Part shown: positions 1-64,000 of the stretch, piece by piece
Layout of the letters: the number at the start of each line of letters is the position of its first letter
Position numbering within the stretch: position 1 is the first letter of the stretch
From: Eledone cirrhosa
Taxonomy: Eukaryota
Direction of reading: 5' to 3'
Assembly (NCBI GenBank): GCA_964016885.1
Contig: OZ024741.1
Location: forward strand, 56,916,001-56,980,000
DNA: 64,000 nucleotides
Position numbers and translations under genes: made by a program
Notes under the pieces: model-generated
Told to the model about the DNA's origin: nothing
The model's input: only the letters and a program-made list of their open reading frames with translations
Databases searched by the model: none

Positions 1-35
1 CAATCCTACTCCTCCTCTCTTACCAACGTCATTCT

Positions 36-3000
36 TACCCCACCACTACAATCAACATCACCACCACCACCACCACTATCACCATCAACACCACCACCAC
101 TAACACTATCACCATCACCACTATCACCACAATCACTATCACCATCATCACCACCACCACTACCACTATCACCACCACCACCATTACCACTATCACCATC
201 ATCAACACCACCACTATCACTATCACTATCATAACCAGCACCACCACAACTATCACCATCACCACCATCACCATCACCACTGTCACCATCACCACCACCA
301 CTATCACCATCACCACCACCACTATCACCACCACCATCACCACCACTGTCACCATCACCACCACCACCACCACCACTATCACCACCACCACTATCACCAC
401 CACCACCACTATCACCATCACCACCACCACCACCACCACTATCACTACCACCACCACCACTATCACCATCACCACCACCACCACTATCATTATCACCACC
501 ACCACCACCACCACTATCACTACCACCACCACCACTATCACTACCACCACCACCACTATCACCATCACCACCACCACCACTATCATTATCACCACCACCA
601 CCACCACCACCACCACTATCATTATCACCATCACCACCACCACCACTATCATTATCACCACCACCACCAACACCACTATCACCACCACCACCACTACCAC
701 TATCACCACCACCACCACCATCACCATCACCACCACTGTCACCATCACCACCACCACCACTATCATTATCACCACCACCACCAACACCACTATCACCACC
801 ACCACCACCACCACTGTCACCATCACCACCACCACCACTATCACCATCACCACCACCACCACTATCACTATCACCACCACCACCACTATCACCATCACCA
901 CCACCACCACTATCACTATCACCACCACCACCACTATCACCATCACCACCAACACCACTATCACCACCACCACCACTACCACTATCACCACCACCACCAC
1001 CATCACCATCACCACCACCACCACTGTCACCATCACCACCACCACCACCACTATCATTATCACCACCACCACCAACACCACTATCACCACCACCACCACT
1101 ACCACTATCACCACCACCACCACCATCACCATCACCACCACCACCACTGTCACCATCACCACCACCACCACCACTATCATTATCACCACCACCACCAACA
1201 CCACTATCACCACCACCACCACCACCACTGTCACCATCACCACCACCACCACTATCACCACCACCACCAACACCACTATCACCACCACCACCACCACCAC
1301 TGTCACCATCACCACCACCACCACTATCACCATCACCACCACCACCACTATCACTATCACCACCACCACCACTATCACCATCACCACCACCACCACTATC
1401 ACTACCACCACCACCACTATCACTACCACCACCACCACTATCACTATCACCACCACCACCACTATCACCATCACCACCACCACCACCACCACTATCACTA
1501 CCACCACCACCACTATCACTATCACCACTATCACCATCACTATCACCACCACCACCACCACCACTATCACCAGCACCAACACCACTATCACCACTATCAC
1601 CATCACTACCACCACCACCACTATCACTATCACCACCACTACCACTATCACCACCACCACCACCACCACTATCACCACCACCACCACTACCACCACCACC
1701 ACCACTATCACCACCACCACCACTACCACTATCACCACCAACACCACTATCATAAGTAGCACCAACACCACCACCACCACTATCACCACCACCACCACCA
1801 CCACCACTATCACCACCACCACTATCATAACCACCACCACCACCACTACCACTATCACCACCACCACCACCACCACTATCACCACCACCACCACTACCGC
1901 TATCACCACCACCAACACCACCACCACCACTATCACCACCACCACCACTATCACCACCACCACCACCACCACCACTATCACCACCACCACCACCACCACC
2001 ACCACCATCACCACCACCACTATCACCACCACCACCACTACCACTATCACCACCACCAACACCACCACCACCACTATCACCACCACCACCACCACCACCA
2101 CTATCACCACCACCACCACCACCACCACCACCATCACCACCACCACCAACACCACCACCACCACCACTATCACCACCACCACCACCACCACCACCACCAT
2201 CACCACCACCACTATCACCACCACCACCACTACCGCTATCACCACCACCAACACCACCACCACCACTATCACCACCACCACCACTATCACCACCACCACC
2301 ACCACCACCACTATCACCACCACCACCACCACCACCACCACCATCACCACCACCACTATCACCACCACCACCACTACCACTATCACCACCACCAACACCA
2401 CCACCACCACTATCACCACCACCACCACCACCACCACCACTATCACCACCACCACCACCACCACCACTATCACCACCACCACCACCACCACCACCACTAC
2501 CACCACCACCACCACCACCAACACCACCACCACCACTATCACCACCACCACCACCACCACTATCACCACCACCACCACCACCACCACCACCACTATCACC
2601 ACCACCACCACTACCACTATCACCACCACCAACACCACCACCACCACTATCACCACCACCACCACCACCACCTCCACCACCACCACCACCACCACTACCA
2701 CTATCACCACCACCACCACCACCACTATCACCACCACCACCACCACCACTATCACCACCACCACCACCACCACTATCACCACCACCACCACCACCACCAC
2801 CACTACCACTATCACCACCACCACCACCACCAACACCACCACCACCACTATCACCACCACCACCACCACCACTATCACCACCACCACCACCACCATCACC
2901 ACCACCACTATCACCACCACCACTACTATCACCACCACCACCACCACCACCACCACCACCACCACCACCACCACCACCACTATCACCACCACCACCACCA

Positions 3001-3850
3001 CCACTATCACCACCACCACCACCACCACCACCACTATCACCACCACCACCACCACCACCACCACCACCACCACTACCACTATCACCACCACCACCACCAC
3101 CACTATCACCACCACCACCACCACCACCACCACCACCACCACCACCACCACCACCACTACCACTATCACCACCACCACCACCACCACCACCACCACCACC
3201 ACCACCACCACCACCACCACCACCACCACCACTATCACCACCACCACCACCACCACCACCACTATCACCACCACCACCACCACCACTATCACCACCACCA
3301 CCACCACCACCACCACTATCACCACCACCACCACCACCACTATCACCACCACCACCACCACCACCACCACCACCACCACCACTATCACCACCACCACCAC
3401 CACCACTATCACCACCACCACCACCACCACTATCACCACCACCACCACCACCACTATCACCACCACCACCACCACCACTATCACCACCACCACCACCACC
3501 ACCACCACTATCATAACCAGCACCAACACCACTATCATCATCATCATCGTCACCACCACTACAATAACAACTATCAATTCTACCTCCATCATCATCATCA
3601 CCACTACCACACTCATCACATCACCAGCGTTACCATCATCATCATCATCCTCATCATTACCTCTACTACACATTGATCACCACAATCATCATCACCACCA
3701 CCACCACCACTACCATCACCACCACCACCACCATCACCAGCACCACTTATTCCACTGCCATCATCATAACCACTACCGTCTCTATCCCCACTACCACCCT
3801 CAACATTATCATCATCATCATCACCACTACTATCATCATCATCACTATCA
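36..3850. repeat. Long cryptic (CAC/ACC)n trinucleotide satellite with ACT/ATC variants
   Basis: About 3.8 kb of ACC triplets punctuated by ACTATC; explains the 1212-aa poly-Val ORF. Confidence 0.95.
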
Positions 3851-4014
3851 ATGAAGATAGCCATCTGTATATTATCATATATCATACACACTCCGCACGC
3901 ACACACACACACACGCACACACGCACACGCACAGACACACACGCGCGCGCGCACACGCACACACACACACACACACAGACTTCAACGAATATTGCAAGAA
4001 AATCATTTCCAAAA

Positions 4015-4046
<32 letters not shown>

Positions 4047-4249
4047 CATCAGCACCTCCACCACCACCATCATCACTTCCACAATCACCACCAACACCAC
4101 CATCACCACCATCACCACTACCACCACTACCACCACACCAACCATCATACTATCACCTTTACCATCAACCATACTTACAAAATACTACTGTTACTTCTAC
4201 TATCACTACTACTATCACAGCGTCTAATATTACCACTATCACGATTATC

Positions 4250-4960
4250 ATCACTGCCACCACACCACCACACCGCCACTATCACCCCTATCACTATACC
4301 ACCACACCACCATACCGCCACTCTCACCCCTATCACTATACCACCACACCGCCACTATCACCCCTATCACTATACCACCACACCACCACACCGCCACTCT
4401 CACCCCTATCACTATACCACCACACCACCACACCGCCACTCTCACCCCTAGCACTATACCACCACACCGCCACTCTCACCCCTAGCACTATACCACCACA
4501 CCGCCACTCTCACCCCTATCACTATACCACCACACCGCCACTCTCACCCCTATCACTATACCACCACACCGCCACTATCACCCCTATCACTATACCACCA
4601 CACCACCACATCACTGCTATCACCATTATCATCACTACCACCACACCACCAAACCAACACCATCACCCCTATCACTATACTACCACGACACCACGACGCC
4701 ACCACTATCACCCCTGTCACTATACAACCACACAACCACACCACCACATCACTGCTATCATCATTATCACTACCACCACACCACCAAACCAACACCATCA
4801 CCCCTATCACTATACTACCACCACACCACCAAACCAACACCATCACCCCTATCACTATACTACCACCACACCACCAAACCAACACCATCACCCCTATCAC
4901 TATACAGCCACACAACCACACCACCACATCACTGCTATCATCATCATCACTATACCAATA
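4250..4960. repeat. Minisatellite of 34-42 bp units derived from the CAC satellite
   Basis: Repeated ccaccacaccgccactctcacccctatcactata and accaccacaccaccaaaccaacaccatcacccctatcactatact. Confidence 0.85.
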
Positions 4961-5825
4961 CTATCACCACGCCTCCACATCATCACGCAATCCTAGTACT
5001 GCCATCTCTATCAGACTAAACCATAATATCTCCTTATAACAGCACTCATTAAAATTTTATTATCACTAAATAACTATACTATGTGGTCACTTGGTCTGCA
5101 AGAAATAATAGCTGCCGTTATTGTCGCTATCATATCATTACATAAGTGTCTGTAGTATCTCTACGTTGCAATCTCGATGTTATCATACTATCAAAGCAAC
5201 TACTATCACTATGCTATATCATATTGTAAAATGTAAATGAAGCTCTGTCGGTTTGGCGGTAGATATTCCAATTGTTCAACCAATTGAGCTGCCAACTCAA
5301 TGAACTTGCGTGTAAGAGGCTGGATGTTCTATATACACGTGTGCCCTTTAGCATTTACATTACTCTATATATACTATTATATTTTCATGGTAAAGGCTTT
5401 ACCTCACATAATATCGAATCTATGATATTTTGAAAGTATTTATTTTGAGAACAATACCTTAACATCAGTTTGAGCGACCAGTTACAGCCAGTTTGAGCGA
5501 CCAGTTACAGCCAGTTTGAGCGACCAGTTACAGCCAGTTTCAACAGAAAGAGGTAGAGAATTCTGGCCGGTTTGAACATTAAAGGGTTAAGGGAGAACCG
5601 GCGTGACCGTGTATAACAAAAATGGGATTTTGAAATACAGATACAACCAGGGCCGAATTTAATAGGGGGGAAAAGAAGGAAATTGTCTCGGGCCCCCTGT
5701 AGTGGAGCTGCCAACTCAATGAACTTGCGTTTAAGTGACAGAGTATTCTATATATGTGTGAGCTCTTAAGGGAGAAACGGCAGAGCGTTTATAACAAAAT
5801 TGGACTTTTGAATTATAAACACAAC

Positions 5826-6122
5826 CAGGACCGGATTAATGGGGCAAAGGGGACAATTGCTCCGGGCCCCCTGCAGTAGGGGGGAGGGTACCGCCGTCGG
5901 CCGTAGCAATTTATTTGTACCTTCTGTTGGGCTTTTTAGTTTTAGGATGGTTAGAATTTTTTTATTTAATACCTGTATGTATAACTTTCCAATTCCAATT
6001 ACTTGCGGCAAGCTAACTTTGATGGGGGGGGGGGTGCTGTGTATTCTTTTTTTGGGGGGTTGCATGAGAGGCCTCCCAGACCTGAAGTGCCCCTGGCCCC
6101 ACAAGGTCTAAACCCAACCCTG
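5826..6122. mobile_element. Non-autonomous hAT-type DNA transposon (MITE)
   Basis: Ends CAGGACCGGATT...AACCCAACCCTG (imperfect TIRs); 8-bp flanks aacacaac / gacacaac (7/8 TSD); partial duplicate at 5648-5705. Confidence 0.65.
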
Positions 6123-6554
6123 GACACAACCCATTAGATTGATTTCTAAACATTTCCCGTGCACTTAATTTCCCTTACAAACCTTGGGTCCACTTGAGTC
6201 TATGGTAATAAACACCTGGCTAAGATGTATGCAACGCGATGGGATCAAACCTAAAACCTCATGTTTACAAATTAAACTTCTTATCCTTTGGGGCCATGTC
6301 GACATCCCATATTATGTTGTACTAATACCAAAACATCACAATACTGCCACCATTCCACCCATCAATGGACCCTGAACTCTTAGGAGTAAACGCAGGGACT
6401 TCATCGTGACATACGGAGTGTTTTGAACTTTCAAACCTGGCGGAGACCATCTCTGTTCAAGTCTGAACACACTCTCCACTATTCTCTCTGTAAACAGAAA
6501 AAAAAAACGTGATATGCTATCAAAAGACATCTGTAGGCAGAATCATAGGGGTAG

Positions 6555-6601
6555 TTATCTACTGATGAGAAGACAAGAATCTCCGAAACGCGTAAAGATA
6601 A
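6555..6601 (+). ncRNA. Minimal type-I hammerhead ribozyme (PLE-type)
   Basis: ttatcta CTGATGA gaagacaagaatctcc GAAA CGCG TA aagataa: intact core, palindromic stem III ACGCGT, GUA site, stem I ttatct/agataa with one mismatch next to the core. Confidence 0.7.
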
Positions 6602-7013
6602 TCTCTTATGTTTTATATAAGCAGAGAGAATAGTGGGAAATGTGTTTAGACTCCCATTTTTTCACAGAGATGCTTCTAACTGAAAAAAAAATTGGTTACA
6701 TCTATAAGAAATTTATCTTGAATCTGGAAATAATACGCTGTGTTCCTTACATACAAATATTTATCATTTAAAAAAATAAGAGTTTCGAGAACTTTTAAGT
6801 ATTAAGACGACTACATGGTCACAGAATATTGCACAGTTTGATCATACAATGTTAACATATGTTTGAGATACTCTACCACACACACACATACATACGCATG
6901 CACATAACACACAGATACACACATACACACCACGCACACATTCATATATTCACAGCTACACGCAAAACACATACATAGGTACACGCACACAGATACACAT
7001 ATACACACACACG

Positions 7014-7069
<56 letters not shown>

Positions 7070-7282
7070 CATACGCCCACACATTCACACACATGTTATC
7101 AATAGTCTGTTAGAAATGATATATTTATCTAGACTATCACATTGTTTGATATCAGTCAGGTACATATATACTATTGAGCTAGAGGCGCCAGTTACTGACT
7201 TTGTTGCCGAAAGTAGAAATGTTTTCTAGTGAATAAATACACTGGAGTGACTGTTCTTTATATTTACAATTTAATGAAAACG

Positions 7283-7404
7283 TGCGTTATTATACACAGC
7301 AGTTAGGGCAGTTGAGCGGCAGTGCGTTATTATACACAGCAGTTAGGGCAGTTGAGCGGCAGTGCGTTATTATACACAGCAGTTAGGGCAGTTGAGCGGC
7401 AGTG
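7283..7404. repeat. About 40-bp tandem repeat x3 at a SINE 5' end
   Basis: gtgcgttattatacacagcagttagggcagttgagcggca repeated three times. Confidence 0.9.
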
Positions 7405-7580
7405 AACAAAATGCTTGGAGATATTTAGGTGCGACTCTCTAAGCTCTGAGTTCAAATTCCACCAAGGTTAATCTTGCCTTTCATCCTCCTGGGATCGATA
7501 GCACAAAGTACCAGTTAAGTACTGGTATCGATATAATCGATTTTCCCCTCCCCACAAATTACAGGCCTTGTGCTTAAATT
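7390..7580 (+). mobile_element. SINE family S1 copy (tRNA-type)
   Basis: B-box-like GAGTTCAAATTCC followed by gcctttcatcct...aagtaccag...ggccttgtgc, shared with many copies in the window. Confidence 0.75.
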
Positions 7581-8194
7581 ATTTATCATTATACTGAGCA
7601 GTTGTTTATAACGATGGATGCAGGCATGGCTGAGTGATTAAGAAGATCGCTTTACAATCATGATATCCCGGGTTTGATCCCACTGGGTGACATCTAGAAC
7701 AAATGTCTTTACCATAGCCTAGGGTCGACCCAAGCCTTGCAAGTGAAATTGGGTTAACATAAATTGCACGAAAACCCGTCGGATGGACCCTAGCTGTAAT
7801 TCAAAGGTGTCGCCTTGTCATATATTGTATCACACTGATTCGGCTTGGGATTTACGTTAGGGATACACGTGTCAAAGAAATACCTAAAACCTTTTTACGT
7901 TAATTCAGAAGTTGGGTGTTCAGTTGATCAAACAACTGAATGCTCTTCATCGAAACTGGTGAATAATCCATCGTAATGTTGAGCTGAAGATATTCTATCT
8001 ACTGAGCCAGCCAAACATATATTTACCAGAGACTCAGTATACCACTTGTTAGTGACGAGACACAAGCCTTCCATCTTTCAGACCTTCATATTACGCCGTA
8101 TCCACTTTACTAGCTACAATAATATCTATTATCTGTTACTTCTTTTTCTTTTTCTTTTTCATTTTCTTTTTCTTTTTCTTTTTCTTTTTATTCT

Positions 8195-8362
8195 TCTTCG
8201 CCCACTTATTCCTGAAAGGGTCGTGGGGGCAGAGTCCTCAAACATTCATTCAGGCAGGACCTTTCAGAAGCAACCGTCTCCAACTGATCCCCAAGCGTGA
8301 CCAGCCAAGATCATGGATGTTAACCAACCATCTTGCTCGGGGTCTACCCCTGGGTCTCTTGT
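8195..8362 (-). mobile_element. 3' end fragment of an RTE LINE
   Basis: Homologous to the 3' end of the RT-coding copy at 32240-32390. Confidence 0.7.
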
Positions 8363-9886
8363 CGGTTATCTAATTAATTCTGAAGTACCATACGATATAC
8401 TTTGATATACTTATCACATAGCATGATATCAGGGAATTAAGGGAGATAAATGGTTGTAGAAAATCTCATAGATATTCTACTAACCAGGTCTTGAAACGGA
8501 ATTTTAGGGTGGAAAACTGACATTAAACTATTTTATGGTCCCGTAATTCCTGATAGTGTCGTAGGGGCGCCGTATTAACATACGGCATTTCTTGGGTACA
8601 TGAAAGCCTGGCGGAGTCTATTCCTCACCATGCCTGAGTACAGCAGATTTCTTCCAGAGAGAGGAAATGAGAAAGAGATATAGGGGAAGAATTGACCCCA
8701 GTACTAGACTGTTATTTTTTTTATCGACCTAAACAATGAAAGGTAAAGTTGACCTCGGCAGGAATTGAACTCAGAGAGCAGAGAGACATTAAACTATAAC
8801 AATGCATTAATTCAGATTCTCATGACAATATCTAACGTTAAAATAAAAATAAAATGCATCGGAAACAGACATTATATCTTAATTTTTCAACTAATGAATT
8901 TTTTTTTTTTTTTTAGCTATGTTGAAGCGGGGGAAGAGAAGAGACAAAATTAACTGTATTACTATGTAGCTTCTATTAATTTATGTACTTTTTATTGTTG
9001 TAGCAAAGGAACAGATTTTTTTTATTGGGGAGTGGGTAGGAAACAAAGGAAGCAGTCAAGTGTTGTGTTATTAATTTAACTTATTCGCAATTGTTCTGGT
9101 TATTTGATTTTTCCAAAACTAATCAGTACGGATTACTATAAAAAAAATTCTCTTAAATGTTTAACGCTAAAAGATCTATTTAAAAAATATGTAATTTCCT
9201 TTTGATTGGAATATGTGACCGCTTCATTTTAACATTAGGCGGCAAATTGACAGAATCATTAGAGCGTTGGAAAGAATGCTTAGTGGTATTTGTTCCAACT
9301 CTCTGTACTCTGAGATCAACTATAGCCGAGTTCAATTATGTCTTTCGTCCTATTGGGAATTGATAAATAAAGCATCAATGATATCCAATGAAGAGGCAAT
9401 AGATTTGCGGGGATTGTTAAAGCGTAGGACGATATGTCCTGCGGTATCTATCATGGCTCTGTGTGTTTTGAGTTCAAATCTTCCCCACTGTCACTTGAAA
9501 AACTTCTGCTAAGAGTTATAACAGACAGATATTATATTAGCAATGAAAGAGCGGTAGTATCGGTAGAGAGTCGAACACCATGCTTTGCAGCATAGAGTTA
9601 TGGCTCTTTACGGTCTGAGTCCAAATCTCGTCCAAGTCTCTGAGTCCAAATCAGTTTTCCTTGGTCTATTTTCCGTTTAACATCAAACAAAAGAGAAAGA
9701 TTATTTTACTCTCTGTTACAAATAATTTTCACACGAGTCAACGTATTCTTTTCTTTTATTCTTTCACATATTTTAGTCACTAGACTACGTCCTTGCTGGG
9801 GCACCACCTTCAGTTAGTTGGTTATATCGACGCTAATACTTATTTTATTGATCTCTTTTGTCGAAACGCTAAGTTACGGGATATAA

Positions 9887-9992
<106 letters not shown>

Positions 9993-10098
9993 TCATCCGG
10001 CGGCCTCAGATTCCCTGGAGATGGCATCGGGATAGGAGAGCTCCCTCCCCCCTCCCTATTATTAGTGACTACTTGTGGTTTCCAAAGCACTAATGGGG

Positions 10099-10146
<48 letters not shown>

Positions 10147-10153
<7 letters not shown>

Positions 10154-11870
10154 AAAATAACAGGAGGCTGGACTTGTGTAAATCCTTGAAAGGTTTATTA
10201 CACTATGATCATTTCAATGACCGGGTTCCGTACGAATCCGGTGATATCATCAGGTATTCGAAATATAATAAATGAATGTAACAGATAAAATCCAGGGGGC
10301 TGAAAATCGTAGACCCGAGGATGACCGACCATTTAGCACCTTCCACTTTAGCCGGAGCCCTCAAGTGCTGGTCATTCAGCATACTTAAGGCTATCTGGTA
10401 AGGGGGCTAAAGCTTATAGTGTGCTACTAAACTCCCGGTCAAAGAGAAGAAAAACAGAAAGAAAGAGGAAGAAGAGTCGGCGTTAATGTCATGCTACAAG
10501 AAAAAAGACAGAAAGAAAGAGGAAGAAAAGTCAGCATTAATGTCATGCTACAGTCAGGCCAGGAATTGCCGCGAAAAAAGTTATTCTAAAGGACCCGTAT
10601 CTTAACAGAGGTATATATTATAATAGAGGTATATATAGTGGGAGTCTACATGGTATAATGTGTGAGCAGAAGATTGGAACGTTAAATTTTTGTTTAGATT
10701 TATAGGATGAAGTTAAACAAAATTTAAATTTAAAGATTAACATTATAAAATAAAAAAATTAGAAAATTGAAAATTAAACAGTTTAAACATTTTTTTAAGG
10801 TTTGGGGTTGCGAGGTTTAGTTAAAGAAAGAGTCTTTTATGAAGAAACTTTAATTGTATTATAGAGATCCTCGATAAGTTATCCAAGTGGGATGTAGAGT
10901 AAAGATGATGTCCTTGTTTAGCAGTCAAACATCATGCGGCGACTGCAGACTCCGGCCAGCCCATCCTAACCACGTGTCAGCCATTCCGAGTGAGATCGCC
11001 TAGCGAAAGATATGGAAATCAATTTTTCCAAGCACTCCATGAATGTATTCCAGGCTTCAGGTGTGCTAGTGGGAAGTCAGCCATCGTCGTTAGGCCATCG
11101 TTATGCCAAACGAGTACTATTAATTTACACAGGAGGGGGATTTGTTTAAGTAGAGGGAGGCATGATACAGCTAATAGTTATGATTAGGCCTAGAATTTAA
11201 AGGTACTATATGGCGGTCAAAAAACGGCTGCGCGTCCGGCCCCGGGGCGAATCAAACCGCTCCGAGTAATTTCATTTACCGAAAGAAGGGGAAATTTATT
11301 TTTCCAAGCACTCAAGGTAGGCCTATGCAGCAGGAGGCCGGCCGGTCTCGCAGCCAGGAAAACCAATACAATAGTCGGATCATCGCGTGTAATCAATTGT
11401 AAAACTCGATGAAAAGCGCAAATAGACTATATCTAGGTCCCCGGATAGTCCAGCTAATAGGTATTGTTGGGTAGATATTCTAGTGTCGTGTGCTAATGGG
11501 TACAAGCGAGTAAAAATCCGAATAAAAGGAATAAAAAATACATGGATAGATAAAAGTAGAATACGTAGATAAAAACACATTAATACAGTAAAAAGGTGGA
11601 AATATATAAATAAACAAATAAAAATAACTAGAGAGGCGGTGGAGTAAATGGAGAAATCAAAACACAGGAGAAATACAATATAGTTCAAGTTGCAGTCAGA
11701 TAATACATATAGATGTGGAAATGGGATCAGTGTGTGTTCGAGTCTGAGAATTCAGTGTGAGTTACACAGGCCCTGAAGTATAGGGTAGAGAATTTAGTCA
11801 ATACAGTACAGTACAATACATGTTATGGTATAATCCGTAAAATTTTGTCGAAGTCTGAATATTCCGAATA
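10147..11870 (-). mobile_element. PLE-associated non-coding HHR element, family A (5'-truncated)
   Basis: Homologous to 20971-24400 and 39150-43177; HHR plus AATAAA near the 3' end; flanked by (TA)n. Confidence 0.8.
10200..10257 (-). ncRNA. Hammerhead ribozyme, family A
   Basis: Minus strand: atac CTGATGA tatcaccgg..ccggtcatt GAAA TGATCAT A gtgt, followed by AATAAA. Confidence 0.75.
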
Positions 11871-11898
11871 TTCTATATATATATTCTATTCTATATAT

Positions 11899-11930
<32 letters not shown>

Positions 11931-11931
<1 letters not shown>

Positions 11932-12408
11932 TAAAATAACTGATTAAAGTTTAAGCAAAGAATCGCTTCTTAAAGTTTCAGAAGATCCCGTTAAGGGTGA
12001 AAGCAGCGATTCTTTGCTTAAACTTTAATCTGTTATTTTAATAAATATTTGTTCTACGATTCTTATATATTTGATATATATTTATCCTTATCGAGCCCTA
12101 CTTGGATTTTAGGCTTCAAATTTATTATTATTACTATATAGAAGCTGGATTCTTATAGAATTCCAGTAATAATCAGGAACTGATTATACAGAGCGATTGC
12201 CGGTCCAGCAAAAATTAGGTATTAGGATTGGTGCTTTGAAATAGCGAAGCAGGGAGTGCGTGGCTCTGGTGATCGCCAAACAGCGTGAAACAGGCTGTTA
12301 GCTTCTCTCCCTTGTTTCGCCGAAAAGAAGTAAGTGACATAGTCACTACTTTAAAACCGATAGCGAATGGTCTTCAAAATGTTTTTAATTAAACATATGG
12401 TATATTGC

Positions 12409-12410
<2 letters not shown>
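11931..12410 (+). mobile_element. PLE-like terminus with inverted 5' arm and tail (family D)
   Basis: Inverted arms 11931-11967 / 12005-12041; degenerate HHR-like CAGAAGA tccc..gggt GAAA; related pieces at 50335-50400 and 54680-54750; (TA)n flanks. Confidence 0.55.
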
Positions 12411-12450
<40 letters not shown>

Positions 12451-12478
12451 TTAATCGCCTTCACACACACACACGCAT

Positions 12479-12515
<37 letters not shown>

Positions 12516-12529
12516 CATACATACATACA

Positions 12530-12582
<53 letters not shown>

Positions 12583-12605
12583 GTTTGTGTGTATGCGTGT
12601 GTGTG

Positions 12606-12780
12606 AAGGCGATTAACTTAGTGGTTAGAGCGTTGGGCTTAGCATCATGGGGTTGTGAGTTCGATTCCCGGACCAGACGATGCATTGTGTCCTTGAGCAA
12701 GACACTTTATTTCACGTTGCTCCGGTTCGCTCAGCTGGAAAAATGAGTTGCGAAGCTGTATCGACCTTTGCCTTTCTTTT
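12606..12780 (+). mobile_element. tRNA-derived SINE family S2
   Basis: A-box TAGTGGTTAGAGC, B-box GTTCGATTCC, then tgtgtccttgagcaagacacttt; related copy at 58878-59150. Confidence 0.75.
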
Positions 12781-12999
12781 CGTGGCCGAAGGGTGTCCTC
12801 TGTAGTTTCCGTCTAACAAATTCCACTCACTAGGTATTGGTATCAGCCTAGAAATTTCTGGTTGCGAAACAAACTTTTCAACCAGTCATGTCTCTGCATA
12901 TGAAACCTCTATGCCGTCGATTGACTAGCTAAACTCTCCATTCCACAAACTAAAGACATTAGTAAAGGCCTACTCGGATCTAAATAACATTTCTAATTT

Positions 13000-13390
13000 A
13001 GATACAAGGGCACCAACTTGGCTGATGGGGAATTGGTACTTTATTTTATCGGCTTCGGAAAGATTGACCTCGGTGAGATTTGAACTAAGAACGAAAAGAA
13101 CCATAACTATATACAGCAAAGCATTTGTCCGACGCTCTAACAATTCTGCCAGTCAACCGCCCTCAATATAATGATTTCTAATTTTGGCACAAGGCCAGCG
13201 ATTTAACGGAAGGGAAAGTCGAGTATATCGACCGCAGTGATTGATTTGTAGTTTATTTTATCGACCTCGGAATGATCAAAGGCAAAGTTGACCCCGGCAG
13301 GATTTGAACTTTTAACTTAAATGACTGTAACTAAATACCGCAAACATTTTAGCCGACTTTCTAACGATTCTGTCAATCCACCGCCTTCAA
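13000..13390 (-). mobile_element. Two tandem degenerate S1 SINE copies
   Basis: ggcaaagttgacc..ggatttgaact and ttttattttatcg motifs occur twice. Confidence 0.65.
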
Positions 13391-13859
13391 CCTGAATCTA
13401 AATAACAACAACAACAACAACAACGACGACGACGACAATAGTATTGCCGTCAGAACAACTTGCTGCAATTTGTCCCAGCGGACTTTTATTTGGAATAAGA
13501 AGCATACTGTTAAAATAAAACAGCCTGAATAGAAAACTGTGAGTCTTTTATAAAGATGTACTATTTTTCTCCTTTCTGAGCTCATAAATCATGAGTTATA
13601 TTACGGATGCATTTATAGATTTTTATTTTCTTTCTTGCTTTAGAAAGGAAAGATGTAAACCATGATTCTGCTGGCAAATCTAAAATTATGTTTACAACTC
13701 ACGGTTGATGTGTGGTTATTGAGAATTTGTACTATGTATTACGTTCGAACAAAGTCCAATGCAAATGCAATGATGTAGTTTATGTTATATCAAAATTTAT
13801 TCATCTCTGTTATCACAGCAATTACACGTTTAATGTGTGAGAGAGAGAGAGAGAGAGAG

Positions 13860-13950
<91 letters not shown>

Positions 13951-14434
13951 ATGTATGTATGAGTGTGTGTGTGATTGTGTGTGTTCATGCACATGTGTAT
14001 ACACATATACGCACACACATATATATAAGCACACACAATGTATGTATTCATATAAGCGTGTATATATGTATATGTGTTTATATAAGCATATATATGTCCC
14101 CTTATATATATATATATATTTATATATATATGTGTGTGTGTGTGTGTGCATGTACATGAGAGAGGGAGGGAGAGAGAGAATGAGAGAGATATAGTGTGTG
14201 TGCTATCATGGATGAGTGTCTGTGTGTCGCTGAGGCAGTTGTCATTTCTCATTCTTAATATTTTCTAGCACGAGAAGAAGATGAAAATTCTCCCCGTTTT
14301 CAATAAACGAGAAACAGATACATTTAATGTAACACCTGGTGGGAATTAATATACTTTATTACCAAGAAGATGTCACAATCAAACGTAAAATAAGGATTTT
14401 TCGTGGAAATTGACAAGCAATAAAGATGATAATA

Positions 14435-14995
14435 TTGTTTCTACTATTGGCACAAGGCCAGCAATTATCTCAGTACATTACTGGTACTTTATTTTATCGA
14501 CCTCGTAAGGATGAAAGGCAAAGTTAACCTCGGCGGGATTTGAACTCAGAATGGCAAGGGCCGTAACTCTATGCGTCAAAGCATGGCGTCCGATACTGCC
14601 AATCCACCGCCGGTAAATAATTGTTTCTACTTTAGGCACAAGGCCAGCAATTACCCAGTGCATTACTTATACTTTATTTTATCGACCCCGTAAGGATGAA
14701 AGGCAAAGTTAACCTCGGCGGGATTTGAACTCAGAATGGCAAGGGCCGTAACTCTATGCGTCAAAGCATGGCGTCCGATACTGCCAATCCACCGCCGGTA
14801 AATAATTGTTTCTACTTTAGGCACAAGGCCAGCAATTACCCAGTGCATTACTGGTACTTTATTTTATCGACCCCGTAAGGATGAAAGGCAAAGTCAACCT
14901 CGGCGGGATTTGAACTCAGATCGTAAAGGGACGTAACTATGCTGGAAAACATGGCGTCCGACCTTCTACCGATACTGCCAATCCACCGCCGGTAA
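14435..14995 (-). mobile_element. Tandem trimer of S1 SINE (185-bp period)
   Basis: Near-identical units offset by 185 bp (near-identical ORF-track translations at 14478 and 14663). Confidence 0.9.
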
Positions 14996-15235
14996 ATAAC
15001 GAAGTATACACTGTATTGAATATCGAAATTGCTTGAATATATTTAATACCACATAACAACATGTAGATAATCCCAATTGTCATGAGAAGATTTGGGCTCG
15101 ATACCACTAAAACCGGAAAACAGAAATTGCTCTCCTAAAAAAAAAAAAGACTTCTTTTCAGGGCATTGCACATATATTCTGAAATAAACAGCCTGTCTAA
15201 TGTCTTAAAACTGGATAGACAGTAGATCTAGCAAT

Positions 15236-15385
15236 AATTCGGTAGAGGGTCGGACGCCATGCTTTGCAGCATAGAGTTACGGCCCTTAGGTTAACTTTGC
15301 CTTTCATCCTTACGGGGGTCGATAAAATAAAGTACCAGTAATGTACTGGGTATTTGCTGGCCTTGTGCAAAAAATAGAAACAATT
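15236..15385 (+). mobile_element. S1 SINE copy inverted relative to the trimer
   Basis: Reverse complement of the 14435-14995 units, with an internal deletion. Confidence 0.8.
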
Positions 15386-16739
15386 ATATATACTGTGCAC
15401 ACCACAACCCCCACTAACACCCCTACTACCAACAACAACAATACCATCTTAATCCTTTCTAACCCTGCCAACATTAATCAAAAGAAAATGGGAGTAGAAC
15501 TTAATACAAAAGACTAAACACAGACACAATGTCATGAGAAATAAGAAATAATCAAGATAAAGGAACAAGGAAATAAACACTAGCCAACCCCGCCTTCATA
15601 AATAATACTTTTATCTTTAATAATAATCTAGATGTTCGAAACAAACAATTCAATGACCTAGTGGCTGTTCCAATTCCATTTCCTTCTGGTCATGTCGTTG
15701 ATTTTCGTCTTTTGATCTTCTGTTTTATATTTTGGTTTCTACTCTGGGTTCGTCGCAAATTTTAACTCTGCTTCCTCAATTCACTGCCCCACCTAGCAAT
15801 CAACGTATAACTCCGCCTCCAAAAGAGATAGACATCAATGAATATTAAATCAGTTAAATTTCAAAGCTTGGCCGTCGAGTAAAGAATCCCTAGAATAACA
15901 TTAATCACACATGGCAATTGCTTTTGATGTGCAATTGTAGTTGCAACTTCCCTTACAGTTTCTGCATTAGTAACCACTACGGCCCTGGGTATTTATTGAT
16001 GTTATCGTCTATATGAGGTTCACATGTTGTCTATGCTATTTGTTTGCGATCCTTCTAAATCTCGAAAAATAAATTCATTTCGTGAGTGAAAGTAGAGCCA
16101 CCTCAGATCAATCGACTCGTGTTGCCAACCTGCAAGGGCTACTTCTATAATTACCATGTGTCTCCTTGTTTTATTGCATCCCAATGCTCTCTGAAATTAT
16201 CAGTATCAGCCTTAATGCTCTGAAACGATAGTGATGTCCAAAGGTTGACTGATGAGAAAGGACACTTCATTTTTCCGTTGTTTTTTCGTTGTCTGTGTCC
16301 TGTGCGCCCCACCCCCCTTTTTTTAAAAATTCATATTCGATTTAGTGTTAGCCACACCGGTCTTTTTAACGCATCACAAAATAGACTTTACACCGTCCGA
16401 TAACTATCTTCCTCTCATCCTCTTCCTCTCTTTCTTCTACCTATCATTTTTCTGTTTTTCTACGTAGGACTGTAGCCCAAATTGTTTTCTATTGTTTTCC
16501 TTTCTAGTTTTTCACATTTTGGCGAAGCTACCGCGCCTCTGTCTATTCTTTTCAGTTTAAGCACATTGGTTCGAAGCATTTTTTTTATTTTTACTTTATT
16601 TGTGTAATTCGCCGAAAGGCACAACTTGTAACAGTGAATAAGAAGTGGGTGTTAAGAAAGGGCACGTTAAAAGAGGAGGAGTGGGGTATATAGGCCGTTT
16701 GCAGTAAAAGTGTGAAAAGACAATATAATCTGGTGTTCT

Positions 16740-16856
16740 CTCCTCAGGCGTGAGTTCGGGTGTCTTGTTGCCAAACCAGATGTCCCGGAAGAGCTCAGCG
16801 AACCTGTTCATTAGTCGATGACAGGTTTGTCCAATGTTGATGGCCTCGCACAACAT
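16740..16856 (-). pseudogene. GIY-YIG endonuclease remnant of a PLE
   Basis: Translates CEAINIGQTCHRLMNRFAELFRDI, matching the PLE pattern (Y)IGQT.R.L..RF.EH.RDI. Confidence 0.5.
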
Positions 16857-17470
16857 GCACCGATATCTATGTGGGGCTATGTAGAACGACTATTGTCGCG
16901 GGTGGGACCAATCCGGTTGACCACCGAGTCCATTGTCATGATCAAACCGCCACCCTCCTTCAAAAACGAAGGAGAGGCGGTTTTCCTTTGTGTGATAGCT
17001 ATGGCGAAAGAGGTTGTATGGTGGACAAGGTTGAAAGGGCTGAGGTCAGACACCTTTCTCTCCGGCCAACAACTGATTCTTTTTTTCAAATACCATTTTG
17101 GAAGAAGAATCAGGATGGAGAGAGAGGTGCTGTACCCCAGCAAGTTTTAGGAAAGGTGGGTGAAAGTAGCGAGAATGGCCCGAATGAATGGGCCTTCTTT
17201 CTATATCAGCCTGTAGGTTGAGGAAAACGAGGAAGAGAGGAAAGGGGTACAAACTCTTCGTACTCCTGGTGATGAGGGTTGCACATTTTTTCGGGGGTAT
17301 GTGTTACCCATATGAAATGTCTCCCCCTATTGGGGAAAATCGATTAACTTTTCAATTGCATTTGTGATAATATTTTGCACGTTTTTTATTGTATGTAAAC
17401 TTCCCTCTTTGTATTTTTCCCCTTCTTTTGTGCCCCTGTGGCTAATAAAGAAACATATCTATCTATCTAA
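16857..17470 (+). mobile_element. 3' fragment of a Tx1/L1-clade LINE ending in (TATC)n
   Basis: ORF2 C-terminal-like peptide WGYVERLL..FLCVIAMAKEVVWWTR..KF..RW; 3' UTR with AATAAA then tatctatcta. Confidence 0.65.
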
Positions 17471-17502
17471 CTATCTGCCTATCTATCTATAAAGAAAGAT
17501 AA

Positions 17503-17800
17503 ATGGCCCGAGTGATTGGGCCTTCTCTGTTTATAAGCTTTTAGGTTAAAGAAGAGAGCAAAAGGAAGAAAAGAACACTTGCACAACAAGCTCCTGGAGT
17601 TGAGGGTTGTTCTATCGACGGGGTATTAAACAACCCATTTGTGGCGCTTCCTCCCTATTGGGGATTTCGATTGTTGTAATTGTTTGTTTTTACATTTTTT
17701 TTTACACGACTGTATGTAAAATCCCGGCATGTCTTTGTATTGTCCCCTTTTCTTGTGTGCCCTTGTGGCAAATAAAGAAATCTATCTATCTATCTATCTA
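17503..17800 (+). mobile_element. Second 3' fragment of the same LINE family
   Basis: Homologous to 17175-17455; ends gcaaataaagaaatctatctatc. Confidence 0.7.
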
Positions 17801-18094
17801 TCTAACTAACTATCTAACTATGTATCTATATATTTATCTATTTATCTGTCTATCTGTCCGTGAGTCTATCTATTTATCTTTGGGATGCTTTTGTTGGTGT
17901 TACTGTTGTTCTAATCGAAAAATAGATATTTAGTAAATATGCATGAATAAATAACTATAGATTGACAATCAAACAGGCAAACAGGCAAATAGGTGCAAAG
18001 GTATAGACAAGCAGATATAAATATAGAGGTAGGTAGGTAGGTATGTAGGTAGGTAGGTAGGCAGGTGGGTGGGTAAATAGATAGGCAATAGATA

Positions 18095-18625
18095 GATTTC
18101 TGTATTTGCCACAGGTGCGTACAAAAATGGGATATTACAAGACGTGACAGCGGAGGTTTTACATGAAATCTTTAACAATAATGGATGACAATAAACTATA
18201 TGAAAATAAAATAAAACAATCGAAATCCCCATTAGGGGGGAACGTTACTTGCGGAGTTGTTTTACACCCCGTGGATAGAACAACCCTCAACACCAGTAGC
18301 ACGTTTTGTAGGTGTTCCCGTCTTCCCTCTGTTTATCTTCCTCAACCTACAGGTTTATATACAGAGAAGGCCCATTCACTCGGGCCATTTTCGTCACATC
18401 CACCCAGCGAATTTACTGGGGTGTAGCACCTCTCTCTCCACTCTTACCTTCCTTCTGAAGTGGTACTTAAAGAAGGGGATGAGTTGTTGTTCTGAGAGAA
18501 AGGTGTGTTGCCCTCAGTCCTTTTAACCTCGTCCACCATATTACGTCTTTCGCTATAGTCACCAGACAGAGGAAAACCACCTCTCCTTCAATTTTAAATG
18601 AAGGCGGCGGGGTGATCCTCACGAT
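18095..18625 (-). mobile_element. Third copy of the Tx1-like LINE, inverted
   Basis: Reverse-complement homology to 16935-17455; TAGG/TAGA repeats on the left and (GATA)n on the right. Confidence 0.7.
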
Positions 18626-18869
18626 GATAGATAGATAGATAGGTATCTTTCTTTATTTATTCTTTATTTATTCTTTATAGATAGATAGATAGATGTTTTT
18701 ATTGTCCAAAGATAGAGAGATACATAGGCATATAATAGATATAGATAGCTGCTGCTCTATCACTGACCATCTTGATAACCCTGTGTATGTGTGAGGGTGA
18801 GCGGTTGTGAAGAAGATATCAAATTACCATTTCTCAGCACAAAGTGGTTTTCACATGATGTTTGCGTTT

Positions 18870-19262
18870 CAGTATCGGTAGAGGGTTGGACACCATGCTT
18901 TGACGCATAGAGTTACGGCCCTTGCCATTCTTAGTTCAAATCTTGCCGAGGTTAACTTTGCTTTTCATCCTTACGGAAAATAAAGTACCAGTAATGCACT
19001 GGGTAATTGCTGGCCTTGTGCCAAAAGTAGAAACGGTTATATATATAGGGCGGTGGATTGACAGTATCGGTAGAGTGCCGGACACCCTTCTTCGCGGCAT
19101 AGAGTTACGGACCTTTATGTTCCGAGTTGAAATCCCGTCAAGGTTAGCTTTGCTTTTCATCCTTTCGAGGTCGATAAAATAAAGTACCAGTCACGCACTA
19201 GGGTCGATTTAATTTACTTTCCCCCTCCCTAAATTGCTGGCTTTATGCTTAAATCAGAAACT
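18870..19262 (+). mobile_element. Two tandem S1 SINE copies
   Basis: cagtatcggtagag...gttcaaatc...aaagtaccag...ggccttgtg occurs twice. Confidence 0.8.
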
Positions 19263-19343
19263 ATTATTTTTATATATATATATATATGTGCGTGTGTGTA
19301 TGTGTCTGTATATGTCTGTGTGTATGCGTAAGTGCGTGTGTGT

Positions 19344-19462
<119 letters not shown>

Positions 19463-20552
19463 CGCTCACGTGCGATTGAATTGTGTGAATGACGAAAATA
19501 TCTACTGTGGCAAAATGTGTACTTAGAATACAAAAGAATGCCTGTAAATATTAGAAGAATTCTCACCTGGTGCTTTACCGTTTCTCATAATAACAACTGA
19601 TTAGTGGTCCTCCCGAGACACAACACAAGGTCCAATAGATTGATTTTCAGAAACGCTTCAACTGTGAAGTTCACACCACATCTACTCTGGAGGCACATCC
19701 CGTTAGTTTGTCTGTCTGTTTGTCTGTCAGTTAATCTCCCTCTATGTCATCTACGTAGCTGCAACTTTAGATTTCTTAATTAATATGTTCTGTCTTAGGT
19801 TTATTTCTCTCTCTCGCTCTCTCTCCCCCCCCCCTTCCCTTTGTGTTATTAACTATTCCTAACTATGCAAGCAATCAGCATATTTGAAAAAAAATAAAAA
19901 CAAAATCACTGAGGCTAATTATAAACACAGTGTTACAGCTCACGGGATTCTGTTCAATTACTCTGACCTCGGGGGAATTTGGTTGTTTTCTTGGTTGGAA
20001 TTAAGTCTTATAGAGGCAATCACAGAAGAGATAACAATAATATTTATGGTATTCTTAGAAAAATTTCAACTAATGTTAAATAAATATCGTTCTTGATTCT
20101 CTGCTTGTTTAACGCAATGTCTATTTAATGTCATCAAAGGCACGCATAGTACTGTAATGCATTGGACATTACGAAACAGGTGGTTTTAAGTTGGTACTTG
20201 AATAAGAAAGCCAAATATACACGAAGAGAGAACACAGGTAATACAAGATGTGCTAAATCAATACTCACTGATAATATATATCTTCAAAATCTTCAGAATG
20301 AATGTTCACTTATTTCTAACGAAACATCAATGGAAATGTTTAAATACTGGTGAAGTGTTGTCTGTTCAATTTACAGAACGTTTGTTGCAAGCATAATTAA
20401 CCTGGTCAATTAACAACCATTTACCGTCGATTTTCATTAACAGAAACATAATTAAACTAAGGTGGTTTATCAATAAAATAAGCTGCCACAACATCTAACA
20501 CTTTTAGTGTTATCAGTCATTAGACAGTATTTATATTATCCGACCGCTAAGT

Positions 20553-20970
<418 letters not shown>

Positions 20971-21768
20971 TTCATTCAGGTTTGAGGTTCACCACTGGAT
21001 AGAGCTGGTCAATCTCAATGTAATAATATGGAGAGTACTCAACGTAAAGCAGTTCAACCGTCTTCGTTTTTGTAGTTGGTGGTGCTAGTACGGAGTTAAA
21101 TATTATAATGAAATGACAGGAGGCTGGACTTGTGTAAATCTTTGAAAGGTTAATTATACTATGATCATTTCAATGACCGGGTTCCGTATGAATCCGGTGA
21201 TATCATCAGGTATCCGAAATATAATAAATGAATGTAATAGGTAAAATCCATGGGACTGAAAATCAAAGACCCGTGGACGACCGGCATCTAGCATTTTCCA
21301 CTTTTGCCGGTCGCCCTCAAGTAAGGTGGCTAAAGCTTATAGTGTGCTATTACCGGTCAAATAGAGGAAAACAGAAAGGGAGAGTAAGATAAGTCAGTGT
21401 TAATATCATGCCACAAGAAAAAAGACAGAAAGAAGGGGGAAGAGAAGGAAGAAAAGGAAGAAGAAGAAAATTCAGGGTTAATGTCGAGCTACAAGAAGAA
21501 AGACAGAAAGAAAGAGGAAGAAAGGTCGGTACTAATGTCAAACTACAGTCAGGCCAGGAATGGCGCGAAAAAAAATGTATTCTAAGGGATCCGTATCTTA
21601 ACAGAGGTAAATATAGTGGGGGTCTGCATGTTATGTGTGAGCAGAAGATTGGAACGTTACCTTTTTGTAGGATGAAGTTAGAAAATTAATATTTAATATT
21701 AACATTATAAAATTAAAGAAATTATAAAATTGAAAGTTAAACAGTTTAACATTTTTATTATATTTCGA

Positions 21769-21826
21769 ATACCTGATGATATCACCGGATTCATACGGAA
21801 CCCGGTCATTGAAATGATCATAGTAC
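21769..21826 (+). ncRNA. Hammerhead ribozyme, family A
   Basis: atac CTGATGA tatcaccggattcatacggaacccggtcatt GAAA TGATCAT A gtac, followed by AATAAA. Confidence 0.75.
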
Positions 21827-23232
21827 AATAAACCTTTCAAAGATTTACACAAGTCCAGCCTCCTGTCATTTCATTATAATATTTAACTCCCTACTAGCAC
21901 CACCAACTACAAAAACGAAGACGGTTGAACTGCTTTACGTTGAGTACTCTCCATATTATTACATTAAGATTGACCATACCGAATTGACCAGCTCTATCCA
22001 GAAACCTGAATAAATAATGCTCCTGAAATGTTGAGCACTTCCAAATGTAATAATGACCAGCGGCATGGGACTGAATATATCTAACCACCATTCGGATTTT
22101 GGCTACTCGGTGCTTTGCCTACCGCCCATTTGGCACATTGCTACTTCCCTCTCCGAATATTCAGACTTCGACGAAATTCTACGGATTATACCATAACCTG
22201 TATTGTACTGTACTGTATTGACTAAATTCTCTACCCTATACTTCAGGGCCTGCGTAACTCACACTGAATTCTCAGACTCGAACACACACTGATCCCATTT
22301 CCACATCTATATGCATTATCTAACTGCAACTTGAACTATATTGTATTTCTCCTGTGTTTTGATTTCTCCATTTACTCCACCACCACTCTTGTTTGTTTAT
22401 TTATATCTTTATATCTTTCTACCTTTGCTGTATTAATGTTTTTTCCACGTATTCTACTTCTATACATCCATGTAGCTTTTACTCCTCTTATTCGGACTTT
22501 TACTCGCATGTACCCATTAGCACACGACACTAGAATGTCTCCCCCTGGGAACAAAAATACTGCAACCTGAACTATATTGTATTTCTCCTATGTCTTGATT
22601 TCTCCATCTTACTCCATCACCACTCTTGTTTATTTATATCTTTCTACCTTTGCTTTATTAATGTGCTTTTCCACGTACTCTACTTCTATATATCCATGTA
22701 TTTCTACTCTTCTTATTGGGACTTTTACTCACTTGTACCCATTAGCACACGACACTAGAATCTCCCCCTGAGAACAAAAATAAATATTACCTGACTATAT
22801 CCCTTACTCTACATCCCACTAGGATAACTTATAGAGGATCTATATAATACAATTAAAGTTTCTTCATAAAAGACTCTCTCTTTAACTAAACCTTGCAACC
22901 CAAAACCTTAAAAAAGTTTTAAACTGTTTCTGTTTAATTTTTAATTTTCTAATTGTTCAATTCTCAATCTTCTTACTCTTTAATTTTATAATGTTATTCT
23001 GAATTTTTTCAATTACATCCTATAAATCTAAACAATAATTTAACGTTCCAATTTTCTGTCGGACTGTTGGGTTGGTTTTCCTGGCGGCGGGACCGGCCTC
23101 CTGGCGCATAGGCGTACCTTGAGTGCTTGGAAAAATAAATTTCTCCTTCTTTCGGTAAATGAAATTACTCGGAGCGGGTTGATTCGCCCAGGGGCCCGGC
23201 GCGCAGCCGGTTTTTTGACCGCCATATAGTAC

Positions 23233-23747
23233 TGTAGTGACCTACATTCCGCGGGCTCACATACATTCTCTGTGCGTGATTTGGCTCAGTTCAGCCAATC
23301 AGCGCCAGTAGAAGAGGATGTATCCCTACGCGCCCTGAGGAAGAAATTCCACGCAAAGATTTGAAGAATCTCTCTCTTGTACCGGAAACTTCAAGCCAGC
23401 AACACGCATAATGTAACGGTGAGATATTGCACCCTAGCCTCGCCGGCTTAACGGCGCAATGACACATTCCCTTTTGTAACCTCTTCTTATCTGTAACTTC
23501 AACCATATAAGTTAACAAACATTGTTTGTACTACATCAAAATTAAACATACATTTCATCTCTAATTACTGCTGTTGAAATCATTATTGTGTTACTCGTGT
23601 CTCAATAACATCTATAATCCATGCTGCTGGAATTGGCGACCTGGCGAAAGGAATATTGTAAATAGATGGTAAATAGATCGAGGGACCTTCCCTCACGTCT
23701 ATGTCAACAAGATAATCCAACGAGGATACTATAACTAATACTGCTAA
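23233..23747. mobile_element. 515-bp insertion with a 5-bp TSD, solo-LTR-like
   Basis: Interrupts family A at gccatatAGTACctttaaat (uninterrupted in the 10-kb copy); AGTAC on both sides; starts TGTAG; internal CCAAT and TATAA. Confidence 0.6.
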
Positions 23748-24402
23748 AGTACCTTTAAATTACAAATCTAATCATAACTATTACATGTATCACGCCTCCC
23801 TCTACTTAAGCAAATCCCCCTCCTGGGTAAATTAATAGTACTGGTTTTGTACAAGATGGCCTAACGATGATGGCTGACTTCCCACTGGCGCACCTGAAGC
23901 CTGTTATACATTCCTAGAGTGCTCGGAAAAATTGATTTCCATGTCTTTCGCTAGGCGATAACACTCGGAGTGGCTGACACGCGGTTGAGATGGGCTGCGT
24001 AAGCCTGTAGTCCCCGCATGCTGTTTGACTGCTAAAGATAGACATAATCTTTACTCTATAATACAATTTAAGTTTCTTCATAAAAGACTCTTTCTTTGCT
24101 TAAACCTCGCAACCAAAACCTTAAAAATGTTAAACTGTTTAACTTTCAATTTTCTAATTTCTTTAATTTTATAATGTTAATATTAAATATTAATTTTCTA
24201 ACTTCATCCTATAAATCTAAACAAAAAGGTAACGTTCCAATCTTCTGCTCACACATTATAACACACTGACCCCCACTATATTTACCTCTGTTAAGATACG
24301 GATCCCTTAGAATAAATTTTTTTTCGCGCCATTCCTGGCCTGACTGTAGTTTGACATTAGTGCCGACCTTTCTTCCTCTTTCTTTCTGTCATTTCATTAT
24401 AT

Positions 24403-24501
<99 letters not shown>

Positions 24502-24626
24502 ATATATATATAAGTTGAAATAAAATGAAAACGAAATTTCATTTCTCACTCTTAGTACGGCACTTACTTAAATGTAAGTATGTGTGTATACGTACATACA
24601 TATATGTATACAGACGTACAGTAGCA

Positions 24627-24686
<60 letters not shown>

Positions 24687-24839
24687 CAGGTACACATACA
24701 TATATGCACGTATCAGTTTAGCGGACGCTTATTATAACGCCGCTTTGTTCGTTTGTAAACAAACTGAACAGCCTGAATTTTATGCCGTACGGTGTTAAGG
24801 CAACCACGTCACCTTTTTGTTCAACACTGACACAGGAAC

Positions 24840-24878
24840 GATGTACTAGTTTCAAGCTTGTTAGCTATCATCAGCACC
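24840..24878 (-). ncRNA. Hammerhead ribozyme R1 copy 1
   Basis: Minus strand: ggtg CTGATGA t agct aaca agct t GAAA CTAG TA catc. Confidence 0.8.
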
Positions 24879-24889
24879 GTATACCCTTC

Positions 24890-24962
24890 TGCCAGATAGT
24901 TGAACGTTCGAAAGTATATACTTTCCTTATGAAAATTAACGGCTGAGCAGCCTAATTTGCAT
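24890..24962 (-). promoter_or_regulatory. Putative snRNA-type (type 3 Pol III) promoter: octamer, PSE-like block, TATA
   Basis: Minus strand: ATGCAAAT (24962-24955), 34 nt including TAATTTTCATA, TATATA (24920-24915), 24 nt, AGAAGGG. Confidence 0.6.
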
Positions 24963-25116
24963 ATCGAGTGAGTTAAGTCGGTCAGGCATACCGAAAACGA
25001 TAAGTTGAAATAAAATGAAAACGAAATTTCATTTCTCACTCTTAGAACGGCACTTACTTAAATGTAAGTATGTGTGTATACGTACATACATATATGTATA
25101 CAGACGTACAGTAGCA

Positions 25117-25214
<98 letters not shown>

Positions 25215-25367
25215 CAGGTACACATACATATATGCACGTATCAGTTTAGCGGACGCTTATTATAACTCCGCTTTGTTCGTTTGTAAACAAACTGAACAGC
25301 CTGAATTTTATGCCGTACGGTGTTAAGGCAACCACGTCACCTTTTTGTTCAACACTGACACGGGAAC

Positions 25368-25406
25368 GATGTACTAGTTTCAAGCTTGTTAGCTATCATC
25401 AGCACC
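25368..25406 (-). ncRNA. Hammerhead ribozyme R1 copy 2
   Basis: Identical to copy 1. Confidence 0.8.
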
Positions 25407-25417
25407 GTATACCCTTC

Positions 25418-25490
25418 TGCCAGATAGTTGAACGTTCGAAAGTATATACTTTCCTTATGAAAATTAACGGCTGAGCAGCCTAATTTGCAT
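25418..25490 (-). promoter_or_regulatory. Second copy of the R1 promoter cassette
   Basis: ATTTGCAT 25483-25490 and TATATA 25443-25448 as read on the plus strand. Confidence 0.6.
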
Positions 25491-25571
25491 ATCGAGTGAG
25501 TTAAGTCGGTCAGGCATACCGAAAACGATAAGTTGAATAAAATGAAAACGAAATTTCATTTCTCACTCTTA

Positions 25572-25635
<64 letters not shown>

Positions 25636-25673
25636 ATACTTTGGGAGGGTCATGTTGCCAATAAGAAACACAC

Positions 25674-26284
25674 TTGTATAGGAGCAAATTTTGGAATAGA
25701 ATAGAAAGAACTAGGAACAAGGCTAATAGAATAAACTCATGGTATGATAGCAATAAATACCAGAGTGTAATGTTCATCGATACAACCCCTAGAGGTGAAT
25801 TAGCTTACAAATTTAGAAGGGCCCTAAATAAACATAAACTCAATATTAAGATAGTAGAAAGACCAGGTACCTCCGTAAAAACACTTATTAGCAAGACATA
25901 GCCTTTTCAAAGACCCTCATGTATAGATAAGAAATGTATAACCTGTAAAATAAGCCCCCATATTAACTGCAAAACTAGAAATGTACTGAAGGACAACGTA
26001 GAGACAAAAATATAGTGTACATAGGTGAGACAGCTCGTAGTGTAGGAGAACGGATAAATGAACACTGGCGAGACCTTCAAGATAGTAAAGAATCATCTGT
26101 ACTCTACCAACATGCTAAAATAGAACACAAGGGTAAATTAGAGAACATAGAAATAAAAATAGAATCTACACACAGAAAAGACGCAATGTTTAGACAAATT
26201 ACAGAGGCAATAAACATAAAAGAATTACAACCAAAATTAAATAGAAAATATGAGTGGAACAGTAACATCACAACTCACAATTAA
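25674..26284 (+). pseudogene. PLE ORF 3' part: RT thumb/linker, Cys-rich linker and GIY-YIG endonuclease (stop and frameshift)
   Basis: SVMFIDTTPRGELA..KIVERPG; CIDKKCITC..C; YIGETARSVGERINEH..LYQHAKIEH..RQITEAINI..PKLNRKYEW. Confidence 0.85.
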
Positions 26285-26485
26285 GGACAAAATGAAAACA
26301 CACACACACATAGAACAAACAACCAACCAGTAACATGTAAATAAACAAATAAATAAATGAACATAAACACACACAGACACCCGGATGTGGCGCATGCGCA
26401 GACTGAGCACACAACACACACACAGAAACAAAATGGCGTAGGACAGAACAAAGGAGAGGCACAGAAACAAAGAAAGGAATCCCCA

Positions 26486-26526
26486 GTCACTGAAGAGGTC
26501 ACAGAGTGTGTGACGAAAGAACTGAC
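26486..26526 (+). ncRNA. Hammerhead motif in the PLE pseudo-LTR
   Basis: gtca CTGAAGA g gtcaca gagtg tgtgac GAAA gaac tgac; stem III / cleavage triplet degenerate. Confidence 0.6.
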
Positions 26527-26906
26527 AATATATAAACAACTATCTGGTTGTGGAACCAACCAACCAACCAGAAATTTATAAATTTATAAATTTATTATAA
26601 ATTTATTATAATAAATTGAAGTGAAAGCAACTGGTGCGTGTGTTTCTTATTGGCAACATGACCCTCCCAAAGTATAACAATATCGGTTTCAACACACGAT
26701 TTCAGATAAAGAATCTTGCTAAACAAATTCAGAAACGATATATATATATATATATAGAATGTTTAAGTATCGAGAGAGAGAGAAAAGGAAAGATAAGCGA
26801 TACATATATTTAGTTGCCAATAGTTTGTGCAAGAATGAACTCTGATGTGAATTTAACCTTAAAACTCCTCCTGGGTCGCGTACTGATCATTTTTTTTTGT
26901 TTTATA

Positions 26907-26947
26907 TGCCCTTGAGAAGCCCGTTCTGGGCGAAACGTACGTAGGTA
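26907..26947 (+). ncRNA. Variant-core hammerhead-like motif
   Basis: tgcc CTTGAGAA gccc gttct gggc GAAA CGTACG TA ggta: all three stems present, non-canonical 5' core. Confidence 0.5.
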
Positions 26948-28041
26948 CATTGTTATATAAACATGTTTTAACGGTATTTACTCCTTTGTATTCATTTCTT
27001 TTACATATATATATATAGGGCATATATTAGGGCATATTCGGCCGGAAGTAGAAAGTGCCGATTGTGCCTACACGAGGCCATGGAGATAGTCAGACTGAAG
27101 GATGACGCCGTCAACTTGAAGTCTGAAATTATCATGACATGCAGACACTAGAGAAGATGCACATTTGCAGCATGGAACCCGCCGGGTGACGCAGGCAGGT
27201 GGCATGGGAATGAGTACGCTCAGACCCGATTGGCCTAGCGGGGTTAGGGGACCTGATGCCATGCCATGATGACGGCGTCTGACCCGTGGGGCAATCATAT
27301 GTAAACCGGGTGCGCACGTGACCGAGCACGCAACATTGCAAGATACACCGCATGGGCCGGGACCGGCTGACACGGGGCCCACTGCCACCAAGTCCTGTGC
27401 AATAAATGTATAGAACAGCACACCCCAGCCACGGTGCCATGCCCCATGGCGACCGTGACGGGCGTCACATTGAATGTGTACACCGTCAATCGTGACTATA
27501 TACTCTACACCTGTTCCACCTTGGAACAGTGATTATTAATATCATTATTGTTCTATCATTGTTCTGTTACTGTTACCTGTTCTATACACGGACACAAGTT
27601 TGCATCTCATAATACCTGTGTGTAGTATATCGCATGGATGCACGCACCCTCTCCTGTACCCCCCCCCCCCCGTTTTTCTTTTTTATTTTACCCGTTCCTT
27701 TATTTTACCCCTTCTTTTCTTGTACCTATTTATGCAGTTACATACAGATTTTAATGTACCCTAAAATATTGTAAATTTATTTATTTATTTTATTATCATA
27801 TTGTGTTTATGTTCACGTGTTTTTATGTGAGAACATGTGTGTGGGTATATGCGCCTGTGTGTGTGAGTAGATGCGTATGTATGCATATATATACGTGGGT
27901 GGGTGCTGGGTGTGTGTATGGGCATGGGTGCGTGTGTGCACGAGCTTATACGCGCCTGTGTGTGCAGACATGTGCATATATATACATATGTGGCGGAATG
28001 TGGGTGTATGTGTACGTGAGTATGTGTGTCTATATATGAGC

Positions 28042-28071
<30 letters not shown>

Positions 28072-28078
<7 letters not shown>

Positions 28079-28711
28079 TTTTGCGAGGTTTTTTATATGA
28101 AATCGTGTGTCGAAACAAATATTGTTATACTTGGGGAGGGTCATATTTGTGTAATATTGCCAGAATTAATAACAGAACACACTCACTGTTTGGTTGGTTT
28201 TCGCTTCTCGCTGTCTTTTATATCGGTAATCTAACTTACTCGGTCCTCAATGTTGCCATTGACTGACCGACGGTCAAAAATAATACAGATACAATATAGA
28301 CACAAACACATATATATATAGTTTATCATAAATCTTTCGTTGCACATCTGCAACATCGTCAGTGGTGTCATATTTTCCTCCTGTTGTGTTGTGTCTACGC
28401 CATTTTTATTCAGTCTCTGAATAAAAATGGCGTAGACATACAAGACAACAGGAAGAAAATATGACACCACTGACGATGTTGCAGATGTGCAACGAAAGAT
28501 TTATGATAAACTATATATATGTGTTTGTGTCTATATTGTATCTGTATTATTTTTGACCGTCGGTCAGTCAATGGCAACATTGAGGACCGAGTAAGTTAGA
28601 TTACCGATATAAAAGACAGCGAGAAGCGAAAACCAACCAAACAGTGAATGTGTTCTGTTATTAATTCTGGCAATATTACACAAATATGACCCTCCCCAAG
28701 TATAACAATAT
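28072..28711. mobile_element. About 590-bp palindrome made of two PLE pseudo-LTRs, plus a 47-nt tail
   Basis: Arms 28119-28413 / 28417-28711 with a 3-nt loop; ends ccctccccaagtataacaata like 26660-26680; HHR in each arm. Confidence 0.9.
28466..28507 (+). ncRNA. Hammerhead ribozyme motif (mirrored on minus at ~28325-28366)
   Basis: acca CTGACGA t gttgca gatg tgcaac GAAA gattta tgat. Confidence 0.65.
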
Positions 28712-28980
28712 ATATATATATATATATGTCTATATGTGTATGTGTGAGTATGTACGTATAGCCACGTTTGAGTAGGTGTGTGTGTGTGGTGGGTGGGTAA
28801 GTGTGCGTATATATATGTGTGTGTGTATGTGTCTATATATGTGGATGTGTATGTGGGTGCAGGTGCATGCATATGCAGGCCTTTATATGTGTCTATATGT
28901 ATTTGTGCATACAAGTATGTGTTTATGTGCATCTCATGGGAATGTGTGCAGATGATTATATATGGACTATATATGCTTTG

Positions 28981-29160
28981 ATTGGCAGTATCAGTAGAGG
29001 GTCGGACGCCAAGCTTTCCAGCATAGTTACGTCCCTTTACGATCTGAGTTCAAATCCCGCCGAGGTTGACTTTGCTTTTCATCCTTACGGGGTCGATAAA
29101 ATAAAGTACCAGTAATGCACTGGGTAATTGCTGGCCTTGTGCCTAAAGTAGAAACAATTA
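28981..29160 (+). mobile_element. S1 SINE copy
   Basis: Near-identical reverse complement of 14805-14983. Confidence 0.85.
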
Positions 29161-29418
29161 TTACTATTATTCTTGTTGTATTAAAAACAAATAACGAAAC
29201 GAAATTAAATTTCGTTTCGTTTGTAACTCACTTTTGTATGACTGACGCTTAAACAATTAAGTTAAAAATGTACATCTACATATGCATACTGAAATACTAG
29301 TGTGTATATGAATACACACACGTATACATATGTAGGTGTAACAGACAAACCGGTTTTTAGAGTCATACTGGTTTTCGGGGGAACACCTTCCCTCTATTCT
29401 CCAGAAAGCCAGACAAGG

Positions 29419-29460
29419 AATATTGAACTAGTTTCGTTGTTACAACTCATCAGCAATATT
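29419..29460 (-). ncRNA. Hammerhead ribozyme R2 copy 1
   Basis: Minus strand: aatattg CTGATGA gttg taa caac GAAA CTAG TT caatatt; 7-bp stem I, GUU site. Confidence 0.85.
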
Positions 29461-29480
29461 TACCTATCTACCGGCCCTTC

Positions 29481-29553
29481 TGGAGAATTGTAAAAGCACA
29501 TATCGTTATATGCTTTTTCTATGAAAATTAGTAGTGGGCAGACTAATTTGCAT
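29481..29553 (-). promoter_or_regulatory. Putative type 3 Pol III promoter of R2
   Basis: Minus strand: ATGCAAAT, 34 nt including TAATTTTCATA, ATATAA, 24 nt, AGAAGGG; same spacing as R1. Confidence 0.6.
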
Positions 29554-29882
29554 AGAGTGTGAGTACGCACCGGTTCAGCGGAGACGATAAAAACAAATAA
29601 CGAAACGAAATTAAATTTCGTTTCGTTTGTAACTCACTTTTGTATGACTGACGCTTAAACAATTAAGTTAAAAATGTACATCTACATATGCATACTGAAA
29701 TACTAGTGTGTATATGAATACACACACGTATACATATGTAGGTGTAACAAGTCTTTCACTGGTTGCTTTACTGTGAGCAACCCAGCTATTCTGTATGTAA
29801 ACACACAGACAAACCGGTTTTTAGAGTCATACTGGTTTTCGGGGGAACGCCTTCCCTCTATTCTCTAGAAAGCCAGACAAGG

Positions 29883-29927
29883 AATATTGAACTAGTTTCG
29901 TTGTTGTTACAACTCATCAGCAATATT
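29883..29927 (-). ncRNA. Hammerhead ribozyme R2 copy 2
   Basis: As copy 1, with 3 extra nt in the stem II region. Confidence 0.8.
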
Positions 29928-29946
29928 TACCTATCTACCGGCCCTT

Positions 29947-30360
29947 TATTATCAGGGCTATCCTTTCTACGGATTGCATTGCATATTGTTTGGGCCACCA
30001 CATCGTACCTTATAGGTAGTTAGTATCGTGATGACATCTTTGAACAGTTGCTTATGATATGGGTGACATCCTTGATATTTATTCCGTGGAGTCAGCATTT
30101 GTTGTTACATCTAGATGCTTTGCTTGCTTCTCTTTTGTGCGTTAGGTATTTCGTTGTTATTTCTTGTTCTTGGATTGCAAAAGCATATCCTTCAAAATGA
30201 GAGCCAATATAGCGATTGTTAGTCCATATTATCTATATTACTGTCCCTTTGAAGCTTTCTGACGACATAGCCATGCATGATTTTTTTGTTGATAAGCATA
30301 CAACGTTTTATCTGTTGTGCAATATCCCTGGATGTAAGTTTTTGGTTATCATAGAGTCAT
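29947..30360 (-). pseudogene. Remnant of an RLE-type non-LTR retrotransposon (R4/Dong-like), post-RT Zn-knuckle region
   Basis: Manual translation EGYAFAIQEQEITTKY..NKC*LHGINIKDVTHIISNCSKM..IRYDVVA resembles the AIQEQ..CRxC..E..HI..C..RHD pattern. Confidence 0.65.
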
Positions 30361-30689
30361 TGGCGGTTTGGGTCTAAAAATATTGGTTCCCAGGAAAAGA
30401 CAAAGGGACCCACACACAACTACGATACTATAATTTGATTTTTATATCGAATAAATAAAATTTTGAAAAAACCCACTCTATTTCTGTGTATGCAACTGAC
30501 CGTAAAATTGTAAAGTAAAAATACGGATTATATATCAAACATTTCTTACCTTCTCCAATAAAAAAGATCTTCTTCTTCTTCTTCTTCTTCTTCTTCTTCT
30601 TCTTCTTCTTCTTCTTCTTCTTCTTCTTCTTCTTGCCGTTCGTTTGTTGACACATATTACAGTTCGTCCCCGTAAGTTTGTTGTTTTTC

Positions 30690-31580
30690 ACCCATGACAA
30701 TCAGTATTTTTCCAATTTTTTGTTGTTGTTACAAAAAAGATATGAGGCATCACTCTTTGCCCTCAAAAACAAAGTTTGTGACTCTTTGTGTCGCAAACAC
30801 ATCAAATTGCTTGAGCACTTTCGGCAAGACAGAAGCAAGTGGCAAGACAGAACTCCTGACATCCATGTCCTGATCAAAGCCTAATGTCCAAGCATTGAGT
30901 CTCTTGTAACATCTCAAATACGTGGACAGGATATATCGTCCGCATGAAAGAAAGCAGGATACCGAAGCAACTGTTTTACGGTGAGCTCCATCTTGGAAAA
31001 AGATCTCAACACAAACAGAAAATGAGGTTCAGGGACAGAATCAAGAGCAACCTCAAAGAGATGGCATTTGATATAGACAACTGAGAGGAGATTGCTCTAA
31101 ATATGGCTGAGTTGAGAAAGCGCATAAAGAGCAGTTGCAAAACTTTTGAGGAATGTCGTCTATAACATAAACAACTGAAACGTCAGCTCCGGAAGGGCTG
31201 TGCTCACAGGCCTGATGAAGTCATCAGTAGTTGGACATGCAAATTCTGTCAGCGTGTACTCCTCTCAAAGGCTGGTAATGTTAATCACCTGAAGTCACAT
31301 GAAAGGATAACCATCTGCAACACCCTCAACAAAGAACTGGCGAAACAACGTGCGTGATGTGCAACAAAGTCTGTAGAACTAGTTCCGGACTAAAAAAACA
31401 CATGGTGGTGCATAAAGATTGTGTCCCACAGGGTGACCCTACCGGTCCTGGGGAAAGCACAACTCTCTTCTGTCACCTACAGCTGGTTTACAAAGTCATC
31501 TAAGAAGTCATGGACACAGATGGGAGGATAACGAAGAATCAATAAGAGACGGCAATCGTCTGTGAAGACGCTGCAATCTT
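30690..31580 (+). mobile_element. Decayed 3' part of an RTE-clade LINE with C2H2 zinc-finger remnants
   Basis: GYIVRMKESRIPKQLFYGELHLGKRSQHKQKMRFRDRIKSNLK; CKFCQRVLLSKAGNVNHLKSH; CNKVCRTSSGLKKHMVVH. Confidence 0.75.
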
Positions 31581-32239
31581 CATGTATAATACATGTATAA
31601 AGAGGTAGATAGATGTGGTATCTCGTGGTTGGTGCAGGAACTGAGTTAAATATTTCACAGACAACAGAAGGTCGGATTCCAAATATTCGTTTGATATTTC
31701 AAAATCCGAATACGTATTTCTATGGCCTTATTACATTATTAGATCATGACGTAAAACTTTGGTGATGTCATCAGGTGTAAATTGCAAAGATCAGATAATC
31801 AATTACAGGATTTGATTCAGGGACGGCACCCCATTCAGCGTTATTGTTGTGACGAACTGCCTCTGATTCGAAGGCCGTTCGTCACAATGATCATTGTGAT
31901 ATGAAAGAATGTAAGATACTAATTAGATGGGTGGCGAACCTGAAAATAGCTAATATATTCTTTTGAAGTCTACCGAAGATGTAGGAGTGGCAATAGGTGT
32001 AGCTATGATCTAAGACAAGTCGTTAAAGGGGGAGTATGTGTACAGAGTGTAATTGACTAATTACTGTTTGGCGTGAAGTGAGGTTTGTTAGTATGTGGGA
32101 CAGGTGGTATAGGTAGAGGAAGTTAATTGATGGAAGTGGAAGATAGAACAGTGATAGATAAGAAGTAAATAGACGTAGATAAACTGATTGTAGACAATAA
32201 AATGGCGTCAGTTCCTGTTGGACAAAAAAGATAGCTGTT

Positions 32240-32990
32240 CTTCTCTTCTTCTTCCTCGTCCACTTATTCCTGAGAGGGTCGTGGGGGGAGAGACCTCAAA
32301 AACTCATTCCAGTGGGTCCTGTCAACTGATCTGGCTGGATTTCCAAGCGAGATCTCTTGCTCGGAGTCTACCCCTGGGTCTCCTGTCAGTTGGTTTTGCC
32401 CGTAAAATCTGTCCAGCAATTCTTTCCTGGGACATTTTACCACACGCCCGTAATATCGGAGCTGTGATCTCTCAACTCGGAGAAGTAGCGGCTCTACCAG
32501 GAGCGACTCTCTGATCTCCAAGCTACGTACTTTATCGAGTAACGTCACTCCAAAGACCCTTCAGAGAAACCCCATTTCGGCCGCTTGTTATTTGCGATCG
32601 TATTCTTTCGATCATTACCCAAGATGACCAAAGTTAAGGGTTGCCACGAATACCGAATCGAAGATAGCGGGTTTGGATTTTACGCAGTACTGATGTTCAT
32701 TCCAGCTACACAGCACTCGGTATCAAACCTATCAAGTGCAAGTCGGAGATCACCTTCTGTCGGGTTAAGTAATACCATATCGTCTGCAAATTCCAGCCGA
32801 CTGATTTTACACCTGCCAGTCATGATATCACTTCCAACCCGGCTGCGCATATCAATCCTGTTCATGAAAATAATGAACAGGAGAGGCGATAATACGCACC
32901 CTTGGTAGAGTCCGACTCGCACATTGAATGGTTTCGATTTAGCACCATTTATCCGAACGCAAATTCTCAGGCATTCGTATAGAGTAGTTT
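32240..32990 (-). mobile_element. 5'-truncated RTE (Expander/Rex3-like) LINE with RT remnant
   Basis: GLYQGCVLSPLLFIIFM..FADDMVL (RT motifs); DKVRSLEIRESL.VEPLLLRVERSQLRYYG. Confidence 0.85.
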
Positions 32991-34299
32991 ACCGTTGTTG
33001 GTTCGGGGTTACTTATTCGTCCAGAAACTGCCCGCTTATATCGTAATTAACCATCATATTTAGTAACTGCATCTTTACCCGCCACCTGCGACCCGTTCTC
33101 TAGCTGAACAGCTCTGCCGAGAATAGCTGTCTCTAGGGAAAATTCATTATTGCAATAAAAAATTAGATGTAGGGTAAATAAATTATTTTAGAAGTAGATG
33201 TAGAGATGTGGGCTCGAATCGAGTCAAGAAAGATGGTTTTTCATGCGTGGTGTAGACTATATTTTTTTGTTTTGAGAGAATAAGTTCAAGGCACATGCAG
33301 TTGTGTATTTGTTATCTGAGGCAATATGAAATAGGATTACTATTATTTTTCATGTAGTTATGTAGTCACAGAGAGTCTAAATTAGACATTGACTTCTCTC
33401 CTCTAATTAGTAGATCGATGGTTCAGATGCAAGGTGCTATAAATTAGTAGGAGAGATATGTGCTTAAGTATTATGAGAAAGTTTGGAAGACCGTTGCACC
33501 AAATAATTTCTAAAATGTCCAAAGTGCAAAGTTCACAGTCGCGCCGATCACCTTGATACATCTTTGCTGTACGTAGAATCGACCAAAGACGATATTATTA
33601 CGTTTTAGATCCCAAATATTCCTAACGGATGCTGTAGATTTTTTTTTTAATTTGAAGTGGCGCCCACATATTTATACGTTCTTATGCTAGTGCTAATTTT
33701 GCATTGGTATATAATATTTTAAAACATGTATTTCCTTATTAGAGGTCATTTGTTGGTCTGTCTGCAGTTATAGTTTTTCCATATGAATGGATTTGGGTTT
33801 GGTTTGAATTGGTTTTCTGGGGTTGTTGTAGGATTGTGAATAGGTTGTGTTAGGTAGGAGCGTTTGTCTACTGATTTTGCTGTTACGGTATGTATATTAT
33901 GGTATAACATCGTTGGTTTTTTGTAGAGATTTGATAATTTTCGATTAATTGCTATTTGTCTGTTCAGGTGTAGGCGGGTTCTTTGAATGATTATCACGGA
34001 GACGTTTAAGATTTAGTCCCGTTATAAAATACTCAAGGTTAGCAATGGTTGAATATCAAAGTCTAAGAGTTCGCTTCTTTAAGATTCTATGGTATCTATG
34101 TGAGGGAAGAAAGTTTTTTCAAATAACTTAAAGCAGCTAATTGAGATACATTGGTGGTTTCCACTGCTTTCACATTTTATGTATAGGATATTAGATATTT
34201 AGTACAAACCATTTTGAAAGTCCTAATATTGGTGTGTGTGTGTGTGTGTCTGTGTGTGTGTGTACGTGTGTGTGTGGGGGGGGGGGGGCGTGTGTGTGT

Positions 34300-34391
<92 letters not shown>

Positions 34392-34499
34392 AGCTAAATC
34401 TATCATATCTACTGCCCAATATACATATTTCTATGTAACACATATTTCTGTTGCATTCATAATTACGCGAAGCTGTGATCACGCAACCACCAACACAAC

Positions 34500-34925
34500 T
34501 TCATCAAGGGAGGGCAATGGTGGGTGGCATATTGCTCAAACACACCTTACAGTCGGTCTTGTCAGAAGCAACCGTCCCCAATTGATCCGGCTGGATCACC
34601 AAGCAGGACCAGCCGGGCTCATGGATGTTATCCAACCATCTTGTTCGGGGGTCAACCCCTGGGTCTCTTGGATACTTGAACTTCTCCACCTGCTTCAGTG
34701 GAACTCCACTCACATGTTGAGGGGACTTCGCAGGCTTCTTTGAGAGGACGAGTGTCTCAGTCTTCAGGGCACTGATTTCCATTCCAGCCGTGCTGCACTT
34801 GGCATCAAACCTATCAAGTACATCTCGGAGATCACTTTCCAACAAATTAAGTAATACTATGTCAACTGAAATTTCCAGCCAACTGATCTTACATCCGCCA
34901 CTCGTGATACCACTTCCTACTGCGC
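34500..34925 (-). mobile_element. Deleted copy of the same RTE LINE family
   Basis: LDRFDAKCSTAGMEISALKTETLVLS..LKQVEKFKY; homologous to 32240-32850. Confidence 0.75.
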
Positions 34926-34989
34926 AAGGTTGTTTATTACGTAATATTGATAAGGGGACGGATGAGTTACATGTTTCCCTTATCGAAGG

Positions 34990-35270
34990 TGTAAGTGATC
35001 CCCATTTGAATCCTTGCATTTTTAGGAGGTCGTGGTGAAGTTTAGTATAACGTCTTTACAGACAGACCGAGGAATGGCTCTGATCTCCTCCCCGATATGT
35101 TCCTTTAGTTCAGTGATGGTCCTGGGGTTGTTGACATATACCCTGTCCTTCAGATTTCCCTATAGAAAGAAATATGTGAGTCTTAAATCAGGGCTGCGTG
35201 GGGCCCACTCAAAATCAATCTTCAAACTGATCACATTATTTCCAAAGGTATGTTTCTTCCATTCTTCTGG
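34990..35270 (-). pseudogene. Tc1/mariner transposase C-terminal remnant
   Basis: EWAPRSPDL..FFL*GNLKDRVYVNNPRTITELKEHI (SPDL motif). Confidence 0.75.
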
Positions 35271-35272
35271 CA

Positions 35273-35353
<81 letters not shown>

Positions 35354-35396
35354 ATAGATAGATAGATAGATAGAGGGATAGAATCATAGATAGATA

Positions 35397-35558
35397 TCTT
35401 TCGTTATTTGCCACAGGGGCGTAAAAAAAAAGACGTGACAGCGGGGGTTTTACATAAAATCTTTAACAATGATGAATAACAATAAACTATATATAAAATA
35501 AAACAATCGAAATCCCCATTAGGGGGTAACGCTACTGCAGGGTTGTTTTACACCCCGT
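35397..35558 (-). mobile_element. Short 3' copy of the Tx1-like LINE in (GATA)n, with target-site duplication
   Basis: Homologous to 18095-18280; ggatagaatcatagatagata on both sides (35376-35396, 35559-35579). Confidence 0.75.
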
Positions 35559-35568
35559 GGATAGAATC

Positions 35569-35651
<83 letters not shown>

Positions 35652-35884
35652 TAATGTAGTGTTACTTAGTAGAAAACATCCAAAGTTGGGAGAGCACTCA
35701 TTCTGTGAAAATACAAATATTTATAACACTAGCTTGGGTGCCATTGTGGTACAATTATTTTTCTGGTTGTTTGTTTCAGATTGTCTCTGAGACAGCCAAA
35801 GGAACAATTTTACCTCAATTATACCATAGTTAGTATTATATATATCTCACACACGCGAGTGTGTGTATGTGTGTGTGTATACTT

Positions 35885-36155
35885 CATTTTTGTATTTGTT
35901 TTGCAAGATTTTCTATCTGAAAACGTGTGTTGAAACAGATATTGTTATGCTTTGGGAGGGTCATGCTGCCAATAAAAACACACGCACCTGTTGGTTTTCA
36001 CTTCAATCTATTATCAACTTCCAGTTGGTTTGCTTAATAACCGGATGGTTGTTTATTTGTTTACTGTCAAAGCTCTTTTGTAACATATGCTGTTACCTCC
36101 TCAGTGACTAATTTGTTATTTCGTGTCTCTCTTTTGTTCTGTCCTACACCATCTG
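35885..36155 (-). mobile_element. Degenerate PLE pseudo-LTR related to 26440-26730
   Basis: ttgttatgctttgggagggtcatgctgccaataa; decayed HHR gtca CTGAGGA ggtaaca..tgttac at ~36065-36108. Confidence 0.7.
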
Positions 36156-36519
36156 CCTTATGTTTAAGCTTTTAAAGGTTCGATTGCAAGTGTTATGCTA
36201 AACAAAATATTTGTTTCTTAAATATGCAATATTTCTGAATAAAAGACTGCAAGGGCAAAGCTGAAATGCCTTTGATCATGTCTGCTCGATCAGGGCTGCC
36301 CTAGAGCTAAATAACACAATAATATCAACAACAACAACAGCAACAGCTACAATAACCACGAAAACCACAACGACAGCGATGACGACAACAATAATTACAA
36401 CAGCAACACTACCAACAACAAAAATGACAACAACAGCAACCACTCTTACAACAACGGTGACAACAAACAGCGATGATTTATTAACTCTGTTGAAAATGGA
36501 AGTGAAACAAAGCAAATGT

Positions 36520-36870
36520 CAAGAGTATACGACTGAATGGCAGAGCAGTATTTCAAAACATGAATGAACTGAGAGAAACTGGATTCAAGAGGAATCAGAT
36601 GTAAGTGTGCAGGAGAGGAGATTGCATTGCCATGGACATGTGATGCTCATAGATAACCATCGCTTGGCGAAGTTGTGCCAGATAATCCCAGTGTAGAGAA
36701 GCTGCAGTAAAAAAAAAGACCAAGGAAGACCTGGATGGAAGTGGTGAGAGCTGATCTCAAATGGCCGAAGCTCATAGAAGAGATGACAAAGAACGCAACA
36801 AATGAAAAGGTGCTGTACTGAGAAGGACCCGTCCAACCCATACAAGCGTAGAATAGAGGGCGTAAAATGA
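36520..36870 (+). mobile_element. 3' remnant of an RTE-like LINE
   Basis: ELREKLDSRGIRCKCAG / ERRLHCHGHVM..GRP..W-like peptide with frameshifts, followed by (AAT/GAT)n. Confidence 0.55.
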
Positions 36871-37309
36871 TAATGATAATGATGATAATATTATCTTTAT
36901 TATTTTCTCTGGAGGAAGGCGTTGGATGGGTAGAATCGGTAGAGAGCATCGGACAAAATTCTTCCCCGCCGAGGTCGATAAAATAAAGCACCAGTTAAGT
37001 ACTGGGATGGAAGTAATCGACCCCCCCCCCCCAACCAACAAAAAAATTACTGACTTTGTGTCAAAATTATAAATTATTATTCTCCTAAGAGCAAGTACCA
37101 AATCTAGTTGTTGTTGCTGCTGCTGTTGTTGTTGTTGTTGACTATTTTGTCTAGCGAGGATCGTAACAATTTATGACAGGTCTATAAAACTAGTAGAATT
37201 TCTTTATCTAAGACATAAACTATCAATCGCAAACAATAACTCTGTTATTGTCAACCACAAAATTATATTGATATAGCCCGCTTGTCTCTCACACACACAC
37301 ACACACACG

Positions 37310-37384
<75 letters not shown>

Positions 37385-37408
37385 TGGCACACATATATAT
37401 ATATATAA

Positions 37409-37660
37409 AGAAGAAGTGTAAGTCAACAGGTTAAAATTAACTTCGTTTATTCATATTCTCTGCTATATATAGTTCGGTGATAACCATTATTCAACAGCTA
37501 TGACCTCATCAGGCAGTTAGAACTTGAACAGAAAAAAAACAAAAAAAAACAAACAAACCCACCTACGGAATAAACGAAGCTAATTTTAACCTGTTGACTT
37601 ACACTTCTTGCTCTAACCAGCATACTGAAGTGTCGGTAAACAACCAACACATACTTAAAG

Positions 37661-37663
<3 letters not shown>
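37409..37663. mobile_element. PLE-type terminus with inverted arm, HHR and tail
   Basis: 37412-37452 inverted versus 37568-37608; tail homologous to 44110-44167; (TA)n flanks. Confidence 0.7.
37460..37516 (-). ncRNA. Hammerhead motif with one core change
   Basis: Minus strand: ctgc CTGATGA ggtcatagctgtt gaat aatggttatcacc GAAC tatatat a gcag. Confidence 0.55.
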
Positions 37664-37709
<46 letters not shown>

Positions 37710-37857
37710 AACCACAGACCCTCCATCTCAATTCTACTTTTGAAAAGCAGAAGAACTGCGAAACCAGTAAAGGAACCAAATAAATATATATATTTTTTTT
37801 AAAAGACTCTAGTTGCATTTTCGATTTCATCTTTTTTCCTTATATATATATATATAT

Positions 37858-38018
37858 AAATGGAAAAAAATGAAACGAAATTTCATTTCTCACTCTTAGT
37901 ACGGCTGATTCTTAGGTGTAAGTATGTATGTACACGTACATACATATATGTATACAGACGTACATACTACTGTACGTCTGTATACATATATGTATGTACG
38001 TGTACATACATATTTACA

Positions 38019-38021
<3 letters not shown>
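37858..38021 (-). mobile_element. R1-family 3' end with 5' inversion
   Basis: Matches 24520-24620; palindrome arms 37917-37964 / 37971-38019; (TA)n flanks. Confidence 0.75.
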
Positions 38022-38086
<65 letters not shown>

Positions 38087-38233
38087 AAAGTTTTATTTAA
38101 AATTGTTGGGATACAACAAGTAAATATTTTATAACTGATATAAAGCACTCGACTATCCAGACAGCCTCCAAAAATAATGGTCACTTCTAATAGGGTACGT
38201 CAAAATTATTTATAAAACTGTTTATATATTGTA

Positions 38234-38294
38234 TTTTATCTGACGAAGGCATGCCATATTTTAATTTGGTATCCCTGAAATATGTATAATAAAA
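38234..38294 (+). ncRNA. Hammerhead ribozyme motif
   Basis: ttttat CTGACGA aggcatgcca..tggtatccct GAAA TATGTA TA ataaaa. Confidence 0.7.
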
Positions 38295-38848
38295 TAGATA
38301 TGGTTTTATAAATATAGTTTCCATTTATTTAATATCGTATATTATATGTGTGTTTATGGCTGCGCGCGAGTGTGTGAGTGAGTGTGTTTTTTTGTGAATG
38401 TGTCTGTTGATTTTTGGCATATAGTTGATTAGTTTAAGAGAAGTTCGAAGATAATTGTAAGATATGCACTCAGTATTTTGAATCTGTCTACAGAATTCTC
38501 TAAACCTTTGTCACTTAGTAGAACCTTAATGAATTTAGCTTTTAAAGAATCTCCCTTTCCTTTAATTCTATCTACCATGACTGACCCCCCACTGATCTTA
38601 TAGACATCTGTTAGCTTTAGAGAAACTTAATGACAAGGAATGGTATGCCATCCGGAACCTGTTTATAGAATTCTGTCTGCCTTTGTTACTCTAAAAACAA
38701 AAATAAATAAAAATAAACTATAGCTTTGTAGAATTAGCTTTTAATGAAATCCCTTTTCTATCAACCAATGACCTACACCCATCCCACTCCCCACCCTCTC
38801 CTACCACTTGTAGAGACCTATAAATACCATATTTATTTTTTGATACCC

Positions 38849-38899
38849 AGATTCCTGATGATTTCTAAAGAATGAAACAGTTCTAGTCCTGTAGAATCT
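38849..38899 (+). ncRNA. Hammerhead ribozyme with a looped (non-palindromic) stem III
   Basis: agattc CTGATGA tttc taaa gaat GAAA CAG ttctagtc CTG TA gaatct. Confidence 0.75.
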
Positions 38900-38911
38900 C
38901 TTCTATATTAA

Positions 38912-38949
<38 letters not shown>

Positions 38950-39350
38950 AGATTTGAATGGATACAGTTTAGTTGAAAGGAATTTATTGACACGTGTTTC
39001 TATAACAGTTACATAACCTAAAACAGCTATCTACAAACTTTTAGTTATGCAGACATTCAATATTTCAATGTTATTATTTACTGTCATTTCATCAGAATAA
39101 TATTACTGAGGACCTATTTATATATATATATATAAATATATATATATATTTCTTTAGGTTTGTTGGTTCACCACTGTATAGAATTGGTCATTCCGTACGG
39201 TCAATCTTGATGTAATATTGTGGAGAGTACTCAACGTAGTGCAGTTCACTCATCTTCGTTTGTGTAGTTGGTGGTACGAATACGGAGTTAATTATAAATA
39301 AGATAAAATAACAGGAGGCTGGACTGGTGTAAATCCTTGAAAGGTTTATT

Positions 39351-39408
39351 ATACTATGATCATTTCAATGACCGGGTTCCATATGAATCCGGTGATATCA
39401 TCAGGTAT
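39351..39408 (-). ncRNA. Hammerhead ribozyme, family A
   Basis: Minus strand: atac CTGATGA..GAAA TGATCAT A gtat, then AATAAA. Confidence 0.75.
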
Positions 39409-41253
39409 TGGAATATAACAAAGGAATATGTAAAAAACCATGGGTCCGAAAAATCAGAGACAGAGACAAAGAGGACGACTGACCAACTAGCTGCCTCTAC
39501 CTCGGCCAGTCGCCCTCAAAGTGGTGGCAACCGAATCTACTATGACCATCTGGTGAGGGGCGAAGGCTTATAATGCACTACCATCTCTCCGCCAAAGAAA
39601 AAGGGGAAGAAAGAAAGAGAGGAAGAAAGAAGAAAAAAGGGAGAAAGAAGTCAGCGTAAGGGTCATACTACATTTATGCTAGAAAATGACGCGAAAAAAA
39701 TGTTACTCCAAAGAATCTATAATGGGTGTTTGTATGGTCTAATGTGTGAACCGAAGATTGGAACGTTAAACTTATGTTGCGAGTTATAGGATGAAATTAA
39801 ATTAAATTAAAAATATTAAATTGCAAAATGATAAATTGAAAAATAAATTATTAGAAAATTAAAGGTTAAGTTAACGAGATTTATTTAATGAACTTACGGA
39901 GAGAGTCTTACATGAAAAAATTAATCTCGATAAGATATCAGGATGGGATATAGAGTAAAGATTTCGATTGTGAGTTCCAGCCAGCACACCCACCGCCATG
40001 AGTCAGCCAGTCTCGAGTGGTATCGTCCAGCGAAAGAAATGGAAATTAATTTTTTCCGAGTACTCTAGGAACGTAGCTACCTTAGGCCCCGGGAGTGCTA
40101 GCGGGAACTCCACAATTTCGACAGGCCATCGTCTATACCAAACGAATATTACTAAATCACACATGAGGGGTTTATTTACGTGCCAGTAGAGGCATGATAC
40201 AGCTAATAGTTATGCCTAAACCTGGAGTTTATAGGTACATGTATAATATGGCGGCCAAAACAGGCGACGCGGTGGGACCGGGGCAAAGCAATCCGCTCCG
40301 AGTAATTTCGTTTACCGAAAGAGGAGAAATTTATTTTTCCGAGCACTCAAGGAAGGCTGAACTTTCCGAGTGCCCAGCGCGCAGCCGGGAAAAGCCACCA
40401 CATAAGTCGTAGGCAGCAACCCAATGAAAAGTGCAAATAGACCATAATTATTTTAAAGTCCCAGTTAGTCCGCGTTATAAGTAGTGTGGTTCTTAGGTGG
40501 GTAAGGGGCTATGAAAGGTGCATAATGACCTGAGTAAGGAAAGTTACAAAAAAATAATAAAAGCAGGATACAAAGATAAAATACAAATATAAGGTTAGAA
40601 TACATTGATAAAAATACATTAATAAAATAATAAAAAATTAATCAAGGTAAATAACTAGGGATGTTGAAAGACGGAAGTATATAAGAACGTATCGGAGGAA
40701 TCACAGTGTAGGGGAAATACAATATAGATCAAGTTGTAGTAAGATAATACAGGTTGTACATATAGATATAGAGGATGGAGGAGATGGAATGGTAACAGGT
40801 TGTACCTAGTGTAAAGTTCGGGTCTCCGAATTCAGTGTGAGTCACAAAAAGTCCTGAGGTATAGAGTCAAGAATTCAGTCAATACATGTTTTAGTATAAT
40901 ACGTAGAGTTTTGCCGGAATCGGAATCATCCCGACAAGGAAGTAGTATCAGGTGGCGGTAGATAAGGCGCAGAGCAGCCAAAATCCGAATGGTAAGTAGA
41001 TCAGTTAATCCCATGCTGGTAATAGCTGTACACTGAAGTCAGTGCCGCTGTTCAATATTACATTTTGAAGTGCTCAACATTTTTGGAGCATTATTTCTTT
41101 AGGTTTGTTGGTTCACCACTGGATAGAACTGGTCATTCCGTATGGTCAATCTTGGTGTAATATTGTGTAGTTGTTGATGCGAATACGGAGTTAATTATAA
41201 ATACGATAAAATAACAGGAGGCTGGACTGGTGTAAATCCTTGAAAGGTTTATT

Positions 41254-41311
41254 ATACTATGATCATTTCAATGACCGGGTTCCATATGAATCCGGTGATA
41301 TCATCAGGTAT
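41254..41311 (-). ncRNA. Hammerhead ribozyme, family A (second unit)
   Basis: Identical to 39351-39408. Confidence 0.75.
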
Positions 41312-43179
41312 TGGAATATAACAAAGGAATATGTAAAAAACCATGGGTCCGAAAAATCAGAGACAGAGACAAAGAGGACGACTGACCAACTAGCTGCCTC
41401 TACCTCGGCCAGTCGCCCTCAAAGTGGTGGCAACCGAATCTACTATGACCATCTGGTGAGGGGCGAAGGCTTATAATGCACTACCATCTCTCCGCCAAAG
41501 AAAAAGGGGAAGAAAGAAAGAGAGGAAGAAAGAAGAAAAAAGGGAGAAAGAAGTCAGCGTAAGGGTCATACTACATTTATGCTAGAAAATGACGCGAAAA
41601 AAATGTTACTCCAAAGAATCTATAATGGGTGTTTGTATGGTCTAATGTGTGAACCGAAGATTGGAACGTTAAACTTATGTTGCGAGTTATAGGATGAAAT
41701 TAAATTAAATTAAAAATATTAAATTGCAAAATGATAAATTGAAAAATAAATTATTAGAAAATTAAAGGTTAAGTTAACGAGATTTATTTAATGAACTTAC
41801 GGAGAGAGTCTTACATGAAAAAATTAATCTCGATAAGATATCAGGATGGGATATAGAGTAAAGATTTCGATTGTGAGTTCCAGCCAGCACACCCACCGCC
41901 ATGAGTCAGCCAGTCTCGAGTGGTATCGTCCAGCGAAAGAAATGGAAATTAATTTTTTCCGAGTACTCTAGGAACGTAGCTACCTTAGGCCCCGGGAGTG
42001 CTAGCGGGAACTCCACAATTTCGACAGGCCATCGTCTATACCAAACGAATATTACTAAATCACACATGAGGGGTTTATTTACGTGCCAGTAGAGGCATGA
42101 TACAGCTAATAGTTATGCCTAAACCTGGAGTTTATAGGTACATGTATAATATGGCGGCCAAAACAGGCGACGCGGTGGGACCGGGGCAAAGCAATCCGCT
42201 CCGAGTAATTTCGTTTACCGAAAGAGGAGAAATTTATTTTTCCGAGCACTCAAGGAAGGCTGAACTTTCCGAGTGCCCAGCGCGCAGCCGGGAAAAGCCA
42301 CCACATAAGTCGTAGGCAGCAACCCAATGAAAAGTGCAAATAGACCATAATTATTTTAAAGTCCCAGTTAGTCCGCGTTATAAGTAGTGTGGTTCTTAGG
42401 TGGGTAAGGGGCTATGAAAGGTGCATAATGACCTGAGTAAGGAAAGTTACAAAAAAATAATAAAAGCAGGATACAAAGATAAAATACAAATATAAGGTTA
42501 GAATACATTGATAAAAATACATTAATAAAATAATAAAAAATTAATCAAGGTAAATAACTAGGGATGTTGAAAGACGGAAGTATATAAGAACGTATCGGAG
42601 GAATCACAGTGTAGGGGAAATACAATATAGATCAAGTTGTAGTAAGATAATACAGGTTGTACATATAGATATAGAGGATGGAGGAGATGGAATGGTAACA
42701 GGTTGTACCTAGTGTAAAGTTCGGGTCTCCGAATTCAGTGTGAGTCACAAAAAGTCCTGAGGTATAGAGTCAAGAATTCAGTCAATACATGTTTTAGTAT
42801 AATACGTAGAGTTTTGCCGGAATCGGAATCATCCCGACAAGGAAGTAGTATCAGGTGGCGGTAGATAAGGCGCAGAGCAGCCAAAATCCGAATGGTAAGT
42901 AGATCAGTTAATCCCATGCTGGTAATAGCTGTACACTGAAGTCAGTGCCGCTGTTCAATATTACATTTTGAAGTGCTCAACATTTTTGGAGCATTATTTC
43001 TTTAGGTTTGTTGGTTCACCACTGGATAGAACTGGTCATTCCGTATGGTCAATCTTGGTGTAATATTGTGTAGTTGTTGATGCGAATACGGAGTTAATTA
43101 TAAATACGATAAAATAACAGGAGGCTGGACTGGTGTAAATCCTTGAAAGGTTTATTATACTATGATCATTTCAATGATC

Positions 43180-43246
<67 letters not shown>

Positions 43247-43499
43247 AGGAGTGAAGAATAATATGGTCAACAGTACAAAAAGGGTTTTATTTACAGTATC
43301 AACAATTGTTTCATCGATTAAGTTTTTTGCTAATCACTTGAAGTTGTGTCACTCAATCTTAAATACAATGTATAACGATAATTTGTTATCCCATATATAT
43401 ATATATATGATGATATATATATATATATACATTTTAGAATTTTATTTCTCGCCCTAGCACAGCTGATACATAAATGTAAGTACACACACACACACACAG

Positions 43500-43560
<61 letters not shown>

Positions 43561-44025
43561 AACATATGTGTATATATATATATATATACATACGTACACA
43601 CACATATATACATATGACGATATACATATACATATACATATACATAGACATATACATATGACGATACATATACATATGACGATCGGTCACGGGCACGGCA
43701 CAGCTTCAAATCGAGCCGTTTGTTTACAAACGAATCGAACATTATTAATGTTCGATAAAACCCATACGTACATATGTATATATGTGTGTGTGTGTATGTA
43801 TATATATATATATATGTGTGTGTGTGTATACATATGTGTGTACGTGTGCATACTTACATATATTCAATTTTATTACGGTTAAATAGAGTCTTGTTACTCT
43901 GGAGCTTCGCCTGTTTAGTGATGAACAGGCGAAGAGTAACAAGACTCTATTTTAGCCTTTATAAAATGTATATTAAAAATCTCTACTTCGGTTTTGAGTA
44001 CTCTTTTCTTTCAGCCGTCAACCAA

Positions 44026-44073
<48 letters not shown>

Positions 44074-45107
44074 CTCCGGAGTGAACAGACCAGCCTGCAG
44101 ACTTCGTTGAGTGCTCCAACCTGCATACTGAAGTATCAGTAAACAACCAACACATGCTCAAAGTTATGTATATATATATATATAAATATATATATATTGT
44201 ACAGCCGACCATGTTATTCTTCACTCTTTTACTATATATATATATACATATATATATATACATGGTTGGTCCATGATAGAGGCAACCTCCATCATGGAAC
44301 AACCAAGCGCTCTTGCCATAATAACACTTTTTGAACTGCTTATCCTCAAGAACTATACCTGTAAATAATATTATTCTTTATTTCCCATTACCTTATCATG
44401 TTCCACATCACCCCCTTTTTTTCTTTTTTCTTTTTTCTTTTTTCTTTTTTCTTTTTTCTTTTTTCTTTTTTCTTTTTTCTTTTTTCTTTTTTCTTTTTTC
44501 TTTTTTCTTTTTTCTTTTTTCTTCAAAAACCTTGTTTGTAAATAATATTATTCTTTCTTTCCCATTTCCTTAACATGTTCAACATAACATTATCTCCTAC
44601 ATTTTATACCAATATAAATTCCCCCCTTTGATAATGCATAAAATGCTGAAAATAGACAATTATTAAATATATAAATAAATAGATAAATAAATAAATAAAT
44701 GCTATTGTTAATTAATAAATAAATTAACTAATACCTTAACACTTCACACAAAGTAAAATATTTTGTTTTAAACATTTTCTAACCCAGAAAAAAGAGAAAA
44801 AATAAAAGGAAAAAAAAATGTTTCTTCCTAATAATCGTCTTTTTCTCCCTATGTTCATATATATATATATATATATATATATGAGAATAAACGTGCTGCG
44901 TGGTTGCTAATGGGTTACATATGAATAAAGTTAGTCCTTCATCAGTGATCTTCCAACCATCATTGGTATTTCATCGCTTTAAAGACCATATACCTCCGGT
45001 TGGTGCGAGCAACGGCTAAAAAAAGTCGTTGGGACACGTAAATAAAGGGGACACGAGAGTGTAAACAAACAAAGATGGTGAAGCAACGAAAAGTGAGAAA
45101 GAAGGAG

Positions 45108-45164
<57 letters not shown>

Positions 45165-45182
45165 TATATATATATATATATA

Positions 45183-45375
45183 TAGGAAAAAGTATGACTC
45201 CGACGGCAGAGCTCAAGCCGTTTCGACGGCTATTTCTGGACAGAAATAGCCGTTGAAACGGCTTGAGCTCTGCCGTCGGGGTCATACTTTTTCCTATTTC
45301 CCACTCTACTACCCTAAGTATTGAGTACACTGGTGCGTTATGGTCCATCTGGTTCCTTACCACAATTCCTTCGTT
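45183..45375. mobile_element. Palindromic PLE-type terminus with tail
   Basis: About 56-bp arms 45183-45238 / 45241-45296, then a ~80-nt one-sided extension; (TA)n flanks. Confidence 0.6.
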
Positions 45376-46020
45376 ATATATATATATATATATATATATA
45401 TACAAAGAAAAGAAATAAATAAAAATAAGCAAACACCCATTTTGAATACCAATTAAGGTTTAATCTAAGATATATAACATTTTCATTTTCCCTGTTATTA
45501 TGTATAGAATTAGATTGTCTCGCTTGGTATGAAACCTTAAAAATCGAAGTATTTCAAAACAATGTGATGATACTTATTACTAATAAACACTTAACTAAAT
45601 AAAGGAAATATTGCATCTACGAGAAATAACACAATAACAACCAATTCGTAAATAAATTAAAAGCACTCTCACAAACTGTTTGGCTTTAGTAAAACTCAAC
45701 TTGAGGTCCCTCTCTAAATATTGTCTGGAAAGTTGAATACCCGAAAAGAGAAACCGAGGACGCTAATGAAGAATCTGCAGATACTCCACTCTGACTAGAC
45801 CATTAGATTTGTACCTGTGACCACTGGGGTTCTGGGATATGTTACTAACTGTCCCACGGCCAGTTAGGAAGCTGAAAGTACAGTCCGTTAAAGAAGCTAT
45901 AAACATATGTAAAACATTTCAGAAATTCAGCATGTAATAACTGCATACACACATGTATAGATACAGAAACATATGGTTGTGTACACCATAAACATAGATA
46001 ACATACATATATATGTGTAT

Positions 46021-46091
<71 letters not shown>

Positions 46092-46343
46092 TGTTGCAGA
46101 AACCCAATATCGGAGTATTCCATCTTCCCCGAGGGTCCGGGTAACTATTTCAATCATATCTTATTTTGTTTGACCCGTTTAGCTTGTTCGCTTTTTTGGC
46201 TCTGGTGGTTTGTATGACCTTTTTAACTTATGTTTATAGCTCTCGTATCTTCATATCCATGGAGCGCTTGCGTACACAATACGGAAGTTGCGTTTCGCTA
46301 ATTTCTACCCGCCGAAATGCGATTCTCGGTAAATTTATATTTG

Positions 46344-46404
<61 letters not shown>

Positions 46405-46408
<4 letters not shown>

Positions 46409-46980
46409 CGTTTAAATTTTGTAGTTTACCACTGGTTAGAATCGGTCATTCTGCAATGTTAATCGTGACGTAATATACAAAAGCACTCGTTATGCAACTC
46501 ATCCATCTTTGATGTTGAATCATGTTGGTGGTGCGGGAAGGAAGTAAATGTATTATAAAGTGAAATTACAGGAGGCCAAATATGTTGAATTTCCTTAATT
46601 ATTTATTTCTGCAAAACTATATATTTCAGTGGCCAGGTTGTGTAAGAACCTGGTGACATCTTCAGGTGTAAATTGCGTAATAGATGTATACCAACGGAAT
46701 GATGGTAAACTTTAAGGAAACAAGCAAAGAAAAAAACGGAGTAGAAAAAAGTGTGTTTATGTTTTTGACCCTGAGACGAACGTTTTTATAATGCCTCGCT
46801 GCCTCTCGTTTCCTTAAAGTTTACCACCATTCCGTTGGTATACATCTATTACGAAATTTACGCCTGAAGATGTCACCAGGTTCTTACACAACCTGGCCAC
46901 TGAAATGTGCATAGTGTTTGCAGAAATAAATAATTAAGGAAATTCAACATTTTTGGCCTCCTGTCATTTCACTTCATAAT
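46405..46980. mobile_element. Family-A-related element with inverted pLTR
   Basis: 46555-46721 inverted versus 46808-46980; terminal ggcctcctgtcatttca and tail homologous to family A. Confidence 0.75.
46860..46917 (+). ncRNA. Hammerhead ribozyme, family A-related
   Basis: acgc CTGAAGA tgtca ccaggt..acctgg ccact GAAA TGTGCAT A gtgt; stem II covaries with family A. Confidence 0.75.
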
Positions 46981-46989
46981 ATATATATT

Positions 46990-47064
<75 letters not shown>

Positions 47065-47316
47065 TTTAGTACAGCATTGACGAAGCTTTAGTATACGGCC
47101 AAGCTAGCGTATATGCATAATCGGTCTGCAGCTTTAGCACTCGGATGAGGTAAGACCCCAGAGTAATAACATTACGTTCAGACAGCTTAGCAAATCAGAT
47201 ATAGTAGTCGGCAGTCCAACCGCAGTACCAGAGCAACGAAAATACAGGACCCAGGAAAAGATTTTATACTGACCCGGACATAGCGGTGAGGCTGAGTGTA
47301 AAATATATAACTTACA

Positions 47317-47367
<51 letters not shown>

Positions 47368-48089
47368 GGGGGGGGAGACCGAGGACGCCCCAATGACAGA
47401 TGGAGTGGCCAGATCTTAAAATGGTTTCAATGTCAATCATAGGCAGAAATCTTAAGCGGAAATAACGATTAAAAGGAAGGATCATAAACAGTTCATATAA
47501 TTAACACTTTGACACCAACCTGTCTCAAACCGCCTCTAGTTCTATAAAACATTCCACATATTTTGAAGGGTTATGATTTAAATTAAAATCTTCAAACAGT
47601 ACAAGGATAAATCTACTTTTTTTCTTAACTGTAGCTATAATTCATAGCTCCAGTCTTGTCACATTGTGTCTTGTCATTTATTCGACGTGAAAATTATGTC
47701 ATGGTTAAGGTAGGCTCAGCGATTTATACGTTAATTTCAAGAGTACCAATACAGTCGGCTAAACAACTGAAATCTCATCATGGAAACCAACGGAGAAACG
47801 CCCCCCCCCCCCCTCCCAATTTTTTTCTGTTTCAATTATGATCGATAGTCTATAGTAAATAGGTTCATGCATATGTAATAATATTTTCTCAATAACACAC
47901 ATTGGCTCGCGAATGTAAGCAACCGAAATGGGGTTCCATCGAATGGTCATTAGATTAACGTTAATCGATAGGATGTGTAGCTCTGAGACAGTGAGTCGCT
48001 CCATGTAGAGCTGTTACTTCTCCGAATTGAGAGATCACAGTTCCGATACTACTAGCAATTCTCACACTCTGCCCTATGACTCTCCCGGG

Positions 48090-48234
48090 GAGGAGGAGGA
48101 GGAGGAGGAGGAGGAGGAGGAGGAGGAGGAGAAGAAGAAGAAGAAGAAGAAGAAGAAGAAGAAGAAGAAGAAGAAGAAGAAGAAGAAGAAGAAGAAGAAG
48201 AAGAAGAAGGAGAAGAAGAAGAAGAAGAAGAAGA
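48090..48234. repeat. (GAG)n(GAA)n microsatellite
   Basis: Direct reading. Confidence 0.95.
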
Positions 48235-48777
48235 GTGTTGCCATATTTTTTTTATCGACAAACAGCCAGCCAGCCAAACAGTCGGTCAGCTAACAGAAAG
48301 GAATTGCTTATCCATACAATAAAGAGTAAATCGACTAGGAAATATATAGAGAGCATTTCCTATATATTTACAGTTACACCAATAGAAAAATGGATTTCTA
48401 AACAGCAAGTTAATTGCTTGCTATTCATTTTCAGGAATGGAATATCTTTTCACTGCTTCTTACGCTGTTTCTTAATCATATACTTTCAAACGTTGATAAC
48501 TCAACAAAGCAAAATTCGACAATAAATCATTTTTCTCGTTGAACATATTGGAAAAAACCGTAAAATAATTACAAAGCGTTCCTGCAAACTGATTTAATCA
48601 GTTATTTCATAAAGTCTCTTTTGATGATGTTCTTACTTACATATTGCAAACCTTCTGTATTATTGTTGTTGTTGTTGTTTTATTTTCCTCGTCACAGTAT
48701 GTATGGTTGTAAATGCCGTCTGCTCTAGCTAAATAAGGCATTTTTATGTTTCGCTAACGTGTGATAATGTTGTGGAA

Positions 48778-49392
48778 AATTGTTCTTGTCATATACATTT
48801 TTTATATATATATATATGGCATACACACACATATATATATATATGTATTTACATATTGCTTATTTCATATCATATTCTTGGTTACACGTTTCCAATTAGC
48901 CAATTACTGGTACACTGTAGTAATGGAGAGAACAGTAAGGTGAAAGGGGTCTGTCTGTGCAACACGAGAGGAATAAATATCACAAGCATTTCGTCCTTTT
49001 TTTTTTGTTCGCCGATATACATCGCTGACCCCCCCCCCCCCCACACACACACACACGGACATATATGTGTTTTATTATTATTTCTGGCAATATTATAATA
49101 ATATGACCCTCCCCAAATATAACAATATTTAAATTTCAGCGATGTATATCGGCGAGCAAAAAAAAAAAAGGACGAAATGCTTGTGATGTTTATTCCTCTC
49201 GTGTTGCACAGACAGACCCCTTTCACCTTACTGTTCTCTCCATTACTACAGTGTACCAGTAATTGGCTAATTGGAAACGTGTAACCAAGAATATGATATG
49301 AAATAAGCAATATGTAAATACATATATATATATGTGTGTGTATGCCATATATATATATATATATATATAAAATGTATATGACAAGAACAATT
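48778..49392. repeat. About 250-bp inverted repeat around a PLE terminal fragment
   Basis: Arms 48778-49028 / 49136-49392; spacer contains atgaccctccccaaatataacaata. Confidence 0.85.
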
Positions 49393-49416
49393 TATATATA
49401 TATAAATTTATATATA

Positions 49417-49486
<70 letters not shown>

Positions 49487-49527
49487 AATACATACACACA
49501 CATACATAGACAAACACACACACACAT

Positions 49528-49566
<39 letters not shown>

Positions 49567-50125
49567 CTAGCAGTGGTACCCGGCGTTGCACGGGATAGGG
49601 TATTTTGGAACGCGGGCCGCCAACAGACCTAATCGTGGATAAAAACTACATGCCTGGACAATATGTAAAGAAAATAAACCGAATACTCTGATGGCTGGAT
49701 AATCTAAGATTTTCCTCGATGAAGCAGGAAAAAGGCAAGTTTTCACCTAGGGGATCAAGAAAATAAATTTTTTTTATGTGCATAATATGCCTTGAAATTT
49801 CGGGAAAATCGGCTAGGCGTAACGCCTCAAAATAGCCCTAAAAAGCTGAAAAAAATGAAGTTTTCCACCTAATGCGGGCCCTAGGCCATAAAAAAGTTGG
49901 ATTTTCTTTGCTCAAGGTATGAAGAAGAGACTGACTAATACATAGTTACAATTTCAAGGAAATCGGTCTGACGTAACGCCTCAAAAAAAAACCTAAAAAG
50001 CTGTGAAAACGCAGTTTTTCATCTAAGGGATCAAAAAGTTGAATTTTTTTTATGTGCATAACACTCCCTGAAATATAAGTAATACACATGTAAAGTTTGA
50101 AAAGATCGGTTGGGTACTTCTCGGG

Positions 50126-50224
<99 letters not shown>

Positions 50225-50795
50225 TACATACATACATACATACATACATACATACATACATACATACATACATACATACATACATACATACATACATACA
50301 TCCTTCCTCAGTTTTATATATATACATATATATAATAAAATAACAGATTAGAGTTTAAGCAAAGAATCGCTGCTTTCACTCTTTACGGGATCTTCTGAAA
50401 CTAAAAACATCAATCTGTGAACGCAGAAGTAAATATTTCGAAAAACGTTGCAACCGAAGGAAAACAGGAAGACGATATTTTGGTTCATGAAGACGTTCCC
50501 TGGCAATGAACGGATAATAGCGAACATAATACGTCATCAATGTTCGTCAGAATGTCGTAATGCAGACAGCCAGGCATACAGACAGATATTATAAGAGCAC
50601 GACGGAGATGGATAACCGGCGCCTAACACTCCTTTAACAACAGAAAATTGAAAAATAAAAGCTGCAGTTAATATTTAGACCGCAAGGAATATATAAATGT
50701 AAGTTTGAAGTCTATCGGAGTAGAAATGTGGATTTGTATGGACTTTGCAAAAATGAGGACACACACACAGACAACATCAGTTTTATATATATAGA
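49567..50795 (-). mobile_element. Non-autonomous Helitron (possibly composite)
   Basis: Minus strand: A|TCTATATATATAAAACTG ... hairpin CCCGtgcaacgcCGGG, 8 nt, CTAG|T; AT target site with no TSD; internal (CA)n(CATA)n; second 5'-like end near 50320. Confidence 0.7.
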
Positions 50796-51833
50796 TAGAG
50801 AGAGGGGGGGGATAGAGAGAGAAAGTAAATTACTTATCTTTCTCTCCCTCCACCTACATACAGTGTGACACACTCACAGCCTGATCGACACACATGTACA
50901 TACAAACAAACAGTGCGAATAGAGGGAAGCACAACAACCACACGCACATGCCAGTAACACTGACATATCCAGACATTCTGCTACCAATACTGCAGACAAA
51001 CCCTCGTGCATGAATACATACCCACTACGCTCACATCTACTTCGCCCTCCATTTTTTTCTCTTCCAAAACTTCATTTTCCTTCACTCATGTTTTTTTCTT
51101 GATGAAGGACTAATGCCCGATACGTTGAATACTCTTCTTTTCAATGTAAGTGCTAACCTAATAATATTTTATAACTGTTTTCTGTATTTCTTTTTAATTT
51201 TAGACTTTCCATATATATATATATATATATGAAAAATACTGATTTGTACTTTAAGCACAATGCCAACAATTTTGATGAATGGAAAGTCGATTAAATCGAG
51301 CACTACTATTTGCTACGATAGTCTGAGGCTAAACGACTCAGTCAATTATCCGCACTATATATAGGAAATATTGTAATAAGCTACACCTATAATTTTATAT
51401 GCACATACAAAGTTACAGTACACAACGAAAAAAAATTAGTTCATACAAAATAAATTATAGTATTTTTGAAAGAAAGTCTGCAAAAAGATGTTTATTTTTT
51501 TACTTACTGATTTCAGCTTTTGAAAGTTTCATTTTCAAAAATGTTCTATATTTTACTAGGGCAAATTTGTTAACCTTAAAAATTTCATTTTTAACCTTAT
51601 TTTAAAATTTTATCGACAGATTTAAACCTCATTTTAAACTTATTATTATTAATAAATCCATAAAAATTAAGGTCCATTCTAGTTTCGATTACCTTATGAT
51701 ACATTATCAAAGCAATTTTTAAAAATAACTATTGTGAAAATTATAGTACAATACGATATATTGTAGGCTTTATATGTGGCTTTATATTTGTAGGCAAAAA
51801 AATTCCTGACTTTTGCACGAATTTTTTGCAGCA

Positions 51834-53100
51834 TTAAAAAAAACTGCATTCTACAACAGCTGTCACTTGGCATTGTCTCAGAACTGCATATTCCACGGAT
51901 GAAATTTTAGGGTTCATTAATTGAATTATCAAATTGATTTGGTTTTTATTGAATCTAAAATCAATGTAATTCACGAAGGAACACGGGTCTTCGTTGAATT
52001 TCAATTCTTTGGAGCTTTTGTAAACATCGTAGATTGTGAAGGCTGTTGACTCGGCTTTCAAAATCAACTCTTTCAACTGCAGATTGAACAGATTTAGTTG
52101 AGGTTAGTCCTGTTCTCAGGATTTCGCACAGTCTCTTTCACTCTCTGCACCGAAATGCCTTCGTCCTCAAAACTCTCTGCAATTTCTGTAACTTCTGCAA
52201 GGTTCTTGGCATAGCAATTGCAGGCATCCAGCCAGCTCCCCACCTGATCACAATTGGTTGGCCAGGGGGTATTCGATTGTTTTGAATTTCTCTTGACAGA
52301 GTTTGTTTTTTACAGTAGCAGCCTTGACAGTGGCAGAATAGAAAGTCTTTCATTTTAGGGCACAGCTGTGCAGTAGGTGGGAGAAGTATGTTACATGGAA
52401 GAACTTAGGGTACATAACTTACAATGTTTCTCCAGCAGCTACCATTTATCGAGCAGCATCAGACAATAGTAGGAAAATATTTTCTCTTGGAACCGCTATA
52501 CTTCTTAGCAAACCATCGATGATCTAAGAGATGATTGCAGCAGCTAGAGCTGATTCAAGTGGCAAAGAGTCTATTAAGAACGTTTTTTGATGATTTTTAA
52601 TTGAATTAATAAGTACACTGACAACTTTTTTGTCAACGACCTCATTTTCATCAATAATTAGAAATACATTTTGATTAGCCAGGCAGCTCTTGCAATTTTC
52701 AACCGTGTTTGCACTAAGCATCTCAACATATTTTTGGCAGATAGATTGAGATAGCAGTGATAGCAGATAGAATCGAAGAGACCTCTCAAACCTAGATTAG
52801 TGAGCTTGTGCAAAGGAATGTCGGCTTCAAAGAATGCCTTGGTTGCACCCCAAGATTTATTGTTTTGGGTAAATTTAAATGATTTGATAGATGGCTGTTC
52901 AATATTAGTAGTCTTTTAAAGATAGTTTTGATATTTTTGGCTCATTCTATGCGACTTAACGAAATACCTTTTATCGCATTTGATATCAACGTGGCACAGT
53001 TTGCTGTGCAACTGGTTATTGCGAGTCAATATAAATTCTTTTGAGAATTTTTCTGTAAATTCAAGGGCTTTTGCCTTCTGACTTGTTTTGGCTTTGGCAT
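51834..53100 (-). pseudogene. Decayed hAT-related (CGGBP1-like) transposase
   Basis: EADIPLHKL; VFLIIDE; FLLLSDAAR*MVAAGETL*VMYPKFFHVT..HLLH; ..VECSF; multiple stops and frameshifts; possible degenerate TIRs at 51319 and 53812. Confidence 0.75.
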
Positions 53101-54077
53101 AATAATCAAAATTAAAATTACTTGAAACAGGAAAAAGCAGCTAAATAAGTCAATGACAAAAGAATTCTACAATCAACTTCAAAAAGATCCAACAATGTAA
53201 CAATTAATCACAGATAATAACAGATAAAAATTTACATAATAGGTAACAGCAAATTTAAACGATACATAAAAATATATATCGAAATATTATTGAGAAACAG
53301 ATGGCAAACTGCATATTTGTGTATAGGGAAAATAATTGCAAGAAAAAAAAGATACTTTCGATGATAAGTTTAAAATTCCTAAATAACAGGTGCAAAAAAT
53401 TAAAACTGTAAGTAAATACACTTACAATTGGATGGTAATAAATGATTTTATTCCTAAACTGGCCTGTTTTATGGATCTGAAAAAAGGGAAATAATCAATA
53501 TTAGTGATTGGTATCGATCACCAATAACCAATATTGGTAAAATTACCTCAAAATAAGAAAACTATACAGAAAAACTATACAGACATGCTAGACTTTCGTT
53601 TGACCCCAAATGACTGGACGCATATGGTGTCAAATAATTTTACACATCAAAGGGTAATGACAAGCCATAGAGAGTGCTAAAAATGACTCCGAAGTGTAAG
53701 TCCAATAAAACCGCTCTATTAAAATCTAGCAGAAATATATATAAAATTTAGGTTTAATCAATACACAAAAATATATGTTAATGAATTTATTTATTCCTTT
53801 CAGTCTCAACTAGAAAAGATTTTTTTTTAGTGAAATTTCGTATTTTAACCTTATTTTAAGTTTATTGGATGATTTTAACATTATTAACTTTAAAAAGAGA
53901 TTAATTACGATGATTAATCGTAAAAAAAGTTTTTTCATCTTCGGTTTTAACCTTAAAATGAATATTTTTATTAATTTTAACTTTTTGGCAAAGAATTGCC
54001 TTAAATGATACATTTGTGCTAGCGCTGTATATTTAACATGTGTCGTTAAATACACGCGCGCGCTCTCACACACACAT

Positions 54078-54141
<64 letters not shown>

Positions 54142-54142
54142 G

Positions 54143-54176
<34 letters not shown>

Positions 54177-54447
54177 AACATACATACATACATACGTACA
54201 TACATACATATATATATATATAACCCCGTAGAGCAAATATTTATTACCACAGATTAAAAGTTTAAGCAAGCAGAGATTGTTTGCTTATATATATATATAT
54301 AGAGAGAGAGAGGGGGGGGTGACATATACCCACGCATAAATATACACATATATACATACATACACATACATAAAATTCTGTTTGGTGGGAACTTTATTTT
54401 TCGTTTCGTTTAGATATCTCTTTCGTGGAAATTCGAATGTGTATATA

Positions 54448-54572
<125 letters not shown>

Positions 54573-54605
54573 ATATGTATATATATATATTTGTGTGTGT
54601 ATGTG

Positions 54606-54648
<43 letters not shown>

Positions 54649-54767
54649 ATATATAGTAATAATAAATATGAAAACTAAAATCCGAAGAAGATCCCGTTAT
54701 GGGTGAAAACAGTGATTCTTTGCTTAAACTTAAATCTGTTCTTATAATAAATAAATATATATGTATA

Positions 54768-55026
<259 letters not shown>

Positions 55027-55516
55027 ATATATATATATATATATATATTCAAGACGGTGGATTTATTCACTCTTTCTGTCGGTCTACCAACTTCACCTTG
55101 AATTTGGCAACCTGTAGCTAATACAGAAGGCACGTACCCAAAGTGCGGCAAAGAGAGATCGAAGCCAGTGTCCTATGGCTGCGAAGTGACCTTTTATAGC
55201 TGGTTATTAATAGGTTATCTTCAAAGTGTTATATAGTGTAGTGCTGTATATATGTACTGTGTTTATAGGTAAGTCAAAGGAGGTTTCTCTTGATCAATAT
55301 ATTTTTATTGCCATAAGTAGGTAAAATGATCTCTCGATAACGGAAAAAATATAAATATTTATTGATCCCGTACCACGATAGCGATAAAAAGATTAGATTT
55401 CTTTTAGTTTCGTAATTAAATTTACCTACCAATTGGTGATTATTCTTATGAACGTTTTCGTATATAGTTAGTAAAAGAAGAAAAAGATGATGATGATAAT
55501 AATCATAATAATAATA

Positions 55517-55668
55517 ATTGTTTCTACTTTTGGCACAAAGCCAGCAATTACCCCGTAAGGATGAAAGGCAAAGTTAACCTCGGCGGGATTTGAACTCAGA
55601 ATGGAAAGGGCCGTAACTCTTTGCGTCAAGGCATGGCGTCCGACCCTCTACCGATACTGCCAATCCAC
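55517..55668 (-). mobile_element. S1 SINE copy
   Basis: Very similar to the 14620-14790 unit, with an internal deletion. Confidence 0.85.
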
Positions 55669-57382
55669 GGCTCTTCCGTCAGTGTCGGCGATAAACATAC
55701 ATCATTTGATAAGTTAAACGTACAAATCGTAAATTAACAGACATTTGTAATCTCTAATTCCTAAACCGAAGCAGCATGGCACAATATGTGACATGGCTGA
55801 CTTTCACGCACAAAGCTTGGATCGATGCAAGGGTGTGGTAATGACTCTAGCCCAAGTTGCTACACAGTGGGATCGAACCAAGGACTTTATGATTGCAAAG
55901 CGATCTTCTAAAGCAGTCAGCCATGTTTGTGTCAGATAGGAGTCCGCTAAAAGCACCCAACGGCAAAGTCGTGCGTGGTGTTGAATCAAGAGACGAATTA
56001 ATTCTACCATCTAGGAGGGCTAGGGAGTTATGTTTTAAACCCAGAACCTAAAACGTCGGAACAAGTAGCACTAAGCATCTCATCCTGCGCTCAAACAATT
56101 CTGCCAATCTACCGTCCTGGGGTTGTACTATTATTTTACTGGTACCGAAAGAGTGGAAGACAAAGTTTACCTCGGCGGGATTTCAACTCAGAGCGCAAAG
56201 AGCCAGAATAATAACCGCAAACTATTTTGTCCTACACTCTAAAGACTGCCAATTCGCCGCGTGTTTGGTTATGTTAATAGAAGTAGGTACCAGTGTATAT
56301 TACCTCCAATATTAAATATTCATATGTTTTGTAATACTGCTAGAATAATATAAAAAAGACTGCTTTATACATATTTATTACTCTTTTCAGACATTCGTGA
56401 TTACTTTTCAGAAATTTATATTTTCTATTGGAATTTGTAACATATACCTTGATCTTTTTCATATTTCAAGTTATTTATTGATATATTTAGCACAAGTGTC
56501 GCAAGAAAACACCTGGCAGTATAGAGAAGTCTACTGTTTGAGACAAATATTTCTAAAAACAAATTGGTGGACTTCGAATAGTAATAATTTGGCGACCAAA
56601 ACGTTTGTACCAGCAATATACTGACTCAACTTCAATAGACTACAGGTCTTCATTACATAAACAGTATTTGTATAATCTTGAAATGTATTGTTATGATTGA
56701 GTGACATGTGATAGAGTATATGAGGCAATTCTATACAACAAGCGTTGTCTCGTGGTTGTGCTGATTGGTGGTCTATGATAGGTAATATTGAATTATTGAA
56801 TGGATTGAGACCAATTACTTTCCTCTTCGGCCAAATTCATCAACTTCTTCATGTTACTCTTCTAGAGGATGGGGGGGGAGGGGGTGGGGCTGACTTCAAT
56901 GAATTTATTAAAAGATGGCTGAGAGGGGTGTGAATGGACCTAGTTTCAGACAGGAGGACACAACTTTTCTTTGCGTTTTTTTTTGTACTTGTTTTCTTAT
57001 GTTTTATTCTATGTAAACTCGTTCATAAAGTAAACTTTTAAGAATGAGGTGATTTGTGTCACGGGCTTAGCTGGATCCAGCTAACAGTACTTGGAATGGA
57101 CCCTATCCGAAACGCTAGGTTAGTTTTTGGACTGTGTTGATAAAGGAGGAGCGCGAGACCAGCAACCATACCTCCATTAATTAAAATTGCTACAGAAATG
57201 ACGAACATATACCTGGCCTGGGATCAGGCCCGTGACAATCCTTGCAACCGTGCAGGATGGAGATCTCTCGTTGGTCAATGATCCGGTGAGGAGGAGGCTG
57301 GGATCTAAAAAAAAAAATGTTTACTTAAACGTGAACTTCTTTTGCTAGCGGTGAACTGGCAATTAGTAGAGCGTCAAACTAT

Positions 57383-57466
57383 TTTGTAACATTTGCTATA
57401 TGTTTTGTAACATTTGCTATATGTTTTGTAACATTTGCTATATGTTTTGTAACATTTGCTATATGT
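57383..57466. repeat. 21-bp tandem repeat x4 inside a SINE
   Basis: ttttgtaacatttgctatatg repeated four times. Confidence 0.9.
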
Positions 57467-58877
57467 TCAAATCCCACCGGGTCGACCTTGCTTTTTCATC
57501 CAAGGGCGGAGGATTTGCAGAATTGTTAAAGCGCCTGATGGGATGCCTTCTAGTATTCCTTTCGGCTCGGTATGTTCTGAATGTTCTGAGTTCAAATCTC
57601 TCCTCTTGTCTCCAGAAAAGACAGGAGATCCGACCGACCGACAAATATTAACAGCTATTAACGTCCAATGGAAACAGTTCCCTGGTCCGATCCAAGGATC
57701 AGCTCTTTCCTCCCCCACCCCCCTCCTCCAAAAAAGTAAACAAATATAATTATTACCCTACAATTAATGCTACAATTGTTACAGAATTATTTGAGTTGGT
57801 TGCATCCATTAAAATTTAGTTATAACAAACAATCTAAAGTTTGAATATTTTACGGTAGACTCTTTTCATCAGTATTCTCCCAGTTCTAAGTGGAACAAAC
57901 AATATTTCCGAAGTGTTCCAAACTCATTTCCTGCTTTAAACGTATTTCATATTAATTCCTGAAAATTTTCTTCAACATCCATTCCTTTTGGTTCAATTGT
58001 TAATGAAATAATTTCAAATATTTTCTAAGATTATGCTATTCCACATTTTTCCTTTTCAATTTAGTCAATTTCGTATCATTTGTTTTCTTCTCTTGTTCTG
58101 TCGTGTTTCAAAACGACTATACAATCTAGAATAATCTACTGACTATCTTTTTAATTATACATTTCGTTTTGATTATTATGACAACGTCAGAACGTCTGCT
58201 TTCAATTGGCAGATATTTCTTATTTTAATCTTCAGTTTATTATGTATTATTTTTTATCAATTCAATCTGCCTTTATCCGTTGATAGTTATTTCAGCAGTC
58301 ACGAATCACCGTAATCATGAATGTCACTAATTATAAATAGGCTCCCAGTAAGGATTAATATATTGTATTTAGATTTCGGTCAATTCAAAGCTATCCACAA
58401 CAAGCTCCACTTCAAATACATCGAAGAGAGTTCGTAATAAATCTAGTTACAAAACAATGGTTTCGTTAAGATGCTTGAGGCTTTGATTCTAGTTAGACTC
58501 CCACATTTAAAATGAGGTAGCAGTTGTGTGACCGATCTCACTCAGAATTCGTATCCAGGTAAATAATCCAGACAGATAGATGACGAACATAGTCCTGACC
58601 ATATCAGTCCTCTTTATCAACTTGTTTAACTGCACGGATCTGTTATATAAAGTTATAAATACAGAATATGAGTCAACCCATGATTATATTACTATTTCTT
58701 TGTGAATATAAATCTGAAAGCAAGTTCGGTTTTTCATTTCATTATTCCAGCGCGTCCCCGACTCACATACTATTAATCCTACTGTGCCAGAAGGAGCTGT
58801 TATGTTACCACACACTTACTATTCATTCTCTACGCTAACATTCTATCAATTGTTACTCTCAGTCTAATATATTTACT

Positions 58878-59150
58878 ATGTGTGGTTTAATGGTTAGGGT
58901 GTTCGGTTCACGATCGTGCGTTCGATTCCTGGAAGAGGTGGCACGTTGTGTTCTTCAGTAAAGTACTTTATTTCACGTTATTGTCAAATGACCAGCTTTG
59001 TTTCGCATTGTGTCATGCTGAATCTCCCTGAGAACTACGTTAAGAATGCACGTGTCTGTAGAATTCTCAGTCATTTACGCGTTAATTAAATGAGCAGGCA
59101 GTTCTGCTGATTGAATCAACTGCAGCACTCATCGTCGGAAACGACGGAGG
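58878..59150 (+). mobile_element. Degenerate tRNA-derived SINE (S2-like)
   Basis: tggtttaatggttagg..gttcgattcc..gttgtgttcttcagtaaagtactttatttcacg. Confidence 0.6.
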
Positions 59151-59814
59151 TCCAACAACGATATTAACTCTGCAGATGATAACACCCTTCATTCCACGAT
59201 ACCATTTCACACACAGTTGTCATCCACACCTTAACTTAAACATCCACACCTTAACTTAACCTAAATCGTGCACTGATTCCTTGAAAACATCATCCAGTTG
59301 GGATATGACAAACCTTCAAAATTGACAAAACTCAGTCATTACAAATAACAATTAATCGAACACATTGCACATCTTATACTGGTGAACATCACACAGCTGA
59401 AATTAGAAATGCTACTCTTCACAATCTTTGACCATATCTATAACTAATGGAATGGAATGGAATACAATGGATCTCCGTCGGCTTCGCCGATGAGTGTTTC
59501 ACTTGTTCGAACAACAGAACCACCTACACGTGTACCCATAACGATTCGGCGTGATGTATTATGTGACAACGCTGCACCTTTGAATTACGGTTTTTTTCCC
59601 TATCTTTCTTGACTAGAATTAGCCATTAACCCTTTCTTCCTTATATTTATAATGATAACACTTCCTCTGGTTTTCTATTAATTCTGAAAATGAAGAATTT
59701 GAAGGGATTTATATATGACTTTCTCGTTATCAAGATGGTATTTTGAACATAAAGGTTCATACATATATTATACATAGAATTATAACGGCAAGATAGATGG
59801 ATACCATCTTCTTC

Positions 59815-59970
59815 TTGAGAGTCAGAAGCATCCGTCTCCAACTGATCCGGCTGGATCCACAAGCGGGACCAGCCAAGCTCATGGATGTTATCCAACCATC
59901 TTGCTTAGAGTCTACCCCTGGGTCGCTTGCCTGTTGGTTTTGCTCGTAAAATCTGTCCAGCGATTATTTC
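59815..59970 (-). mobile_element. RTE LINE 3' fragment
   Basis: Homologous to 34560-34665 and 32360-32428. Confidence 0.7.
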
Positions 59971-62715
59971 CAAAATAGTTTTGTAATGTAGAACCAGGAT
60001 TGGTTTCAGGCGGTCTGATAATCAAAAGCGTTAAAATAATGATTTATTCTCCTCAGTACGGGTATGATTTGAAATAATAAAACTTTCTTGACACATTATA
60101 TTAAGTATGACAGCGTTGACTTTAGTATTTGAGTCTCCATCCAACAGGTGCCCTTAGATAATTTTCTCTAGGTCATTCTTTTGTTTATAATTCTACTTAT
60201 GCCTGACACATCATGTTTGGTGAAATATTACACAACTTTTTCCTGTTTAAATTGCTATTGAAATATTGTCTAAACTGCCTACTTACGTATGCATGTCAGT
60301 AGATTATGTTATATTATCTGGCCTGGACTCGACTTTGACATATTTTATAGTTTATTGTCTTTCAATGTTGTCTGCATATTTAACGTTTCATATCACCCTA
60401 TTGTTTTCTTCGTTAAGTTTTTAGTTCTATCTTCCAAGATAAGGTTGACTTTCATGTCACTGGAAATTATTATGGAAATTCGCTGTTGCTTTTGTTTCCA
60501 TTTTTTTTTTTTTTTTACGTTAATGGTCTGAACTTCTTCGATGTTTTAAAAATATTGTTTCTTCTTTTTGTTTGTTATTCTTGTATGATTTTCGAAACAT
60601 TTTTTATTAATTTATAGAAGCTAATAATGAGTTGTTGTTCTTTAGTTCTAGGCCAACATTGACTGAGAACTATGATCAAAAGCAATTTCATTTCGTCCTT
60701 CTCTCGGTCATTGTATATCTAGGTTTGTTACTCTAGAATGATTTTCGTACATTGTTTTTATTAATTTATAAAAGTTAGTTGGAAGTTATTGTTGTTGTTG
60801 TTGTTGTTGTTGCTGTTGTTGTTGTTGTATAACCCTGGGTTTTTCCTCACTGAATTAGCCCTACGATCTGAAGCATTTCAACCATGACTCTCCTGTGCTT
60901 CTATCGTGCATTGTATATCTAAATTTGTTCTCTTGTATGAATTTCTTAATATTTCAAAGCAGTAGGGTATACTTTGAGGGACGACTGGCTGCTATTTCTA
61001 GCAGATTCAATGAGCTTGGTAGTGATGTTCTGGAGATAACCCTACGTCTGGGAAGAAAGAGAATAGGAAAATATATTTCCTGTCTTTCTCCACCCCACCC
61101 CTACCTACAACAATCTCGACCTTAATTATTCCTCTCTGAATGTTTCCTGAATATTTAATGTCCTATTCTTTTCTTCCTTAGATTTTAGTCTTATCTTCCG
61201 GTGTTTTATTATTATCTTCCGACTTTTATGCCAGTGAAATTGTTATGGAAATCATCTTTAGTAACGACGATGACGGATTTTTTTTTCTTTGCCGTAAATA
61301 TTCTGAGGGTCCTCGTGATTTCAAAACCTTTATGTCTTATCTTATAGATGGTGAATTGGCAGAGTTGTTAGAACATCGAATAGAAATCTTTACTGGTATT
61401 CGTTCCAGCTCACTGCATTCAGTTCAAACCTGCTAATGTTAACTTGGTCTTTCATCCATTTGAGATCAATAAAACAGTACCAGTCCAGTACTGAGGTCGA
61501 TTCTACTTCAATATTTGCGCCCCCTCTCTTTCTCTCTCTCTCTCTGGTAGAAATGGGTTGTGTTGAGACCTTGTATGATTTTTGGAATATTTATTTTTAT
61601 TAACCTATATATGTTATTAGAGAGTTATTAATGTTGTTATATTTTAGCGCTAGGTCAGCTGTGACTGGGATTAGACCTATGATCAGAAGTATTTTAGCCT
61701 AGACCTTCTGGTCCTTCTCTCAGGTATTGCATAGCTAGACTATTATATGAATTGTGACCATTACTTTGTAAGATAGTAGGGTATAAATTAAGGGGAAATC
61801 AGATGCCAGTTCTATCAGGTTGTGTGAGCTTGGCAGATCTAGTAAAGGATCGAATTAAGACTCTTTACAGTATTTAGTTTGGTATCTCTACGTTATAACC
61901 ATTGTATTTTAATATATAGAGCCGATAGCAACAGGTGTGTTACGCACCATCAGTTAGCTTTCTGTCCGTCATTAGTTTTGAGAAACAAGGCATATTGCCC
62001 CATAAGCGCTACTCTGTTAGATGGAAAAATATCACTGTACATACTAGTTAGGTTACCTTTAGTTGTTGCTTTGAAAGCACAAGGAAGATTCTGCCCTTTT
62101 ATGGATACAGAAATAGGCACCGTTCAGCCTCGCCCGCTCTTGATTTGTAACAATACAAGCGAAATCATTCCTCACAGTTGCTACCATGTCACTCAAAACA
62201 AAACTTCCCCTATTAAATTTGGTGAGTTTACTTCGTTTGTCAAACTGTCCTATGGCTGGTGTTGCTCTTGTTGCAGCTACTACTGTTGCTGTCGTTATTG
62301 TCGTTCATAGTATCATTCAAATTGTTCGAATTCGTGTTTTTAAACGTTAAAATATTATTTTCTTCGTATAGATCTTGCTGCGAAATTAGTTTTGCTCTTT
62401 TAATTTTTTTGTTTGTTCTCGGTGTATATATACCCTATTTTTTCGCAGGGGGTCGTTTCTCTGCAAAAAAACCATCTTGAGTTAGATGTAAACAAAACAG
62501 AACAATACAATTATACCCCAGACAATTTATCTTCCCCGTTGTGGAATTAGACGTTCAAAGCATTCCAGGTGGTTCCCTGTTGAAAATTTTCCAAAAATTG
62601 TAATATATTCTATTCAGCTTTACTAGGTAAAATGTTCAAAAGCCCTGGAAAGTTTTGTAATACAACTACATACAGCAGCAGAAGCAACTACAAAAACAAC
62701 AACAATTATAATAAT

Positions 62716-62860
62716 GGTTTCTAATTTAGGCGCAAGGCCAATAATTTTGGGGGAGGGGAACGTAGATTGAATCGACCCCAGTGTGTTACCGGTATTTTAT
62801 TTTATCGAGCTCCTAAGGATGAAAGACAAAGTTAACCTTGACGGGATTTGAATTTACAGT
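62716..62860 (-). mobile_element. S1 SINE copy
   Basis: tttctaatttaggcgcaaggcc..atcgacccca..aggatgaaagacaaagttaacc..ggatttgaa. Confidence 0.7.
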
Positions 62861-62889
62861 TTGAAATACTACAAGACAATACTACGATC

Positions 62890-62970
<81 letters not shown>

Positions 62971-64000
62971 AGGAGGAGGGGAGAAGGAGGGGGAGAAGGA
63001 GGAGGAGGATGTCATGTTGAAATATTCTGTAAATCACTAGAGGTCGCCATGTTGGTTGATTAGTGTTGAAATTTCACATAGAAAAATATTTAAATTAGAA
63101 ATAATCCCTTCATGGTGAGTTGAGTTTTGGCTTTCTGAACTATTGAACTATTGATGTCTGTATTTTAGCTTGGTGCATTGCGAATTCTCTAATTAATATT
63201 TTAATAACATTTATAACACACTGTCATCTAAAACAAACAAATAATAATAATAGTTCCTCTGAGTTATTTATTGAAATTTTAACCGATTTTGCGCTAATTT
63301 ATACCACTTCGTTGGATCACAGGGAGAGCTTTATTCTTTCATTGAAATATTTGCACAAAAATAAATACGTGCATGTTCTTGACTAGTGGAAATGGTGGTT
63401 GACTCGTGATCATACGGTTGCAATTTCGATTTCCAGACCAGAAAAAGAAGTGAAGACTGGAAAAGAAGTGGGGTTTCTATTAATAAAGCACCGCGTACCC
63501 TTCTATGGGGTGCAATCTTATAGGAGGTCAGCTAAACATGCATTGGCGTGACCTGTAAATGTCATTTAAAAAAATAACTGCGGCTCTTTTATTGCAATGG
63601 GCAATATCCTTGCGGACTGGAATCCACGAAGCGTCTTCGATTATTTGCTGTAGCCAGTTTCGCTTTATCTTAAACATGACTCTGGCAAAGAAACTGACTT
63701 TACAAAAACCCCATTCTAAACCCGTACTAAGATTATTAGCATAGTGCTTGGTCAATAGTTGGAGATGCCTATAACGAAACATATTCCTTGATAGAGTACT
63801 AAAATGTTGCAGATAACTTTCAACAGAAAATTCAGAAATCAACCTCGGAGAATATCCTAACTCCAACACGAGCCACGCGGAGGCACAGAAACCTCATCTC
63901 CGAAGTTCCCAACGGATTCCATAATAATGGATGTTTCATCCGAAATATATTGGGACTAATGAATATTTCCAAAATAACATTATCTCAGATTCTTGTTTTT

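Follow-up and report, generated by a model that had tools for sequence, protein, structure and literature searches.

snRNA gene-like promoter signals in the units of hammerhead retrozymes from Eledone cirrhosa

Judged from its sequence, the genome of Eledone cirrhosa holds tens of thousands of predicted self-cutting repeats, each unit of which contains signals like those of snRNA genes. Two families of such repeats, R1 and R2, lie as minus-strand arrays in the window, the whole 64,000-nucleotide stretch of DNA that was analysed (Table 1). We consider it probable that the two families are related to each other, that they are non-autonomous retrozymes mobilised by a Penelope-like element (PLE), and that each unit carries an snRNA-type promoter made of the host's own motifs. 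The presence of these promoter-like cassettes suggests that retrozymes may switch themselves on rather than rely on neighbouring genes.

The R1 and R2 arrays

R1 and R2 are tandem hammerhead units, as the sequence-only reading had described. Each of three cassettes precedes a minimal type I hammerhead on the minus strand, and the core and stems I-III (CTGATGA, stem II, GAAA, stem III AC-TA-GT and stem I) were found in 4/4 window motifs, the fourth being R2 copy 1; stem II of R1 starts with a U-U mismatch. An Rfam search of the window gave no match at gathering score. Below that score, Hammerhead_HH9 matched both R2 motifs (E 2.7e-7 and 1.2e-4) and, weakly, one R1 motif (E 1.4), while miRNA and other sub-gathering matches were set aside as TA-repeat or hairpin artefacts. 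A hammerhead descriptor matched R1, R2 and F3 copies, with 0 sites in 399,560 shuffled bases.

Summed over five distance bins, the octamer with KAG preceded a hammerhead core at 26,981 sites, mostly copies of a few families, against 13 for the reversed patterns, and hence more often than by chance; 17,152 matches of the cassette-plus-hammerhead pattern fell at the R1 distance and 6,468 at the R2 distance. Arrays lie on many contigs, the top copies being 98-99% identical, with units of ~480-530 nt in R1, whose length differs between copies with an internal TA run, and of 467 nt in R2. On these features, R1 and R2 are non-LTR retrozymes, non-autonomous and predicted to be self-cleaving. Because only 1/9 Xenopus elements showed self-cutting (bioRxiv 10.64898/2026.07.22.740005), cleavage activity is not to be assumed here. 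R2-like sequence was also seen in contigs of three organisms (four sequencing runs of unknown kind).

Table 1. Features of the R1 and R2 arrays, in positions of the window
Feature	Position	Strand	Details
R1 retrozyme array	24511..25572	-	~2.2 units of 528 nt; 5'-truncated; target a TA microsatellite
R1 promoter-like cassette, copy 1	25419..25491	-	TATGCAAATTAG at -73, TCAG at -56
R1 cassette copy 1, other parts	25456-25466; 25448-25443	-	inverted arm; TATATA at -30
R1 predicted start 25418, leader and minimal type I hammerhead	25367..25418	-	start placed from TATA; predicted cut after 25372 (GUA)
R1 promoter-like cassette, copy 2	24891..24963	-	
R1 predicted start 24890, leader and hammerhead, copy 2	24839..24890	-	predicted cut after 24844
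R1 tail hairpin	24511..24551	-	ends at main fixed 3' end of R1 family
R2 retrozyme array	29183..29946	-	~1.8 units of 467 nt
R2 hammerhead, copy 1	29883..29927	-	predicted cut after 29890 (GUU)
R2 promoter-like cassette	29482..29554	-	TATGCAAATTAG at -73, CCAC at -56
R2 cassette, other parts	29520-29530	-	inverted arm; ATATAA at -30
R2 predicted start 29481, leader and hammerhead copy 2	29419..29481	-	predicted cut after 29426
R2 tail region	29588..29674	-	two T5 runs, 29670-29674 and 29589-29593
R2 tail hairpin	29182..29234	-	ends at main fixed 3' end of R2 family

The bodies of R1 and R2 had been taken as unrelated. Measured against shuffling of 2-base blocks, however, their alignment exceeded chance in the hammerhead (z 9.7), the body (z 5.8) and the tail (z 3.9), which led us to reject independent origins; on this alignment the two are distant homologues. 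Conservation was highest from octamer to TATA (z 10.8) and was found neither between TATA and +1 (z -0.5) nor in the upstream spacer. Because R1 and R2 share ancestry, their agreement counts as one origin.

The cassette beside host snRNA-type promoters

On the minus strand, the octamer starts at 25490, 24962 and 29553, and AGAAGGG follows exactly 72 nt on (25418, 24890 and 29481), as first read. A TATA 34 nt after the octamer holds for R1, whereas in R2 this offset falls on ATATAA and TATA itself starts a base further on; its place at -30 holds by definition, since +1 was placed from TATA. AGAAGGG is present in the three window copies but was rejected as an initiator motif because most listed copies read otherwise, AGATGGG or AGGAAGG in R1 and AGAGAGG, AGAAAGG or AGAGAAG in R2, with only the A/AG at +1 constant. 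The proposed PSE, TAATTTTCATA, proved to be a near-inverted copy of ATGCAAATTAG that varies together with it across families; in that form it was absent ahead of all six host Pol III genes, and it was likewise discarded.

The host sets used as a yardstick were small (6 Pol III and 13 Pol II promoters); host starts were taken as Rfam model ends, and near-identical array copies were collapsed to one. U6 copies lacking upstream motifs (L007 group, L014 and L015) and 5/6 U6atac loci, which are probably disrupted or retroposed, were kept out of the Pol III set. By motif matrix, the cassette's likeness to the upstream motif of host U6, U6atac and MRP genes is real. TATGCAAATTAG matched this motif in 5/6 host Pol III genes but in 0/13 Pol II snRNA promoters, and the host Pol III set (U6, U6atac and RNase MRP) shares TATGCAAAT(T/G)AG with R1 and R2. 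A matrix built from five host Pol III promoters gave R1 and R2 18.6 bits, a score reached by 1 and 0 of 2000 shuffles, respectively, whereas the best of the 13 Pol II promoters scored 4.0 bits.

The claim of a U6 architecture, and with it of a type 3 Pol III promoter, survived in part only: the host U6 upstream motif stood, whereas the spacing, the PSE and the TATA box as a diagnostic did not. Octamer and TATA are 34 nt apart in R1 and R2 against 38-40 nt in the host, so the octamer is 4-6 nt nearer to TATA than it is in all the host genes examined. A TATA-like box lies near -30 in both host sets, including 13/13 Pol II snRNA promoters (U1, U2, U5 and U12). R1 may share with these Pol II promoters a TCAG-like core at -56; R2 has no significant core. 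A motif-anchored matrix for the TCAGT-type core at -55 to -58 gave p 0.014 for R1 and p 0.18 for R2, uncorrected for multiple tests, in a test of 16 element sequences that was run after a broader position-fixed Pol II matrix had been not significant (838/5000 shuffles; R1 p 0.52, R2 p 0.86). With the anchored matrix, the core was placed at -56 in R1, F1b, F3 and F5, and it was absent in 3/3 F4 copies.

R1 and R2 thus fit neither host promoter class in full, the U6 spacing being short and the Pol II core weak. If the promoter works, we lean slightly towards Pol II as the polymerase, with Pol III nearly as plausible. A sub-case of our preferred explanation, a strict type 3 Pol III promoter at which leaky stops at T4-T5 runs would yield multimers, is possible but rather doubtful. 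The distribution of the upstream motif over host genes argues for it, as do the exact U6 spacing retained in the related families F6 and F7 (octamer to TATA 39-41 nt, as in U6/MRP) and the use of Pol III by schistosome hammerhead repeats. Host Pol III genes terminate in T5-T10, mainly T6 or longer, and young R1 has only T4 on the sense strand. However, older R1-lineage copies carry T5-T7, T6-T7 in some units, and R2 has two T5 runs, T6 in some copies, in the path of any full-unit transcript. Also against strict Pol III use are the octamer-to-TATA offset, about half a helical turn, given that PSEA-to-TATA spacing in insects is described as precisely conserved; the Pol II-type core noted above; and RNase P, itself a host Pol III gene, which lacks the octamer.

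Under the preferred reading, the cassette would start transcription ~30 nt past TATA, right before the hammerhead. Unlike host snRNA-type promoters, it sits within a mobile unit and has no 3' box: searching R1, R2 and F8 units with a pattern taken from the sequence that follows host U1/U2/U5 genes gave no site, as expected under read-through. The polymerase would then continue into the next unit or units, and, by analogy with related retrozymes, the hammerheads would cut the multimer into units able to circularise, each containing a promoter because the promoter sits upstream of the next hammerhead.

Further families and known hammerhead repeats

A cassette with a TATA-like box at a fixed distance was found in no fewer than five further groups whose hammerheads differ (F3-F7, of which F6 and F7 are older families); the octamer in F1b-F7 was required by the search patterns and hence is no independent evidence. 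Two loci, L197 and L207, from a screen that covered the first 27 of 30 loci, were dismissed as chance matches. A promoter-blind hammerhead scan of loci yielded the tandem family F8 (310-nt unit) and its relative F9. Neither has the octamer, but at -56 both match the core of host U1/U2/U5 promoters, a match reached by 3 and 0 of 2000 shuffles, and they carry AATT at -89. For the AATTA motif at -88 to -91, p was 0.016 in R1, 0.91 in R2, and 0.09 and 0.08 in F8 and F9. The F8/F9-type pattern occurred in 17,662 units, a copy count only, as the pattern was fitted to F8 and F9. By these matches the F8 family carries a U1/U2-type promoter in place of the U6-type cassette, and three putative promoter layouts are present in Eledone cirrhosa retrozymes: U6-spaced, shortened hybrid and U1/U2-type.

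These families also bear on whether the cassette is a promoter at all. It might be an RNA hairpin or an inherited relic, with transcription arising by read-through from neighbours, as a review has proposed (PMC7761336); we regard this as unlikely. In R1, R2, F3, F4 and F5, an arm further downstream pairs and co-varies with the octamer arm, and pairing within an RNA hairpin is a second possible cause of octamer conservation; the homology of R1 and R2 and their spacing, unlike that of every host gene examined, point the same way. Yet the octamer arm keeps exactly the letters of a host motif that is not itself transcribed, even as the partner arm drifts, and in F6 it pairs upstream rather than downstream. 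The distance to TATA is constant whereas the sequence from TATA to the start is free, and in a second lineage the other of the two host snRNA promoter types is present, spaced as in the host. RNA stems begin 7-15 nt ahead of the predicted start, and the cassette folds on its own, so that the promoter would be part of the selected RNA.

The promoter of newt satellite 2 reportedly consists of an octamer plus PSE, and that of the schistosome Sm-alpha repeats is said to be of tRNA type. The combination of hammerhead satellite and snRNA-type promoter, which had been thought undescribed, has already been published for newt satellite 2 (Coats, Zhang and Epstein 1994, cited in PMC2220036; Cremisi 1992, cited in PMC6765202), in these citing accounts a hammerhead repeat in tandem whose internal promoter, of snRNA type, is used by Pol II. 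The present case concerns an invertebrate-type genome and differs from what those accounts relate also in its many families, its TATA-like box and its three promoter layouts, matched here to host genes by sequence alone. The logic of a promoter inside a tandem array was also known, from schistosome Sm-alpha hammerhead repeats (PMC6765202), in which promoter and hammerhead follow in tandem and the upstream copy drives the next; as far as that account extends, they are SINE-like with a Pol III promoter, whereas the R1/R2 cassette is of the upstream snRNA type. An snRNA-type promoter within a hammerhead repeat is therefore a known concept, so far from single cases such as the newt.

Metazoan non-LTR retrozymes (PMC7229834; PMC7761336; bioRxiv 10.64898/2026.07.22.740005) resemble R1 and R2: their units are non-coding, tandemly arranged and a few hundred bases long, each has a type I hammerhead, and they occur in thousands of dispersed copies, with strongly self-paired circles and PLEs as the likely mover. 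The R1/R2 hammerheads differ in being of the minimal palindromic stem III type. Retrozyme circles are abundant across all tissues examined (PMC7229834). According to a 2020 review, retrozymes seem to lack promoters, and since none were seen the current model explains their expression by read-through (PMC7761336); R1 and R2, by contrast, have host snRNA-type cassettes. If these cassettes work, the 1994 newt result would represent a general design rather than an oddity, and the expression of retrozymes could be tested directly, since a single genome offers three natural promoter layouts. A bolder version, which we put forward only tentatively and think rather unlikely as a whole, is that animal retrozymes are generally driven by internal snRNA-type promoters, that separate lineages in this genome took both host classes, and that the R1/R2 lineage shifted the spacing of a U6-type cassette by half a helical turn, so that Pol II is recruited and transcription passes the T runs of the unit. 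A selfish circular RNA would then have undergone a natural switch of polymerase.

Insertion anatomy and mobilisation

Penelope-type mobilisation, as proposed earlier, fits the insertion marks but lacks a partner with a matching cassette among three PLE-type families. Among 43 scored 3' ends each, 16 in R1 and 21 in R2 lay at the main site, and a further 9 and 18 at a second site ~59 nt and ~70 nt earlier (25/43 and 39/43 together). The two fixed 3' ends, the TA flanks and targets, and the truncated or inverted 5' arms match PLE behaviour: elements such as Poseidon of Anolis (PMC11167929; PMC8557442) likewise end at two fixed 3' positions, tailed or untailed, insert at AT-rich or TA sites, are 5'-truncated, form tandem and inverted arms, and contain a hammerhead. 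Unlike PLEs, R1 and R2 have no ORF, and their tail of 59-70 nt is T-rich, not AC-rich.

The end of the R1 tail hairpin is probably a site where reverse transcription initiates internally, a role assigned from PMC11167929. The insertion anatomy suggests that a Penelope-type enzyme would nick TA repeats, reverse transcribe from either of two fixed internal sites by the tail hairpin, and copy through hammerhead, start and promoter, giving truncated, tandem or inverted arrays in which a promoter again precedes a hammerhead. The promoter does lie inside the replicated unit, as had been supposed: among the first 100 matches listed, sampled by a pattern that required A or T at the anchor base, 34/37 R2 arms pass both the cut site and the predicted start. 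The promoter would thus travel with the RNA, and linear RNA from +1 or from the cut site was rejected as the main template.

No autonomous partner was found among the three PLE-type families (one over 25 loci, the L127 fragment and an element in the window). All three lack an octamer before the hammerhead and show instead GCGCATGCGC or AAAATGGCG motifs, which we take to be NRF1- and YY1-like. Pfam gave no name for five fragments that, by their motifs, are presumably PLE-like. That the cassette is the pseudo-LTR (pLTR) promoter of an autonomous PLE ancestral to the retrozymes, and no capture from an snRNA gene, seems quite improbable, with the reservation that many PLE families probably exist; in its favour, a relationship exists between vertebrate retrozymes and the pLTRs of PLEs, promoters are present in such pLTRs, and the R1/R2 insertion anatomy is PLE-like. 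Within the window, copy 2 of the R2 array is without ~60 nt of body. Two single cases were also seen, the window R2 array, whose 5' end lies at +3 of the predicted start, and one arm that starts at the cut site.

Cassettes and hammerheads of the R1 and R2 arrays

The retrozyme arrays R1 and R2 carry three cassettes where the sequence-only reading had placed them: on the minus strand, the octamer ATGCAAATTAG lies at 25490, 24962 and 29553, and AGAAGGG follows 72 nt further on. Behind each of the three AGAAGGG sites, we observed a short leader followed by a minimal type I hammerhead with a palindromic stem III. Rfam gave no match in the window at gathering score, and its Hammerhead_HH9 model matched below that score. 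The TATA offset of 34 nt past the octamer was confirmed, although in R2 this offset falls on ATATAA. AGAAGGG, which had been taken for a fixed start motif, differs between subfamilies, and the proposed PSE, TAATTTTCATA, proved to be a near-inverted copy of ATGCAAATTAG that forms an RNA hairpin. In older R1, TAATTTTCATA is replaced by TAATATGCATA; in F3, a further hammerhead group with the octamer cassette, CTCATTTACA facing ATGCAAATGAG stands in place of the TAATTTTCATA/ATGCAAATTAG pair. R1 and R2 are a real feature and, by testable criteria, retrozymes at the level of family members.

The assembly containing the window is that of an animal (3.0 Gb, 1,796 contigs), with repeats that would appear octopus-like. 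In it, the octamer-plus-hammerhead pattern gave 17,152 matches for the R1 distance and 6,468 for that of R2, and neither reversed control gave any; three other distance bins gave 1,312, 1,812 and 237 matches, versus 5, 3 and 5 in the reversed controls. Both are large dispersed families. Their bodies, described earlier as unlike, are those of distant homologues across hammerhead, body and tail, and the common cassette therefore has a single origin and has been kept by selection. The octamer-to-TATA stretch is the best conserved between the two, and the TATA-to-start stretch is not conserved.

Host snRNA promoters and the promoter class of R1 and R2

The comparison set comprised the U6, U1, U2, U5, U12, U6atac, RNase MRP and RNase P genes of the same genome. 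Three distinct U6 promoters, together with those of MRP and U6atac, share TATA at -30 and, at -76 to -78, TATG(C/G)(A/T)AAT(T/G)AG. In the RNase P RNA gene (L218, G000:C24:12936134-12936474), the octamer motif is absent and a U1/U2-type TCAGT lies some 6 nt farther from TATA; the gene ends in T9, and most host Pol III genes end in T6 or longer. Among 13 distinct U1/U2/U5/U12 promoters we found 0 octamers, with AATT at -88 to -91 and (T/C)CAG at -55 to -58, and a TATA-like box lies near -30 in all host promoters of this type (L021-L055, L143-L156, L187). Vertebrate Pol II snRNA genes are not known to have such a box. Because the Pol II snRNA promoters have it here, TATA is not a Pol III mark in this genome.

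At six of 20 U6 loci, in an array on G000:C19 (L007, L008, L010-L013), a SINE-like repeat directly before TATA replaces the upstream motif; the same repeat occurs in the window. At L141 (G000:C19:7531494), a U6atac-like copy runs straight into an inverted fragment of a retrozyme cassette of the F5 type.

A matrix of five host Pol III motifs scored R1 and R2 at 18.6 bits, a value that no more than 1 of 2000 shuffles reached, and Pol II snRNA promoters at 4.0 bits at the most; the likeness of R1 and R2 to U6 is therefore real. The suggested U6-like promoter stands as regards the upstream motif, which is that of host U6, but not as regards the octamer-to-TATA spacing, which is 34 nt versus 38-40 nt in the host. 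Since spacing, one defining test, failed, we do not class the cassette as a host U6 promoter. In Drosophila, a 4-nt spacing difference sets Pol II apart from Pol III promoters. Insect PSEA-to-TATA spacing is described in PMC1761439 as precisely conserved. A motif-anchored matrix gave R1 a putative core of the Pol II type at -56 (p 0.014) as well as a weak AATT-like site (p 0.016), and R2 neither (p 0.18 and 0.91, respectively); a broader position-fixed Pol II matrix, run before the motif-anchored one, was not significant. The -56 core is present in the octamer families F1b, F3 and F5 and absent in F4. The sense strand contains two T5 runs in R2 and T6-T7 in some R1-lineage units. Given the predicted promoter, Pol II is slightly favoured over Pol III as the polymerase of R1 and R2.

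Further hammerhead families

Octamer-to-TATA spacing is 32-35 nt in F1b, F3, F4 and F5, before different hammerheads, and 39-41 nt, the U6 spacing, in the older F6 and F7, the octamer itself having been demanded by the search patterns in F1b and F3-F7. Several F6 and F7 copies have T5-T8 runs soon after the hammerhead; these may act as terminators or belong to the closing stem. A hammerhead scan without promoter requirement, covering 951,873 bases of loci from this genome, yielded 122 distinct motifs in 17 clusters, 12 of them without the octamer, versus 0 motifs in 399,560 bases of shuffled control. Two of these 12 clusters, F8 and F9, combine AATT at -89 and (T/C)CAGT at -56 or -57 with TATA at -30, which is the layout of host U1/U2/U5; the core was reached by 3 (F8) and 0 (F9) of 2000 shuffles, and 17,662 units match the F8/F9-type pattern genome-wide. 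Of all the support for the cassettes, this layout is the most independent, and it suggests that they are snRNA-type promoters.

Insertion anatomy, reverse transcription and proposed cycle

In R1 and R2 insertions the 5' arms vary and are often inverted, and the 3' ends are fixed at internal sites. This was scored across 20 regions for R1 and 30 loci for R2, six overlapping loci having been removed; being the best matches to promoter-containing queries, these loci are biased towards the promoter. Of 43 scored 3' ends in each family, 39 in R2 fell at two sites separated by about 70 nt, and 25 in R1 at two sites separated by about 59 nt, the other R1 "ends" being mostly alignment breaks within the internal microsatellite. 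TA runs flank the insertions. For Penelope-like elements (PLEs), PMC11167929 and PMC8557442 describe two initiation sites giving an optional tail, AT-rich targets, and truncated tandem or inverted copies.

In a less biased list of 7,106 R2 copies, anchored just past the cut site, 97 of the first 100 extend through the hammerhead to -12; counted by array arm, the same first 100 gave 34 of 37. The reverse-transcribed RNA therefore covers the cut site, start site and promoter, and is either circular or a multimer that was not cut. RNA folding fits this: the hammerhead-closing stem reaches 7 nt (R2) and 15 nt (R1) upstream of the predicted start, and the circular monomers fold well below their shuffles, at -158.6 versus -101.7 +/- 5.3 kcal/mol and at -144.0 versus -95.4 +/- 5.8 kcal/mol (60 shuffles each), with TA runs contributing in R1. 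No pile-up of insertion 5' ends at the predicted start was seen in the wider R2 sample. The R2 insertion of the window is a single case: its first base, 29946, lies at +3 relative to the predicted start, which is what an uncut primary transcript would give. In an inverted R1 array, the two outward ends (L072:1985 and 7130) are each followed by an identical 30-base flank, an inverted target-flank duplication.

We propose that transcription would start at about +1, that the polymerase would read through into the following sequence, and that the transcript would self-cleave at its hammerheads, yielding units that would circularise and be mobilised by a PLE enzyme. In all three PLE-type families examined, an octamer before the hammerhead was absent.

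The promoter of newt satellite II reportedly has an octamer plus a PSE. PMC2220036, citing Coats et al. 1994, makes an snRNA promoter responsible for its Pol II transcription, and PMC6765202 reports Pol II transcripts in newts, and in schistosome hammerhead repeats a Pol III promoter and a need for tandem copies to propagate. Judged by sequence, R1 and R2 would work like newt satellite 2. The sequence-only reading knew of no description of the combination; the concept of an snRNA-type promoter in a hammerhead repeat is already in print. The retrozyme family and its PLE link are defined in PMC7229834 and bioRxiv 10.64898/2026.07.22.740005, whose accessible sections name no retrozyme promoter; PMC10886601, PMC6309819 and PMC2837043 contributed nothing further. 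Literature that included few subscription papers reported no snRNA-type promoters or U6-type cassettes in invertebrate retrozymes, and supplements or repeat databases may already contain families of the R1/R2 type. The predicted cassettes would contradict the current promoter-less retrozyme model at genome scale, and this is easy to test.

Hammerhead families and neighbouring features (window coordinates or loci of the same genome)
Feature	Position	Observation
R1	24511-25572 (-)	Retrozyme array
R2	29183-29946 (-)	Retrozyme array
F6	L190, L194, L196, L203, L205, L211, L212	Old, decayed hammerhead family
F7	L188, L199, L209, L210, L216	Old, decayed hammerhead family
F8 and relative F9	L243:1-900, L121, L160:2500-2800, L161	F8 tandem, 310-nt unit
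PLE fragment	25640-26700	Inverted ends; hammerhead near 26490; GCGCATGCGC and AAAATGGCG motifs upstream of it
Reading frame	25979-26284	In the PLE fragment; presumably GIY-YIG-like by its motif; no Pfam match
Inverted repeat	28120-28710	Near-perfect; hammerhead-like core per arm; ends like neighbouring PLE fragment, of which it is probably a non-autonomous derivative
SINE-like repeat	28980-29160	As before TATA in the G000:C19 U6 array
Broken reading frame	29960-30320	Interrupted by the R2 insertion; we take it to resemble the end of a non-LTR retrotransposon
Tandem array	40-3746	3.7 kb, CCA/CAT-rich, extreme strand skew

What the first reader, a model, noticed from the sequence alone, without database searches (positions are those of the whole stretch)
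29883..29950. The 5' boundary of the R2 insertion falls within 2 nt of the predicted transcription start
Seen: the second R2 unit matches the first up to ...ctaccggccctt (29946) and then switches to an unrelated R4/Dong-like remnant. On the minus strand the insertion therefore begins at AAGGG of the AGAAGGG motif. Inference: this is what full reverse transcription of an uncleaved primary transcript starting at the predicted +1 would leave (TSS-HHR-body-promoter-TSS-HHR-body). It supports the promoter call independently of the motif match.
Basis: partly seen in the sequence, partly recalled or inferred. Interest (0 to 1): 0.7.

Follow-up and report, generated by a model that had tools for sequence, protein, structure and literature searches.

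The report
Hammerhead retrozyme insertion with start-proximal end
A small self-cleaving-RNA repeat was copied back into this animal genome, and its copy stops two to four bases from a predicted transcription start, a suggestive but single-case hint that these elements carry their own promoter and are sometimes copied from uncut transcripts rather than from RNA circles.

Summary
The junction is real. Identity between the two R2 units begins at 29946, position +3 of CAGAAGGG, which lies 72 nt from the octamer in both R1 and R2. The support for the promoter is weaker than claimed. The flanking LINE remnant aligns through 29945, so the AA may be shared and the boundary is +3 to +5. The LINE's 3' part is missing from the window. 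Only 1 of 4 R1/R2 insertions in the window has a 5' end near +1: chance about 4-6%, likelihood ratio about 5-10. The 'promoter' blocks are arms of RNA hairpins, and HHR stem I continues across the predicted +1 in both subfamilies, so the RNA under selection is a circle or multimer. The stronger signal is at the 3' end: 3 of 4 insertions end at the same TA(T)|CG site behind a conserved hairpin, in AT-rich targets, like a neighbouring Penelope-type element. Verdict: a non-LTR retrozyme moved by a Penelope-like element (PLE). Run-off from an uncleaved, probably Pol II, precursor is about 50% likely; chance truncation on a circle or multimer about 33%.

The parts
29182..29946 (-). R2 insertion, 765 nt: distal unit from +3, then the 107-nt promoter-like linker, then the proximal unit to the fixed 3' end; period 467 nt
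   Evidence: units differ by 2 substitutions in 298 aligned nt, one 3-nt and one 58-nt indel
29944..29946 (-). 5' junction; AA (29946-29945) may belong to both R2 and the LINE, so the boundary is +3 to +5
29947..29951 (-). candidate 5-nt target-site duplication TAATA, 5' copy
   Evidence: chance 1.3% per boundary, about 4% over three
29179..29183 (-). candidate target-site duplication, 3' copy (two bases shared with the element end)
29945..30356 (-). old non-LTR retrotransposon remnant (post-RT zinc-knuckle region) with three stops and a frameshift; its downstream part is not found in the window
29475..29482 (-). CAGAAGGG, predicted start (A at 29481 = +1), 72 nt from the octamer start in both R1 and R2
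29546..29553 (-). octamer ATGCAAAT (-72 to -65); also the 5' arm of an RNA hairpin
29520..29530 (-). conserved block TAATTTTCATA (-49 to -39); a 10-of-11 inverted copy of the octamer context and the 3' arm of the same hairpin; not shown to be a PSE
29492..29517 (-). TATA-like AAAGCATATA (-35 to -26) inside an 11-bp hairpin; 2 of the outer 6 pairs are compensatory against R1
29397..29487 (-). extended HHR stem I: -6..+4 pairs with +76..+85, i.e. the helix crosses the predicted +1
   Evidence: 0 of 500 shuffled upstream segments as stable
29419..29460 (-). type I hammerhead, proximal; predicted cut between 29426 and 29425 (after +56), GUU triplet, palindromic 2-bp stem III
   Evidence: (HH9 30.3 bits, E 1.4e-4, below gathering score 52)
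29883..29927 (-). type I hammerhead, distal; predicted cut between 29890 and 29889
   Evidence: (HH9 38.6 bits, E 3.1e-7, below gathering score 52)
29747..29804 (-). 58-nt block of two hairpins, present in the distal unit and (as a homologue) in R1, deleted from the proximal unit between TGT repeats
29192..29224 (-). conserved hairpin just 5' of the fixed 3' end (second copy 29598-29630)
   Evidence: (z -2.8 for the distal copy)
29554..29587 (-). 34-nt 'tail'-like segment between the fixed 3'-end site (29588) and the octamer; pairs back across the hairpin in R1 and R2
24511..25572 (-). R1a: sister-subfamily array, two units plus a 44-nt stub, in (TA)n; 5' end at -154, 3' end at the same site as R2
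37856..38018 (-). R1b: 5'-truncated, 5'-inverted R1 copy in (TA)n; same 3' end; 5' ends at about +263 to +271 (proximal-unit numbering)
43438..43863 (.). R1c: older (70-73%) inverted pair of R1 fragments; 3' end about 25 nt short of the common site; 5' ends at about +100-127 and +183
25979..26744 (+). Penelope-type remnant: GIY-YIG-like frame, HHR at 26490-26518, terminus with a ~50-nt tail; candidate helper family
   Evidence: nearest Atlas clusters include GIY-YIG, score 0.94-0.96; Pfam and the word-index search found nothing
28980..29162 (+). young SINE-like repeat (97% to 14801-14983) whose (ATT)n tail forms the 3' target of R2
   Evidence: tRNA-SINE label is recalled

Best explanation
R1 and R2 are two subfamilies of a non-coding hammerhead retrozyme that borrows the RT/GIY-YIG protein of a Penelope-like element. 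Shown from sequence: tandem units each with a type I HHR, a highly self-paired HHR-to-HHR monomer, a fixed 3' insertion end behind a hairpin, AT-rich targets, variable and often inverted 5' ends. Inferred steps: (1) a promoter in the 3' part of each unit (octamer -72, TATA-like -30, C|A initiator) starts transcription at or next to AGAAGGG. This is most likely Pol II, because the RNA must run through oligo-T tracts. (2) The transcript reads through a second unit; two HHRs usually cut it as a dimer and the monomer is circularised. (3) The PLE protein nicks AT-rich DNA and starts cDNA internally at TA(T)|CG. (4) At this locus it caught a precursor that was uncut (or cut but still held by stem I), copied it to its 5' end and joined the cDNA 2-4 nt short of +1. 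That gives TSS-HHR-body-promoter-TSS-HHR-body. Run-off products would be a minority class beside truncated products of circles or longer multimers such as R1a.
For: Junction at +3..+5; likelihood ratio 5-10 over random truncation for run-off fractions of 0.05-0.3. CAGAAGGG is identical at the same octamer distance while the spacer is only 8 of 23 identical (about 0.005 after allowing 25 positions). A candidate TSD favours a junction made at insertion (1.3-4%). The two R2 units differ by 58-nt and 3-nt indels at only 2 of 298 substitutions, as a heterogeneous linear template would give. 3 of 4 3' ends coincide (about 1e-4 by chance). R1's 10-mer at that site is 1 mismatch from a neighbouring PLE's first end (29 of 3311 TAT-starting 10-mers do as well, a count that includes these loci). 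PAc uses unprocessed RNA and internal starts (PMC11167929). Newt satellite 2 has an snRNA-type Pol II promoter (passage in PMC2220036).
Against: One event in 4 insertions (6 ends); no solo +1-to-3'-end monomer, the expected commonest run-off product, is in the window. Stem I crosses +1 in both subfamilies with different sequences (0, 2 and 3 of 500 shuffles as stable), and both upstream motifs sit in hairpins, so motif conservation need not mean promoter. R1's AGAAGGG aligns equally with R2 +13. Two HHRs on one RNA are the condition for efficient dimeric cleavage (PMC4209133, PMC7229834). The LINE's 3' part is missing and the Lys codon suggests AA microhomology. R2's 10-mer at the 3' site is 3 mismatches from the PLE's, which is not significant (18%). 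A review states that metazoan retrozymes seem to lack promoters (PMC7761336). The indels could also come from RT skipping over hairpins.
Confidence: 0.5

Rival explanations
1. Chance truncation: the cDNA was made by rolling around the HHR-to-HHR circle (or along a longer read-through multimer) from the fixed internal start and happened to stop at +3..+5. The upstream motifs are kept for RNA structure or protein binding and may or may not also be a promoter.
For: Circular monomers fold far better than shuffles (z -8.4 for R2; -6.3 for R1 with the TA run shortened for the null). Stem I crosses +1. R1a (two units plus 44 nt) cannot come from a two-unit transcript started at +1. 3 of 4 insertions end elsewhere. 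At least one hit among 4-6 ends has a 4-6% chance. Rolling-circle RT is the standing model (PMC7229834, PMC7761336).
Against: Needs a 1-in-100 coincidence at this locus. In the circle, +3 lies mid-helix with no structural stop. A single circle gives identical units, whereas these differ by two indels.
Confidence: 0.33
2. Later deletion: R2 was longer, and a microhomology-mediated deletion removed its 5' part together with the 3' part of the LINE, joining them at the shared AA.
For: LINE homology runs exactly to 29945, with Lys in 4 of 8 usable homologues; three homologues' HSPs run two codons further, to 29939; no downstream LINE sequence anywhere in the window.
Against: The candidate TSD would then be chance (1.3-4%). 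R2 is young (2 of 298 substitutions) and the LINE old (three stops and a frameshift), so the LINE had far more time to lose its 3' end before R2 arrived. The position would still be a 1% coincidence.
Confidence: 0.12
3. Template switch: RT ran off the R2 RNA and jumped onto an internal stretch of a LINE RNA, so LINE fragment and R2 were inserted together. This would still imply an RNA 5' end near +1.
For: Same strand; the fragment lacks both ends; AA microhomology.
Against: The fragment is decayed while R2 is young; the candidate TSD lies at the R2-LINE junction, not beyond the fragment.
Confidence: 0.05

Closest known systems
Metazoan non-LTR retrozymes (Cervera and de la Pena 2020, PMC7229834; Li, Clavereau and Pollet 2026, 10.64898/2026.07.22.740005)
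   Same: Non-coding tandem units of a few hundred nt, each with a type I HHR with a short palindromic stem III; self-paired circular monomer; co-occurs with PLEs; R1 has a U.U mismatch at the base of stem II like axolotl HHR_Amex2.
   Different: In the parts read, those papers give no promoter, no fixed RT start and no 5'-end mapping; no cephalopod example was seen. Here there is an octamer/TATA-like arrangement and a shared 3' end.
Newt satellite 2 (Coats, Zhang and Epstein 1994; seen only as cited in PMC2220036 and, for Pol II transcription, PMC6765202)
   Same: HHR tandem repeat with an internal snRNA-type promoter transcribed by Pol II. Recalled, not checked: it has an octamer, and the ovary 5' end lies about 47 nt upstream of the cut; the predicted distance is 47 nt in R1 and 56 nt in R2.
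   Different: Invertebrate host; TATA-like element present; PSE not demonstrated; start not mapped; dispersed small arrays with PLE-type ends.
Penelope/Poseidon PLEs (PAc, PMC11167929; D. virilis Penelope, PMC2377424; structure summary in 10.1101/2021.04.23.441226)
   Same: [quoted passage not shown]
   Different: No ORF; no alignable pLTR homology to the neighbouring PLE beyond a 10-mer; no copy ending at a second (tail) start among 4.
Schistosoma Sm-alpha HHR SINE-like repeats (passage in PMC6765202)
   Same: Promoter followed by HHR; tandem needed to propagate.
   Different: Sm-alpha is Pol III-transcribed; R2's oligo-T runs argue against a Pol III template.

Membership tests
non-LTR retrozyme | tandem units, at least two consecutive with a complete type I HHR | tested here: met
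   4 HHRs in 2 arrays (0 in 100 shuffles); 92% of cells paired and 6 of 13 pairs changed on both sides, from only two lineages; Rfam HH9 matches below gathering score for 3 of the 4, none at gathering score
non-LTR retrozyme | unit of a few hundred nt, no protein-coding ORF | tested here: met
   467 and 528 nt, slightly above the 150-450 of PMC7229834 and within the 51-972 of the 2026 preprint; the only stop-free frames of 90 codons or more overlapping the arrays are one running through R1's TA run and one across the R2 junction
non-LTR retrozyme | highly self-paired circular monomer | tested here: met
   in silico only: z -8.4 and -6.3 against 40 shuffles each
non-LTR retrozyme | self-cleavage and circRNA accumulation | not testable with these tools
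   needs in vitro transcription and RNA data
non-LTR retrozyme | TSD longer than 4 bp when present | tested here: inconclusive
   5-nt candidate at R2, chance 1.3-4%; R1 copies lie in (TA)n
non-LTR retrozyme | no PBS or PPT | not tested
   no search run
PLE-mobilised element | fixed internal RT start beside a stem-loop | tested here: met
   3 of 4 insertions end at TA(T)|CG behind the hairpin; R1c ends about 25 nt short
PLE-mobilised element | AT-rich targets, partial tandems, inverted 5' copies | tested here: met
   (TA)n for R1a-c, (ATT)n tail for R2; inversions in R1b and R1c
PLE-mobilised element | sequence shared with the pLTR or tail of an autonomous PLE | tested here: inconclusive
   blastn of the PLE terminus finds no R1/R2 hit; 10-mer at the end site: R1 1 mismatch (0.9%), R2 3 mismatches (18%)
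snRNA-type promoter (newt satellite 2 type) | octamer upstream | tested here: met
   3 of 5 octamers in the unmasked window are in R1/R2; 2-3% expected per unit by chance
snRNA-type promoter (newt satellite 2 type) | PSE centred about 50-55 bp upstream of the start (PMC1761439) | tested here: inconclusive
   the conserved block is centred near -44 and is an inverted octamer copy; no mollusc PSE was available (search empty; the figure in PMC4287351 S2 is pictures)
snRNA-type promoter (newt satellite 2 type) | mapped start and polymerase | not testable with these tools
   needs CAGE/RACE and alpha-amanitin tests
type 3 Pol III promoter (U6/H1) | TATA box 21-27 nt upstream (PMC4287351) | tested here: met
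   ATATA ends at -26 (R2) and -25 (R1), but lies in a hairpin with compensatory changes
type 3 Pol III promoter (U6/H1) | transcript ends at the first oligo-T run | tested here: not met
   the copied RNA spans T5 at +275, +356, +681 and T4 at +422, +454, and ends at T5 +762

The most novel reading that the evidence does not exclude
An invertebrate (probably octopus) retrozyme family writes a Pol II promoter (octamer at -72, TATA at -30, initiator) into the arms of its circRNA hairpins, so that one sequence serves as DNA promoter and RNA rod. It carries a mimic of a resident PLE's internal RT-start site, and is retroposed from two template classes: circles, giving random 5' ends, and uncut primary transcripts, giving ends at +1. 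Genomic ends alone would then map its start site and its helper.
Probability: 0.3. Interest if true: 0.7.

Novelty: new member of a known kind. Interest (0 to 1): 0.42.

Why it matters
How animal retrozymes are transcribed, and which enzyme and template move them, is open: a review says they seem to lack promoters (PMC7761336), and the 2026 preprint says the mechanism remains to be shown. This family gives two countable landmarks, a fixed 3' RT start and a candidate +1, so an end histogram from one assembly could separate circle from linear templates and point to the helper PLE. The single junction reported here is only a first data point.

Tried and rejected
No eukaryotic genome could be searched, so the decisive 5'-end histogram was not run; only four in-window insertions were available (blastn and nhmmer). 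Two scans of the bacterial/archaeal genome collection for stray copies found 0 matches each. Viral and metagenome contigs stayed unchecked. Rfam at gathering scores: 0 matches in the window; the miRNA-family hits at the E-value threshold come from TA runs and inverted repeats and were ignored. Pfam on the LINE fragment and the GIY-YIG frame: 0 families. PDB sequence searches: 0 hits. Word-index search with the GIY-YIG frame: 0 of 17 candidates. Continuation of the LINE beyond R2 or the SINE: no tblastn hit. 5' end at the HHR cut: rejected, 0 of 6 ends. Pol III/U6 reading: disfavoured by oligo-T runs. RT stalling at a hairpin: not favoured, since the junction is on the exit side of stem I and the cDNA end folds weakly (-7.0 kcal/mol). 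The isolated +1..+102 leader folds no better than shuffles (z 0.0). RNAalifold on the octamer hairpin shows 0 of 11 pairs with a compensatory change and on the 3' region 1 of 18, so these two structures are not proven by covariation. Coats 1994 was not held. No mollusc PSE was found. The Ig/H2B-like geometry (octamer near -70 plus TATA) is recalled; a search for it returned 0 papers. Searches for prior reports: octopus + hammerhead ribozyme, 4 listed, none by title or abstract describing this family; retrozyme + promoter + polymerase III, 2 listed; retrozyme/Penelope since 2020, 11 listed. Supplements of the 2026 preprint were not seen and may list related families, though its sample had no mollusc.

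Full report
Setting. The window is AT-rich (37% GC), repeat-dense animal DNA. One homologue of the flanking LINE fragment is named from Octopus bimaculoides, and I recall the abundant SINE as an octopus family, so an octopus origin is an inference. R2 (29182-29946) and R1 (24511-25572) are minus-strand tandem arrays with periods of 467 and 528 nt, homologous along their length.

The observation. Identity between the two R2 units starts at 29946, the third base of AGAAGGG. CAGAAGGG occurs three times in the window (0.98 expected, 6 of 100 shuffles reach 3), each time 72 nt from the start of an octamer. An ATATA lies at -30 (R2) or -29 (R1) and TAATTTTCATA at -49 or -48, so there is a 1-nt shift between the subfamilies. 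The spacer from -24 to -2 is only 8 of 23 identical, and eight identical bases in a row at that level have a chance of about 0.005 after allowing 25 positions. The landmark is therefore objective. The flank is a decayed non-LTR retrotransposon fragment on the same strand, with three stops and a frameshift; its clade was not determined.

How exact the boundary is. The LINE frame aligns through the Lys codon at 29947-29945. Five of nine printed homologue rows have Lys there, four of eight without the unrelated P0009, and three HSPs run two codons further. The AA may thus be shared, which makes the boundary +3 to +5. Alternatively TAATA at 29951-29947 and 29183-29179 is a target-site duplication, which fixes the boundary at +3; a match this long has a chance of 1.3% per boundary and about 4% over three. 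The two readings exclude each other and I cannot choose between them. None of 30 homologues finds the LINE's downstream part anywhere in the window, so a deletion happened near here at some time. It more likely came before R2, which is young (2 substitutions in 298 nt between units).

The other ends in the window. Four insertions of the family were found. R1a starts at -154 with a TA microhomology. R1b and R1c are truncated in mid-body with inversions. So 1 of 4 insertions (1 of 6 ends) lies near +1 and none at the HHR cut. That has a 4-6% chance under uniform truncation and gives a likelihood ratio of about 5-10 for a run-off class making up 5-30% of copies. This is support, not confirmation.

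The ribozyme. Each unit holds a type I hammerhead with a 2-bp palindromic stem III. Six of 13 pairs have changed on both sides between R1 and R2 (two lineages only), and Rfam HH9 matches below its gathering score. The cut is predicted after +56 in R2 (GUU) and +47 in R1 (GUA). The R2 5' end keeps the whole core, so the template was not a cleaved linear monomer; it was uncut, re-joined, circular or multimeric. Dimeric arrangement favours cleavage (PMC4209133, passages; PMC7229834, parts 2-4 of 6). Against that, PAc used unprocessed RNA as its main substrate (PMC11167929, parts 1-2 of 4 and passages), and 8 of 9 Xenopus dimers showed no cleavage in vitro (10.64898/2026.07.22.740005, parts 1-3 of 5).

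The octamer context pairs with TAATTTTCATA (10 of 11, with a conserved C.U mismatch) in both subfamilies. The TATA-like motif sits in a second hairpin with 2 compensatory pairs among the outer 6. Stem I continues across the predicted +1: six upstream pairs in R2 and twelve in R1, with different sequences; 0, 2 and 3 of 500 shuffled upstream segments are as stable. Circular HHR-to-HHR monomers fold at z -8.4 and -6.3. Selection therefore acts on an RNA that contains the upstream region, a circle or multimer. R1's AGAAGGG matches R2's +13 motif, at the same distance from the HHR core, as well as R2's +1 (7 of 9 each). A promoter is not excluded: the octamer hairpin is invariant rather than covarying (0 of 11), which suggests sequence recognition, and newt satellite 2 is a precedent (passages in PMC2220036 and PMC6765202; the original was not held). 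The second block is centred near -44 rather than -50 to -55 (PMC1761439, passages) and looks like an inverted octamer, so 'PSE' is unproven. The copied RNA crosses five oligo-T runs and ends at a sixth, which argues for Pol II. Octamer near -70 plus TATA is, from memory, the geometry of immunoglobulin and H2B promoters (unverified). PMC11340601 and PMC4287351 (passages) were used for Pol III promoter anatomy.

The stronger signal is the 3' end. R2, R1a and R1b end at the same TA(T)|CG site, 107-111 nt before the next +1, just behind a conserved hairpin and 34-40 nt before the octamer. R1c ends about 25 nt short. The chance of 3 of 4 agreeing is about 1e-4. Targets are (TA)n or an (ATT)n tail. 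A Penelope-type remnant next to R1a belongs to a group of six related termini, three ending at AACAA-TAT and three running on for about 50 nt. This is the two-start tail signature described for PAc and summarised in 10.1101/2021.04.23.441226 and PMC2377424 (passages). R1's 10-mer at its end site is one mismatch from that PLE's (0.9% of TAT-starting 10-mers), R2's three mismatches (18%). PLE-type internal priming is thus well supported, and the specific helper only suggested.

Mechanism and odds. A transcript from one unit's promoter through the next unit is the precursor needed to make a circle, and R2 has exactly its shape from +3 to the RT start. I put run-off on such a precursor at 0.5, chance truncation on a circle or longer multimer at 0.33, later deletion at 0.12 and template switching at 0.05. 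These are judgements built on the ratios. R1a shows that non-run-off templates exist in any case.

Comparison and verdict. The element meets the testable criteria of a non-LTR retrozyme and works like a non-autonomous PLE. Promoter-bearing HHR repeats are known from newts and schistosomes, while a review (PMC7761336, passages) says retrozymes seem to lack promoters. My searches showed no cephalopod family and no end-mapping in listings or in the parts read; PMC10886601 was seen only as a listing. Novelty: new member of a known kind, with features that would make it a new variant if the promoter holds. Interest 0.42.

Noticed in passing
window 24511, 29182, 37856 (3' ends); internal equivalents 25001, 29588: Three of four R1/R2 insertions share one 3' end at TA(T)|CG behind a conserved hairpin, a PLE-type internal RT start; a stronger signal than the 5' junction.
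   Followed up: yes
window 29482-29556 and 25419-25495 (minus): The octamer, the second block and the TATA-like motif are arms of RNA hairpins, and HHR stem I pairs across the predicted +1 in both subfamilies.
   Followed up: yes
window 25632-25673, 25979-26744, 28074-28181, 28648-28711, 35878-36014, 49065-49130: Penelope-type family with a GIY-YIG-like remnant, an HHR and six related termini, three without and three with a ~50-nt tail; R1a sits in the (TA)n at one of them.
   Followed up: partly
window 28078-28711: Long inverted repeat centred near 28416 with one HHR motif on each arm (28335-28362 minus, 28470-28497 plus), typical of an inverted PLE pseudo-LTR.
   Followed up: no
window 10212-10253, 21168-21209, 21773-21814, 39363-39404, 41266-41307; related 46624-46665 and 46864-46905: A further HHR-motif repeat family with several rearranged copies, including a ~1.9-kb tandem duplication (39150-43177, 97.6%) and an inverted pair near 46.7 kb; no octamer seen.
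   Followed up: no
window 6562-6588 (+): Isolated HHR-like motif with a palindromic stem III.
   Followed up: no
window 29747-29804: A 58-nt block of two hairpins is deleted from the proximal R2 unit between TGT repeats, as RT skipping or microhomology repair would leave.
   Followed up: partly
window 14434-14999, 18870-19270, 28980-29162, 55505-55676 and others: Abundant ~185-nt SINE-like family, in head-to-tail tandems at 14.4-15.0 kb and 18.9-19.3 kb.
   Followed up: no
window 32264-32988 and 34504-35055 (minus): Reverse-transcriptase fragments of another LINE (RVT_1, E 2.6e-10 for 32683-32985).
   Followed up: partly
window 40-4970: About 5 kb of degenerate (CCA)n/ACC-rich tandem repeat with higher-order periods.
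   Followed up: no
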